Assembly: GCA_964276515.1 (NCBI GenBank)
Contig: OZ193909.1
Span: 1,302,001-1,366,000 of the forward strand
Reading direction: 5' to 3'
From: Gordius albopunctatus
Lineage: Eukaryota
Length of the DNA stretch: 64,000 nt
Shown: positions 1-64,000 of the stretch, piece by piece
How positions within the stretch are numbered: the first letter of the stretch is position 1
Layout: every line of letters begins with the position of its first letter
The notes under the pieces: generated by a model
Told to the model about the DNA's origin: nothing
Seen by the model: only the letters and a program-made list of their open reading frames with translations
Database searches by the model: none
Program-made: the position numbers and the translations under genes

Positions 1-3000
1 ACCAACTCCTTTTATAGCAGGTTTGATATTGCTCTTATTATCTTCAATTTATAGGCCGAGAGGTTTGTGGACAAGTCTTAGAGGTGGGGGAAGATGTTAA
101 ATTATTAAGGAAGGGTGATAAAGTTTTTGGTTTTTTACCAGAGGGTGGTGGATTTACTAATGAAGCAGTTCTTCCAAAGCAGGTTATACAGGGTATATTG
201 TCTGTTTTTATTAATTATTTTCAAGACTATTTGCGTATATAAAATTTATTAAAATAGAATTGTTTTGTGATCCCACAATCAATGGACTATAAAATTGGAA
301 GTGCAATGTACACTTCATACTTAACAGCCTATCTTGGGCTAGTTCACAGAGCACAAATAAAGCCGAGGTTAGTTTGATTGTTATCCTAAAATAATTTTTT
401 TATATTCTTAACTTAAAATATAATTGTTTTTTAATGAAATTTTTTGAGTTAAGGAACAATATCTTGTTTTAACATTTTTGGGATTTCACAAAATATTACA
501 TTTGAATCTTTTAGAATGAGATCGTTTATTTGATATTAAAAAACATATAAATATTGGTAAGAACTTTAAAAAATTAATTTTTTATATTTTTATATAAAGT
601 TTAAAAAGCATAATATATCACCAAAAATGATAAAATTTCAATTATTTGAAAATTACAATACTCTTTTAATGGTTAAAAAGTTTATTTGCTAAATCAGTGA
701 TAAGGTTTTGATAACTGGAGCTGGAGGTGCAGTTGGCCTTGCAGCTGTAGACCTGTGTGCCAACGTCTACAAATCAAAGGTTTAAAGTTATTTTTTCAAA
801 TTGAATAGATTATACACAAATTATTCTTAGGGTTTGTTAAAAAAATTGCTAAGTTTGTTGTACATAGTCTTGTAAAAATGGTTGGGTTTTGTTTCATCGC
901 CAGGCGCGTAGCCAGGATTTTCTCAAGGGGCCAGAAAAATTCAAAAAATATTTCGACACTTTTATTTATAATATAACAAAAATAAACTTCCGGTACAATA
1001 TATGCGAAACTTCAAGTCGCTATATAAGCAGCTTTGGAAAAATCTTTTCTTCATTAATCAGAGCATTTACTATCGCTTTTATACCTTAAAAAGGACATCG
1101 GCCTCATGCATTTATTCAACTGGCAGAAAATATGATCATTTAGGTTAAATTAAAAAATGGCGGAAACCAAAGCAAAATTATACAGTCACTACTCAATCTG
1201 TTTACTTGACATTTAGTGGATTACAGCTAAATGGACGGTGCTTAGAAAAAAACAACAAGTTTTAGCTAATTTCCAAATACTCTTTATACAAAATTCAATT
1301 TTACCTGAAACAGAAAGGAATTCCGTAGCCCAATTTTATTCAAATGAATCAATTCAAAGTGAAGGTACATCGCGATGTCCATGTTATGGGTCTATAAAAT
1401 GATGTTTATTTTTCTTTTACCCTGCGATATTTTATCAAGAATCTCATCTGAAATGGGAGCTAATTCCCCATGAATTGTTAACAAAGCTAATCCATTTAAT
1501 TGATTTGTGGCCATAATATTTCTTAAATACGTTTTCAACCTTCTGAGCGTCGAACAACTTGTCTCATTAGGGCATGTAGTTACAGGGAGACAAGCCAGTA
1601 TGTATAAAAATGTGGTAACATTTGGTAATGAATTTAATATAGTCTTAAATGTAGAGAGTGCGTTGAGGGCATTTTTGGGACGAGATGCCTCTGGCGTTTG
1701 GGACATTAACTCTAAAAATAAACTAAAAAAGATAAAATTTTAGACTTTAGAATAGTTGAGGCATTTTCATCAATATTATTGTTTGAAACAATAGGTGTGA
1801 GTGTTTCCATTGAATCTTCACCATTGGACAAATTTAAATCCTCTAGAAATTTTTAAAATTGGCAATGTAATCACAATATTTATAACAATTAATATATATA
1901 AGAAATCAATACTGTATAAACATAAAATAAAAGCCTAATTCACTTACTGGAAATACCAGGGTTTGGTATTTTAAGGGAGAAAAATTTTTGTATAGAATTC
2001 TTCATAATTTACAACTCTTCGCTGCAATCATACGTACATACATGCATATGCATACATGCATACAATCTACAATCAATGGTGGAAAATTATAATGTTGGGG
2101 TGCAAGTCGAAAATTAAATTCTAAAAATTGAATGTAGTATATATTGTGATGTTTCCAGACTTTTATACGCGTGTCTCAAAATCTTTTATGCAACTAAACT
2201 ATAATATTTTAACCCATTTAATCTAATTTTATTAAACAACAAAACAAAAAATGTCAAAATTTGGTCGTTTCTGGCCCCTTGGCTACGCGCCTGTTCATCG
2301 CTCTTTGGTTTTAGTAGATAAGCAGATCAAAGGCTTGACCAAAAAACCATTGGTCTGTTCATTCGACTAAGGGCTTTTCTTAGTATCGGATTACTTAACA
2401 AAGTCAGAGCCGTAATATGGATCAGAGGTCAGATTTGCTTAAATTTTTTTGCCCCAACCCGGCCCGGTCGAATTTTTTAACTAAATTGCCCACCCGGGCC
2501 CGCCCGAACCCTTTTAGGTGTCCGCCATGACGATTTTTAAAATTTTTACCGATGCCGATTCCTCAAACAAACAGCAAAATTTATAAGCTCCATCACACAC
2601 GATCCCAAAGAATTTTTCTAGATCAAGCAGAAAGTCAGCATGGAAATTGTGAAATCTAATACAATCTCAATCCATGGTTCGATGCCAGCTTATTAATTTT
2701 ATATATTTTAGCATATAACATCATACATAATTATTTGGAAATAAACTTTGATTGATTAAAAAAAATTTTTTTTTGTTAAATTTCATTTTCTATTTTTTGG
2801 GGGATAAGAACTACGATTAATAGATATTATAGAATCAGTTAAGTTACAAAATAATACACCAAAACAAAATAACGGACTATATAAAAATTTTCATTTTGCC
2901 CGAATCTAGTTATGGTGCCCGCTTCCGCCCTAAGGTCTAATTTTACGAGAGTTCGGGCCTGGCCGGGCTTTTCTGATCTCTGATATACATTTGTTTGGCC

Positions 3001-4433
3001 GACCTTTAGATTTAGTCGATTAAATATAGACGGACCAAAGCTTTTTTGGTTCTTCTTGGTCGAAATTTGAAAAAGAGACCAGAATCGATCCTAAGTCTTA
3101 GTAAATCAAAGGTCGACTAGCCGCTTTTACAACCCTAATATTAAACTTAATTTAAAATGTATCTAAATTGATTGAAGTTTTTTAGAAACACAGCTAATTA
3201 AAAGGATCCTCTATCGTCTGCATTACAAATTTTAATTTCATTAACCTAGTGTTAAAAAGGATAATTTAAGTTTATATTAATTAAAATTAAATTTCATAAA
3301 ATTGAATTGAAAGGTGATTGGGGTAACGGGCAGTGCTGAAAAAAGTCAGGCCATTCGTGACAAGGGCGCTTTCGCTACGATCGAATATGAAAAGGAAAAA
3401 ATAAAGGAAAGCGTTGCCTCCCTGACAGATAAAAAGGGTGTTGACATAGCTTTTGATACGATAGGTGGACACATATTCCAAGATTGCCTCAAAAGGTGAG
3501 CCTAAACACATGGGCTTAGCCAGGGCTCTAAATTAAAAAATCCATTGAAATTTATTAAAAATATGGGGCTAAAATTTAAGAAATTATCATTTTGCCCCTC
3601 TCTAAAACATGATTGCCCCCCCTCTAATTTATAAGCCAGTCCTCCCTCGTCTGTCTTGTCTTGTCCTTGAACGATTTTTGCGATTAAAGTTATTAATGAA
3701 TGTTCGATTGGTAATCAATAGTTAAATAAATGTAGGTACTCGTTATAAATTACATCTATTTTTTAGGATAAATTTATTTTTATTCATTCGAAGGCTAACA
3801 ATATATATATATATATATATATATGGAGCCATATATTGGTATAAAAGTTATAGATTATCGTCTTGGACCTCAAGGATGTATTTAAGGTAGTATCTTTGGC
3901 TATTAAGAGTAATAGTCTGATAAAATCTTTTAATTTGAGACAATTTTTACCTGTTTTCCTGTAAATCTTTAATTTAGACGCTTTTATATTAAAGAAATGT
4001 ATTTTTTCCCTTTTAATGTATTTTAGCCTGTCTTTCGACGGTCGCCTGCTGGTTGTCGGGTTCGCTTCGGGTCAGATTCCCGACATAAAAGCCAATTACA
4101 TTTTGGTGAAGAGCAATACCATCATAGGATACACCATGACGAATTACTTTTACCGAAAACCGGAGCTATACAAGCAAGCTTTCGAAGAAATAACTAAACT
4201 TTGGGAACAAAACATCATAGAACCCGTTATAGCGGAGCAAACATTTTCTCTAAATCAAGTAACTTGATATTTACCAGATTGCATTTTAAAATTTTTATGC
4301 CCGTATTTTGCAGATCAACGATGCCGCGGAGTATGTAAAGGGAAGAAAAGCTATCGGAAAAGTAATTATAACCTTGGACCCCCCTCAACCACCCCCCGAA
4401 AAAGTAGTCGAGGGAAAAACTAAAACATCATAA
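1..4433 (+). CDS. MDR-superfamily NADPH:quinone oxidoreductase-like protein (zeta-crystallin/QOR-like), 5'-truncated by window; exons <1-20, 55-182, 258-367, 698-779, 3314-3495, 4027-4258, 4314-4433
   Basis: Hand-spliced GT-AG exons read PTPFIAG-REVCGQVLEVGEDV..GDKVFG, YTSYLTAYLGL, Rossmann motif VLITGAGGAVGLAAV, KGVDIAFDTIGG, DGRLLVVGFASGQIP, RKAIGKVII; stop TAA at 4431-4433; AATAAA near 4530. Confidence 0.9.
901..2293 (-). mobile_element. Non-autonomous hAT transposon retaining a C-terminal dimerisation-domain remnant
   Basis: TIR CAGGCGCGTAGCCA...TGGCTACGCGCCTG; 8-bp TSD TTCATCGC (893-900, 2294-2301); ORF 1392-1706 has PVTTCPNETSCSTLRRLKTYLR..LNGLALLTIH. Confidence 0.92.
2423..2982. mobile_element. 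Degenerate hAT-like MITE
   Basis: Imperfect TIR CAGAGGTCAGA / TCTGATCTCTG; CCCGG-rich subterminal motifs; flanks ATATGGAT / ATATACAT (6/8 match). Confidence 0.5.
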
Positions 4434-6089
4434 TGTGGACCAGTTTGCAAAAACTATCATCAAATCTCGGATTGTTACTAGCTTATTTAGTTCCTTCTTG
4501 AATCGTGGTGATCATCTATTATAAAACCGAAATAAAAAGCAGTAAATAATATTTCGAGTTTCACTTAGAACTTAATACAATTGGTAGCATTCGCGAATTT
4601 TATAAAATTCCTTTATTATTTCAAAAGTCTGACACATATATTTATGTGAACATATAAAAAATCTCTAAATTTTTATAAAAGGCCTAGAATCAGTTAATGC
4701 TTTATAGCAACTTTTAAAAACAGCTGGGTTTTGTCTGGCCGACCTTTGGTTTTAGAGGACTAAACTTAAGCAGACCAAAGGTTTTTTTAAATCTTTTTTA
4801 GTATAAAGAGGAAGGGGGTGGAATATCACGGTTCAAGGCTTCCCCAAATTTCTATAAAAATCATAAAACGACGTTGAAAATAAAACATTAGAAGCCGAAA
4901 AGGCAGAAAGTAGGCTTTAAAGGGAAACACTTGTGATGTGTTTTAATATTAAGACATTACCAGGAGATAGAATATTTTTTTTTGTTAAAAAGTTTATTTT
5001 CAAGAAACAAAGTTACATTAATAAGCGAAATACAAAAATAAAGACATATTGGTTAAATACAAAGATCTATATCATCCGGCAAAGGATTTAAAGTTGTATC
5101 GTGCAACAAGAATCCCTAGTTGTTGCCTGAGTAAAGTTTTAATGTGCATATTATTTTTTTTAATACTGTCCTATTTTCGTGAATAAATACTTAAATAATA
5201 AACAAATATTAGCCAAGATTATTTCTTTTTTTGGGGGGAGGGTGGGGGTAGGGGGATGCATTTTTATGAAAACATTTTCATATCACAACACCTTTAATTT
5301 TATTACCCAAGTTCCTTTTTAAATGCATCTTTTTATAATTAAAAAAACTATACTCAACATGTTTTTCGGCTATTTTCATGATTGTTGTGAATCTTAAACT
5401 CTCGAGACGCTCAATTTATCATCCATAACATAATGGGGGGGGGGGGGATAAGGTGGTAGCGGTTTGACTACTGGAGTTTGGTGGATACAATGAAGTGATG
5501 TTCCAGCAGATATGAACATGGGCGTTACCAGAGGGAGTCAGGGACGGAGAGCCTCCTACCCCCTTATATCCTAAAATTCCTTAAAATTTAATAACATATG
5601 GTTGAAATTAAAAAAACAACATTTTATGCCTCTCTATAAACTATACTAGCGACACACTGCTGAGTTATGACATTAGTTTTACATATAGTTAAAAAGAATT
5701 ATATAAATATATTAGCTTTTTGCCACAAACCTCACACATAAGGATTAGGATGCTGTAAATCTACTTACGAGGGAATGTGCTAGCCAGTGTCCTGACCTAA
5801 GGCTGTTTCTGTTCGATACCTCACGTCATGAATTTTTAGAAGCAAACCCTAGTCGTCTCTCTGAAATGAAAATGGACGATTCAGATCTTCCTCAAACCTG
5901 CTATAAGAATAGGCGATTTAAGAAATCATTTAATTGTCTCAATCGCGTTTTACACGTAGATGAACAAGCCACACAGCTGTTACACTAAAAAGAATTTAAA
6001 TGTGCTGAGCTAAAGAACGAAAATCCTATCTATCTTAGAGGCAGAAGACCCGTTCTTAAAAGGGACTTATGCGCTCCGAGGGGTTCTTG

Positions 6090-6665
6090 TAGTTCCCGCA
6101 TCACAAAATGTCACAGGTATCATAAGGATATCTCAAAAAATTTACATGTGCTAAATTATTGCCTGTTACGACCGCGCATCTAAAAATGTCACAGGTATCA
6201 TAAGGATATCTCAAAAAAAATTTACATGTGCTGAATTGTTCCATTGGTCAGTACCAAGAGACGGTCTATTAATACATAAGAGTCAAAAAAACGAAAAAAA
6301 AATTTCGATTCACTCTTTGGCCAATGGTCATTTTTTTCATTAGTCAGTACCAACAGATGGTCTATAAATCAATGTTAGCCAAAAAAAACGAAAAAAAAAA
6401 ATTTCGATTCACACTTTGGCCGATGGTCATTTTTTCCATTGGTCAGCAGCCAGCGGACGGCCAAAAAGTCATATTATCAATGGTAAACAAAATATAAATT
6501 TTTTTGGCCGCCCTGGGTATCGAACCCCATATCTAGAGAGGCAAAAGCGTTAAGCGTGTGTAGATGCGGTGGCGTTACACGTTCGGTGCGTGACATGACG
6601 GTGCGTTACACTTCGGTGCGTTACTTCGGAAAATGGAAAGTGAGCCCATAAATTGCATAGCAATT
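6090..6665 (-). mobile_element. Partial copy of the Helentron/DINE-1-like family also found at 32837-34527
   Basis: Reverse complement of the same 5' end (AATTGCTATGCAATTTATGG...CTTTCCATTTT) at ~6630-6665 and the same ~78-bp GAAAAAATGACCATTGGCCAAA tandem units in opposite orientation. Confidence 0.65.
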
Positions 6666-7225
6666 AATAATGAAAGAATAATCGGATTGTTTTTATCGCA
6701 CTTAATATAATATAAGCTTTCCCTTTTCGACAGCTTTAAATGTTAAATTACCAGAACAAATTAAAAAAGGTAAATATATATATATATTGAGAGTTTCCAT
6801 TTTTTATTAACACCTTCATACATATTTAGACTTAAAAACAAAGCTGGTTATGGTACATGTATGACATTTATTGTTTATTTGTACGAGGCAATTTTTAAAG
6901 GAGTTAATATTTGTAATAAACATTTATCGGTTTCTATAAAATCTCAAATTGAAGTTTGCGTGAAATTTATAACACTCAACAACACATGCTTACCCAATGC
7001 TTAGCTACATAAAGAAACAACTCTAGAATATTATTAGGTTATAAATTTCATTGAACTTTTAGATCGAAGTAAAACTGTATTTAGGCAAATATATAATAAC
7101 AGTTAGTGCTCTTTGAATCAACATTGGTGTTAAACAAATATCTAAAAAGTTAATAAATTCAACAGGATTTCTATACACGGATCACTGTCAACTTTCGGCC
7201 GTACATTTTCCCTGTATAAAAACGC

Positions 7226-8803
7226 TTATATATCATATATTTGTTTAATGGTGTCTTTAATCCTTGCCATTAACCTATCCCTATAAATTAAAGTTGATAC
7301 GTCACGAATTAAGGGCGATGGCCCTATTTCTTTATCCACTAACATTGGAATTCTGTAATGTCTGTTAAGCGCTAATTCAATCGGAACTCTACATCGTCTA
7401 AAAGTGCGGTAAACAAATTTCCTAGTTAAATGATTCCCCATTTCATCAATGAGATCCGGGATTACAATCTCTTTAGATCTTATGTTCCTGGTGTAAATAT
7501 GGGTTTGTCGCCAAAGACAGGACATCGTTAACAGAGGACTACCTCCCTCTTCTTTGAGTTTAGGGGAATCATTATCTGAACAAATAGTAGTGTCGTAAAA
7601 AACGTTCCTAAATTGAAAACTCCCGCACATCTTACCCTTGTAAGTTTTATTTATCCGACTCAAAAATGAAAGTAGCGTAATAGGAATGGAAAGGTCCAAT
7701 TCTTGACCCAAAGCAGTCGGGAGTAAAAATTCATCTATGTCTACTACTGCAACGTAACTTGATTGGCGTTTGTATCGGTAAACGCAATCTTGAAAAGCAG
7801 CAGTTTGGCCGTCCAAAAAAATTCTTTCAGTTCTAGGAAGTGACTCTTGAGGTAGATTCCATTGGATCGTTTCCATCAAGCCTGAATTCTCGTAATAACG
7901 GAGAATTTTGTTAACTAGGGGTGACGTGTCGTGTATGTACAGTGTAAAGTGAGATGCACCTAAGAGTCTATACATCTCGACAAACTCGATTAGTCTAGAA
8001 CCATTGCCTAAATTTCCGTAGAGCGGTTTAACGCACACAGCTAATTTAGTAGCATTTCTATCTTTAGTGTAATATTCCTCTTTGATTTTAGATTCTAAAG
8101 CTTGTAGATGCGCGTATTTTTGGTCGGGAGCAAAAGATAACATTTTTAAGCCTGCTGATTGTTCTATATGATCCCCGAAGGTTACTGGCATGAGTACAAA
8201 ATTATTTTGATTTTCAATCGAAAAATTGTGGCCAATAGATTTTATCATAACGGCGATGAGTTTGTAATAGGAATTGGGATCCAAAGAATTGACGTGACCT
8301 AGTTGGCAATCCAAAAAAACTGTTTTATAAGGCTTATTCCTGTGCTCGTACAGAAGTCTGACGCTTAAGGGGATCTTGACCAACTCGATCAGCCCTGTGG
8401 AAGATTTACCGTATGTGAAGCATTCCATCTGTTTAACATTAAACTCATCGTTTATAAGGGATATGATACGAATGGAATGATTACTCCTCACGACATCGGA
8501 AATGTAATAGGCCGATAGGAGAAAGAGAGATGTAATATTTGGACCTAAACGCTGCCAGGAAGTCTGATTCAAGAGATTCTTAATATCTTGATGCTTTATA
8601 CTTAAGCTAGGCAGGGGTTCTAATTTTAATGCGATTTTTGGAATCTGTTTGATTGGCGATGTATTTGTAAGAGTAACGATAGAATCATGGATAGAATGGT
8701 TAGTTACCCAAGTTATGGAAACGAGAATCATTGCAGAATACAACGTGAATGTGATGAGTTCTCTGGATAATAAATCACTGATATAGTAATGTAGAGTAGT
8801 CAT
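7226..8803 (-). CDS. Glycosyltransferase family 92 (DUF23, galactosyltransferase-like), type II membrane protein, single coding exon
   Basis: 525-aa ORF with N-terminal TM anchor, AVCVKPLY, LIEFVEMYRLLGASHFTLY, GQTAAFQDCVYR, DxD motif VVDIDEF, RSKEIV, HYR. Confidence 0.9.
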   Translation of the reverse strand: MTTLHYYISDLLSRELITFTLYSAMILVSITWVTNHSIHDSIVTLTNTSPIKQIPKIALKLEPLPSLSIKHQDIKNLLNQTSWQRLGPNITSLFLLSAYYISDVVRSNHSIRIISLINDEFNVKQMECFTYGKSSTGLIELVKIPLSVRLLYEHRNKPYKTVFLDCQLGHVNSLDPNSYYKLIAVMIKSIGHNFSIENQNNFVLMPVTFGDHIEQSAGLKMLSFAPDQKYAHLQALESKIKEEYYTKDRNATKLAVCVKPLYGNLGNGSRLIEFVEMYRLLGASHFTLYIHDTSPLVNKILRYYENSGLMETIQWNLPQESLPRTERIFLDGQTAAFQDCVYRYKRQSSYVAVVDIDEFLLPTALGQELDLSIPITLLSFLSRINKTYKGKMCGSFQFRNVFYDTTICSDNDSPKLKEEGGSPLLTMSCLWRQTHIYTRNIRSKEIVIPDLIDEMGNHLTRKFVYRTFRRCRVPIELALNRHYRIPMLVDKEIGPSPLIRDVSTLIYRDRLMARIKDTIKQIYDI

Positions 8804-10227
8804 TAAGCATTACGCACCTCCAATTATAAAAATTTTCTGTTATATAATGAATGACCTGTATACTTCCAATTGTCAAAAATATTTTATGCCCAATTAAATT
8901 ATAATAAATTTCATCTTGGTTATGAGTTAACGACAATGGCATCCTCCTAGTTTAAGCTTTAAAAAATTCTTTAAATTTATAAACAAAATAAAGTTTTACT
9001 CTTTAAAGCATCGCAATTATATTAGCATTATTTTTATAAAGACTTAATTAACCTATAACGTTTTTGTAAATGAATAATTGACCCTTAAAAACTTGCTTTT
9101 GACCTTTAGATAGTTATACGAAATATCACTTTTACGAGGTACATTATAGGTTATGGTGTTTTTATAATAATGTTATTTTCTCATATTAATGGTCTACGTT
9201 CACAGTTATAGTGTAAATAGCATATTGTTATTTACTTTATCTTCATCATATTTTAAGTTATTACCTTTTCCATTAACAACCTAACATTTTTAAAAAGTCG
9301 ATTTGGTCTTTTTATCACTTAAAAAACAATCAATATACATTTTCCTTCGCATACTTATAATTTATTTAAAAACTATTTTTTCATTTCAGGCGGGTTTATG
9401 AGGTTAGTTAATTCTGGACTTTAGAGTCTTACTAAATTTAGATTTTTAAATCGAAACTTACATTCAAATTTTACTATGAAAAAACCTTTGCTATATATTA
9501 CGTAATCAACTTACTTTAAACGTGTCTTCAACCGCATGTTGGGAATTAATAATATGTGATAAAGTCTAATTTGCAAAATTAAAATTATTTTGTTTCAAAA
9601 GAAGCTCAAAGAGCCTATTGATGTCACAAAAAACGTTGACAACTCTAATGTCATTTTTTGCGAAAGAGGCATCATTAGCCCACGCTAATTACATTGCCTT
9701 CAAGGAACATTTTTTCGCATATTTTGGCACGACATACAAGCTAAATTACCATCAAAAATACTTCATACATAGGCGTCTTTATAATACCCACAAAATGTCA
9801 TGATTTGCTTACTAGTTTAAAAATGTTTATAATTATCCCAATGAGCGTAGGCAATAATAATTTAAGTAGGGACAAAATGATATATTTTTTTTGGAAATTT
9901 TGGTCATATTTATATTAAATTTTAAAGGATTTTTAAATTTAGAGGGGGGCAGCTGCCCCTTCCTGCCACCCTTTGGCTACACCCATGTTAATCCCGTCCA
10001 CCTCTTATACAAAATTTGGCATTTATACCTTCCCGAGGGAATTATCAAAAGGGAAATTTTAAGTGAAATTCGTAATAACTCCAAATGGGCATGGGCGAAA
10101 TAGGAGTATTTAAAAATAATAATGAAGCAAAATTGATGTTTTTAAAATGTCTCGTATTTGATTTTTCTATATTAAGTTACAGGGGGCGAAGCCGTTTCTT
10201 TTTGTTTGCCTATCAGCGTCCGTACTC

Positions 10228-13200
10228 TTATTTAAGCAAACTACAGTTACATATTTCTGCACATATGTTTGCACTTAATAATTCTTTATACTTATAATTT
10301 CGCAGGTGAGCTAGAAAATAGTTGTGAAAATGGGAGTTTTTGCACGATTTTTAGATCATGTATCAGCATTACAGCCGGTAATTGTCGAGCTACAAGTTTT
10401 TCGTATTTTCGAAAATGATCTGCTATGAAAATATATGTGCTGAATTAGCGGAATCTATTTTGAAAGTCAAAAGAATATCCTATTTTGCTAATAGAGTGGT
10501 AGAGTTAAGTGATGTTATAATGGCTACTAGTGTTTCCGGTAAAAAATTTAATTGGCCCAAAGCTAATTTTGTAAATCATTTTTATTTTATACATCTTCAT
10601 ATTTAATGTTTTCCTTAGTTAGCGCGATCCTAAGATTATTAACATGTAAGTAGGATGATAGCCAACACAAACGTCTTTTATAGCAAACATGTTCGTTAGA
10701 AATATATCTCTACTGAGAAAAATAGGGTAAACTTGTTCGTTTAACTTATCTCCAGAAAATTTAATATTGGATTGGAATGCAATTATTTGCTTATGTAAAA
10801 TTTATTTAAGAGGCATGTCAAGTTTGCCATCAAAAAATCAATCTAATTATGTAGCATTATTAAATGTGTCGTCATTGATTCAAGACTTAATAAGTTGCCA
10901 CTTAAAAATGAAGTATATAGATATAATAAATTTTGAAAGTGGAGAAATTACACTTAAATGTACTTTTAAACATGAGGTTACAGAAATATTTATTTCATGT
11001 GAATTATTGATCAAAATTTAAAAAATATAAGTTTAAATTGAAAAAGACTTTGATTTAATTGCAAACCTATAAAATTTTTGGGCAGATCCCTATCATCACT
11101 TTAGCTACTACTAGATGAACCCCCGGCAAACGTTGATTTGCCATTTACCCGGGTGTATTAAATTATGTTGGAATTTTAGGGCATACATGATGATAAAGCG
11201 GTTATTGAAGTAAAAATAAAGTTTGATAAAAGAGGGTCCCAGGCCGACCCAAGAGATAAAACCTGGCCCCATGCCCCCCCCCCCCCTCCCAAAGGGAAAC
11301 ATCTTTGGCCCCCTGGCTCTTCAAGCAATTTTTTTTATATTTTTTTGTAATTAAGAAGCAATATCATAATTATTTGTTTCTGAATAAAACTTTTAATTCT
11401 GAACTTAATAATGTCCGAAGAACTGAGATATATCAACATTCATTGGCACTTTGTTAATTGTATTTTCATTTTTCTCCTTATTTAACGCGCAAAAAATGAC
11501 AAAATGAGATTTTTTATTTTATTTAGCCACGCAGGAGGAGACACGACCGTCCTATAATAATAATAATTGACGTGAAAAATAAGCAAAAAAATGACTTTGA
11601 TTCATGGGCGTACCCATCCACCCGCCCCCCTAATTAGTCAGGGGAGAGCAGGGAGGGCTGCGGGTCTCAGGAAAAATTTAGGAATTTAGTAGTGGAAGAC
11701 CTTTTTTTTGTTCTCATGAAAATTTTTGGATAGTCGAGAAAATTTTTTTTTTAAATCTGCCCCACCCCCCTAATTCAAAACCTGCTTATTATACAATAAT
11801 ACCATTATTTTATTTTTCTAGTTAGCTGATTTATTTCAAATACAATTTTCTTAAATATAATAAAATAATTAATTGAAGGATGGATAATTATTAAAACTAT
11901 GCTTCCATGATCGATCACGTGATAATAATTTAAATATTATTTATTTAATTTAAATAGTTTGTTAAACCCCAATAATTTTGACCGCATACTGTAACATTTT
12001 TATTATACTTTTAAATATCTAATTCGAGAAAACTTCAGCCTTTTATGTATGACGTCATTATTGTATATGCTGCTATAAATTAAACTGGCCGGGAAATGTC
12101 CGATATTTTTAAACGAAAAGGTATTTTAGAAATCTAAAAAAGCTATTTTACCCCTGGCTGCCCTGGGAACCTACGGGTAAAGTTTTGAGCGAATTGGGCC
12201 GGTAGTTTCAGAATTTGTCCCTTTTTTTAAACTAAAAGGAATTTTAGGATTCTGCAAAAGCTATTAATTTAAATTTTATTTATTTAATTTAAATAGTTGA
12301 TTAAACCCAAATATTTTTGACCGTATACTGTAAAATTTTTATTATAATTTTAAATATCTAATTCGAGAAAACTTCAGCCTTGTATATATGACGTCATTAT
12401 TGTATATGCTGCTATAAATTAAACTGGCCGGGAAATGTGCGATATTTTTGAAACGAAAAGGTATTTTAGGATCCTGAAAAAGCTATTTTACCCCTGGCAT
12501 CCCTGGGCATCTACGGCTAAATTTTCGCGCGAATCGGGCCGGTAGTTTTTGAATTAAGCCATTTTTTAAAACTAAAAGGCCCATATTTTTAAAACTAAAA
12601 ATTTTAGGATTCTGAAAAAGCTTTACCCCTGGCCGGCCTGGGCATCTATGGTTAAATTTTCGCGCGAATCGGGCCGGTAGTTTCAGAATTTAGCTCTTAC
12701 ATACATACGCACATATATATATACACATAGACTTTACTATATATATATAGATTTAGGCCCTTGGGCGTAGCCAGGGAAATGAAGGACCGGACAGCTGCCT
12801 CTCTCAGACTTTGCCAACACCTTTAATTGCATTTGGGGATTTCAAAATAAATTCATCTGAGGGTAGCCAACAAGGCGACCAACTATTTTGCTAAAGTACT
12901 TATAGATTAGTTAAAAACATATTGTACAAATGCGACTTTACATTAAATACTTGGTACTTAGACGATGCCACATTTGTTGCCACCAGCTAAATAACAAATT
13001 TTTAATCAGACTAACTTTTACTTAAAGTTTGCTTAATATTGACCTATAAATTAAATAATTTTTTAGATTGGGATTAATAAAAAATTAGTTTAATTCCTGT
13101 TTGCATACGATCATAAAATGCACCGGTGGCACGTTAATTTGCCAAAAACCATTTTGGCGAATTGAATGTCACAAGGTTAAAAAATGCCCCTTAACAAAAA

Positions 13201-13421
13201 AGTTTTTAAATCAATATATTTTCATAGCAGATCATTTTCGAAAATACGAAAAACTTGTAGCTCGACAATTACCTACTGTAATGCTGATACTTGATCAAAA
13301 AATCGTGCAAAAACTCCCATTTTCACAATTATTTTCTAGCTCATCTGCGAAATTAGAAGTAGAAAGAATTATTAAGTGCAAAAATATGTGTAGAAATATT
13401 AACTGTAGTTTGCTTAAATAA
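10228..13421. repeat. Pair of ~200-bp diverged inverted repeats (~10228-10435 and ~13215-13421), probable long TIRs of an old DNA transposon
   Basis: TTATTTAAGCAAACTACAGTTA...GAAAATGATCTGCTATGAAAATATA is the reverse complement, with scattered mismatches, of TATATTTTCATAGCAGATCATTTTCG...ACTGTAGTTTGCTTAAATAA. Confidence 0.75.
11818..12751 (-). mobile_element. Probable non-autonomous Helitron-like element with internal ~340-bp tandem duplication
   Basis: Units ~11930-12265 and ~12270-12620 are near-duplicates, followed by a partial third; the minus strand begins TCTATATATATATAG and a CTAG lies at 11818-11821. Confidence 0.45.
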
Positions 13422-13518
13422 GCTGAAAACTAAAAACGACTAGAATTTACTTTTTTTAGAACAAATTTATTTTTTAGAATATACACTATATTTAGCGTCT
13501 TTTCTATCACAATGAGGT

Positions 13519-14535
13519 CAGGCGCGTAGCCAGGATTTTCTCAAGGGGCCAGAAAAATTCAAAAAAGTTTTAGACACTTTTATTTTTAATATAACAAAAA
13601 TAAACTTCGCGTACAATATGACAAGGGCTTTCAACTTTTGATCCTCTTTACCACCATACCTTGGTCCAAAGAACACACAAAATGTACAATAAGCACCATT
13701 TTCTCGGGGAGAATAGGAGAGCCAGCTCCATTTGTGAAACAAAGAGAAATTAAATTTCAGCTTTTTAGCTGTTGCATCACGAGGAAAATTGAATAAAAGT
13801 GGTGGTTGATAAATTTTATCAAATTCTGCCAACTTATCTTCATACTGTTGTATGGTGTTAACATACAAAGATATGTCATACGGCTGCTGGTTTGATGATG
13901 ATTTTATATCTAACATTAAATTATTTCAATTAACATTTTACAAATTTTAATTAACTCTAAAAATAAACTAAAAAAGATAAAATTTTACATATACCATTTG
14001 ACTTTAGAATAGTTGAGTCATTTTCATCAATATTATTGTTTAAAACAATAGGTGTGAGTGTTTCAATTGAATCTTCATCATTGGACAAATTTAAATCCTC
14101 TAGAAATTTTTAAAATTGACAATGTAATCACAATATTTATAACAATTAATATATATAAGAAATCAATACTATATAAACATAAAATAAAAGCCTAAGTCGC
14201 TTACTAGAAATACCAGGGTTTGGTATTTTAAGGGGTAAAAAATTTTGTATAGAATTCTTTATAATTTACAACTCTTCGCGGTAATCATACAAACATACAT
14301 ACAATTTACAATCAATGGTGGAAAATTATAATGTTGGGATGCAAGTCGAAAATAAATTCTAAAAATTGAATGTATATATTATGTTTCCAGACTTTTATAA
14401 GTGTCTCAAAATCTTTTATGCAACTAAACTATAATATTTTAACCCATTTAATCTAATTATTAAACAAAAAAATTTTCAAATTTTGGTCAAAGGGCCAGCA
14501 ACGTCCCACTTTCTGCCCCCTTGGCTACGCGCCTG
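13519..14535 (-). mobile_element. Non-autonomous hAT, same family as 901-2293, retaining the N-terminal TTF-type zinc-finger remnant
   Basis: Identical TIRs; TSD AATGAGGT (13511-13518, 14536-14543); ORF 13518-13916 WSWLSYSPRENGAYCTFCVFF; ~570 bp shared with the 901-2293 copy at one end. Confidence 0.92.
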
Positions 14536-14688
14536 AATGAGGTTGATGGCAATTAATGTCCCAGGGTGAATTCACCAAGATGATATTCGACGAGTTGATA
14601 GGATTGTAATTGCATCAGTACCATATGTTCGCAAGTTATGCTACACAACACTCTTTGATTAAAAACAACGTGCTAATAAAAAATTAAC

Positions 14689-17600
14689 ATGTCTAAACGC
14701 GAAAAAGTTGTGCTGGCATATTCTGGTGGATTGGATACTTCGTGTATTCTTGTTTGGCTGCAAGAAAAAAATTATGATGTTATTGCATTTATGGTAAACT
14801 TATAATGATTCTATAAAATGGATTTGTGTAGGCTAACATAGGGCAAAAAGAAGACTTTGAAGCTGCCAAAGAAAAGGCCCAAAAGTTAGGTGCTATACAA
14901 GTATGATATTACCAATAAATTACATTTAAATTTACCAAATTTTACTATTTATAATTAATTATTTTACTGCTAGAATATTTGTGCACTAATTTAAGTTATT
15001 CTCATAATTAAATATTTAAGGTAATCATCAGTGATGTAAGAGAAATCTTTGTGACAGATTACATGTTTCCACTTCTCAGATCAAGTGCAATTTACGAGGA
15101 TCGTTATATGTTAGGCACTGCTATAGCCAGACCCTGTATAGCAGCTGAAATGGTAAAAGTTGCCAAACTACTTGGTGCTTCTGCTATTTCACACGGTGCA
15201 ACTGGGAAAGGAAATGATCAAGTAAATTTATTTTTTAAAAGCTATCAAGCTCCATATTGCAAAGGAATTAGTTCATAATGATTTACAGTTTTAAAGGTGA
15301 TTGGGAAGCTATAATTTTTGATTACAATTATTTCTCAGTATTATTTGTTTTTACCCAATTTATCTACATACTATTTAATGACCACTTGATAAGACAAACA
15401 TTTATTAAAGTCATGAATAATAGAAGTTAATGACATTAAAAGTAAAAAATGCTTAAAAAATAGCTAGCTACTAGTGTCCAACTTGCAATTATTTGTTTTA
15501 AATTGCACTCCATGGCTTGGAAACTATCAGATATAACCTTTGCTGGGTTGTTCTATTCTTATTTATTTTAAAATTAAAATTTTTCAAAAGTATTTACCTC
15601 AAGTTGTATTGTTACTTTTACTAAATCTCTCATTAAAAAACAAAAATGAAGGAAAAAAGACATATCTTATCAGAGATCTGATATATTTGAGGAATATTAT
15701 TACATTTTAATGATAATGCAAATAATGATTAGAAACTTTTGAAATATGCTATCCCTTCCATACTGGTTTGTATTTTAAGTAGTGCTGTAAACATTTGTAA
15801 AAAAATCGAACGCGTTCACGTTCGTTCAAAATTTTATGATAAATTTTTTTAAAGTTTAAATTAATATAAATAAATACCCATGATAAAAAATAATAGTTTT
15901 ATTTCGACAATATAATTATAAATCAATATAATCTATTTTCTTATTTATTTTTAATAATAATTGTTTTTCAAAATTGTCTTCTGATAAGCAGGAACGCTTG
16001 GCAGTTAATACAGCATTAGCTAAACTAAAAACCTGCTCCACAGGGGCAGATGAGGGGATTGGAGTATTATACTTAATAAACAAACTTTTTAAAGGAGGAA
16101 ATTTATTAAAAACTTTTAATGTTTTGTCCCTCGCTTCAAAAAATTGCGACAAGATATCATCCTCCAATGCGCCCTCTACTTCCTCGCCAAAAAATGATAT
16201 CTCTGAATCGACAGCTCTTTCATTATCAATTCTAGGGGTTTCAATCCCTTTTTTCAATAACACTAAAAGTTTATTCTTTATAGGTTCATTTTAATTATTG
16301 AATTTGATCTTTTATATGAAACGAGTGAAAAATATTTTTCATATTTTGGCCATGGCAATTTCAATTCATCTGCTGATTTTGAATATTCAGAATCTGAAGA
16401 TGACGACGATATAATATTATGATTGTCCGTATTAACCTATAAATTAAACTATAATTAATAATATCAAACTAATTAACTTTAATCTTATCTTCTTTTGCAC
16501 GTTATAGTATGTTAAAAGTATTTCGGAATTGGCAATAGGAAACAGGAAAAACAGCTGATTAAAAAATATAATACTTTTTTGTTAAAAATTCGGATTGACA
16601 TTAATTTTAAACTAAATAAAAATAAAAAAGGGTTTTTAAAATTGAAAGAACGTTAAATTCGAACGCGTTCATCAAAAAAAAGGAACGCGTTCACGTTCAA
16701 AGTTCATCAAAAAATAAAAGAACGTCGTTCATGAACGCGTTCATTTACAGCACTAATTTTAAGTAATATTGCTTAAGATATTGGGCATTATAATTCTTCT
16801 CCCCAAAAAAGACTTATTGGTAAAAAATACTGTTGAAAATCTTTGATTAAACGAAACAATTTTAAAAGGTTTATTAATATTTTTATTCCAAAAGTCTAAA
16901 TATTTGTACTTTTTCACTGAGAATTTTTTGAAAGATGGAAAATTACTTTTAGATGTATTACATCAATAGTAAGCCTATAAAAAGTGGAAAACCAGCTATG
17001 GGAGTCATTGAGCAAGTTTCCGATGCAAGATATGAGTGTCGTAAATTGGTTGGGTTTTGCTCGGTTGACCCCTTTGCCTTTAGTCGACTAAACATAAAGA
17101 GAGACCAAAGGTTTTTGGTCACTTTTTTTCTTATTCAACCAAATTGCTTGGTCGAAATTTGGAAAAAAGACCAGAGTCAATCGTTAGTATTAGTTGAACC
17201 CCAAAGGTTGACCTAACAACAACACCCAGCCGTTTTTACAACCCCCTACAAAGTCTCTTCTTACTCTAAAAGATTTAAAAGAAAAATGCATTTTTTGGCC
17301 TCGAGCACTTATATCATCTATTACTATGATACCCGAATTAAATGATTTTTGCCCTAGGAATATTGTTAAGAAATTATCTACAGCAACAAATTGGCATCTT
17401 AATTGTCAATCGGATGTTATAATTAATAAGCCTACTAGGGCAAGTTTGAAAAGGAGAGTAGATTGTTTTTTACTAGCACATGTAGACAAGGAGGAGGACC
17501 ATGTTTTGTAGTATGCAGGGCGTAGGCTGGGGGGGGGGACAGGGATGGGCGGTTCCCCCACTCTTAATCCAAAAAATCTTTAAAATTTAATATGTTGACG

Positions 17601-20600
17601 GCTAAAATTTCGATAGATGATCATTTTGCTTCTCCTTAAATTATTATTGCCTCCCCTCTCTAATCCAAATCCTGACTGTGCCAGAGGTAGTAGTCTGTCT
17701 GTCTGTCTGTACAAGTGGCGAAAGCTTATTTCAATTACACTTTATATAATAATTCTTGGAGCCAGGAAATTTAAAATTTGTATAAACATATTTTTCAACG
17801 ATTTAACACGTGTAGTAGTAGTAGTATATCTTTCCTTTGAATTTAGAGACCGTAAAAAGTTATAAGCGTTAAAAATGTGATTAGAAATATTCCATGTTTG
17901 GTCTACAATCGCTTTTTGTGCTTGTAGGTGAGGTTCGAACTAGCCGTGTACGCCCTTTGTCCCGACTTGACCATAATAGCTCCCTGGAGGATGCCCGAAT
18001 TTTATCAACGCTTCCCCGGCCGTGGTCACCTCTTCACTTACGCCCGCGAGAAGGGCGTTCCCTTGCCCGACACCCTGACCCCCCGAGATCCTTGGAGTGT
18101 GGATGCAAACTTGATGCACACCTCTTACGAGAGTGGGATCTTGGAAGACCCAAACGAACCCGCCCCCGCTCGGCTTTACACAATGACCGCGGACCCATTC
18201 AAGCTACCCCCAGAGGAAGCGGGCGAAATAAACGGTGGGGCTGGGGGTGGTAGTTCTAAGAAAAGACGGACCATAAGATGTATTATTGGGTGGAAGGCGA
18301 GGGTGGAATCAGTTTGATCAATAATATAAAGTGGGTCACCCCTGGTGTTCTAAAAACCGCTGGGGCTTGTTTGGTAGAAGACCTTTCGTTTTACTAAGAC
18401 TAACGATCGACTCTGGCCCCTTTTTCAAATTTCGACTAAGCATAAGGGTCGGCTTAGAAAAACAAAGACCAAAAAACTTTGGTCTCTGTTTATGTTTAGT
18501 CGACCAAAGGCAAAGGTGGACCAAATGAACCCCAGCCGTTTTTACAACACTAGTCACCACACCATGGGGGGGGTTTGCATTGAGCTAGTGGTTAGTAGCG
18601 TTGTAAAAAGACCTGGGTATTTAGCAGATCCTAAGACTTACGACCTACTCAACAATTTCCAATGGCTGTTGTCTGTCACACTAAGGTGGTCGTCAGCTTC
18701 TTTAGATATTTTGCATAAGGGGTGATGCTCGGCTATCCAGGCCTGACTGCCGTGCTGGGTGACGATGTGATTTAATAAGTGGCAGTAAGGTACCAAAGTC
18801 CCCTGGTGTCTAACTCTCAAATTTCGACCAAGCTGAAAAACAGACCTAAAGTCTTTAATCAATCGACTAATATACGTCTTTTTCCAACACTACGGGATCA
18901 TACTCGCTCCAACTCCCAAAATGTCTGTACCGAAGCTGGGTAGCTTTAAGTTGGTAGGCATCTATCTCGCCCGTTGTGAACAAAACGATTGGGGTTTTTG
19001 TTTGGTAGAAGACCTTTGCCTTAGTCGTTTTTTGGTCCATTTTTCTTGGTCGGCCTCTAGGTGTAGTCGAGATTTGAAAAAGGGGCCAGAGTCGATCGTT
19101 AGTCTGAGTTAAACGAAAGGTCGACCGAACAACACCCAGCTGTTTTTACGACGCTACTTACCACTACATCTAATTTTTGAATCTAAAATTAGGAATGCAT
19201 TTAAATTTTTTTTTTTGGGGGGGGGGGCTTTTAGGTGTAGGGAATTAAGATGATTTGACAATTTTTGTTATATCTCCCATAAAAGTCGGGCCGGGAAACG
19301 TAGCGATAACTAGTGCCGGTTTCAGTTTAGATAGTTTTTTGGGTTTACTCGTAGTGTTGTAATAACGGCTGGGTTTTTTTTGGTCGTAGACCTTCGGTTT
19401 TAATGAAATAAACCTTTTAAACACACTTTTTAAAGACGTTCAAGGGACCGCACCTCCGGCCGGAAGTCCCGTTGATATTGAGATCGATTTCGTTTCCGGT
19501 ACCCCCGTGCGCCTCACACGGTTGACGTTCGAACATGAAGATCGCGTGACTGTGAGTTCAGGTGAAGGCGATAGCGTCGGCGATTCTAAGGCGACGTATC
19601 GGGTGCTCAACACATTGGTCCAGCCTGGGGACGCGTTGGGATTGGTGGAATGTTTGAATGAGTTGGCGGGAGGACAGGGGATTGGTCGGATCGACATTGT
19701 GGAAAATCGATTTGTGGGTATGAAGTCACGTGGTATATACGAAACCCCGGGGTTTACCGTCCTGTTCGAAGCGCATCGAGATTTGGAGGCGCTTGTTTTG
19801 GACCGAGAAGTGAAGAAAATCAAAAAGTATGCTAAAACTTAAAATTGAAAAAATGGTCATTTTCCAGACACTGAGACCTGATAAAAGTCATTACAAATGG
19901 GCGTTACCAGGGGATGGCAGGGCTCTCTAAATCCTAAAATTCCTTCAAATATTATATATAATTACGGGTAAATTTTAAAAAATATTATCTTGCCCCTCTC
20001 AATCATTATTGCCTCCCTCTAATTTCAATCCTGGCTAAGTCCATGTCATTACATCCTCAATTCGATTGTTAATCCATGTATTTTATCTTTTAATTATCAC
20101 ATTTTCCGCCTAATGTGAAATCTATGATGCCCAAAATTTTAGAATTCATACACTGACAAGTGACAAAAGTCCTCGTCACATTCTCAATTTTCATCTTCTA
20201 TGTTTTGGTCGCAGCACTTTTCGCAAGGAATAAGCTAGAAAAGTGCTTTATTATCTAAATGCGTTGCTTTTTTACTCGGGAGCTCATAGGCAATATAATG
20301 TTAAATTTATGGCACACAGAGATGCTTTTGTACAAATCGACTGACCTTTTCTTACCTTGATATTTGTTTTCATTTTCCATTTATTAATGTCATTTGAGTC
20401 CATAATAGCTTTAGCCTCGATGAGTTCAATCCCCAATCCTCGTTTAACCACTTCCTCTAAATACAGGGAGAAAGTGAAATTTTAAGATGAATGCCAAAAC
20501 TAAGTAACCTTCGTGAAAAATTGTTTTTCCCTAAATTTCTTCTATTTTTGTTTTGCCATCCGAGAAATTTCCTTTTTCCAAATTTTTCTCCATTATTTTT

Positions 20601-21949
20601 CTCGGTATACACTCGGTAAAAGGGGGCAATAACGATCGTTTTCGCAACTCCGAACTCGATTATTTCAAAAACTTGACGTTTAGGGAAAAAACGAAAAATA
20701 TACTCGTGTTCACCACAAAAAATCTATCGAAATATGTTAACCGTTTCTTAGTTTTTGTGTAGTGTTATTACTTATTTGAGGCTATTTCAATTTATTTTTT
20801 ACCAGATATTTGTCTGATCGATTTGCGGAGCAAGTTTATAACGGATTTTGGTTTTCGCCCGAGTGCGAATACACTCGGCTCTGCTTGGAAGCGAGTCAGA
20901 GTGTCGTGAGCGGGACCGTGCGACTCAAACTCTATCGCGGGCACGTCTACGTGATTTCGCGCCAGGCCTCGGACCCGAGACTTTCGCTCTACGACCAAAA
21001 CTTGGTCAGTATGGACGTGCAAGGGAATTATCAACCTACGGACGCCGATGGATTTATTAAAATTAACGCTCTCAGGTGGGGAATAATCAGCGATCACATC
21101 TTTGGGCGCCCGGGGGGGGGGCGGGAGGTGTTATATCATTTAAGCGTTAGAAAATTAAAGGTATTAAATCGGAATTCGATTGCGCAGATGTTTGGAGTGT
21201 TGAAATTTAAGTGGTTAACCTAGCCCACCCGTCAGGTCGGGTCGAAAAAATTGACTTTGTATAGGAGTGGTCGATTAAACGGTGTTTTTAAACATTTTCA
21301 GTCACCATTTTTTTTTGGGGGGGAGAGGGCAGAATCAGATATTCTAAGGTTTCATTTATGGGTTGCCTCTAGTGCGATATATATAGTAATTAACATGACG
21401 ATCCCATGTTTTTTTTAATCTAATTTGGGTAGCCGGCTGCCTTTATTGGTTTGGTTGAATAGCAGTGAGAAGATAATTGCTTAATTCGTATAGATTAATG
21501 AGATATAGCGATAAGGGTTTATCTCATCTGTTCGATCATTCGAAATTAGAGATGGCTACAGTCCTTTATAAATAAAATTAACACGATAGAGATTAGCCGA
21601 AATCCTCTGTAATTATAAAGAGAGGGGAGATTGATGTGATCTGGCCTAGCAAGTAGTAATGCGACCTTCGAAAGCGACTTCATAATATTACATTTGTCGA
21701 GATCGCGCGTTTCGATTAAGGCAATTGCGATTTTAAGGGCAGGCCAGATGTGCGCGTGGTTACCATGGTTAATAAACTATTTCGAAATTGGTTTAAACCG
21801 CTTTTAGCTTACAAATGGTAAAATTTAATGTAGAACCGCAGTATTTTATGTGCCACGTTGTGTCTGTAGTTAATAGACATTTCATTTTTAACAGGTTAAA
21901 GGAGCACCAGAGACGCAAGGAACGGATCAAAGATTTGCAATTGAAATAA
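14689..21949 (+). CDS. ASS1: Argininosuccinate synthase; exons 14689-14793, 14832-14900, 15021-15221, 17928-~18240, 19445-19826, 20806-21075, 21895-21949
   Basis: [108 protein letters not shown]. Exon 4 donor position is ambiguous. Confidence 0.96.
15780..16755 (-). mobile_element. Non-autonomous hAT in ASS intron 3
   Basis: TIR TAGTGCTGTAAA / TTTACAGCACTA; TSD ATTTTAAG (15772-15779, 16756-16763); GAACGCGTTC subterminal palindromes; ORF 15916-16263 has [15 protein letters not shown] (hAT dimerisation domain). Confidence 0.92.
18345..18551. mobile_element. Representative copy of an abundant ~200-bp MITE (others near 870-3133, 4715, 17040-17243, 18596-18891, 18972-19155, 37217-37343, 54800, 62328)
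   Basis: Imperfect TIR GTGTT(G/C)TAAAAACGGCTGGG ... CCCAGCCGTTTTTACAACAC with GTCGAC-rich interior, recurring many times in the window. Confidence 0.75.
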
Positions 21950-23233
21950 TGTTTCATTGCTTGACCCCTTCCCTTTCTAGAGTTAAAAGTTTTTTATTTA
22001 CACCAAATTATCTTAATATTTTTGAATTTATTATTTATTTATAAAATTCGTAAGGTTTGTTTTTTACTCTAAAATCGTTTGCCCGATTATATCGCCAATC
22101 AATTAATTTGTGTTTTATTGATTGATTATAGACAAAAAGCGATTTTTCATCGTTGTATCAATAAACCTCTTTACATAAAAAACTCTTTGTAGCGTAGATA
22201 GTTCTACTTAGCCTAAAAATTGGAATTAATTGAAATTACCTTTTCTAAATTTAATCAAACACACGTGTCTGGAACGCATCTTTTTAAAGCGAGAGCGCTT
22301 AAACTTTAGTTTTCAATGTCAAATCGGTACTATTCAGCCGATCATATCACGATTTCTTAGAAACTAAGAATATTTGTATTAAATTCCATAAGATTTAACT
22401 TATTTAGACCTCTAATTTTTTAGTTGTGATTGCTCAAAGATCAGAAATCGGCCTTTTAGAACATCTGGTTATGAAGCTGATTTCATAAAATTTCCTAGTT
22501 AATCGTAAAATCTTGTAGGTACAGGTAAGACCGGGCTGTCTGCATAGAAAAAATATTTTTGACCGATTGCTCATCTATTTGTTGTTGTTAAATCGTTTTA
22601 AATTTAAAACAAACGTTTTTTTACCGCCTATAAAACAATTTTAATGAGAATGGGATTTGGACGACATTAAATAATGACCAAAAGTTAAAATGAGTAATAT
22701 TAATTTTGGCGCCAAAATGACTACAAAAAATATGTTAATGCTAGTTAACATTCTTATAAGTATCTATAAACAATAATTTGCTGAGGAATAATCAAAAAAG
22801 ATTGAATAAGCGAGTGCCGTTTTCAATTAATAGGCAAGAAGATTGTTTTTATTACAGCAACTTCTTAAAGCAACTATACAACAGTAAAATGTTTTTAGGT
22901 ACAAATATTTTTTAATATTTTTTTCCCGTAGTATTGCAGTCTAAAACTCTTAATCGCAAATCGGATTATCGCGGAAATCTTATCGCGATATTAACAAAAA
23001 CATCGTTAATTGACTGACAAATCGCTTAATAGTACAATATTGGATATTCACAAACATTTTCGAGTTCTTAAATCAACCATACAATTATATAAAATATCGT
23101 TTTATTGCGAAGCGTAGGAAATGAATATTTACTATATGTCTTTATATATTTAATATTTTCTCTTTTTCCATCGTTTAAAATATGTGATCGCGTACAATGA
23201 ATAAGTGAAAAATCGGGGTGTGTATAGAAAACG

Positions 23234-23340
23234 AAATTTAGGGAATAGGCTTGGGGACAAGTCGGGCGAAACAGGTGAGGAGGGTGTCACGTAGGAAAAA
23301 AGACAAGTGACACCCGGAGGGCAGACGGGTGTATTTATAC
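23234..23340 (-). promoter_or_regulatory. Terminal direct repeat of family 1 with TATA box, Inr-like motif and stem-loops (second copy 26023-26129)
   Basis: Minus strand: TATAAATA, then TCACTT ~30 nt downstream; inverted repeats ACACCCG/CGGGTGT and GGGTGTCAC/GTGACACCC. Confidence 0.6.
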
Positions 23341-23358
23341 CAGGATGCGTAGGGTTTG

Positions 23359-25206
23359 CTAGGGTTCTAGATCGACTATTTCGACCGGTATTTCGTTTTC
23401 CCAAAAACCTAGATCGATGTCGTCTTCCTCTGGAAGCCCATGCTGGAGGATATAATCGATATCTGTGTTTGTTTGCTCCCTGTCTGGTACTTCGGGGGCC
23501 CATACTCGAGACGGGTGATCGGCCGGGTTCAGATGTGTTGGAATCCAGGATAGGTTAAAGTGTATGTTGAGCAAGTGTTTGATGCCCCATGTTTTAACGA
23601 AGGTGGCTACGACTTCCTCGATAACTGGGGAGTTAGATCCCCCTTTTTTGAGTACGTAATATGCTGTGGCTGAGTCAGTGAATAGCTTTGGGTGATCGTG
23701 CCCGCTAAGGTATGAGCGGACGTAACCGTATAGAACGGCCACGGTTTCTGATAGGGTGATGTGATACGGTTCCCTCCATTTCCATCCCAGAAAAGCTGCC
23801 GCGTTTTGGAAGCTATTAGAGTGTTCTCCGTAGTCATCCATTATCCCGATATGCGATCCCGATGCATCAACGTAGACGATATTGGATGGCTTGACCCAGA
23901 GCGGTATGGTTTCGTGTGTAAGCTTTAAGATACCCATGAGTTTATGTGCGGCGAGGCTTCTATCGAACCATGGGGGGTTGTCTCTTGTGAGGCTGTAAAA
24001 ACTGGAAAAGAGTTTAGACATACCCGTGAGATTGTAAAAAAAGTAGTTGAGGATGCCCAGCGCTTCGAGCAATGTGTTTGCGGGGACGTCTCGTGTGAGT
24101 GCCAGGAAAAGGATGTCGGCTGCGATTTGAAGTCGGTCCGCGGTTCCCGGTTTGCATTTGACGGCGGAGACGTCGAGCTTCAGCTCCATTCCCAGGTATT
24201 CTATGCGTTGGGACGGCATGATGGAGGATTTGCTTACGTTAATCGTGAGGCCCCATGCTTTAGAAAGATCAGCCAGGGCTTCGAGGTCTTCTTGAACGTT
24301 GTCATATTCGTGAGAGTATATTAACAGGTCGTCCAGGTAGACGTTGTACTTTGAGTGCTTGATGGCTTTTTTAGCTAGGTCGCTAACGATCATTTGAAGC
24401 ACAAACGGGGAGAAGGAGGCTCCCATCGGGAGTACGTTGTACTCGTATGGTTTTCTCCTCCAAACGTATCCCAGATATTTCTTGGTGCTGGGGTGAATGG
24501 GTATGGAGAAGAATGCGGCCTTGAAGTCTATTTTGGCCGCCCATCTGGCTGCTGCTAGGTGCTTGGCGGTGAGTGGTATATTTGCCAGTTTCAAAGGTTT
24601 TGGCAGAAAGTTCCTAGAAGCATGTGACAAATCTGTGATTACCCTGGCATCTCCATTTGGTTTAGCAATGAAGAACGTGGCCGAGCGGATTAGGAGTTTC
24701 GCTGTCCTTGATACAATACCCGCTTTTAGCATTTCCGGAAAGTAGGCCGGAGGTCCCTTTGAGTATCTTTTCGATTTAGGAGGTTGTATCAGCCCTCCAT
24801 TTAATCGGATGTTGTAGGCATCGAGGATGGCCTTGTAGCCATAGGTGGCTACCTTTTTGCTAAACGGCGACATGAGGTCGTGTGGCGTGAGGCGCGAAGT
24901 TCTGATATCGAGGGCCCCGCTTGGTTTAACAGAAGAAGACGCTCTGCTCCAGCCAAAAAGCACTTTGTGCTCTTGTATTAGGGATCGGATTTGTCCCGAT
25001 CCCGCGTCCCGGACGAGGGAAGGCTCGGAGTCCGTGAGTCGTTGCTCTGACTCAGTAGGAGATGGCGGAGCGTCAGTGTGTGGCGGCGGAGTGGACGGCG
25101 GTGTATCCGGCAGCTTCGGTTCGTCGTCATTTGGCGGTGAAAAGATAATGCGTCGCGCTTCCCTAAGAAAATGAAAAACACTTTTAAGCCACATGGGGGA
25201 AGCCAT
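23359..25206 (-). CDS. Reverse transcriptase-RNase H polymerase (DIRS/hepadnavirus-like); frame open upstream to 25392
   Basis: FFIAKPNGDARVITDLS, KIDFKAAFFSIPIHP, LPMGASFSPFVL, YLDD, KS..PSQRIEYLG; RNase H VDAS, ITLSE, TDS, WIPTHLNPADHPSR. Confidence 0.93.
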   Translation of the reverse strand: MASPMWLKSVFHFLREARRIIFSPPNDDEPKLPDTPPSTPPPHTDAPPSPTESEQRLTDSEPSLVRDAGSGQIRSLIQEHKVLFGWSRASSSVKPSGALDIRTSRLTPHDLMSPFSKKVATYGYKAILDAYNIRLNGGLIQPPKSKRYSKGPPAYFPEMLKAGIVSRTAKLLIRSATFFIAKPNGDARVITDLSHASRNFLPKPLKLANIPLTAKHLAAARWAAKIDFKAAFFSIPIHPSTKKYLGYVWRRKPYEYNVLPMGASFSPFVLQMIVSDLAKKAIKHSKYNVYLDDLLIYSHEYDNVQEDLEALADLSKAWGLTINVSKSSIMPSQRIEYLGMELKLDVSAVKCKPGTADRLQIAADILFLALTRDVPANTLLEALGILNYFFYNLTGMSKLFSSFYSLTRDNPPWFDRSLAAHKLMGILKLTHETIPLWVKPSNIVYVDASGSHIGIMDDYGEHSNSFQNAAAFLGWKWREPYHITLSETVAVLYGYVRSYLSGHDHPKLFTDSATAYYVLKKGGSNSPVIEEVVATFVKTWGIKHLLNIHFNLSWIPTHLNPADHPSRVWAPEVPDREQTNTDIDYILQHGLPEEDDIDLGFWENEIPVEIVDLEP

Positions 25207-25282
25207 GTCTTTATCACCGTGGGGAATCGGTAAGCCATCAGGCCCGAATTCCCAGTTTGCTGCTGCTTTGTGAAGGCGCTTT

Positions 25283-26011
25283 CTAACCCCTGGCAGGGGC
25301 CGCGTCCTTTTTGACGTTGCGACCCTTAGGTGCGCCTCCGCCCCTGCCAGCTCTCGGAAAAAACTGCCTTCGTTGGGCGTCTTTTTTGACGTCTACGTCC
25401 GGCATTCTCATTTCTTTAAGCCAGGCCGAGTCTTGTGAGGCGGCTGTTTGCCAGTTGAATTTTATCGCAAGACACATCTTCTTGAGTTGGTCGTCTATTG
25501 GGATTAATTCTTCTAGGGTCATCGGTATTCGAGTGAGTTTCGCGCAATGTATCGCGAATTTAGCCTCGTGCTTGTCTCTCTTGGCTGCCTTGTTGTCGGG
25601 GTCTAGGATTAGTTCTTCTAGGCCCCGTCGGTGCAGGTTGATATCATCCAGTACCGATGCGATTGTGCGCGGAGGTTCTGGTGCTGGCATGATTTGGAGA
25701 GTTGACGGTGCCCCCTGCTGCGCATTTGGTGGCATTGTGGGGGTAGAAGCCATAGGTACGGGCCCCAGTGATGTCCGCTGTAGCAGTTGCTGGAGGGCCT
25801 CAGTTTGAACCCTTTGGGCTTCGGCTTGTCTTGTTAGGGCGTTAACGGCCGTTTCCTGCATAGTGGCTATTCTAGCCAGTAACCCCTCAACCGCATTGTC
25901 AGAGCCCATTCCAGACCTTAAGGTCGTATTAGTAGGAGGCGAGGTCATAGAAGTTTCTGGAGTTATTAAGAAAAAACTATTATGTTGGTCTTGGGACCTT
26001 GTATTCACCAT
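25283..26011 (-). CDS. Gag/core-like ORF1 of retroelement copy A
   Basis: 242 aa directly upstream of pol; coiled-coil-like N-terminus, Pro-rich linker, helical domain (KHEAKF, KFNWQTA), RG-rich basic tail; conserved in copy B and family 2. Confidence 0.7.
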   Translation of the reverse strand: MVNTRSQDQHNSFFLITPETSMTSPPTNTTLRSGMGSDNAVEGLLARIATMQETAVNALTRQAEAQRVQTEALQQLLQRTSLGPVPMASTPTMPPNAQQGAPSTLQIMPAPEPPRTIASVLDDINLHRRGLEELILDPDNKAAKRDKHEAKFAIHCAKLTRIPMTLEELIPIDDQLKKMCLAIKFNWQTAASQDSAWLKEMRMPDVDVKKDAQRRQFFPRAGRGGGAPKGRNVKKDAAPARG

Positions 26012-26377
26012 TCACTATTAAAAAATTTAGGGAATAGGCTTGGGGACAAGTCGGGCGAAATAGGTGAGGAGGGTGTCACGTAGGAAAAAAGACAAGTGAC
26101 ACCCGGAGGGCAGACGGGTGTATTTATACATTGGATGCCTAGGGTTTTGTTATGGTTCTAGATCGACTATTTCGATCGGTATTTCGTTTTCCCAAAAAGC
26201 CAGGTCAATGTCGTCGCCGTTTGGAAGCCCGTGCTGGAGGACGAAATCGATGTCCGTGCTAGTTTGCTCGCTATCCGGTATGTCGGGGGCCCATTGCCGG
26301 GATGGTTTATCGGCCGGGTTCAGGTGTGTCGGTATCCATGATAAGTTGAAATGTATGTTGAGCAAGTGTTTAACCCC

Positions 26378-27330
26378 TAGAGGTGTGCACGCATCAATCC
26401 GATCCGATCCGTCCGAACTCGGATCGGATCGGATCGGATTAACATTTTAATTTTGGAGATCGGATCGGATCGGATCAACATTTTATTTTAGTCGGATCGG
26501 ATCGGATACAATAATAATTAAATTAATAATTTTTAGTATACCTTTTCGTAATTATCTTTGCATTCTTTTTTTACTTTACCATTTTTGATGCCCAATACCA
26601 CCTCCTTACCCCTTACTTACCCTAATATATTTATCAGAATTTCCCTAGCGTTTTTCCCTAGCTAGACGTAGACACGCATCTCTTTCTATTTGATTTCAAC
26701 TCAACTCCGAAAATCATCAATCACTCCTCTCCCCTTTCCTTAAAGCACACGCGTAGCTCCTTTCCCTCTTGATTCCTATCCGGGTAATCATGAATGATGT
26801 AGCTTGCCTTCTTAGAAGCAATCTCCATGGTGCGATTGCAAATATGATTCAAAAAAAGATTTGCTGAAATGGTGGGTTTCATATCAAACAGTCCTGCCAA
26901 GGCTTTATAAGCTGGCAAATAAATTTTTAGCTATACCTGCTACCTCTACCACTTCGGAAAGAAATTTCTCGGTGGCTGGAAGAACATTAGAAGAAAGAAG
27001 AACGGGAATTAAACCAGAAAATTTAGATTCTTTATTATTTTTATATAATAACATGGAATTAGTCAAATAAAATTTTATATTTCAAGTATATTAAAATTGC
27101 TATACCTTATTTTTATGTATTTTGAATTTAATCATCAATAAAAAGTTCTGTTCGTAAAATTTTAATTAAAAAATTTCGGATCGGATCGGATGGGATTTAG
27201 ATTTTAAAAAACTCGGATCGGATCGGATTTAGATTTTAAAAAACTCGGATCGGATCGGATGGATACGAAATTTTTTAAAAACCCCTCGGATCGGATCGGA
27301 TCAAAAAAATTTGATCCGTGCACACCTCTA
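26378..27330 (+). mobile_element. Non-autonomous hAT inserted in the RNase H region of copy B
   Basis: TIR TAGAGGTGTGCACG / CGTGCACACCTCTA; TSD TTAACCCC (26370-26377, 27331-27338); (ATCGG)n subterminal repeats; ORF 26861-27070 LKWW..LAIPATSTTSERNFS. Confidence 0.95.
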
Positions 27331-29384
27331 TTAACCCCCCACGTTTTCACGAAGGTTGCTATTACTTCTTCGATGACGGGGGAATTCGATCCCTCTTTTT
27401 TAAGCACGTAGTAGGCTGTAGCCGAGTCTGTTATCAGCTTGGGGTGATCGTGGCCGCTGAGGAAGGAGCGGACGTACCCGTAGAGGACTGCTACCGTTTC
27501 GGATAGGGTAATGTGGTATGGTTCCCTCCATTGCCATCCGAGGAACGCTGCCGCATTTTTGAAGCTGTTGGAGTGTGGCCCGTAGTCGTCCATTATCCCG
27601 ATATGTGTCCCTGACGCATCTACGTAAACGATATTGGACGGTTTGACCCAGAGCGGTATGGTCTCGTGAGTTAACTTCAGGATCGCCATGAGTTTGTGTG
27701 CGGCTAAGTCCTTGTCAAACCATGGAGGATCGTCCCTTGTGAGGCTGTAGAAGCTAGAAAAAAGCTTGGACATACCCGTAAGGTTGTAGAAGAAGTAGTT
27801 GAGAATACCCAACGCTTAGAGTAGTGTGTTGGCCGGAACGTTTCGTGTTAGTGCTAGGAAGAGGATATCTGCTGCCACTTGTAGTCGATCCGCTGTTCCT
27901 TGCTTGCATTTGATGGCCGAGACGTCGAGCTTGAGCTCCATGCCTAAGTATTCGATGCGTTGTGATGGCATGATTGAAGATTTGGCCACGTTAATTGTTA
28001 GGCCCCATGCCTTGGCTAGGTCTGCTAGGCTTTCCAAGTCCTCTTGGACGTTGTCGTAATCGTTAGAGTATATTAGGAGATCGTCCAAGTAAACGTTGTA
28101 CTTTGATCGTTTGATTGCCTTCTTGGCCAAATCGCTCACTATCATTTGGAGCACGAAAGGGGAGAAGGAGGCCCCCATGGGGAGCACGTTATATTCGAAC
28201 GGTTTCCTTCTCCATACGTAGCCTAGGTACTTTTTGGTGCTCGGGTGGATTGGTATAGAGAAGAACGCGGCCTTGAAATAGATTTTGGCCGCCCATCTAG
28301 CCGCCGCTAGGTTCTTGGCTGTGAGTGGTATATTGGCTAGCTTCATGGGTTTGGGGATGAAGTTTCTAGAAGCATGTGAGAGATCGGTAATTACCCTAGC
28401 ATCCCCGTTGGGTTTTGCTATGAAGAAGGTGGCTGAACGGATTAAGAGTTTCGCCGCTCTGGATACGATGCCTGCTCGTACCATTTCCGTGAAGAAAGCC
28501 GGGGGGCCCTTTGAATACCTTTTCGATTTGGGGGGTTGTGTTAGCCCCCCATTCAGCCTGATCGTATACGCATCTAAGATGGCCTTGTAGCCCGATGTGG
28601 CTACTTTCCTGCTAAACGGCGACATGAGCTCGTGCGGCGTTAAGCGCGAGGTCCGTATGTCGAGGGCGCCGTCAGGTTTAGCGGTAGAGGACGCTTTACT
28701 CCAGCCGAAAAGCACCTTGTGTGCTTGTATCAGGGATCGGATTTGTCCCGATCCCGCGTCCCGGACGAGGGAAGGCTCGGAGTCCGCAAGGAGCTGTTCC
28801 GATTCTGTCGGAGATGGCAGGGCGTCGGTATGTGGCGGCGGAGTGGACGGCGGTGTGTCCGGCAGCTGCGGCCCGTCGTCATTCGGTGGCGAAAAGATTA
28901 TGCGTCGCGTCTCCCTAAGAAAGTGAAAAACACTTTTAAGCCACATAGGGGAGACCAAATCTGAGTCGCCATGGGGAGTCGGTTAGCCGTCTGGCCCGAA
29001 CTCCCAGTTTGCTGCTATTTTGTTGAGGCGTTTTCTAATTCCTGGCAGGGGGCGCGCCCTTTTTGACGTTGCGGCCCTTAGGTGCGCCTCCGCCCCTGCC
29101 AGCTCTCGGAAAAAACTGTCGACGCTGGGCGTCCTTCTTGACATCATCCACGTCCTGCATTCTCATTTCCTTGAGCCTTGCGAGGCAGCTGTTTGCCAGT
29201 TGAATTTAATGGCAAGGCACATTTTCTTAAGCTGCTAAACGCTAAATACCGTAAAACTTCTTAAGAATTTTACTATAATTCACCACCCTATTTTTCTCAT
29301 ATTTATCGTTTCTCGCACTCTGTCCGAACCTCTGTCGCTCGTAGATATAAAATTTTTACCCACCTTTTTCCCAAAATCTAGTAT

Positions 29385-30106
29385 ATGCCAAGGAAAGTCC
29401 CCTCGAAAAGCGTTGACGACATTCCCTTAAGTAAGTTCTTTTCGAAGTCAACCACGCAACTAGATAATACCACTGTCATGGCCTCCCCTAACAAAAACTC
29501 GATGATCGCCAACCCGGAAGGTAGCACCACAGTCTCGGATCCGGCTATTAAGCTGATCCTGAGTAGGTTAGCCGAGATGGACGCGAAAATTGATAACAGG
29601 CTACTCAGTGGTAGTGGAGAAACGATCAATGTGGACGATCGGCCACATTGGGCTCCGGCCCTACCCTCGGAGTCGGTCACAATGACTAGGGCCGAACTAG
29701 AGGCGTTACTAGCGACAGAAAGGGCTCGAGCAACAAACGTCCCTAGCTCCAGCGGAGAGATATTGAAACTCCGCCTCAAAGGACTCAAGGAAGCTATCGA
29801 AACAAATTACTCAATGCCAGCCCACCAGAAACACGAGGCCGAATTCCTTCTCAGCATGGGGAATCCATAAATGACTACGATAAGACAATCGACAAATTGT
29901 CAGACCGTGTTCGCACAATTGCAATGGCCTCATACTACGGGTGGCAGGCAGTAACAGGAAAATCTAAAGACTGGGCGGAGAAGATGGGTATGGGGCAATA
30001 CACTGAGCCCGTGCAGCTTTTTCGCCCGCCTCCTAAATACAATGGTCCAAGGAAGAGAGGCGCTTACCAAAAAGGGCCGGCTCCGTCTCGGACGGAGAGA
30101 ACGTAG
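29385..30106 (+). CDS. Gag/core-like ORF1 of family 2, split by a 1-nt frameshift near 29860
   Basis: ORFs 29385-29870 and 29897-30106 join through ATGGGGAAT; the joined protein aligns with family 1 gag (GLKEAI/GLEELI, KHEAEF/KHEAKF, YGWQAV/FNWQTA, WAEKMGM/WLKEMRM). Confidence 0.72.
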
Positions 30107-31952
30107 TTATGTGAGGAAGGTATCGGCGACCCTCGGCTGTGGTGTAAACCCGCCGAGGTCGGTGAGGGATGGTACTGTTCCGGCATGGCTTAACAACTAC
30201 ACCGCCATTGCCAGAAGCATCGCTATTAATTCCATCTCTCCCGACGATGGCCCGGAGTTGGAGGAGCCGATTCATCCTACCAACGCGCCGATACCGGAAC
30301 ATACAAGTGTGCCGGGGCACCTCCTAAACCAATGGACGGAGGTGGGTTTGGATAGCGACAACCCACCTATCATCAGCGAACCGTCCAATATCCCCTCTTT
30401 CCCCTCCCATCCCCTATCATCCTTCATTAACTTTACTCATCCTTTATCTATCCGAACATCTCTCCTCAAGCCCCATTATTTGCAATCAAAATTCACCCTC
30501 AGAGTGGCTAGAAGAGGTTTCAAACCTCGGATATCCAGGGCAGCTATTGTGGCTAACAATGGGCGTTACCACTTGCCTCGATATGTCAAAGCTATCCCCA
30601 AAGAGCATAAGCCACTGGTGGACGAGGTGATACTCAGCAATATCGTAAGGAAAAACCCACTGGGTATTCCTTCCCCTATGTATTTCATTCCTAAAAGTGA
30701 CGGCTCGCCAAGGCTCATTGCGGACTTGTCACAGGTCTCCAAGAATTTCATCAAATATCCTTTTACAATCAAGTCCATTCCTCTGATCGCATCATCATTA
30801 TCTGACTCACTATACATGACTAAGATAGACATGAAGTCTGCCTTCTTCTCTATTCCTTTAGCAGTTGAATCATCAAAATTCTTCGGTTTTCGATACAGAC
30901 GGCAGAAATACACATACAAAGTGCTCCCGATGGGGGCAAGTTTCTCGCCATATGTTTTACAACAAATCATGCTAGACCTATGTAAAAAATCAATTACAAG
31001 ATCCAAGTACAACGTTTATTTGGATGATATCCTCATTTTTGGGCGGTCAGAAACCTTAGTTAAAGCCGATACTCGGCGTTTCTTATACATGGCCAAGTGC
31101 TGGAACTTAACAATAAATCGGGCCAAATCATCATTGGAACCAAAAACTACTTTGGATTACTTAGGGATCCACGTAAACCTAGAAGATCATAGCCTAAAAG
31201 TGAACGCGAAATTCATATCCAAAATCGACGCGGCAGTACAAATCATCAACCACTTTGTGGACACGGGAACAAAGCCACACCCCCTGGTTTCCCAAACATG
31301 CTTAGGAATCCTCACGCATTATGTATATATGCTGACAGGGTGGTCAAAATTCATCTCCCCGGCCTATAACATCTTTCTGGCCAGTGATCCAATCAACTTC
31401 GACAAATCATGGTTGATCAGGAAGCTTCTACTCATTCAAAACCATCTCTCAACCCCCTTTTCCATGAAGCACTCTCCTAATGGCTTCACAGCCGGCGACG
31501 CCTCCACGTCCCACATTGGCCTTTTTTATAGAGGTTCCATCCTCTCAATTGCCAAAGGGGACGCGTTAGCCATCTTTGGCTGCCACAGCCTCATTCCTAC
31601 CATTAACCTTCTAGAACTGGTTGCCATCCCCTTAGCTTACATCTGGGCACTGGTCACCACACCGCACATCACACCTAAAGTCCTCACGGACTCCAAAACA
31701 GCATTCTACATTGTGAAGAAGGGTTCGGCACACGCTCCACACCTGGAACTGGCCTTCACGAAAATCTGCAGCACCCTGGGGCTAGATCACATGTTACGTA
31801 TCAAGCAAAACCTCGAATGGGTCAGCACGGACCACAACCCGGCGGACGCACCATCACGCGAAAGCTTTTTCAACGACGAACAACTGGGCAGGATCGTTTA
31901 CTGGACGCGCTCAAACATTTCATATCACCCAGAACAACAACTAATTTGCTAA
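30042..31952 (+). CDS. Reverse transcriptase-RNase H polymerase of family 2 (intact ORF)
   Basis: YFIPKSDGSPRLIADLSQVSK, KIDMKSAFFSIPL, LPMGASFSPYVL, YLDD, DYLG; RNase H GDAS, INLLE, TDS, WVSTDHNPADAPSR. Confidence 0.93.
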   Translation: MVQGREALTKKGRLRLGRRERSYVRKVSATLGCGVNPPRSVRDGTVPAWLNNYTAIARSIAINSISPDDGPELEEPIHPTNAPIPEHTSVPGHLLNQWTEVGLDSDNPPIISEPSNIPSFPSHPLSSFINFTHPLSIRTSLLKPHYLQSKFTLRVARRGFKPRISRAAIVANNGRYHLPRYVKAIPKEHKPLVDEVILSNIVRKNPLGIPSPMYFIPKSDGSPRLIADLSQVSKNFIKYPFTIKSIPLIASSLSDSLYMTKIDMKSAFFSIPLAVESSKFFGFRYRRQKYTYKVLPMGASFSPYVLQQIMLDLCKKSITRSKYNVYLDDILIFGRSETLVKADTRRFLYMAKCWNLTINRAKSSLEPKTTLDYLGIHVNLEDHSLKVNAKFISKIDAAVQIINHFVDTGTKPHPLVSQTCLGILTHYVYMLTGWSKFISPAYNIFLASDPINFDKSWLIRKLLLIQNHLSTPFSMKHSPNGFTAGDASTSHIGLFYRGSILSIAKGDALAIFGCHSLIPTINLLELVAIPLAYIWALVTTPHITPKVLTDSKTAFYIVKKGSAHAPHLELAFTKICSTLGLDHMLRIKQNLEWVSTDHNPADAPSRESFFNDEQLGRIVYWTRSNISYHPEQQLIC

Positions 31953-32836
31953 ACGCTAAATACCGTAAAACTTCTTAAGAATTTTACTATAATTCACCAC
32001 CCTATTTTTCTCATATTTATCGTTTCTCGCACTCTGTCCGAACCTCTGTCGCTCGTAGATATAAAATTTTTCGCGCGTTAGTTATACACAAAAAATCACA
32101 TGCATAATTTTCATGCTTTATAATATATATTTTATGCATATGAGGATGATAAAATAAAACAAGAGTTAGGGGAATATCCCATTGGGACTTCCCCTTCTCA
32201 AATTTTCTAGAGTCATTGAGCTTCGCACAATTGATGGCGAACTTAGCCTCGTGTTTGTCCCTCTTTGCTGCCTTGTTATCAGGGTGGATCAGCTCCTCCA
32301 GGCCTCGTCGGTGCAGGTTAATGTCATCTAAGACTGAGGCAACCGTGCGTGGTGGTTCCGGCGCTGGCATAATCTGGAGGGTCGAGGGCCCCCCTGGTTG
32401 CGTGTTTGGCGGCAACGTGGGGGTGGAAGCCATAGGTGCGGGCCTCAGCGAAGTCCGCTGTAATAATTTCTGTAGGGCCTCGGTCTGTACTCTTTGGGCT
32501 TCGGCTTGTCTTGTAAGGGCGTTTACGGCCGTTTCCTGCATGGTGGCTATTCTAGCCAGCAACCCTTCTACAACATTGTCAGAGCCCGTTCCTGACCTTA
32601 AGGTCACATTGGTAGGAGGTGAAGTCATAGAGGTTTCAGGTGTAATTAAGAAAAAACTAATCGTTTAATCGCGAATTTTTTTCAGGCCCAAGGCTCTGCA
32701 ATTAAACGGTTTCGACTGTATAAGAAAGATTTGCTATGGAATTTGCATGCGAGCGTTATTTTACAAATTTGTGAACAAGATTCTTTATATATTTAAAGGG
32801 GTTTGTAGAAAGTGATGTTTTGTTTGGTCGATTTTT

Positions 32837-34527
32837 AATTGCTATGCAATTTATGGCTTGGCTCGCTTTCCATTTTACGAATGTCGTCTTGTTTAACTAG
32901 TTTTTGGCTTCGAAACCCGGGGATTTTTTTGACGCTTTCCATTTTCCGAGTCTTGCACGAACAGTAGCATAGATCTCCCTCGCTGTGTTAGACCTCCCCA
33001 CATCATCCCTCTCTCCTTATCGATTTTTTTAATTAAAACGAGATACGTGCGGGAATCGAAACTAGTATCTATTGAAGCTAAGTGAGACGTTTAATCCGCT
33101 GAGCTATTACACCTGAAAATATTTATGGGATAATATCACTTATATATAGCTATAACATTTATTTTTTTTAAATTAAATTAATATTATGTTTTTGTTACCA
33201 TTGATATTTACCCTATGCCCGTCAGTCCAATTATTTAGAGATTCTCGCCCCTTCCCACCTTTCTCACCCATAAATTGCATAGCAAATATGCTACTTTTAT
33301 ACAGAGTATAGAAGAGTTCCCCCTTCCCTTCCCCTACTCCCATTGCCCCCTTCCTCTTACCACGAGGGCCGAAGCCTCGAGTTTTATGATTGTTCCTGTT
33401 ACTACCAATGCTATTATAACTTTTTGGCCGTCCGCTGGCTGCTGACCGATGGAAAAAATGACCATTGGCCAAAATGTGAATCGAAATTATTTTTTTCGTT
33501 TTTTTAGGCTAACATTGACAATTACCCTATGCCCTCCCCTAACAGAGCCTAAAAAAATATTTTTTTAATTAAATTTTTTTTCCGGTTTTTTTGACTCTTA
33601 TGATTGTTCCTGTTAATACCATTTGATAATATGGCTTATTGGCCGTCCGCTGGCTAGTGATCAATGAAAAAAATGACCATTAGGCAAAGTAAGCATCAAA
33701 ATTTTTTTTCTCGTTTTTTTGGCTAACAATGACTTAAAGAGTATCTGTTGGTACTGACCAATGGAAAAAAATGACCATTGGCCAAAGTGTGTATCGAAAT
33801 TTTTTTTTCGTTTTTTTGACTCGTATGTATTTATAGACCGTCTCTTGATACTGACCAATGGAAAAAATGACCATTGGCCAAATTGTAATTTAAAATTTTT
33901 TTTTCGTTTTTTTGACTCGTATGTATTTATAGACAGTCTCTTGGTACGGATCAATGGAAAAAAATTACCATTAGGCAAATTATGATTCGAATTTTTTGTT
34001 TCGTTTTTTTGACTCGCATGTATTTATAGACCGTCTCTTGGTACTGACCAATAAAAAAAATAAACATTGGCCATATTGCTTAAGTAAAGGCTAAAATTTC
34101 AAAATGCTCCTCCCAAAATCATTATTTTAGTTTTTGAATAGGTTAACATTGATAAATTGCCCTATGCTCTCCCCTACAAGTACCTATGTTTCTACTGATA
34201 TGGGTCCCTGTGCCCCTCCCTACAAAGGCTTATGCCTCTATTTAATGTGGGTTCGAATCCCGGCGAGGGCAATTTTTTTTTTAATTAAATGGAAAATTTG
34301 TATAAATAATTAACTAATCATTTTGCATTTAATACCCCTCTATAGGCATTTTCGCCCCTTCCCACCTTTCTCGCCCATATTTTTTAATTAGATGGAAAAT
34401 TTGTATAAACATTTTGCATATAACGCCCATAAATTGCATAGCAAATATGCTACGTTTATACGGAGTATAGATGAGTCGTCCCCCCTTCCCTTGTCCCCTC
34501 CCCAAGAGGGCCGAAGACCCGAGTTTT
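32837..34527 (+). mobile_element. Helentron-associated / DINE-1-like non-autonomous element with internal ~78-bp tandem array
   Basis: 5' subterminal IR AATTGCTATGCAATTTATGG after a T-run; its inverse CCATAAATTGCATAGCAAAT at ~33268 and ~34427, each followed by GAGGGCCGAAG(CCT/ACC)CGAG-TTTT; tandem units ~33420-34080; interrupts a MITE. Confidence 0.65.
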
Positions 34528-35886
34528 ATTTAGTCGTCGAAGCATAAATAGAGAACAAAGGTTTTTTTGTGTCTCTTTTTCTTTGTCGACCTCTACGCTG
34601 AGTTAAGATTTAAAGGAAACACCAAGTCGACCATGATCAGCCTTAGTTGACGAGGTGGAGCAAGGTCTTGGTCATTTTGGCGACACAACTTTCTGTGGTC
34701 GCCCCATTGGCATTTGCATTTAAATTAATAATCAACAAAAAATTAATTTTATTCATGAAGCAGCACTACAAAAAAATGTTATGACCAGGGAATAAATATT
34801 TTAGGAATTTTTCATTTTTACGTCATGATTCCGATCTAGATAGACTGCTCATGTCCCATATGATAAATTGTGCAAATTTTCCTCCATTTTGAAGACAACA
34901 ACTCGTGTATTTCAACCATGTCATTTTGCACTATAACGGTCAAATTATCTTCCTCACTTGTTTATAAATTTGAACGAACGTCAATAAATTAATATTATAC
35001 AAAATATAGATGACGCTAAATTATTAAACAAAATTTCATCCAATTTTTACATTTTTATGTATTTGTGTAAATGATATTTATTTTAGAAATGCTGTTTTTG
35101 ATATCTACCCAATTCAGTTTTTTTTATTTACTTTTTAAAGATTATTTAATTAACAAAAAATACAAATATTTATATAATCACTACTTTAGCATGCCAACAT
35201 CAAAATGGTGGGAAAAAGGGTGCACATTTTGTCCGCCGATGAGCAGTCTATCAAGTCTAGATGTCTCCCGAATAAGCTAAAACTTTTCACAAATTTTATC
35301 AAAATTTAAATGAGACGAAAAGGGGAGTTTATGCCCGATTGGACATATAAAAACGACACTCTGGTCTGGTTTTCAAATTTCGACTAAGCCAAGGAGTCGA
35401 TTAAGAAAAACAGAGACCAAAGGCACTCAAACAACACTGCTATTTAATAGTAATCATCATCATAGCCATCCTAATAAGGCATAATAAGCATAAATGTAGT
35501 TTATTTGTACACGAGATAAATGACAATCACAATTAAAAATTTAAATTCATGTATTGAGATGAAGTAGGCGCTGAACATGGTAAAGATAGATGGATGATAT
35601 GGTGGTGGTGGTTTAAGTAAGCGACTTTGGACTCACAACACTAATGAACTAGGGGGTACGTGTGGTGCCATAATTTAGAAATATCATTAAAATTCGATAA
35701 TTATAATTTAAGTAGGGCTATATATTTGGTGGCTATAGCCTCGAGCCGCGTTTTTTCCACAAGTTACAAAAAACATGGGTTTGCGGCAATTTCGTAAAAT
35801 TTTGAAAGCTTATGGTTGTAAAAGCGAAGGTAAAATAATTAAGGAAGGCATTACAAAAGCGCGTCATTTCAATGTTGAGTCAAAAA

Positions 35887-38800
35887 CTATTTTGGTGCAT
35901 CTCCTTTCCCAATTATAGTCTTGTGGTCTTCGGAGGGTTCCTCTTTCAAAAATTGACTAATTTTCTCCTGAAATAAATGGACCATAAATGTTATAGTTAC
36001 GAAAAGTTTAATGTAATAACAAATTTAGAGTAAATTAAATGAAAGTATATTTTAGCTTACGCCAGGTTCACACATTAAAGAGAAGGTTATATTTTTCATG
36101 TGCAGATGTGTAATCTTATGTTTGATAAATCGTACTTTTATCATGTAATATGTGTATTTGATTGGTATTTTTAGTGTGCGAATTAAAATGCCTTAGATGG
36201 TGTAAAGCATTTCATTTGCTGCAATCGAGTGGTTTATTGCCTTTCATAAATTATAAATGGTAAACTCTACACATAATACTTTGATGCATCAGTGTAATTA
36301 AATTAACTGTACAAACAAAACGGATAAACTGAACGTAAGGAAAAATTATTTGTCTTTCAGATGAGGAGACTGCTTCATTAGCTATTAAACAAATCGGTAA
36401 TTTCAACTGGCAATTTTCAGACAAAATTTAATAACTTTTATTTGTCGTTAAATATATCAATGCTTCTCTCAAACCTAGATTATAAATTTTTCCAATAACC
36501 TTGATTTAAATTTAGTAAGATTAATAAGGAATCACCATAAATATCGGCTAAAATCGTAGTAGAGTTACCTTTAATTCCGGATCTAAATCCTCGAATGGGA
36601 TGGGATAGCCTCGACCGTCGTCGTACAAAGTTTCTTCAAAAGTTTCCGTCTCTTCTTTCCCATCTTTGATTATAGTCCGACTTTTGGTGGATTTCATTAT
36701 TTTAAGCCTGAAAATAGAAAAATTAGTTGGGCGTTTTCACCCATGCAATTCGACAGGAGGTCCGAAATATTTATTACGTCGAGTAAATAGATTTATTTTA
36801 GTACTATTTTATTTGACAAATTATAACGTTTAGATATCTGCGCTTGAATTATAACTCTTTCAACGCGTTGCAAGTCCCTCTCGAATTTATATTATTTTAT
36901 AAATTTAATGACAAACCTTTTCCGTTCTCAACAGGAATTTTATTTAAAGAATCAAAAATGAAAAGAGAAATTACCTCTTTAAAACTGATTCCCCCTCACG
37001 CTCGTGCTGACTTTCCGAGTGTTGATGATCTTCGGATGTGTCTGCCGAATGAGTAATAAAAAATAAACTTATATACGCCTAAAAGTTAAAGCCACGATAA
37101 GGGCAATTATAAGCGCTGGGGGCTGTTTACATAGACACCAATTTCACGAAACCAGGACGAACGCGAAGCGAAAGCAAAATGGCGAGATAATATATATGTG
37201 TGTGTGTATCGTTGGTGTTGGTAAAACGGGGCTGCGTTTTGTTTGCTCGACCTTTCGTCTGTTTTTCAAATTTCGACCAAGCTTTGGGGTCGACAAAAAC
37301 CAAGGTCGACCCCCAAAGAAGCCAGCCGTTTTACCAAAACTACACAATGTGTATCATGTAGTACTGGATGAAGGTAACGTAGGAGTAGTTGTGAAAGATT
37401 TCAATTTAGAGGCGGCGGTGGACGACGATGATAGGTTAGAAGAATGAAAAGTGTTGCTGAGACTGGCTGTGGTAGCAATAGTGGTATCCTGATTCAGGGT
37501 TTCGGGCGGAGGGGAGCAAGCAAAAAAATGTCTATCTTCGGTCAAAAAAATTGGTTCACCCGCGGTCGTTGCGGGAACAGCTGATAGGGTACCAGCCATC
37601 GCCTCGGCTTTAGGTTCGTCTTGAGGAAGAGGCAATGCACCGGTTATAATGTCGGGTCCGGGCTGAGATGATAATTTTCTCTTGCGGACCGGCAGGTCGT
37701 GGCCCGTAAAAATTCGCGTTACCGGGGCGTAAGGTTCGTTGGCGAATATACTAGGAGCCGCCGCGTGATTTGAATCGTGAGAGCCGTAAACCCAAGGCAA
37801 CAGTCGCTGCTGTTCCCCACCACTACTCTCCACGACCGACGAGCGAGCTGTGGTCGTGGTGGAAGAAGATGGGTCCGCTGGTTTGGAACGAGCTCGACCG
37901 TTGCTGGAAGAAAGTGTTGAGGGCGGAGCCGACGGAATTTTAGAAGACTTGACTGGCGTTTGCGAGACTACGACCTTGCTACTACTAGTACTACTCATCT
38001 TTTTACCGAGCGTCGTTTTTTGTTCGCTCAACACAATTTGCTGTTGCTTACTCGAAGACGACGACTTGCCATGGCTTCGCGTTTGACCCGTAGTTGTTGT
38101 GGATACAGTTTTACCAACTACCACGTGATTCGCCGATGATAAAGTTTTTTTGGAGTTAGAAAAGTTGTCGCGCGAACGTAATCGCCCCTTTTCCGCCACG
38201 TGACTTTCGGATGAGGATTCTTCCGTTACCACCTTGTTAGACCGTTTAGGTATGCCGGTGTGTGTCAATCTTTTAGTGGACTCTTTGGGGGGCGAAGGTT
38301 TTTGTTTGGCGTTGAAAACGCTTTTAGCGGTGGTGACGGAAAAAGCAGTTTTAGGGCCGGTAAATGGCTTAGATTGACGATGGGGGGACATTCGCTGCTT
38401 GCGTACCGATCTAGAAGTTTTGGGAGAAGGAAACTTGGATGGCCTTGCAGGCGAAGAATACAATTTCGCATTCAACGATGTAAGGGAAGAAAGCATCTTT
38501 TTCCTTTCTCCTCCCTTGCCCGAATCGTTGCTGCCCTGAAAAAGGGTGTCGTCGTTTAAACTTTTAGCATTTCTCCCCGTTGCACCTTCGATATCCAAAT
38601 CGTCCATTGATCTTCTCTCCAAATTTGAATTGATTAAATCGTATTCGGTGACGAACGCCTCAACCTTTTTGGACGTAGATTCGATAATGGCTTCTAATGA
38701 TTCACAATCCATCACCGGGGGACTGATAATCGTTATATCACTTTGATCCATGGATTTCGTTTGAATTACGGGCTCCGGTTTACTCAGCCACACGAAATCA

Positions 38801-41800
38801 TCTTTTTCGTAGGAGCTAGAACCTCCAGAATCTGTATGATCTGTCGAGTAAGCCGACAATCTCATTTCCTCGTTCGTTTCCTCACAACCTGTCTCAGTAA
38901 CCTCGACCAGAGGTGAAACACTGGGAGGCGTATCGCTGTTTCCCCCCTGAGCCATTATGATGGACTCCAACTCCCGGAACCGCTGCAACGATATGTCGTC
39001 CCCGTTACTACTATTAACGAAAGTTTTAGTGGTCGTGGCAGGCGAGATAGGTACTACGACAGGTACAACCTCCTCTATTTTCTTATCTCCTTCACCATCA
39101 CTTAAAGGGTTTTCGCGATTGGACGGAGTATCCCCGACCAAATCGGTGGCTGCGACAGGTAGGATTCGAAATCCAGCTAGTGGGGTAGCTTCTCGGTCCT
39201 CTTCGTAGGTGGAGGCTGAGGCTTTGCAGTCGTCCATGGTAAGGATGGGAGGAAGGGGGGAAGATGGTCGGCGTTCGCCGAAGCTACTCGATTCGCGATA
39301 GCCGGTTCGAGACATGGGCCTCGTTATTAACATTTGTTGCCTAGGCGTGGCTTGATTATCCCTCAGGCGATCGCTACCACTACTCTCCTCTTCCCAAGAC
39401 GAAAGTATATCTAGCGAGCCTTCCATCCCTTCTTCAACGAACGATTCGTCCTCGTTGGAATAATAATTATCGAAGGCGGATGACGTTTCTTCGTCCTGTG
39501 AAGCGGTACCCGAAGTGGGTCCGTAACTGTACAAATTATCGCTCACCGTGGGCGGCAAACGAGTTGTCGTCGTGGTAGTAGTCGTGACATTTCCCTCCCT
39601 ATTACTTTGAGGTGGTGGTAGGTAAGGAGCCTTTTCTTCCGGCAAGCTAGGCATCGGAGAGGCCCGAGCCGTAGTGCTGCAACTCAAGGCGTCTTCTTGG
39701 GATAAGGGACCCCCACCACCGCTCACGCAGGTGTAGAACGATGAAGTGTCCCCTCCACCGGTTAAGCCACCGCTAACGGCCGACGCAAAATCTCTGGTGC
39801 GTACGCTATCTGCCGTCTCGTAGTCGCCAGTTTCGTCGCACGCCAAAGAATCGTCGTTATTTTTGCGAAGGAAATCGAAGGATTCGCCGCCTGACGAATC
39901 GTTGTTGGAAGATGTTAGGGAAGTTATGAGTAACTGCGACGTGGCTAGATGTAGGGGAGCGGGTTGATCCGTACCAATTTCCTTGGGCGTTATGGCGGAG
40001 GGAGAGCCCACGTCGCTACTATCCATGGCAGCGTCGTGGGTTATGGGTGATTTGAGCGCTACAATATCATCCTTCTTAACGTCGCTAAGTATCGGCGTTT
40101 GGAGGTCTATTAATTTTCTATTTTCGGGCATCGAGAAGTTTTGCCCCTCTTATCACCAAAAAGGCAAAATAATTAGCAGCGTCATTATCAAGTTTCCAAA
40201 GACAACGGTACATGCTTCTCCAATTGCTCGCGAAACGACACGTCATGCGTCGATTTTCGGTGCAGCCTAGAGTAGTAATACGCTCACGATTGGTTTTACC
40301 ATGCTTCATATTTACAACGACCTTTCGCCCTGGGCACGGCTTTATTAATAACGGCAACTTCAAGCAGGCAGGCAGGCAGACAGAGAGCCAGCCAGTCAGC
40401 AAGCAGGCGCTTCAGCTATGACGCAGTAATTGTTACGTTCTGTCGATGTGATAGCAATGAGTCGGGAAATTTAGAAATCAGACTAAAGATAGGTGATTGG
40501 ATTGAGAGAAATAAAGGAAAACTATTTATTATTACTAAATTTTGAGTTTATTTTGCTTAGATTTCCCTTCGTTCTACACGATAAAACTTGACAAACGATA
40601 GAGTTATTGATGGGAAATGAAGGTTTAGAACACGAATACCGTCAGGTCGCTACGCAAAGCTGGCTCACATTTATCATGCGAAAGCGTACAATCCACACAC
40701 GACATCGAATATAAGACATATTATAAAGCATATAAAGATGGAAATACGTGATTTAATATGGGCAAAATAAAACAAATTAAGCATATTTTATAACTCAAAA
40801 TCATACGAAAGATTAATTTCTAATCATCTGGACACATAGAAAAAAGTCATAAGAGCCTTGCAAATTATGGCCTAAAACTTAAAAATTATATTAAACATCA
40901 ACCTTTATATTTATTTAAGCCAGTTGCTACATATACTGTAAAAATATAAAAACATGCATATTATTTTAAAAAATATGGCGTAAAAGGTTAAAAATATTTG
41001 TATATTGTCAGTAAATGGCGCTCACGACATATAGCTCTCTCTACAATCACTCAACACCGCACGAATGATTCGATTAGATGCAATCGGCATTTGATACGAG
41101 CACGACAAATCTACCGTGCTACAATTGTACACTGGACTTTAGGTTTTGTGACTAGAAAGGAGGTTGGAAGCGACGTATATCAACGCGGACAACGGACACG
41201 TACGTACACCACTGTAAGCCTCTACACCCCACGATGATATAATACCTCGGGAGAGGGGTGTTGTCGGAGTGTTGAGGGCCGATCTCGTTAAATATCGTCT
41301 TTTGCACTCTTCGTCCGGCGAATAATCCAAAGTTTCCAAGGCCCGAGCCATCGCCGTTCCACTTAAATACCTACCGAATTTTTCCACGTTTGGCCCGGGG
41401 TGGGCAGATGTCAAAGGAGAACGTTCGAGGTCAGAGCCTTCGATTTGCTCCCAAGCAGTTAAATTAATGTTTGTGTCATCACTATCGTAATCGGTTTCGC
41501 GCCTGTCGTGACCCGCGTACAGTTTAAGTGAAGCGGCACTCTTAGGTGGTACAGAAGAAGTCGTAGTAGTGGAGTAGCGGGTTACTAGACGCTCGCTTAG
41601 CTTCTCGCGGGAGCTTTTGAGTTGCGCAGTGTCGTGCTCTTCCACAACTTCCAACGCTTTATTCAAAGCCTCCCGACTCACCCGCTGTACGATTTGACTT
41701 AGGGTGGAAGAAGCGGCACCGTCATTATCCAAATCCCAACTGCCTCCACTACCACCATTACTACTAATAACGCTTCTAGACCCCGGTGAAGAGACGTTGG

Positions 41801-44800
41801 AGGGCGGCGGAGAAGCTAGAACGCTATCAAAAAATTTAGGCCCAAAATTGAGGGGCTGAGGTGGAAACGCGTCTAAATCGAGCGGCTCCGGCGGACTTGG
41901 AGAAGGGAATTTAGAGTCGTAAGCGCCGTCCGAGAGGCTGGGCTTGGGACGGGACAGAGAATTCAGCAAGGTACTGGCGTCTTTGAACGCTAAATCGGCC
42001 AAAAATTTGACTGCTGGAGTGGTGTCAATTTTTCCCGAGGTGAAAGAGCCGGGAGATGATGAGCCAGAAGGCGAAGGAGTTTTGCTTAAAAACCACTCGT
42101 CCGTTTCTTTGGCAAAAAATTCGGGGGCAAAAATTTGAGGTTGTGGAGGGTAAGCGTCTAAATAGAATGTGGGGAGGGCGTAAATTTGAGGTGAGGCGCT
42201 TTTGGATGGCCCCCTCTCTTCAATTTCTACGGATGTTTGTGCTGGTATAACAGCCTTCGATACCACTTCCTCCTCAATCTTGACAGAAATCCGGTCTGAT
42301 GACGGGGTTTTATAAATTATCTTTTCTCTTTCACTTGATTCAATCGGCAAGGCCGAACGTGGAATATCTTTCTCAACCTCCTCGGCTGAGGCAATGAATG
42401 GTGCCGGACTCTTTAGGATCCCCTTGATGGGTGAGAAGACTTGTTGCGCCGAACTAACCATTTTTATCGTCTCCCTTTCCATTGTAGTTATATGGGAAAC
42501 CGAATCGTTGGAAGTTTCTTTTTCCCCCATAAAAACCGATTTCATTTGTGGTGCGGAACATTTTAAAAGAATTTCTTCCTTCAAGGTTACGTCCTCAAGT
42601 TCGACTGGTAGACTTCGTTGAACCAAGCTTTTCTCGCTTTTTGTGTCACTTTCAAGTGGAAGAGGGCCCGAGTCGAAAGAATCTTTTCTAGCGCCCGATA
42701 TCATGCCTTCTTTATACATTTCATCAACTTTCGCATCTTTTTCTTGGTGATGAGAATCAACGATTAATTCGTCTTCTTCCCCTCGGTCGCAAGGGAGAGT
42801 GGCACCGAACCCGCTTTCCAGCATATCTATAACCTCGAGCGCTCGTTCTTCAAAAATATCAACTACGCCGCGCCCGATAGAGTTTTCCAAGGTGGTGTAG
42901 GTTGGGTTTACGGGTTGCCCTCCAGTTTTATGAACTTCCGAATTGTCCCTACGCCCAACCAGGCTCAACAAGTCGGCTTTGCTAAGGATTCGATTGCCCA
43001 CATCCTCACGAAAACGGACGGTGTAATTGCCGACGATGAAATACTTAATTTCTTCGGCCAATTCCTCTACGAAACCCCGATCCAGCAGAATGCAGTCTAC
43101 GACGGCCGCATCAACCGTTGTCGAGACGCTACGGTCTATGGGTTCCAAAAAGTGGGATTTAAATTTATGGGGAACTGCCCTAAGGATTCGATCTAGGCTC
43201 CAATAAATTTGCCCGTTCAAACGGTCCTGCAAATTTTGCGGTTCCAGCGGGTCGGTCGTTTCGAAATTTATAACGTCGCAACTTTCGGTCGACAGCTGAT
43301 CGGCCAGGTCTCGGGGGAATGGATCCGACATCAATAAATCTAGTTTGTGTTGGTATTTGGACAGGACCGGGCTCAATGGTTCATCTTCTACCACCGGCTC
43401 GACTCGCGTCGGGGTAGTTGGTAAATCTTTATTAGCCTCTCCTAGACACAATGATGATTCCTGGGCGTGAATCTTAGGTTTAGGACTTTCACTCAGCCTG
43501 TCTTCCTCTTTTTGGTAATAAGCCATGCCTGAGGCTGCCGAAAGTGGGCGGCTAGTGGTTGAAAATGAGGAGCCCGGTCGTGACCCGGCTTTCGAACCGC
43601 CCCGCTGGCTTTCCTCATCTTCGGGTTCCGACGATTCGTGAATTAATTTCACGTGGTAGTGCTGCGCCGTTTTCTCCAATTCGACCTCGGTCGGAGTTAA
43701 TCGACGCCGGTCAACTAATATTTCGCCGGTCGGAGTTTTACGTGTAATAACTTCCTCTTCTTCGTACCTTATAATGCGTTCGTTCTCACTTTCCGTAGGT
43801 GAAACGGATCCCGGCGGACTTTGAAAGATGTCATCTTCCACGGCATCCGACGATACTATATCGTGGTTTACTTTTTCAGGAAATAATTCTTCTTTGTGAG
43901 GTGGCGGAGTGGGGGGTGCTTCCTCTTGACCAAAAAGTGATTTGTAAATTTTACTCGTGGTTTGGTGAAAGAAAGAAGTCGCTTTTTCGGTCGTGCTTTC
44001 CACACTCTTAACAGCTGCTGGCGCCGTCGGCGACGAATTGTCGATTTGCGGCGAAATTTTTTGCGGCGAGTAGTCGCCAGATGGTTGTCCGTGTGGCACA
44101 TCATCGGATGGCTCTCCGTCTAGAATGACCCATTCGTCACCGGATTCTTGCGAAGCTTCGTCCTTAGCCTTATCAGTTACCCTGGAATGCTTGAATCTCA
44201 AATCTTCCTCATCGCTTACAATTTTTGTTGATTTAGCCTTTTCATCTCCGCCCGCCACTTCGTAATGGGTAGTAGTGACATGCTTAATCGGACTCTGACT
44301 TTTGACGAGACTTTGGGGCTTTGTGACCATACTTGCTACTCCCACCTCTGTGAAACGATCTAAACCCTTCGGTTCAGCCTCTTCGATAATCTCTCTCACA
44401 TCTTTGCTACTTTTATCCACGGGAGTTTGACTCGCGAAATGATCATAACTTTTCACGGGGTTCGGAGTCGATTTTGTCATGATGGAAGAAAGCCCAAATT
44501 CGGGGGCACCGCTTTCTTCTTGATAACTCCTCCTAACGTCAACTTTTGGCGGCCCGGGCGTTGGTTGCGCCGAGGCGTGGCCGACCCTCAACGGTCTAAC
44601 CGTCGATGAATTTCGTTGCTCAATTTCTTTGATTTTTTCTCTTACCGAAAGCTGTTGATAAGTTTCCTCTTCTTCCTCCGCTCCTTCCGTGCGTGTCTTA
44701 ATGGGCGAGCGCTCTTCACTTTCGCGAATTTCTGAAAAATAGGATTCTTCGTGCGAGAAGCTATCTCGCTTCGTGATCAAAATGCGCGTAGGATAAGGGG

Positions 44801-47800
44801 TAAACTCCTCTTCTCTCAATATAACAGTCACGTCACTTCCTCTATCTGAAATACGTCCCCAAAGATGAGGGCGAAAAAATAAGTTTTTATTGAACCTATC
44901 AAAGTAAGACACGCAGATGATCACAAGGCACAACGATACGGACGACAAGCAACACGTAGTACATTCATATAATATGAAGATTCCCCCTTTTTTAACATAA
45001 TATACTCTACATTTTTAAAAATACCTCGAATAAAATATGGTCATACATGTATTAATATAAACATTTAAGTACGCTTAAGGGGAAAGTTTTTGCAATGATA
45101 CCTGAGGGCGTTGCGGCATGGAAGTGGGAGGATTTGAGAACGGTTCCAGTGTGATCTTCGTGGTTGAGAGTCGTAGGTTCGGGATTTTCATCTTCGATTT
45201 GGGGTTTAAGCTGCAGCCTGGATTGGATGTCTTCGCTCAATGTTTTGATATCTTTAAAAACATAACGTTTATGAACAAATAAACACATTTTTCAGCATTT
45301 TGTATACAGGCGACAGGATGTGAATAAAGTTTGTATAAAGTTATTAAGCTAGGACAATCTTACCATGGGGTGAGTCTAATGCTGTAAAAGGAGCTTGGCC
45401 TTTCTTTGGTTCAGGGCTAGATCGCGGGGTCTTTGGTTCTAAATTTGAGAAGTATTAAAATTAAGTTTCGTGTAAAAAAAAAAGAACACCCTTTTTAACA
45501 TTTTTTAACATGCAAAAATGTGTTATTGGCATAATATTGTAATTGGTGAAATGTACCTTCGGGTTCAACAATTATTTCTTGAGTGGGAACGGGCCCTTGA
45601 GATTTTTTGTCGTGGGATACTATGGTAGTTTCGGTGACTAATGTTTTCCCCAAATCATCCGAATCTAAAATAAATTACAGCGATATGAAAGTTCAGAAGG
45701 GGGGGGGATAGCATTAAAATAGACATTAATGTGGTAGATGTGGGAAAAAGATTGTAGCAACAAATGCGTTAAGGGATGGTAAATTTGAATGAAGAATAAG
45801 ATGAGCTTTTAGATGTATTAATACAGGAGAAAAAGAATTGGAAAACAAAGACCAAACTAATTGATATAGAAGTCGAAAAAATGAGACTTGAAGGCATGGG
45901 CGAAGCCAGAATTGTGATTAGAGGGGGGGGCAATAATGATTTAGAGAAGGGCAAAATGTTCATTTTTGAAAATTTTAATAAATTTCAACAAATTTTTCGA
46001 TTTAGAGGGTGGCAGCAATCCCTCCTTAGCCTCCCCCCCCGGCTACGACCATGCTTGAAGAAGTTTAAAGAAATAATAGATGGATTGGATGAGGGGAAAC
46101 TTGGAATTAGGAAGTGGTAGACAAAATCAAAGAAAATGGGACTATGTGTGGAGGTTGAGGTTTAACCTTGGGTAGGAGTTTCCCCAGTAAGATCCGCTAT
46201 GTTGGGGACGCTGTCGGTATCTTTCAGGACTTGCCCAAGCATTTCAACTTTTTCATCTTCGGACAGCCGAATGATGTCGGATGGTTTGGGGATTTTAGAG
46301 GGTAGCTTAGTGACTTGCACGTTGGGTTCGTTCACTTTAACCGCCCCGCTGGCTTCGTAATCGACGGGTTCGCGTCTGGGTCTGGGCGATTTATCCAGCG
46401 GCAACGCTCTCGTCAACTCGACCGGCTCCTGGTCCGGAGCCGAGGCGGGACTAAGGTCGGAGGAGGGTGACGGAGTAGAGCCAATCATTTTTTTAAACGA
46501 TTTTACGATCGAAGACGAGCGATGTTTTTTCCCATCTTCGCCTCCACTGGTTTCGTCCGTGGTAGGGCTGCTTTCTTTCTTTGAACCGAGTTCGACCATA
46601 GCCTTCGTGATAGATTTTCGCGTGGCCGCTAAAATTTTGCCAGGCCCGCTCACCCTTTTATGCTGCTGTTGATGACTAGAAGGTTCTTGTTGCGGTTCGA
46701 TAGGTGAAGCACTACCCCCCATCTTAGCTTTGATTTCGTCAAGCGAGCGTTGAACAGAGTGGGAAGCCGCTTCTTCGATCTTCGTAATGTCCCGTTCCAT
46801 ATCCGAAGCCAACTCGCGACGCGCTGCCTCAGTTTTATCCAAAATATTTTCCGCTTTTCGCTGGACTTCGCTCAGCGGGCCGGCTGCCTTTTCCCTTTCC
46901 CTCTCGCTTAATAGGTTTAGGTGCGTCTCGGGAACGCGGGTTTCGAAGTCTGGTTCTTTGCTTTGGCCGTGGGCCGGTTTAATGTTAAGCTTTTCGCCCA
47001 CGTTTTCCAACGATTTGCGCAGCGAGTGTTTAGCCTTATCAAAAGCCCCGTTTTTAGTTTTCCCCGCTTGATCACTGCTGGCTTGATGAATTTTTTCTTC
47101 TAAAGTAACTATCGCCTTGTCGATATTCTCCGTTAGGGTATGCCCCACTTGACTAACGGCGTGGGCGGTTTTGTCGAAAAATCCCAAACTTTGGCCTTCC
47201 GGGGCCGACTCGGTGATGGGCGAGGAGGCGCTAACGTGTGGATGCATGATGGGGGTATCGTGGGAAAATTTTACCTTATCCTCGGGAAAATTAGGTGCCC
47301 CTCGGTCGTGGCCCGACGGCGAGATGTGAAATTTTTCGGCCAAATTTTCGATAGAACTCCGCACGGCTCGAGCCTTCTCTTTGCCTCGGCTCTCTACCCC
47401 TTCCACCGCCTGTTTAATGTCGTGTCCGGCTTGTGTCATGAGGTGCTTAGCCTCCCCCAATATACCTCCACTACCAAGGTGGCTTTCAGTCGAGTGCGGC
47501 ATATCAAATCGCCCATCTATTCGGGGCGAATTTAGATCCTCTTTCACTAGCTCTCCCTTTTCTTTATCTAATATCTCCTGGCTTGAGGTGGCTGGTTGGG
47601 CTTGCGGCTCTTGTTGCAGATAGGTCGCGTCGTGGTGAAGCAAACCCGGTACGAAGCCGCTCAATTCATCCTCAACGCTATCGACCATTTTGTGAATCGA
47701 AGTTGACACTTTCTCCAGCCCCAGCCCAACCGCTGGTTTAAGGCCTTCGGTATCAACCTCCTTGTGCGCCGCCGGCTGCTTTATTTTATGTCCTAGTTCG

Positions 47801-50800
47801 CCCAAGGATTTACGAATGGATCGACCGGCTTTATCAAACAAATTTTTACCATGCTTCCCTTCACCCTTTTCGTGCTGGACCAAATGAGGTGGTCCATCTT
47901 TAGGGGAGGAATCTAAATCGGAACTCGTTTCTTCTTGGGTTAAATCGCCTTCGAGCGGATTATCGGGATCTTTGGGTGGGTGCTTAAGCTTGAATTTGTC
48001 AATTTTGTCTCCTACGTTGTCGATCGACTTACGAATGGAATGGGATGCCTTTTCGAAAATGTTTTTCGATTTCTTTTCTCCGTCGGACGACGACGTTAAA
48101 GCAGCTTGGTCCATTTTATCGGACCCCTTTTCGCGCGTCATCTTCAATTTATCTTCAATCTTATCGACCACATGATGGGCCGAAACAGAGATATCGTGTC
48201 CGAACTGTGTTAAGGAATGGGCCATTTTATCGCCCACTTCTCGCAGAGCATTAGGCTCCTCTCCCTGATGAGGCATATCAAAGGTAGGACTGGCTTTATC
48301 AGCAAGTTGTTCATGACTTTCTTTGGATTTTAGGGCATGAGGCTCGTGAAGACCTACAGCTTTCAATTTAGTCCCTATCTCACCGATAGATTTGCGAATG
48401 GTGTTAGAAGCTTTTTCAAATACGTTTTGGCCGTCGCCTTTAGTCTCGATAATTCCCTCTTGCTTTGCTAGTAAGGGTTGAGCTTTACACTCGGCCTCCA
48501 CCAGAGCTTCCTTTATGCTGCCCGATAGCTCATCTCCGTATTGGTCTATTGCCTTGGGCACTCCAGTGCCAGCAGCTGTCACAACTGGAGTCTTTATATC
48601 ACGGATTTGCTCCGCGTTTTCGGATGGGTGGGTCATCTTGGTCCCTATATTTTCGAAAGACTGTACTTTTATATCGCCAGAATGTGCCTCTACATCATCC
48701 GGAGAGTGTTTAATCTTAGCAGTTTCGTCCAAGTGTTTATGCGTGGGCAACGTCACTTTGTGCGCGATGTTTTCTATCGACTTTCTAATAGAACGAGTGG
48801 CTTTATCCAAGACATTCCTGCCGTCAGAATGCTCGCGTTCCACATCATCAGGGATATGTTCGGCCTCACCTTTGTGGCGATGTTTTTCCGTAGGATGAGC
48901 TATTATATGTCCGATATGTTCCAACGATTTCCTGAGCGATTGCGTAGCTTTTTCATCGGAGGGCTCCTCGACGTGATCGAAGGCATGCTTAATTTTGCTA
49001 TCCACGTCCCGCAACGACTTAACGACCGGGGTCGAGGCATCGTGGCTCCAATGATGGGCCGAGTGCAGGATTTTATCGAATTTACCCTTCAAATCTTTCA
49101 TATCGTCCTCGGCACTATGGCCGGTCGACGACTCTAAATGCGCTATATTTTCTTCGACTTGGGCCCGCTTCTCGGCGTCCCGACCGTACATGTGGTTCAT
49201 AACTTGGCCTCGATCCTCGAAATTATGGCGCAAAGAATGGGCTACCCCTTCTAATATACCTTCGTGGTGATGGGGGTGTAAAGGGTGCTGATCCCCAGTG
49301 CCAGCTAAGTGGCTAATACCTTCTACGTGAGGCCGTGGGCCGGTGACCGCTACGCGGGGACTTTGAGGGGCGTGCCCATCAGAGTCGGATAAATTCTTAG
49401 TAGTAGAGTAGAGTATGGGAGGCAAGCGAGAGGTTACTACTACTTCGGGTTCTTGGGTTCTCGTGTAATCGCTCTCGTGATAATGAACCAAACCACTGCC
49501 GCCGCCAGAGACCGGCGTTTGGTCTGCGGTTTTATACCTCGCTTCCCCTTGTAATTGATGTATGTAAGGTGCTGCCGAGTGGTGAGATCTTGAAATAGTT
49601 TTCACGGGCGATGTCTCAGCCCGCTCCATTTTTGGGTTGATATGGTGGTCTTCTTCGGGCCGCGGCGTAATCACGTTTTCGGGCCTCAATTTATCCCCTA
49701 TATCATCCACGAGTTTTTTGATGGATTTCGAAATGGAGGAACTACGTCTTTCCTTGGCAGGTTCGGGCCGCTCTATAACTTCCTGATTCACAGCCTCTCG
49801 CTCGGCCGATTTCAAGATGTCCTCGCCCATAAATTTTCCAGCGGCCAGGGCGGTGGTGGCTCGATCGTCAAAAATTTCGCGTTCTTCTAAACCGGCACGA
49901 ATTAAAGCGTTTGCACCGTTCTCTCCCTTTACTACACTCCCTTTTTTGACGGTTTTATTCGATTCGGTTATACTAAGGCGAGGCTCGTCGTCCAACACTA
50001 TGGGATCACGTGGTTCTAGGTTAGACCCGCGATGTTGGGTAGAAGTCGGGAGGGGACTTTGATGCAATGATGGCGATTGATCTCCGTAATCATGGGGCCC
50101 ATTGGCACCCAATGGCGTCAGGTCGGACATCGGTTTAAGCAAAGGTTCGGGAATCATTTTTTCTTCTCCCTTGTTAACACCTACTTCGCCTTAAGAAATG
50201 TGTTACAATATTTTTCAAAGTAAGTCGTTTCGAGTACAACAAATAAAACAACGGTCATTCGACAGACGCGAAGCAATTACGACGGTCGAGCAACTCGCGA
50301 GGATAAAATAAGTTTTGAGGTCAAACGATGATCAAGGCGCGAAACAAAGAGCGAGCAACAAAGATACGACGAAAGAGAGTGTTACCGAGCGCAAAGGAAG
50401 AGAAGGTAACGCACAGCGGTTAGAGGTTTAAAGATGAGTATATGCGCGAAGAAATGTTGCGAAAATAAAAGGCAATCAGGAAAACGACGACGTGCTTGGG
50501 TTCGCTTCATAAGCCGATCATACGTTTGCCGCAAAAATAAACACGCCACTTATTTTATTATATACTATTAAAATTTGAACAAAATTCAAGGGTAAAAATA
50601 AGCCTCACGTTTCGCTAGAAAGCTTCATATGTTTTGCGAAAAAACGATGTAAGTTTTTGGAAAAATGTACTCGACAGAGAGAAAGTAAGGGTTGAAATAC
50701 AAGCAGAAAATAAGGGCACGTGAGAAATTCGACAAAATATTAGGCAATCTTCCTCGCTCAATCAGAGTTGACGATGGAGTAAATGGAAAACGTGCAAAGG

Positions 50801-53800
50801 TTAATATTACAAGGTGCGCCACTCACTTACAACACTCAGTTTTTACGGGTAAAAGTGAAAATCTAACCTCTCTGTGCAGCTAAGTTGGGTCGTCGCGAAT
50901 CAAGCTGATCGTCGTCCGAATCCGCAACTAATTTTTGTAGCATAGCAATTTTTTCGGGGTGAGACCTTTCCGCCGCGGACTGAGGCGCCATCCTAGATTT
51001 AACTACCACCGGCGTTACTGGGCTTTCTAAATTGCAAGTAGGGAAATATTCGCGAAGTTAAACTTTATTTTTCGCAAGTTGGTAGACCAAAACTTGATAC
51101 GACGGTGAATAGTATATTTATGAAGGGACATTATCCAATACATGTGTTTCTAATAGAATTCGCAACAATTTAAATTAGAGGCCTGCACGAGTGACCCTAA
51201 ACCCGGGCCGGGTTTAAAATTTAAAAATGCTATCGGGTCGGGTCAAAAGTTATCAATTTCGCTCAAAAACCGTTCATTCGTACGAGAACAAAATAATAAC
51301 ATTAATAAACGAAAAAACGCTAAAATTACCCTTTTTTAGTTGTTGAGGAGCCTCGGGTGATGATGGATTGGATTCATCGTGCGGCGACTAAATCGAAATA
51401 TTAAATAAAATCAATTAAATTTTGATAAGAAAATACTTAATTTCGCGAAATTTTGATTTATAATTTTAAAGATTTAAAAAATAAAATAACGATATAACCG
51501 TAATGTTGTCGCCTAGTTCGCGTGGAGCTCGCCTTTTTCCATCGTTGGAAGAAGATCCATGGCCCCCTTCTCTATATTCGTCATATTCTAAATTCATATA
51601 TGTCAAAAATTAATTTACCAACAAAAACCATCAAGTGACGCTAAAAATACAATAAAACTGGAGCTTAAATTATCAGGGAATAGTAATAATGCGTTTGGCA
51701 ACGAGCTGGCTTACCTCAAGGTTGAACCCACAAAAACAACGTTGGAGATTAGGTGGTGCGTATACATGCCAAAATATCAAAAGCATATAATGCTAAATAA
51801 AGGCAAAATCATCTTTAGTCTTTTGCCATTTTAGATTTTCTGTACTTTATCTTCTACATATGTACACCCTTTTTAATAGGTACGAATTAAATCGGTGGCT
51901 TTTGGAACTTTTAACGAATTTTCGAGAACTCCAATGGTAAAGGTGGTCACGAAGACCTCCATTAATAAGTTAAACTTTTCCTAAAATTATACAGTAGATA
52001 AATACTGTAGGTGGTCATATTTTAAACACTCCGTCGGTCGGGTGGGGTCATAATGACCCCAAGCCGTTTAAAAACGCTGTAAAAAAATTTAGTGAATATT
52101 ACAATTTCATTTTTTCAGTAGCTTAACAAAATTTACCTTAGAATATCTCTGCAAAATTTGGCTAGTTTTTATCCAATAGTTTTTAAGATAGAGCGTGTTT
52201 TATATGCCTGGGGTCTTCCAGGACCCCACGTTCCACAATATGAACAAAGAAATTTTTTTTTTGAAATATATTATTAAAACCCATTATCGTAAGCCCATGT
52301 GTGAAGAAATTTTTTGTATATATTTCTTTTTATTGAAAATATTCAAATTTTAAACTCTAATTTTCACGTGTTAATTTTTCCTCGTGGTATTTCATAGTGC
52401 TTATTTGTGTGATTTTTCCCGCGTTTTTTAATTTTTAATATGTCTAATCTTGAAAAGTGCAATATTTTTGATGTATCTCTTCGTATGAAGATGGTATATA
52501 CAGATAACGGTTATAATAACATTTTATCAAGTAGTTATTGATGATTCTGATGATTACATCTACCTACATGAGTGGTCATGAATCTGAAATGGGATATGAA
52601 GAAGAGTTAATTGATATGCCTAACAGAAATAGTTTTAAATTACTTATTACATATGAAAGAGTTGATTATAGTGAAATTTAGCAACCAGAGAACACAAGAT
52701 AAAATTACTCTCAAATAACTCGATGCTATTATAGGCATATTGTATTTTTTAGATATGTACAATAAATTTATACCTTATAATTGATTTTTTATTTGTATAA
52801 ATTGAATCATCAAAACCTCAATGACTTATTGAGCAGAGATGACTTGAACATTTTTAGAGCAAAAATGTCACATTTGTATATATATTTTGTAAATTTTCAA
52901 ATGAATAAATATAATTAGTATTCTGTACCTTTTAGGTTATATCACTTGAGACAAAGTGACCAGATTTAAGCATTTTATCTCAAATAATTAGAATTTGTGA
53001 CTAAAAATATATGTATAAAATAAAATATGTATATAACTATTTTTATAGCCTCATAAAATTTCTTATATAACATTTTTCACTTAAATTTTTTTCATATTAT
53101 TAATTTTTATCTTTTATTATGAATCTGTATAAAAAAATTTATAAGATAACATTTCAATTTATAAGAATATGAGTTGAGACCAACAGTAACTTTTTTTGCT
53201 ATAAAAAACTAAAGGCCAAAAATTGCCTAAGTTTGAACATCTCAATTTTTTGTTTTTGGGTTGATTATTACCAAATTTTTCACATTTATAGTTTCAACCT
53301 TCTTTTATAAGATCTTATTAATTAAACCATAAAATATAATATAGTTTTTTTTTGGGTATGAGGCAAAATAGTTATTAGGGGAACTATTTTGAGGGTCCTT
53401 CTAAATATAGATATAAAATTTTAAGCACTTGATCAAATAGCCAGATTAATATATTAATGAACGTATAAGAGTTGAAATATTATTCTTGCAAATTTTGACA
53501 AGTTTATATTATAAAACGTGGAAGTTATAGCTATTTATAGTTTGGGGTAATTATGAACCATCCGTGTTAGCATTTTAGACCCGACCGATGGAGTGTTAAT
53601 AAAGTACCTCCTCCCCGGCTAGAAAACATGTCCATATCGGTCCCTCTTGTCCTGTTTTGTCCCTTATTACAATACACCTTAATCTATAATTTCACCCTTA
53701 AAGCTTCTAACCAACAACAGTTAATATGTTCCCTGACCACTCTGCCCCCCCCCCTTGTAGTGCCGCAAACGGGTTGGTTTTCTTTGGTTGACCTTTGGTC

Positions 53801-56800
53801 TTAGTCGACTACACATAAACAGACCACAGGTTTTCCTTGCATGAAACGCCCCCCAAACTAACCGTAATGGTCTAAGCTATCGTCCAGGGTATGGTCGGTG
53901 AAGGCTGGGGCATCCTTGTGGGACACGACCCGATCTGTTAGGGCCGATGGGGTAGAAGAAGGCAAAATACCGTTCAGGGTCCTGGCGCCACCGATTTTGC
54001 CAGTAGCCGGGGTCGCCGCGGTTATGCTAGACCAAGGGCAATGCTGTATAACGTCCTCGCGATTGATGTTACGAAGAGCTCGCTCCATCGCTTCGTCTAT
54101 ATAGAGCAGTTTAGAATTGAGATAATAGAAACATTATTTCGCATTCAAAAAAACGGGGTTTCTGGGTTCAGATCCCACTTCTGACACCATTTTTGTAGAC
54201 TTGTAAAACAATTTTTTTGTTTTGAAATAAAATAAATCGTTTTACAAGTCTACAAAAATGTCTTCAGATTAATTTACAATTTAATTTAAATTTTAAAATT
54301 TGAAATAGAGAGAGTATACCGAGAAAAAATGAACGTATTATTGGTATTACATTTGGTGCAACACTTATATTTTGGCATCAACGGGGGGGGGGGGCGTTTC
54401 TAATTTGTACTGAACCTTGAATGAAATTTCTACGACCCGAGCCAGGCCCGAAAGACTTTTTTTTATTTTCGGGCGGCCCGTGCATGGATCTATGATGGGC
54501 ATATACTAAGAAGGGAGACGCATTATGTGTGTGTCTTGAAAAGTGCTGGACATGGAGGTACCGGGGAAGAGGACGCCCTCGTGTCACGTGGAAAGGACAA
54601 GTGGACAAAGTTATGAATGCTGCCAAGAAGTTACCCGATCCATGATGGAGGAACCTCATCAAAAAAAACCCCACGACTGTGGGACCAAATTCTTGAAATG
54701 TACTTGACTAATGGAGTAAGGCAATTTTTAAGCAAACAATAAACATAAATCCGTTAAAATTCGTATAAGATTCCCTTCCCTGAGCTACGCCTCTAACATA
54801 TACACACCACCACGAATCTTTTGGTCTCTGTTTTTCTTGATCGACCGCCAGGCTTAGTCGAAATTCGAAAAAAAGACCCAGAGTCGGGCGTTAATCTTAG
54901 TTGAAATAAATTTTTATAACTCCCCACTACAAAGTTAATGTGCCCAAACATCGTAAAAAAGGGCAAAAAATACAGACGTAATAATATCGCTGCTGTAATA
55001 CGAAAAAACACATTTTACGAGATTGATGTTCGGGTTGGTGTTGGCCCTTGCGTTTCCAGGCGACGAGCATGACTTTCGCCTGATGGTTCACATTTTGCGG
55101 GAATTCTCGTTGGATATCCTCGATTTCGTGGTCTGCAAAGTTTAATTGGCGAGCTAACCTCACCCAATCCTCTCGCAATGGTCGAGCCAACTGGTCAATC
55201 ATCTGGTCCGGAGCTAGGATCATTTCGCGACCTGCCCCAAAATAACACGATTAAAAGGGAAACGCTGTTAAATTATAGACTAAGATAAGAATGTAGAGGT
55301 ATTATCATTGATAAAATAGATAGTTTTATTAACGGTTTCTAAAGTGTTCATTTTGCAAATTACTTAAAATCACGATAAATTTCTAGTTTGCAAACCAAAA
55401 ACTTCTTATTAGTCATTTACTTGTTAAGTAATATATATAAATTGCTTGACACCATCTCGTTATCAAAAAGATATTTTTACGCTAAAAACTTAAGAAATCA
55501 GCGCTACGACATATATAACTCATTTAGCGTTTTTAGTAAATTTTTGCAATTAATGTTCAAATAAATGATCTAGCAATCTACAGTTTGTTTTCTAAATAGA
55601 AATGTAAATGAAGTTGCGCTAAGAATTTTATAATTATTTCGAGACAACACCTTGATTATTCACTTACAAGGTAAAAGTTTGCTTAAAAACTAAAAAAAAA
55701 CTAACAAATCTTTTGTAAAGTAATTTAATTTATAAAGTTTCACAAATATATTAGTTTTTTTTACCAATGCCTAGGTCGTTGAGAAAGGATTTGCTCCAAG
55801 CCGATCCATTTTGTTCAGCCGCTGTGACATCCATACAATCCGGCTATTTGTTTGCGATATGAAAAACAGAGATTTTAATCAATTCGGAGATCTCTCCAAG
55901 TATATAAACTTTGCATGGATTTGGGTGGAGAAATAAGGTTAAGAAAAATCTTCGATTAAAACCCGATTTAATGGCACAGAGGGGTGTTTTCAAAACACAA
56001 GTTGTAAACTTTGCCAAATGAACCCATTGCCAAAAATAATTGTGGGCCAGCGGGTGGGGGGCGGGCTGATGCGCGGCGCGCTCTCTCTACACACTAGGTT
56101 AAATTTTGACACGACCTAGCTTAGGAAAAAGGCAAGAAACTGTGTTTGCGTGGTGCTGTGAGAAAAACTGGGATAAACTATCATTATGAGCTAAATTGAT
56201 ATTTTTCCAATACACATTTACGTACACATAAATAATATATCAACTTTCACGGGCGTAACCAGCTTTGGAATTTGAGGGGGGGGGAGGGGAATAATGAATG
56301 ATTTAGGGAAAGGGCAAAATGATCTCTCTTTTTTTCGGAAATTTTAGCCACAATTTTCGATAAATTTCATCAAATTTTTGGGGTTTAGAGGGGAGTGAAT
56401 GCCAAGGGTAGAGGTTTAGTTTAATTTTTTATTGAAACATTGTGGCTTAGACGGGATCCAGTATATTTTTAGCGCGAGTGGAATGGGGGGAGATACCCGA
56501 GACGAGACGACGACCTTGATTGATTTAAACTAAAAACTGGAATGCGGCTACGAAAGTTTAGGAACGTTTTCACACGCACTCGACGAAAGATGGAAGAAAA
56601 CCTGCAACGAAAGGTTGGTGTTTACCGTTAAGAAGGCAAAACAGCGCGCCGAGTCGATAAGACAAAACCCCCCCCCCCCAGAAGGTCGGGTGCAGTTGAC
56701 AAATTCCACGCTCATTCTTTTAACAAACCCACGCAAAATTTATGCCTAGCTCACTTTTGGGTTAAAACTGTTATAAGGGCTTGTCTTAATATCGGGTTTT

Positions 56801-59800
56801 GCGGCGCAGCAAATTCGTCGCACGGGTTTTATTCGAATTCACGACAGGTTTACATTTGAGACGCATAACATAACAACAGCGATTTTGTAAGATGCAAAAT
56901 TTTTCCTAAGCTTAAATGTTGTATGTTTTTAAATTTTTAGGTATCAGCAAAGTTTAGATCTAATCTTAAGAGTTGAAATAAACGAAAAAACGTTTTTAAC
57001 TATCAAAAAACAAAAATATTAATCGTCACAACCTTCCTTGACTTATGAAATTGGATGGGATATTTAGAAAAAAATAAATTGGCGCAATTTGAATCTGAAT
57101 CCGATATTAACTTTATAACAGACCCCAAAAGAACTCGAGAGAAGACAGATGTGTTGGTGCCGAGTGCTTAATTGCCGCGCATTATCAGAGAACACTACAA
57201 AACTCATTTTTTGTTGTGACATTAGAGAATGGGCTGCGAAATAACTAGGTTGAGTGCGCTAATTTTTTTGGTCTAAAAAATTGGTTTGCGCCATATGTTT
57301 CACGCAATGTTCATGTCAATTATCGATCGATCGATCGATTAATTGGTTATCGATAAGGGGTCGAGGTCGAGGCGGCTGTGTATACCACATTTCCCATGCT
57401 GTTTGACAAAGTACCTTTTTACTTTCCCGTAAAACTTTAAGAAGGGGGAGGGGGCCAAGCCTATAGAAGTTCAAGTGCCCAGTGGTGTTCGCCGCAATGG
57501 CTCTACCCCAAATATCGAATTATTGCCCAAAATTGGCTTTAAACAGATCGGAAAAGTTGCACAATATTCTATTTGTAAATTGAGGATAAAATTCGAAGTC
57601 TTAAAGATTTTTTATGTCGAGGGTGTAATTTTCAATTCAACAAAACTGTAAATTTTAAAGAAAGGTACACGTAGGTGATATAAGCTCACGATATCGACTA
57701 ATTAAAGAAACACGAGACGGGTCCTTTTATTTGAAAATAAGTCATCTACTTTGATTTTTCCCGTATTTTAAATCATAATCCTATTAAATTTTGATATGAA
57801 ATCGTTTATCTATTGGCACCTAGCGTTGAAATATATCTATTCGACTAGTGTTGACATAACTTGCCTTCGATATCATGTATAACGGGTTTTGTTTGGTTCT
57901 AAGTCGATAAAAGCAGCTATTCTATGCTTGAAATAATTACTTTTCATGAATTATAGCTGCCCGGAGTGGTTAAATTAGTTTAAAGCCATCTTAAACACTG
58001 TTCATTCGAATGCAAAAAATGGAAATTAAGAGTTATGAGAATAATTTACCATAATTTCGTTGGGTAGCACCACGTTGAGTGTGCATATGGGTGGCGAGGG
58101 CTCTCCGCTGCCGGTAGTCCTGCGGGCTTCTCGTAGAAATAGTAGTCTTCCGATGGGTTCTTGATGTGGGTCCTTGATCCGGACACGGAAGGCCAATCTA
58201 TTTTCTTGGAATGGTCTGAATTTCGTGGCCAGACCCGATGTGGGGGTGAATTCTGAAGGTTGAACCACGGTTAACACTTCCCCAGTTGCCAAGGGTGTAG
58301 AGGAAGCACCATGAATTGTGCTCTCGCTCGACGACGGAAACAGTTCGCCTTTGGAAGGGGTCGCGTCTGCCAGGTGCTGCCCTTGATCCGTTTTAGTTAC
58401 CGTCACCAAATTACCCACCATCTCGACGTATTGCAACTTGTTGTCCAACACCTATAAAATAAATTGGTTTTGAAGCTAATCAGGGACTCGAAGGAAAACT
58501 TTAAGAAATGGCGGCAAACAAAAAGTGCTTTTGGCCAGGCCTTAAAATCTTCAATAATAAAAGAAATTTGTTGCTTTATGTTATAAAGGTAAATCAGTCG
58601 GGCACAAAAAATTGAGGCAACCAGCGGTCATTAGCTAGTGTATTTGCGAAAGCAAAATAAAAAGTCTTTCACGGAAGCATAAGAGTCCACAGCCATCAAA
58701 AACTCGTCTACGTTTCCATGGCAATTATGCAAAAATTACAAGTTGGATAGTACGGACGGAGAACCAAGTGCGAGCCCATAAATTGCATAGCATTTCATAA
58801 AAGTTTTATATACTAAATTGAACTATTCATTTTTCACGCATTCTCATTAGAGCCCTGTGCAAAGTTTCTTTTTTCAACCCGAAACCGACCCGAAAGCGTT
58901 TTAAATTTTTCAACCGAATTTCACACACATATGTGACAACGTTAAAAAAAGCCAAGTTACTAAATTTACTAAATTTGTCATCTAACCTCGACGTCGCGAC
59001 TTTGGGCAACTTCGGTGAAATGTTCTTGCTCTTCCAACGTTTTTTCCATTTTATCATCCGTGACCGTGAAAGCGCGCATCAGGGCTTCGTTCTGGTCTCG
59101 GCGCTTGGCGTAAACCAGCATGCGGACCATGTAGGGGACGTGGCTGGCTTCGCGAAATACTTCGGTAGCGAATTTGGTGGCATCGTTTACTTGCCGACAA
59201 TCCATAAGCCAAAACCTATGTTAAAAAAGGAGCGTAAATTTTTTTTGTTTTATTTTTATAGATGACATATTTCGTGAAAATGAAAGAAATAAAGATTAAA
59301 AAGTTAATATAAATTGCGTAGCGATGAAATAAATATTTGGAAAATATTCCGATGATTTTGTTTAAAAAAGAGTCAAAATTAGATAGACCATTCATCAAAA
59401 ACATCGATTTCTTAATGATATTTAATAGTGTAAATTAGTATAAATCAGATTTTATGTTGTTGCAATTTCGTCCATTTATTTCATAGATTAGTCAGACTGC
59501 TTATGTCATATGTTTAATATGGTAAAATGTGTAATATCCACCATTTTGAAGTAGTGTACCCCATTGTTAAACAGAAAAAATGAATTTACATTCCTCATTA
59601 GAGTTAATTAATAAAAAAGAATCTTAATAAATGATTATTTAACTTTAACATCCCATCATCACAATATTTTTATTAATTTTTATACGATAGATATATTTTG
59701 TAAAAAATGCTGAGATTAATGTTTAACTAGTTCAATATTTTTGCATTACGTTTTAAAAATATCTTAATTAACCAAAATCACTATAATCTATATGTGTGTG

Positions 59801-62800
59801 TCCTTTTTGCCCCTTATTAGTGCACATTTCAAAATGGCGGAGGAAAAATGGTACACTTATTCAAAGTGCAGCTACCTAGTTTGTGGCCCAAAGAGAGACT
59901 TGATCACAATGTATCGAAGCAAAAATGATGATAATGTCATTGCGTAACTTAAATTTCGAAATCTTTAACCTATATGAAGGTTCAGATTCAAGAGCCTCTA
60001 ACCTTTGATTATTCTAACTTCCTGGTTTCCAATCCAAAAACTAGGCATAAATTTTGTTTTATCAGAATTCTCTTATAAATGAGAGATATTGAGGGGGTTA
60101 GACTTGATCTTTGAACAAGAGCTCGCCGGTTTAAATCCCGCTTTCAGCCATTCATTTCAAAAAGATGCAAATATATCACATCGTCAACACGGCTTTCAAA
60201 CGTGGATAGCCTAGCGTCACCCCTCATCCATATATGATCTAAAGAAGCTGACCACCTTTGTGTTGCAAGCAAACAGCTATTGGAAACATTTTGCCTTAAA
60301 TAAAAATATTCCATTCTTATTTGGAGGGAGAATATCATAAAAATTCTCATAATTAAATGAAACGTCCAAACTCCAAACGCTCCCTTCGTCCATTCTTAGT
60401 TCCTTTGAGAAAAATAAGGATTTCCATCTTTTTCCCAGACGCACACATTGGCACAGCCAGCATTGGAATTAGAGGAGCGGAGCAATACGGATTTAGTGAG
60501 GGGCAAAATCAGCATTTTTTGAGAAATTTTCTCCATAATTTTAATAAATCTAAACAAATTTTTGGATATAGAGGGGGAGAGCCCCCCCCCCTCGCTTCGC
60601 CTAGGAATACAAGTCATTTTGGCAAAAATTAACTGAGCGATGGATTACCTAGCGGAAACGGTGGTCGTAAAGGATACGTAATTATTAACGAACGTCAGCG
60701 GGGTCGATCCCGTTATATCTTCCCATTGAGCCGGCGTTGTTCCACCTTAAAAAACAAAACCAAAAAATATTACTTTTTAAAAAATTATTTTAAAGACGTC
60801 TAAAAAAATTAAAACCCTAGTAAAAATACATTATTTTGTGAAATAAAAAAAAATAGGTAATATAAATAATTATTAAAACATTCCGATACTGCTGTTGAAT
60901 TATATATTTACAAATAGTATCGTCTACTTTCTGTCTCATACAAAAACATACGCGATTATTACGAGAAGGCAAAGAAATTTGTTTCCCTAATTTAAAAAAA
61001 TAATTTTTAATTGGCGCATAAGTGTTTAGAAAAGAGAAGAGTTATTTTCGTTCTCGTATCCTTTTATTAAGTTCATTATATATTGAATAACCTTTTCAGG
61101 ATAAAGCATATTTCTAGAAATTTCGTAATTTTCACGGAATTTACGGCTGGCACAAAAAAAATGTTGAATTCAAAGAGTAAGAAGTACCAGTTATGCTGCA
61201 CAGCAATCTGAGGGTGCCCGGAGGAGCTTCGTTGGAATTATTGTATTGGTTGATCATGCCTTTGGTGGAGGCTTGGGGCAGGGGAATGGTCAGAGTTATG
61301 GGTTTGTGAAATTTTCTCCGCCTGGGTTCTATGGTTACCACGGGACTTACAGCCACGCGGTTCCCCAGCATCTTGCTCACCATGTCGCGCGAGATGGGAT
61401 GGGCCTGCCACGGGCACAATAAAAAGTTAGGGGTGACTTTATTGGACTCTTCCAAACTGTTTCGCGTGCCAAACAAAGCGGTAAAATTAGGTAAAAACTG
61501 ACTGCTAGTGGGAGGAGGAGGAATAGTTAATTGGATTTTGAGATTTTTTTACGGTAACAGTATCTTGCCGCCTGCCACTAACGATAAAATGGCCGACACG
61601 TGATCGAAGCAAAAGGCTAATTTCAAAAATATTATTTCCCCGCTACTCCTCGTGCCATACATATTGGCACCTACTTTGACAAACAATTTACATTAAATAT
61701 TTTTAGTTTAGCTGCCGAGTTTACAACATTAATCGCTTCATATTTTTAAAATGATTTAGGAAAGGGGCAAAATGAACATTTTTAAAAAATTTTCTCCATA
61801 ATTTTAATATTTTTTTGGATTTAGAGGAAGGTAACCGCCCCTCCCTGCCCTCACCCCCCTGGCTACGCCTCCGGTTATTACAAAGGGTCATACTTTTCAA
61901 CGTAATCGCTTAAATTTTTTTAATTCAAAACATAGAAACATTCCAATCTAGATGCTCAAAACATATCTAAAATCCCGCATAAGCAATAAGTGTACTTGGA
62001 GTCCTATTCGTATCCTCTTGGTAAGGGCCCCTTCGGGAAACATGGCTTGAACCATGGGCACTATAGTCGAACTAATGATACCACCCTCGGGTCCTATGGT
62101 GTGAGTTTCTTGGTGGATTCTAGACACTATGGCGAAGTAGAGGGGAAAATCGTTGGTTAGGATCCTCGTTATTCTGGTCGTATGCAAGTCGTCCAATGCA
62201 TCTGTGTTAAAGGTTGAGACAGAAGATTCACAGGTTTAGGTAGTTGACTTGTAATGTTTTTTTCGGTTCGCGTTCGATTAACGTAATAAAACTTTACAAA
62301 AAAGAATTTTTCAACTTGTACCATGTGGCGTTGTAAAAATGGCTGCACTTTTTTTGTCGACCTTTAGTTTAACTAAGGCTAACGGTCGATTCTGGTCTGG
62401 TTTTGAAATTTGGACTAAACCTAGAGGCCGAGTCAGAAAACCAGACCAAAAAGCTTGTGTCTGTCTGTCTATGTTTGGTCGACTAAACAACACGCAGGCA
62501 TACACTAGTGTACATCATTAACAATTGGTTCGTTAAGGAAGGAAGCGCTGCATTAGCGTCGTTTACATGATCGCGAATTCGGCAAAAAAACACTTAATTT
62601 CGTATTACGTACACGCATCCTGAAATCAACGGATTTAAAGATATTTGACCCAATCTTACGTTATTGAGCTGTAACGAGTTACGAATCTCTTTAAAATTTG
62701 TCCACATCGCAAATAGTGCTGTAAAAATGGGTGATGGGGTTTGAATAAAATTTTAGGGTTTTGTACCTTCGCCGTCGAAGCTTTCGTTCAAGACTTCCTG

Positions 62801-63599
62801 CACAGCCGTTTCTGAAGCTTCCAGCACGTGTTCTCGCCACGTTTCACCGTTGTCGCTCCGGAGAATGGTTATTTCGCGTTCGTTGCCCCGCAGCGAGGCG
62901 AAATGAGGAATTTCTATGATCACTGGCCTGGCATCGTACAAAATCAAAAATAGAGTTAGAATTGTCCTCTCTAACTTTTCTTTAAACAAAAATCTATATA
63001 TTCTGCAATCTATACTCGCAACCTTCACCCCAAAACCCGACTCAAAAGAGTTGCGTAAAATTAGACCCAAAACTAAAACTTATTTTCCATCACCACCAGG
63101 TGTTAAATTAAGGATCGTGAAAAGTTTTGGCAAAAATCTCAAGATTACATTCCTAATTTTAAATCAATATAAAAGTTTATGGCCCAAAGAAAATGGTGAT
63201 AATGGTGATAATGTCATTGCGTAACTTATATTTCGAAATCTTTAACCTATATGAAGGTTCAAATTCAAGAGCCTCTAACCTTTGATTATTCTAACTTCCT
63301 GGTTTCCAATCCAAAAACTAGGCATAAATTAATTTAGCAAAAAAAGTAGAATAGTAGGCAAAAGGTTAATTTACCCCAAAAATTTGGTTCCGGCCGGTCC
63401 TAGTTCCAGGACGCGGCAGGCAAGGCCCTCGCCTTCCATGAGTGGAGGAGGGTTGGCCATTTTTTCCTTTTTCACGAACCTGCAAGTTACCCTCAACGGG
63501 CCCGGGGCCTTTCGTGGTGGTATTATGACCCGCACCCCAGAATGTCTACACCCCCTCATGGCTCCACCCCTAGCGTCTACCATGAAACTCACCAGGAAT
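35887..63599 (-). CDS. Ankyrin (Ank2/unc-44-like), 5'-truncated by window. ZU5-ZU5-UPA exons 63375-63599, 62767-62927, 61996-62201, 61188-61404, 60649-60745, 58987-59215, 58050-58451; death domain 55019-55231, 53863-54096; small and giant C-terminal exons; last exons ~36975-37041, 36569-36707, 35887-35967
   Basis: [82 protein letters not shown]-like [12 protein letters not shown]; canonical splice sites; final stop at 35887-35889. Confidence 0.93.
37354..40148 (-). CDS. Third giant S/T-rich ORF (~2.8 kb), probably another alternative terminal ankyrin exon
   Basis: 925-aa disordered-type ORF on the ankyrin strand; candidate phase-1 acceptor GATAAG at 40149; in-frame stop at 37354. Confidence 0.6.
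41139..44845 (-). CDS. Ankyrin giant exon (~3.7 kb), probably an alternative terminal exon
   Basis: Acceptor TATTTCAG at 44846; S/E/P-rich ORF ending at stop 41139; minus-strand AATAAA near 40910. Confidence 0.7.
46167..50189 (-). CDS. Ankyrin giant cassette exon (4023 nt, 1341 codons)
   Basis: Acceptor TTCTTAAG at 50190 and donor GTTAAA at 46166; length divisible by 3; open throughout; lies within the ankyrin gene. Confidence 0.78.
52027..53595. mobile_element. piggyBac-like non-autonomous element in an ankyrin intron
   Basis: TIR CACTCCGTCGGTCGGGT / ACCCGACCGATGGAGTG; right flank TTAA, left flank TTAAA; internal GGGGTCATAATGACCCC palindrome; no transposase ORF. Confidence 0.75.
59929..63330 (+). 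repeat. ~125-bp near-identical dispersed direct repeat (59929-60053 and 63206-63330) in two ankyrin introns
   Basis: TGATAATGTCATTGCGTAAC...CTAGGCATAAATT occurs twice with 2 mismatches, each preceded by TGGCCCAAAGA. Confidence 0.8.
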
Positions 63600-64000
63600 C
63601 TGTCGTCACATTTTTTGCAAATCGACCAATTAATAAAATTAACAAATTTGAATTTAAAAATTATAGCTACCAACAACGGTATAATCGTGCACGAATAGTT
63701 ATTACAAAAGAATCAAACGAACAAGAAATAGTATATTGACTAAAATTGAATAAATAAATAAATAAATAAATATGGGAGAATACAACAGTTTAATTTAACT
63801 TCATTAGTCACGGGTTCGGTAAAATGCATGGCTTTTTAAATTTACATTAATAATAATTTTATCTGTTATTTAATCAAAATATATAAATTACATAAAGCTA
63901 TTTTCGATCACAAATTAACTATTGAGTCAGGTATCAATTTATAATAAACGTTAGCAATTTAAAAATGAAACAAAGTAAGGGATTGTTATATGGGGTCAAT

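What the first reader, a model, noticed from the sequence alone, without database searches (positions are those of the whole stretch)
23100..32660. Integrase-less ~2.7-2.8 kb retroelements intermediate between DIRS and hepadnaviruses: candidate new class of retroelement or endogenised pararetrovirus
Seen: three copies from two very divergent families share one layout, short direct repeat-gag-RT/RNase H-repeat, with units of 2789 and 2714 bp. No ORF for a tyrosine recombinase, DDE integrase, endonuclease, protease or envelope is present and there is no room for one. Known: DIRS elements carry a YR; hepadnaviruses and nackednaviruses have ~3-kb circular genomes with core plus P and no integrase; hepadnavirus-related HEART retroelements are reported from insects. 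Inference: the same minimal layout in two distant families argues against chance deletion, suggesting a lineage replicating as episomes or virus-like particles and integrating without its own integrase.
Basis: partly seen in the sequence, partly recalled or inferred. Interest (0 to 1): 0.93.

Follow-up and report, generated by a model that had tools for sequence, protein, structure and literature searches.

The report
Integrase-free, hepadnavirus-related animal retroelement
An animal genome carries multi-copy 2.7-2.8 kb retroelements that encode only a gag-like protein and a reverse transcriptase with RNase H, probably related to hepatitis-B-type viruses, and that likely insert at chromosome breaks without an integrase of their own.

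Summary
The elements are real, but the layout differs from the finding. A (2789-bp unit) and C (2714-bp unit) read repeat–gag–RT/RNase H–repeat. B is 5'-truncated, interrupted twice, and shares A's left repeat. No recombinase or hepadnaviral terminal protein was detected, Pfam found no integrase, protease or endonuclease, and the units leave no room. A versus B shows purifying selection, and contigs show many variant copies.

New features: a unique tail follows the 3' repeat, and a 9-bp duplication brackets the whole cluster inside a host repeat.

A and C are one clade with horsehair-worm (Gordionus) proteins (100/100). On RT+RNase H this clade joins hepadnaviruses and 15 short unnamed polymerases (97/95). 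Grouping with methyltransferase-type DIRS is rejected (AU p=0.028). Grouping with Ngaro-like elements is not (p=0.34), and the RT-only tree leans that way (78/87). HEART, VIPER and nackednavirus sequences were not in the trees.

Best reading: a HEART-grade, integrase-free retrotransposon that likely inserts at breaks as Penelope-like partial tandems. Circles and particles were not shown.

The parts
23170..23178 (.). 9-bp duplication (ATCGTTTAA), left copy; likely target-site duplication of the A+B insertion in a high-copy host repeat
   Evidence: sequence, (3 occurrences in 64 kb, both strands); contigs join 23130->32663 and 23178->32660
23179..23233 (-). 55-bp unique 3' tail after A's downstream repeat
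   Evidence: no second copy in A's body; family status not tested directly
23234..23340 (-). Element A downstream repeat R (107 bp); starts with a TATA-like word, holds a 9-bp stem
   Evidence: fold z -2.9
23359..25392 (-). Element A pol ORF: low-complexity N-terminus, RT (YLDD), thumb, RNase H; intact
   Evidence: AF2 model of RT-RH mean pLDDT 92.9
25283..26011 (-). Element A gag-like ORF, 242 aa: predicted long helix, Pro-rich linker, helical bundle, basic RGG tail; overlaps pol by 110 bp
   Evidence: no homologue found
26023..26129 (-). Repeat shared as A's upstream R and B's downstream R
26130..26377 (-). Element B pol 3' end and spacer
26378..27330 (.). hAT-family non-autonomous insertion into B pol, terminal inverted repeats, 8-bp TSD TTAACCCC (not part of the retroelement)
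   Evidence: PF05699 E 1.1e-19; junctions
27339..29234 (-). Element B pol (in-frame stop at 27816-27818) and 3' part of gag; 81% nt identity to A
29233..29357 (+). Element C upstream repeat R (125 bp); 2-bp microhomology with B at its left edge, no TSD
29385..30106 (+). Element C gag-like ORF, frameshifted near 29.86 kb; homologous to A gag
   Evidence: 1 of 1000 shuffles as good, for each of the two parts
29955..31952 (+). Element C pol ORF (RT YLDD, RNase H), intact; its stop codon lies inside the downstream repeat
31947..32071 (+). Element C downstream repeat R, 100% identical to the upstream copy
32072..32202 (+). About 130-bp unique 3' tail of C, with AATAAA and a terminal hairpin; 3' boundary approximate
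   Evidence: variant at 32077 in 9 contigs (X1) and 3 (X2); fold z -2.9; no copy in C's body
32203..32659 (-). Element B 5' part of gag, 5'-truncated at 32659
   Evidence: other copies continue past 32659 into an A-like gag start (loose ends)
32660..32668 (.). 9-bp duplication, right copy

Best explanation
These are multi-copy gag + RT/RNase H retroelements with no detected integrase or recombinase, probably from the HEART/hepadnavirus side of the RT tree, that likely copy their own RNA and likely enter chromosomes at nicks or breaks made by other enzymes. Shown: the anatomy R-gag-pol-R-tail, two ORFs under purifying selection, many variant copies, a 5'-truncated upstream copy in tandem, and a 9-bp duplication around A+B. 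Inferred: a promoter in the pol end/R drives an RNA ending in the tail; RT starts at the tail, copies to the RNA 5' end, then jumps through R onto the 3' R of the same or another RNA. A short continuation gives C's upstream R; a long one gives the truncated B upstream of A. The cDNA is primed at, or captured by repair into, a staggered break, giving a TSD (A+B) or microhomology with a small target deletion (C). The outcome resembles Penelope-like partial tandems with a tail, but uses an LTR/DIRS/hepadna-type RT with RNase H.
For: No YR (with 36 of 133 loci as positive control); no IN/EN/protease/TP Pfam hit; no TP-profile hit; no spare ORF over 173 aa. A vs B codons: pol 152 synonymous-only vs 40 non-synonymous of 388; gag 59 vs 13 of 147. 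In run X2, 792 contigs lie on 29100-32672, 337 of them under 90% alike. One X2 contig at depth 3568 (single-copy flanks 165-179) covers the pol-to-R spacer at 23357, so pol directly followed by R is not peculiar to this copy. The R-tail junction and the R-leader junction of C are each covered by several variant contigs (32077: 9 and 3; 29362: 3 and 3). TSD and empty-site joints. Trees: RT+RH 97/95 and thumb+RH 99/97 with hepadnaviruses and short pols; DIRS-MT grouping rejected, p=0.028. Three short relatives pass the Pfam cut-off of the hepadnaviral polymerase C-terminal domain PF00336 (P0073, P0108, P0127; 3 of 12 scanned). Partial tandem plus tail is described for PLEs (PMC8557442, passages).
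Against: The RT-only tree joins the clade to a YR-bearing Ngaro-like group (78/87, long branch). AU tests do not reject Ngaro-like (p=0.34) or all-YR (p=0.07) groupings. Profile scores are far higher to DIRS than to hepadnaviruses (the DIRS and short sets were picked by similarity to the query). The window's own pol has no PF00336 hit. Only one TSD was seen; C has none. In X2 an A-specific contig has depth 55.6 against 154.9 for B, which hints that A arrived after B rather than in one event; X1 is unclear (377 and 658 against 512-626). ESM Atlas first hits are unnamed Euglenozoa clusters (0.96; hepadnaviral P is rank 11 at 0.94), compatible with VIPER/TATE, which were not in my trees. No priming, RNA or cDNA data exist.
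Confidence: 0.5

Rival explanations
1. A recombinase-less offshoot of Ngaro- or VIPER-like YR retrotransposons (A1-ORFs-A2-B, with YR and B1 lost) that still makes gag and RT and borrows a tyrosine recombinase in trans.
For: RT-only tree 78/87 with a YR-bearing group; AU p=0.34; the NPADxPSR RNase H ending is common in YR-bearing loci; VIPER-like RNase H groups with hepadnaviruses in PMC6681497 (passages); Atlas hits in Euglenozoa; DIRS-1 RT acts in trans (section heading of PMC7192593).
Against: The tail has no upstream B1 copy, forward or reverse (79-295 of 300 shuffles score as well; one A-tail vs B-pol-end test gave 7 of 300). Thumb+RH tree separates the clade from all YR groups sampled at 99/97. 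A 9-bp TSD and 5' truncation are not expected of YR crossover (own knowledge). Both families have pol followed directly by R.
Confidence: 0.22
2. Endogenised copies of a small circular pararetrovirus-like agent (2.7-2.8 kb, core-like ORF plus P without terminal protein) that replicates as an episome or particle and is captured by repair or by recombination into earlier copies.
For: R covers almost exactly the gap between pol stop and gag start, as a circular permutation would. Unit size matches nackednaviruses (2.7-3.1 kb, PMC11551314). Tree position. A's lower depth in X2 fits a circle recombining into B's repeat. Best BFVD TM-scores are an unnamed 634-aa protein (0.63) and HBV P (0.61) (BFVD holds no DIRS).
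Against: The tail is not part of the circle yet is multi-copy in C. No TP. Both two-repeat copies break at the same place in the map rather than at random. DIRS-type hits lie on similarly short contigs (3181-3685 bp), so contig size is weak. The relatives' DNA could not be fetched.
Confidence: 0.2
3. A minimal LTR retrotransposon with 107-125-bp LTRs, integrated by a DDE integrase supplied in trans.
For: The repeats are 99-100% identical; C's repeat begins with TG.
Against: No CA end, no 4-6-bp TSD at the repeat edges and no purine tract before the 3' repeat (sequence); a tail follows the 3' repeat; RT/RH does not group with Gypsy. A primer-binding site was not tested.
Confidence: 0.06

Closest known systems
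HEART retroelements (Gong & Han 2018; seen only through citing papers and the RT alignment of PMC12691608)
   Same: Invertebrate genomic RT elements placed next to hepadnaviruses; mobilisation mechanism unresolved (PMC12440569). Some short relatives here (P0058, P0118, P0073) resemble the Ixodes HEART rows by eye.
   Different: The 7 HEART rows seen have Y/H-x-D-N at the catalytic motif where readable; these elements have YLDD. The clade joins the HEART-looking rows only at 78/77. HEART terminal structure could not be read.
Blubervirales (hepadna-, nackedna-, proto-nackednaviruses)
   Same: About 3-kb unit, ORF1 overlapping an RT/RNase H ORF, no integrase or protease, RNase H ending NPADxPSR; starred tree grouping.
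   Different: No terminal protein, no core match, no shared epsilon-like stem between A and C, unique 3' tail, many genomic copies with a TSD.
YR retrotransposons: DIRS/PAT (with MT), Ngaro, VIPER/TATE
   Same: gag-like ORF overlapping RT/RH, no protease, direct repeat at the 5' end and near the 3' end, insertion into related elements.
   Different: No YR, no MT tail, no B1/B2 or ICR, 9-bp TSD and 5' truncation, 2.8 kb against about 6 kb for Ngaro (PMC8547959).
Penelope-like elements
   Same: Insertion architecture: 5'-truncated upstream copy, full copy, 3' tail (PMC8557442).
   Different: RT is of the LTR/DIRS/hepadna type with RNase H; a separate gag-like ORF; no GIY-YIG endonuclease.
Gordionus sp. 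uncharacterised proteins XP_065317776.1, XP_065315139.1, CAK9296138.1
   Same: Closest relatives (E 4.7e-115 to 4.3e-60; 35-42% identity; 100/100 clade).
   Different: Unannotated; their genomic context could not be read.

Membership tests
DIRS/PAT (MT-bearing YR retrotransposons) | Tyrosine recombinase ORF | tested here: not met
   no room in the unit
DIRS/PAT (MT-bearing YR retrotransposons) | Methyltransferase-like domain after RNase H | tested here: not met
   pol ends shortly after RNase H and does not align with the C-terminal extension of P0001/P0002
DIRS/PAT (MT-bearing YR retrotransposons) | RT/RH groups with DIRS | tested here: not met
   AU p=0.028 (31 rows, LG+G4); the mixture-model AU test did not finish
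DIRS1-like | Inverted terminal repeats and ICR | tested here: not met
   repeats are direct; tails show no complement in the body; one weak C-repeat reverse match, 2 of 300 shuffles
Ngaro / VIPER-like | YR ORF | tested here: not met
Ngaro / VIPER-like | Split direct repeats A1..B1-A2-B2 | tested here: not met
   A1/A2 present, no B1 copy of the tail
Ngaro / VIPER-like | RT/RH phylogenetic grouping | tested here: inconclusive
   AU p=0.34; RT-only 78/87 for; thumb+RH 99/97 against; no named Ngaro, VIPER or TATE reference in the trees
Blubervirales | P with terminal-protein domain | tested here: not met
   no PF00242; TP profile finds 3 held-out hepadnaviral ORFs at E<1e-52 and neither window N-terminus
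Blubervirales | Hepadnaviral-type core fold | tested here: inconclusive
   gag model pLDDT 57; only generic helical-bundle matches, best Z 9.4; BFVD none at E<=0.001
Blubervirales | Circular extrachromosomal genome, virions | not testable with these tools
   only contigs available
Blubervirales | RT/RH on the hepadnavirus side | tested here: inconclusive
   97/95 and 99/97 with hepadnaviruses plus short pols, but RT-only tree and AU tests leave YR groupings open; nackedna- and proto-nackednaviruses absent from the trees
HEART | RT clusters with HEART1/HEART2 sequences | not testable with these tools
   HEART sequences seen only in a paper supplement; none was returned by the protein searches under that name
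HEART | Element structure as in the original description | not testable with these tools
   paper not held
LTR retrotransposons (Ortervirales) | Protease and DDE integrase | tested here: not met
LTR retrotransposons (Ortervirales) | TG..CA ends with 4-6-bp TSD | tested here: not met
LTR retrotransposons (Ortervirales) | tRNA primer-binding site | not tested
   no host tRNA set was available
Penelope-like elements | PLE-type RT, GIY-YIG endonuclease | tested here: not met
   RT-RNase H matches Ty3, foamy virus and caulimovirus RTs; no endonuclease hit
Penelope-like elements | Partial tandem with 3' tail (works-like feature) | tested here: met
   one locus only

The most novel reading that the evidence does not exclude
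This is the first full-length view of an unrecognised order of retroelements, widespread as 2-3.6 kb units in animal genomes and metagenomes, that have gag and a hepadnavirus-side RT/RNase H but no integrase, recombinase, endonuclease or terminal protein. They would represent the retrotransposon grade from which hepadna-like viruses arose by gaining a terminal protein and core.
Probability: 0.35. Interest if true: 0.93.

Novelty: new variant of a known kind. Interest (0 to 1): 0.78.

Why it matters
The proposed retroelement ancestors of hepatitis-B-type viruses (HEART) are known from few, often mutated sequences, and their way of moving is called unresolved (PMC12440569). Here intact copies with defined ends, a tail, a tandem and a target duplication give concrete, testable predictions for how an RT/RNase H element spreads with no integration enzyme. 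If the tree position holds, they also show what a pre-terminal-protein polymerase and its partner ORF looked like. Repeat annotators would mislabel such elements as broken DIRS or LTR copies.

Tried and rejected
No genome is held, so other copies could be seen only as short contigs. No RNA holder was listed; this says nothing on expression.

The NPADxPSR motif as a hepadnavirus marker: rejected, since it also occurs in YR-bearing and BEL-like loci.

A shared motif between the A and C tails: rejected, 130 of 500 shuffles scored as well. An epsilon-like stem common to both families: not supported (A repeat z -2.9, C repeat z -0.36).

A first YR profile from one seed was too narrow and was rebuilt from Pfam-confirmed seeds.

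Gag searches were blank: homologue search, Atlas, BFVD; PDB gave generic bundles only. No listed capsid match is not evidence against one.

Viral contigs gave no usable locus for A, P0043, P0039, P0061 or P0073. The mixture-model AU test stalled and was replaced by LG+G4 on 31 rows. Earlier-findings look-ups were empty.
Full report
OBSERVATION. The region holds three related retroelement copies in an AT-rich animal genome; neighbours include argininosuccinate synthase, a GT92 glycosyltransferase and ankyrin-type ZU5/UPA exons. Element A (minus strand) has 107-bp repeats 2789 bp apart, a 242-aa ORF and a 677-aa RT/RNase H ORF. Element C (plus strand) has identical 125-bp repeats 2714 bp apart. 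Element B is 81-82% identical to A. It lacks its 5' end, is split by C inside gag and by a 953-bp hAT insertion with an 8-bp TSD inside pol, and ends in the repeat that is also A's upstream repeat. So 2 of 3 copies show the stated layout, and B-A is a tandem.

CODING CAPACITY. Pfam found only RVT_1 and weak RT_RNaseH among the element ORFs (12 ORFs, 9 alternative-frame ORFs). A YR profile grown from Pfam-confirmed seeds detects YR in 36 of 133 fetched loci and 3 stored proteins, yet its best score on the window's six frames, stops read as X, is E 3.4. A terminal-protein profile from 4 hepadnaviral P proteins finds 3 held-out hepadnaviral ORFs and neither window N-terminus. Only 11-27 bp separate the repeats from the ORFs, and no other ORF exceeds 173 aa. 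Both ORFs are under purifying selection between A and B: pol 152 synonymous-only against 40 non-synonymous codons of 388, a further 69 against 12 of 159, and gag 59 against 13 of 147. The RT-RH model is confident (pLDDT 92.9). The gag model is weak (57) and matches only generic bundles. A and C gags are homologous (1 of 1000 shuffles as good, for each part).

FAMILY AND ENDS. Three public runs hold the stretch, all as contigs, and the best holder may be the window's own source. Single-copy flanks have depth 165-179 in X2 and 512-626 in X1; summed depth is no copy number. On 29100-32672, 792 X2 contigs were laid, 337 of them under 90% alike. One X2 contig at depth 3568 covers the spacer between A's pol stop and R, so that junction is not a private deletion. 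In C, position 32077, just past the 3' repeat, varies in 9 (X1) and 3 (X2) contigs, and 29362, just past the 5' repeat, in 3 and 3. Both R-tail and R-leader junctions therefore occur in several variants. The 5' flanks of other copies were not visible, because the tables were cut (569 loose ends not shown). Other copies continue beyond B's end at 32659 into an A-like gag start. The 9-mer ATCGTTTAA flanks the cluster at 23170 and 32660 and occurs 3 times in the window; contigs of the surrounding high-copy repeat join across the 9.5 kb. C's junction has a 2-bp microhomology, a small target deletion and no TSD. The tails have no upstream copy. Against a single A+B event, an A-specific X2 contig has depth 55.6 against 154.9 for B; X1 is ambiguous.

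RELATIVES. A profile search of 1.84 billion representatives gave three close hits, all from Gordionus (Nematomorpha). Further hits were mostly DIRS-type pols with an MT tail, some Gypsy polyproteins, and unnamed pols ending right after RNase H. I picked 22 such 'short' pols by eye. In a 104-row FastTree 17 of the 22 fell with hepadnaviruses and the window clade (SH 90) and 5 fell elsewhere. I dropped those 5 and 2 more before the 57-row careful tree, which may raise support. In that tree (LG+C20+F+G4, 408 columns) window plus Gordionus is 100/100, and together with 5 hepadnaviruses and 15 short pols 97/95. The 19 DIRS-MT rows and 9 other metagenome rows (6 of 9 with a detected YR) lie outside. 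Thumb+RNase H alone gives the same group at 99/97 (P0118 left out). RT alone places the clade beside a long-branched YR-bearing group at 78/87, within a 91/90 group that includes hepadnaviruses. On 31 rows under LG+G4 the larger group had only 64/89. AU tests there: with DIRS-MT p=0.028; with the Ngaro-like rows 0.34, with all YR rows 0.07, sister to hepadnaviruses 0.12. Profile scores favour short pols (284/268 bits) over DIRS (225/206), Gypsy (100/97) and hepadnaviruses (50/43), with selection bias for the first two. The group labels are mine, from domain content; no named Ngaro, VIPER, HEART or nackednavirus row was in any tree. BFVD's best TM-scores were an unnamed 634-aa protein (0.63) and HBV P (0.61, rmsd 4.4), but it holds no DIRS; that the first is a nackednavirus P is my recollection only. 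The Atlas's first hits were unnamed Euglenozoa clusters, with hepadnaviral P at rank 11.

MECHANISM. Shown: R-gag-pol-R-tail, no detected integration enzyme, selection on both ORFs, multiple variant copies, one 5'-truncated tandem with a 9-bp duplication. Inferred: RNA ending in the tail is reverse-transcribed from its 3' end, strand transfer through R rebuilds the upstream repeat or runs on into a second RNA, and the DNA is joined at a break made by another enzyme. A plain circle would not carry a unique tail, and YR crossover would not be expected to give a 9-bp duplication with 5' truncation (own knowledge). I put this at 0.5, YR loss from a Ngaro/VIPER-like parent at 0.22, an endogenised pararetrovirus-like circle at 0.2 and a minimal LTR element at 0.06.

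LITERATURE. PMC12691608: main text parts 1-2 of 3, a supplement search, and part 6 of supplement 4. PMC12440569: part 1 of 5 and passages; it calls HEART's mobilisation unresolved. PMC11551314: part 1 of 2. Passages only: PMC8547959, PMC4157794, PMC8557442, PMC6681497, PMC7955980, PMC12241316. PMC7192593: abstract and outline. The original HEART paper is not held and may already describe a similar structure. Nine searches listed no paper whose title or abstract describes this architecture; subscription journals and Repbase are outside the library.

VERDICT. A real and unusual element family. It fails the defining tests for DIRS/PAT, Ngaro/VIPER (YR, split repeats), LTR elements and Blubervirales (TP). 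It most probably belongs to the HEART-like grade beside hepadnaviruses and works like a Penelope-style, integrase-free inserter. I rate it a new variant of a known kind, interest 0.78, with a 35% chance of being a distinct new order.

Noticed in passing
proteins P0039, P0041-P0043, P0058, P0061, P0073, P0077, P0095, P0103, P0108, P0117, P0118, P0127, P0153, P0157: A diverse set of unnamed RT/RNase H proteins, often with acidic, Pro-rich N-termini and a DAT(P) RNase H motif, mostly on 2-3.6 kb metagenome or Logan contigs, grouping with hepadnaviruses; possibly an undescribed radiation of small retroelements or viruses.
   Followed up: partly
window 26378-27330: Very high-copy hAT non-autonomous element with GATCG-rich subterminal repeats, a transposase C-terminal remnant (PF05699) and an 8-bp TSD.
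   Followed up: partly
window 23359-23420 vs 26150-26210: The last ~60 nt of pol are nearly identical between A and B while the rest is ~82%, suggesting a cis-acting element (promoter?) inside the pol end.
   Followed up: partly
window 25340-25936 (run X2): One 600-bp contig with 81 differences from A has depth 2337, about 13 times single-copy: a young, homogeneous subfamily or extrachromosomal copies.
   Followed up: no
window 37354-50190 and 58026-61548 (minus strand): Giant exons (931, 1291, 1342 aa) upstream of and within an ankyrin-type gene with ZU5 and UPA domains.
   Followed up: no
window 7226-8809 (minus strand): Intronless glycosyltransferase family 92 ORF, 527 aa (PF01697 E 7.9e-43).
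   Followed up: no
window 10251-13399: 186-bp inverted repeats 2.8 kb apart with internal 340-bp direct repeats: probably a non-autonomous DNA transposon.
   Followed up: no
window 33400-34500 and 6230-6485: ~97-bp tandem-like repeat family at very high contig depth, present in both orientations.
   Followed up: no
L083 and L088: Metagenome contigs of 5.4 and 5.0 kb with terminal direct repeats (65 and 123 bp) and divergent RT/RNase H ORFs with no YR detected; possibly circular retroelements.
   Followed up: no

Follow-up and report, generated by a model that had tools for sequence, protein, structure and literature searches.

HEART elements are retroelements of invertebrates that stand next to the Blubervirales, and a path leading from retroelement to virus has been proposed (PMC12691608 and PMC11551314, in their available portions). 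They are called enigmatic, with a mobilisation 'not yet resolved', in the accessible part of PMC12440569. For DIRS-type retrotransposons, the mechanism of DIRS-1 is treated in the available text of PMC7192593; another report, in its accessible part, finds DIRS in one mermithid only and leaves hepadnaviruses unmentioned there (10.1101/2024.06.11.598342).

Here we describe three related units at 23.2-32.7 kb of a 64,000-nucleotide stretch of Gordius albopunctatus DNA (OZ193909.1:1302001-1366000), hereafter the window. We lean towards reading the ORF at 23359..25206 (-) as the RT-RNase H gene of an element of 2.7-2.8 kb that carries two genes between direct terminal repeats and in which no integrase, recombinase or terminal protein (TP) is detected: likely a HEART-grade cousin of hepadnaviruses, copied from terminally redundant RNA and likely inserting at chromosome breaks. 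Hepadnavirus-related invertebrate retroelements are already known; new among the literature searched is this intact lineage with defined ends. No paper on the lineage or its ends was found in that literature, whose scope did not include the original HEART description. The anatomy, with its direct repeats of 107-125 nt, its domain content, the overlap of ORF1 and pol, many copies and a 5'-truncated head-to-tail pair within a 9-bp duplication, is a stronger result than the hepadnaviral affinity. The HEART layout of Gong and Han (2018) may already match it; the window is set against HEART here through published rows and citing papers.

Anatomy and copies of the units

Unit A lies on the minus strand. 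Its ORF1 (25283..26011 (-); 242 aa, helical) has 11 K/R in the last 35 residues, and the open frame of pol starts at 25392, overlapping the end of ORF1 in the +1 frame. The intact pol ORF (615 aa) comprises a low-complexity N-terminus (residues 1-110), pre-RT helices (112-167), an RT (about 170-345, with YLDD at residue 290) and an RNase H (about 440-567). Pfam recognises RVT_1 at E 7e-25 and RT_RNaseH at E 0.04; the structure model has a pLDDT of 75 and is confident for residues 110 to 570. Direct repeats of 107 nt, identical at 106 positions, bound the unit, whose length is 2789 nt. The 5' copy (26023..26129 (-)) opens with a TATA-like box, followed by a 9-bp inverted repeat and a tract rich in pyrimidines, and the 3' copy (23234..23340 (-)) begins 18 nt past the pol stop. 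Beyond it is a 55-nt tail (23179..23233 (-)), partly common to other copies; contigs matching from 23186 and 23209 carry other flanks. The pol stop region (23345-23372 (-)) contains AACCCTAG/AAACCCTA, like reversed telomeric repeats.

Unit B (26130..32659 (-)), with 81% nucleotide identity to A, stands head-to-tail upstream of it, is joined at A's 5' repeat and is 5'-truncated 11 codons into ORF1. Three things interrupt it: a stop at 27816-27818, a hAT-type DNA transposon remnant in its RNase H end (26378..27330, no strand assigned; Dimer_Tnp_hAT E 1e-19) and unit C. Without the two nested inserts, B and A together measure 5536 nt, about two units. The pair is flanked by a 9-bp target duplication, ATCGTTTAA, at 23170..23178 (+) on the left and at 32660..32668 (+) on the right, where it directly adjoins the truncated 5' end of B; as a chance control, 39 of 20000 random 9-mers drawn from the window fall in the left junction zone of 60 nt. 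The hAT remnant has terminal inverted repeats and an 8-bp duplication of its own, TTAACCCC; we also note GATCG-rich subterminal arrays in it and a very high summed read depth.

Unit C, 2714 nt long, is inserted on the opposite strand inside ORF1 of B, with no clear target duplication at its ends. Its 125-nt direct repeats (29233..29357 (+) and 31947..32071 (+)) show no differences and are followed by a tail of about 100-145 nt. ORF1 (29385..30106 (+)) carries a frameshift near 29,860 and is homologous to that of A, with 28% identity over the N-terminal part and an E of 3e-5 for the C-terminal part. The intact pol (30042..31952 (+); 636 aa) is 36-37% identical to A pol, and its stop codon falls within the 3' repeat. 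The repeats of A and C both have TAAATAC near the start and AAATTT at the end, though they are otherwise unalike.

Self-comparison finds one simple direct repeat per unit in A and C; it shows neither inverted ends nor an internal complementary region nor repeats split as A1-B1-A2-B2. By Pfam, the 6 ORFs and 18 of the 42 stop-to-stop frames of at least 70 aa contain no tyrosine recombinase (YR), integrase, protease, methyltransferase, TP or core; of Ortervirales features, neither a DDE integrase nor an aspartic protease is found in these same 6 ORFs and 18 frames. Since A and C, only 37% alike, each stop at the 3' repeat or shortly ahead of it, the lack of an integrase or recombinase is a trait of the family and not a lesion.

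ORF1 of unit A, with its basic Arg/Lys/Gly-rich tail, likely encodes an RNA-packaging, gag/core-like protein. It has no match in Pfam or in the Atlas, its structure model is poor (pLDDT 47), with generic helical bundles as the only structural matches, and hhalign against six orthohepadnaviral cores gives a probability of 0.1%. Proto-nackednaviral cores are described as very divergent in the available part of PMC11551314.

Both genes are under purifying selection. Between A and B, synonymous and non-synonymous codon differences number 148 and 38 in 380 codons of pol, 69 and 12 in its RNase H part, and 59 and 13 in ORF1. Read contigs come from runs X1 and X2, of the same organism as the window, and from a third run of another study. 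An assembly artefact or a dispute over the frame is unlikely, since exact-match contigs cover pol in both X1 and X2. In these two runs, contigs at 80-100% identity span all units, and there are many diverged copies; a repeat-spanning contig of X2 is about 20 times deeper than the exact-match contig (3568 vs 166), a rough hint that gives no copy number. Copies lacking the hAT insert are seen (contig joint 26369 to 27331), and at other loci contigs join the flanks in an empty-site-like manner around one copy of the 9-mer (23166 to 32659 and 23178 to 32660). In the third run, related sequence is present but shallow in depth, and the 3' tail adjoins a different flank. Loose ends at 23340, four contigs each in X1 and X2, may be 5' ends of elements or divergent pol tails. 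A joint from 26276 to 23495, considered as a circle, is explained by a copy resembling B then A. The ORF1/pol overlap of unit C (30034-30387) has a summed depth of 91,972 in X1 against about 13,000 in its neighbours, about seven times as much; perhaps this peak is a short non-autonomous derivative.

Motifs, profiles and phylogenetic placement

The first-pass annotation had seen hepadnavirus-type signatures in the polymerase, and the strings it quoted do exist: six of the seven sit in unit A pol, at residues 188, 227, 259, 558, 158 and 113, and the seventh, RLIADLSQVSK, belongs to unit C pol at residue 224. The HBV motifs it set beside them are all found in the HBV P proteins P0196/P0271. We asked how specific such motifs are among labelled rows, taken from the best 150 of 13536 HMMER matches at E<=0.001. 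The counts cover 6 rows of the window family, 16 hepadnaviral, 44 DIRS-like and 7 gypsy rows, and a short RT-RNase H group of 17 rows picked by eye and from the first tree; a further 83 unlabelled matches are uncounted. The DIRS-like label denotes a methyltransferase-like tail, detected with a pattern of our own and confirmed only weakly by Pfam in 2 of 60 proteins scanned.

The Met of PMG is present in all family (6/6) and hepadnaviral (16/16) rows, in 7/17 of the short group, in 1/44 DIRS-like and in 0/7 gypsy rows. NPAD at the RNase H end occurs in both intact window pols, in 16/16 hepadnaviral rows, in 12/14 of the short group and in 4/44 DIRS-like rows. On these counts, PMG and NPAD are the two signatures that separate hepadnaviruses from DIRS-type proteins. 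The Phe of the AF motif is present in 6/6 family, 16/16 hepadnaviral, 13/17 short-group, 8/44 DIRS-like and 3/7 gypsy rows, and the Ser of D-x-S (6/6, 16/16, 7/17, 18/42 and 2/7, in the same order) is a weak discriminator.

EMLKAGIVSR, proposed earlier as a counterpart of the hepadnaviral T3 motif, proves to be a generic pre-RT helix of most LTR-type RTs, found also in DIRS-like and gypsy rows. Its Gly is not specific (family 3/5, short group 10/17, DIRS-like 25/41, gypsy 6/7), and one gypsy row carries LEKAGIIAQ at this place. From this Gly to the RT motif there are 25 residues in unit A pol, versus 178-273 in hepadnaviral P proteins, T3 having been located in 13 of the 16. Pre-RT profiles all match T3 weakly: E is 0.006 for the family with the short group, 0.044 for DIRS-like and 0.017 for gypsy rows, and 0.12 for a reversed control. 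The likeness may reflect true homology, T3 lying almost directly next to RT1 in a model of HBV P (10.1101/2022.02.16.480762, available part). Even if homologous, the T3-like helix does not single out unit A pol. A shared 'GF/GI-K-P' motif upstream of T3 was also considered; the profile alignment did not reach that far.

The earlier remark that unit A pol has no full TP domain or spacer that can be recognised is confirmed by the profile comparisons. At E<=1, the window pols have no Pfam match to the hepadnaviral TP (PF00242) or C-terminal domain (PF00336). A TP profile of 15 hepadnaviral N-termini, which holds no nackedna- or proto-nackednaviral TPs, aligns with the family over only 15 columns, at a probability of 0.6%. 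Against ten hepadnaviral P proteins, the family profile aligns along RT and RNase H, over 351 columns with 21% identity (E 9e-24), and nowhere upstream of the RT. With a hepadnaviral RT-RNase H profile, the best family member ranks 38th of 155, and the medians are 74 bits for the family vs 73 for DIRS-like rows, so that no special affinity emerges. PF00336, missed by the window pols, is reached at E<=0.001 by 7 of 60 scanned matches.

The three best HMMER matches, among the best 150 listed, are Gordionus sp. proteins (XP_065317776.1, XP_065315139.1, CAK9296138.1; Nematomorpha), 35-40% identical and annotated only as uncharacterised; of the two that are complete, one extends 9 and the other 90 residues past RNase H. 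Word-based protein searches return no close relative (2 and 9 matches), and no match listed in the protein searches bears the HEART name. BFVD does not discriminate: an unnamed 634-aa viral protein comes first (TM 0.48), caulimoviruses next and HBV P 12th. Among solved structures, the matches listed are RTs of Ty3, foamy virus, MLV, CaMV and HIV and include no hepadnaviral P. In the ESM Atlas, the nearest clusters hold unnamed proteins, their few named members being Euglenozoa, the hosts of VIPER/TATE elements; the cluster of hepadnaviral P ranks 23rd of 30.

In a FastTree RT tree of 171 rows, the family, seven short-group proteins and 16 hepadnaviruses are joined with a support of 97, and an IQ-TREE mixture-model RT tree of 65 of those rows recovers the same grouping with hepadnaviruses at 92/83. 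The RT+RNase H tree of 51 rows unites window and Gordionus proteins in one clade (100/99), separates the family RT from gypsy rows (100/100) and joins the family to P0154 (98/93), within a 28-row clade that includes hepadnaviruses (95/93) and also two proteins with methyltransferase-like tails (P0028, P0122). The sister of hepadnaviruses there is a metagenomic H-[IV]-D-D group (97/90), not the window family. Placement is limited mainly by sampling: none of the trees includes HEART, nackedna-, proto-nackedna-, Ngaro or VIPER/TATE sequences.

AU tests were run on 33 rows with LG+G4 and quick trees. A family placed as sister to all 12 DIRS-like rows is unrejected (p 0.39), and so is its union with hepadnaviruses (p 0.31), which the trees do not find. 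Family, hepadnaviruses and H-[IV]-D-D group together are as likely as the free tree (p 0.55). Nesting the family in a 9-row or a 4-row DIRS subset, both chosen after the tree was seen, is rejected (p 4e-4 and 2e-5). From these comparisons the window family appears to lie outside the sampled DIRS core, in a loose short RT-RNase H clade that contains hepadnaviruses, and not to be their sister. The suggested affinity thus survives in part: three trees stand on the hepadnavirus side, as do PMG and NPAD, but the grouping is loose, another lineage is the sister and profiles rank the family no better than DIRS. A position firmly inside DIRS was not obtained, the three trees placing the family outside the sampled core and the two nestings being rejected.

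By eye, tick HEART rows (supplement of PMC12691608, as available) resemble the family at D-x-S-H-L and P-F-V-x-Q-M. Seven HEART rows in it have PFG and a degenerate (Y/H)(I/L)DN, whereas the window has PMG, YLDD and intact frames. It is the H-[IV]-D-D metagenomic group, and not the window family, that looks most HEART-like. Of the metagenomic RTs that form the hepadnavirus sister group in the trees (P0039, P0049, P0141, P0146, P0060), four have H-[IV]-D-D, and three of the four looked up lie on 2.0-3.3 kb contigs. This group, which by eye resembles published HEART rows, may be closer to the origin of the Blubervirales than the window family.

Replication, insertion and rival origins

In the reading that we favour, transcription would run from behind the TATA-like box in the 5' repeat into the 3' repeat, and the ORF1 protein would bind and package the element RNA. 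The RT would start on a DNA or RNA 3' end, not on its own tyrosine, RNase H would clear the template, and the enzyme, at the 5' repeat of one RNA, would jump to the 3' repeat of that RNA or of a related one. Such a jump would restore the promoter and, by chaining two RNAs, would explain the B-A pair, whose 81%-identical units are joined exactly at the repeat; alternatively, A may have entered the repeat of B at a later time. Insertion would take place at a staggered break that the host or some other element had produced, hence the 9-bp duplication. Penelope-like elements form 5'-truncated partial tandem copies and rebuild their promoter by template jumps; they have an unrelated RT class, no RNase H and a GIY-YIG endonuclease. 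The window units share the partial tandem 5'-truncated copies but have RNase H and no GIY-YIG. Counting against our reading are the unrejected sister position to DIRS in the AU tests (p 0.39), the want of hepadnaviral profile affinity and the unclear duplication of unit C.

DIRS-type elements account for most database matches and share with the window a gag-like ORF1 overlapping an RT-RNase H ORF, the lack of a protease and similar pre-RT helices. It is improbable, although the strongest of the three rivals, that the units are a recombinase-less offshoot of tyrosine-recombinase retrotransposons (Ngaro- or VIPER/TATE-like) served by a recombinase in trans, their hepadnavirus-like motifs being due to convergence or to the affinity already known between VIPER RNase H and hepadnaviruses, with which it groups (PMC6681497, available part). 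Unlike DIRS-type elements, the window units have neither tyrosine recombinase nor methyltransferase; no YR is found in the frames scanned and there is no room for one. Their repeats are simple and direct, without the inverted ends, internal complementary region or split repeats that self-comparison could reveal. The RT is outside the sampled DIRS core, with nesting in two DIRS subsets rejected, and the pair has both a target duplication and a 5' truncation. Neither is typical of recombinase insertion, and DIRS elements usually lack duplications. With the Blubervirales the units share an RT-RNase H with PMG and NPADxPSR, a unit of about 3 kb, the lack of integrase and protease, terminal redundancy, and a first ORF with a basic tail that overlaps the start of pol. 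They differ by the absence of TP, priming tyrosine, spacer, envelope, recognisable core and conserved epsilon-like RNA, by 21% identity over 351 columns, and by being chromosomal and multi-copy. We consider it quite improbable that they are an endogenised non-enveloped reverse-transcribing DNA virus, a circle of ~2.7 kb with ORF1 as diverged core, integrated as terminally redundant linear DNA. The unit size and the +1-frame pol overlapping a basic-tailed ORF1 do recall a core/P layout, the best BFVD match is viral, and several short RT-RNase H relatives lie on 2.3-3.7 kb contigs, but short contigs are the norm in metagenomes. All described Blubervirales have a TP (PMC11551314 and PMC12691608, available parts), ORF1 finds no match among the six orthohepadnaviral cores compared, and the copies are many, chromosomal and accompanied by a target duplication. 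Among the IMG/VR contigs scanned no relative appears: 0 of 36 candidate stretches are related, then 1 of 39 is a 24% match on a long polyprotein contig, and a proto-nackednavirus-type pattern gives 4 matches, on contigs of 30-119 kb.

We give little credence to the idea that pol represents the direct pre-TP ancestor type of hepadnaviral P, priming on its own tyrosine through a hairpin of the repeat RNA, although PMG, AF and NPAD fit it, the T3-like helix is the best, if weak, match to the TP profile, and the tree uniting family, hepadnaviruses and H-[IV]-D-D group does as well as the free one. The unit A repeat does fold into an unbulged 9-bp stem (z -4.65); the C repeat, however, does not fold stably (z +0.4 to +0.7 and -0.5), variants in other copies (positions 23288 and 23311, among the rows listed) break the A stem and do not compensate, and the repeat RNA has no Rfam match to epsilon and no conserved stem-bulge-stem. 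Among five family rows, none of 5 N-terminal tyrosines proves conserved, the pre-RT helices of DIRS and gypsy rows give T3 matches of similar weakness, and the family is not the sister of hepadnaviruses in either the IQ-TREE RT or the RT+RNase H tree. Nothing we see in the sequence would support protein priming by unit A pol. An ancestral pre-TP state, as first envisaged, is not demonstrated. Another group is sister to hepadnaviruses, and the window polymerase is better described as a probable cousin that lacks a TP, like the elements known as HEART.

A wider view can be offered tentatively. The units would belong, as intact members active until recently, to a widespread and undescribed class of reverse-transcribing replicons with two genes in about 2.7 kb, with hepadnaviral core/P layout and terminal redundancy but neither TP nor integrase, a pool that gave rise to both HEART and the Blubervirales; T3 would be an ordinary pre-RT helix cut off by insertion of the spacer, protein priming having been added later at the N-terminus. 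Should the wider clade with hepadnaviruses hold, a TP-less enzyme built on the same RT-RNase H plan would offer a reference for studying how protein priming of the hepatitis-B type arose. HEART rows published so far are few, and many bear changes at catalytic positions. Here, intact frames in two lineages, together with defined ends, a target duplication and a product in tandem, make the priming mode and the insertion route of an integrase-free element directly testable.

Surroundings of the cluster

The window consists of AT-rich animal DNA in which the host genes are split by introns. Several exons at 17.9-21.9 kb (+) belong, by eye from their translations, to what we take to be an argininosuccinate-synthase-like gene, and the retroelement cluster starts about 1.2 kb past the last such exon seen. 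The cluster flanks (22950-23170 and 32669-33200) are a high-copy host repeat with a summed depth of 100,000-460,000 in X1; the element pair was thus inserted into another repeat. On the minus strand, at 37354-40131, 41139-44948, 46162-50157 and 58026-58451, there are very long single-exon low-complexity ORFs (925, 1269 and 1331 aa). An exon upstream of them recalls an ankyrin UPA domain, and we presume a giant ankyrin gene. A second hAT-type remnant lies at 15916-16263. At 33400-34080, an array of 96-97-nt units with 64-92% identity has inverted copies 27 kb away, at 6229-6485.
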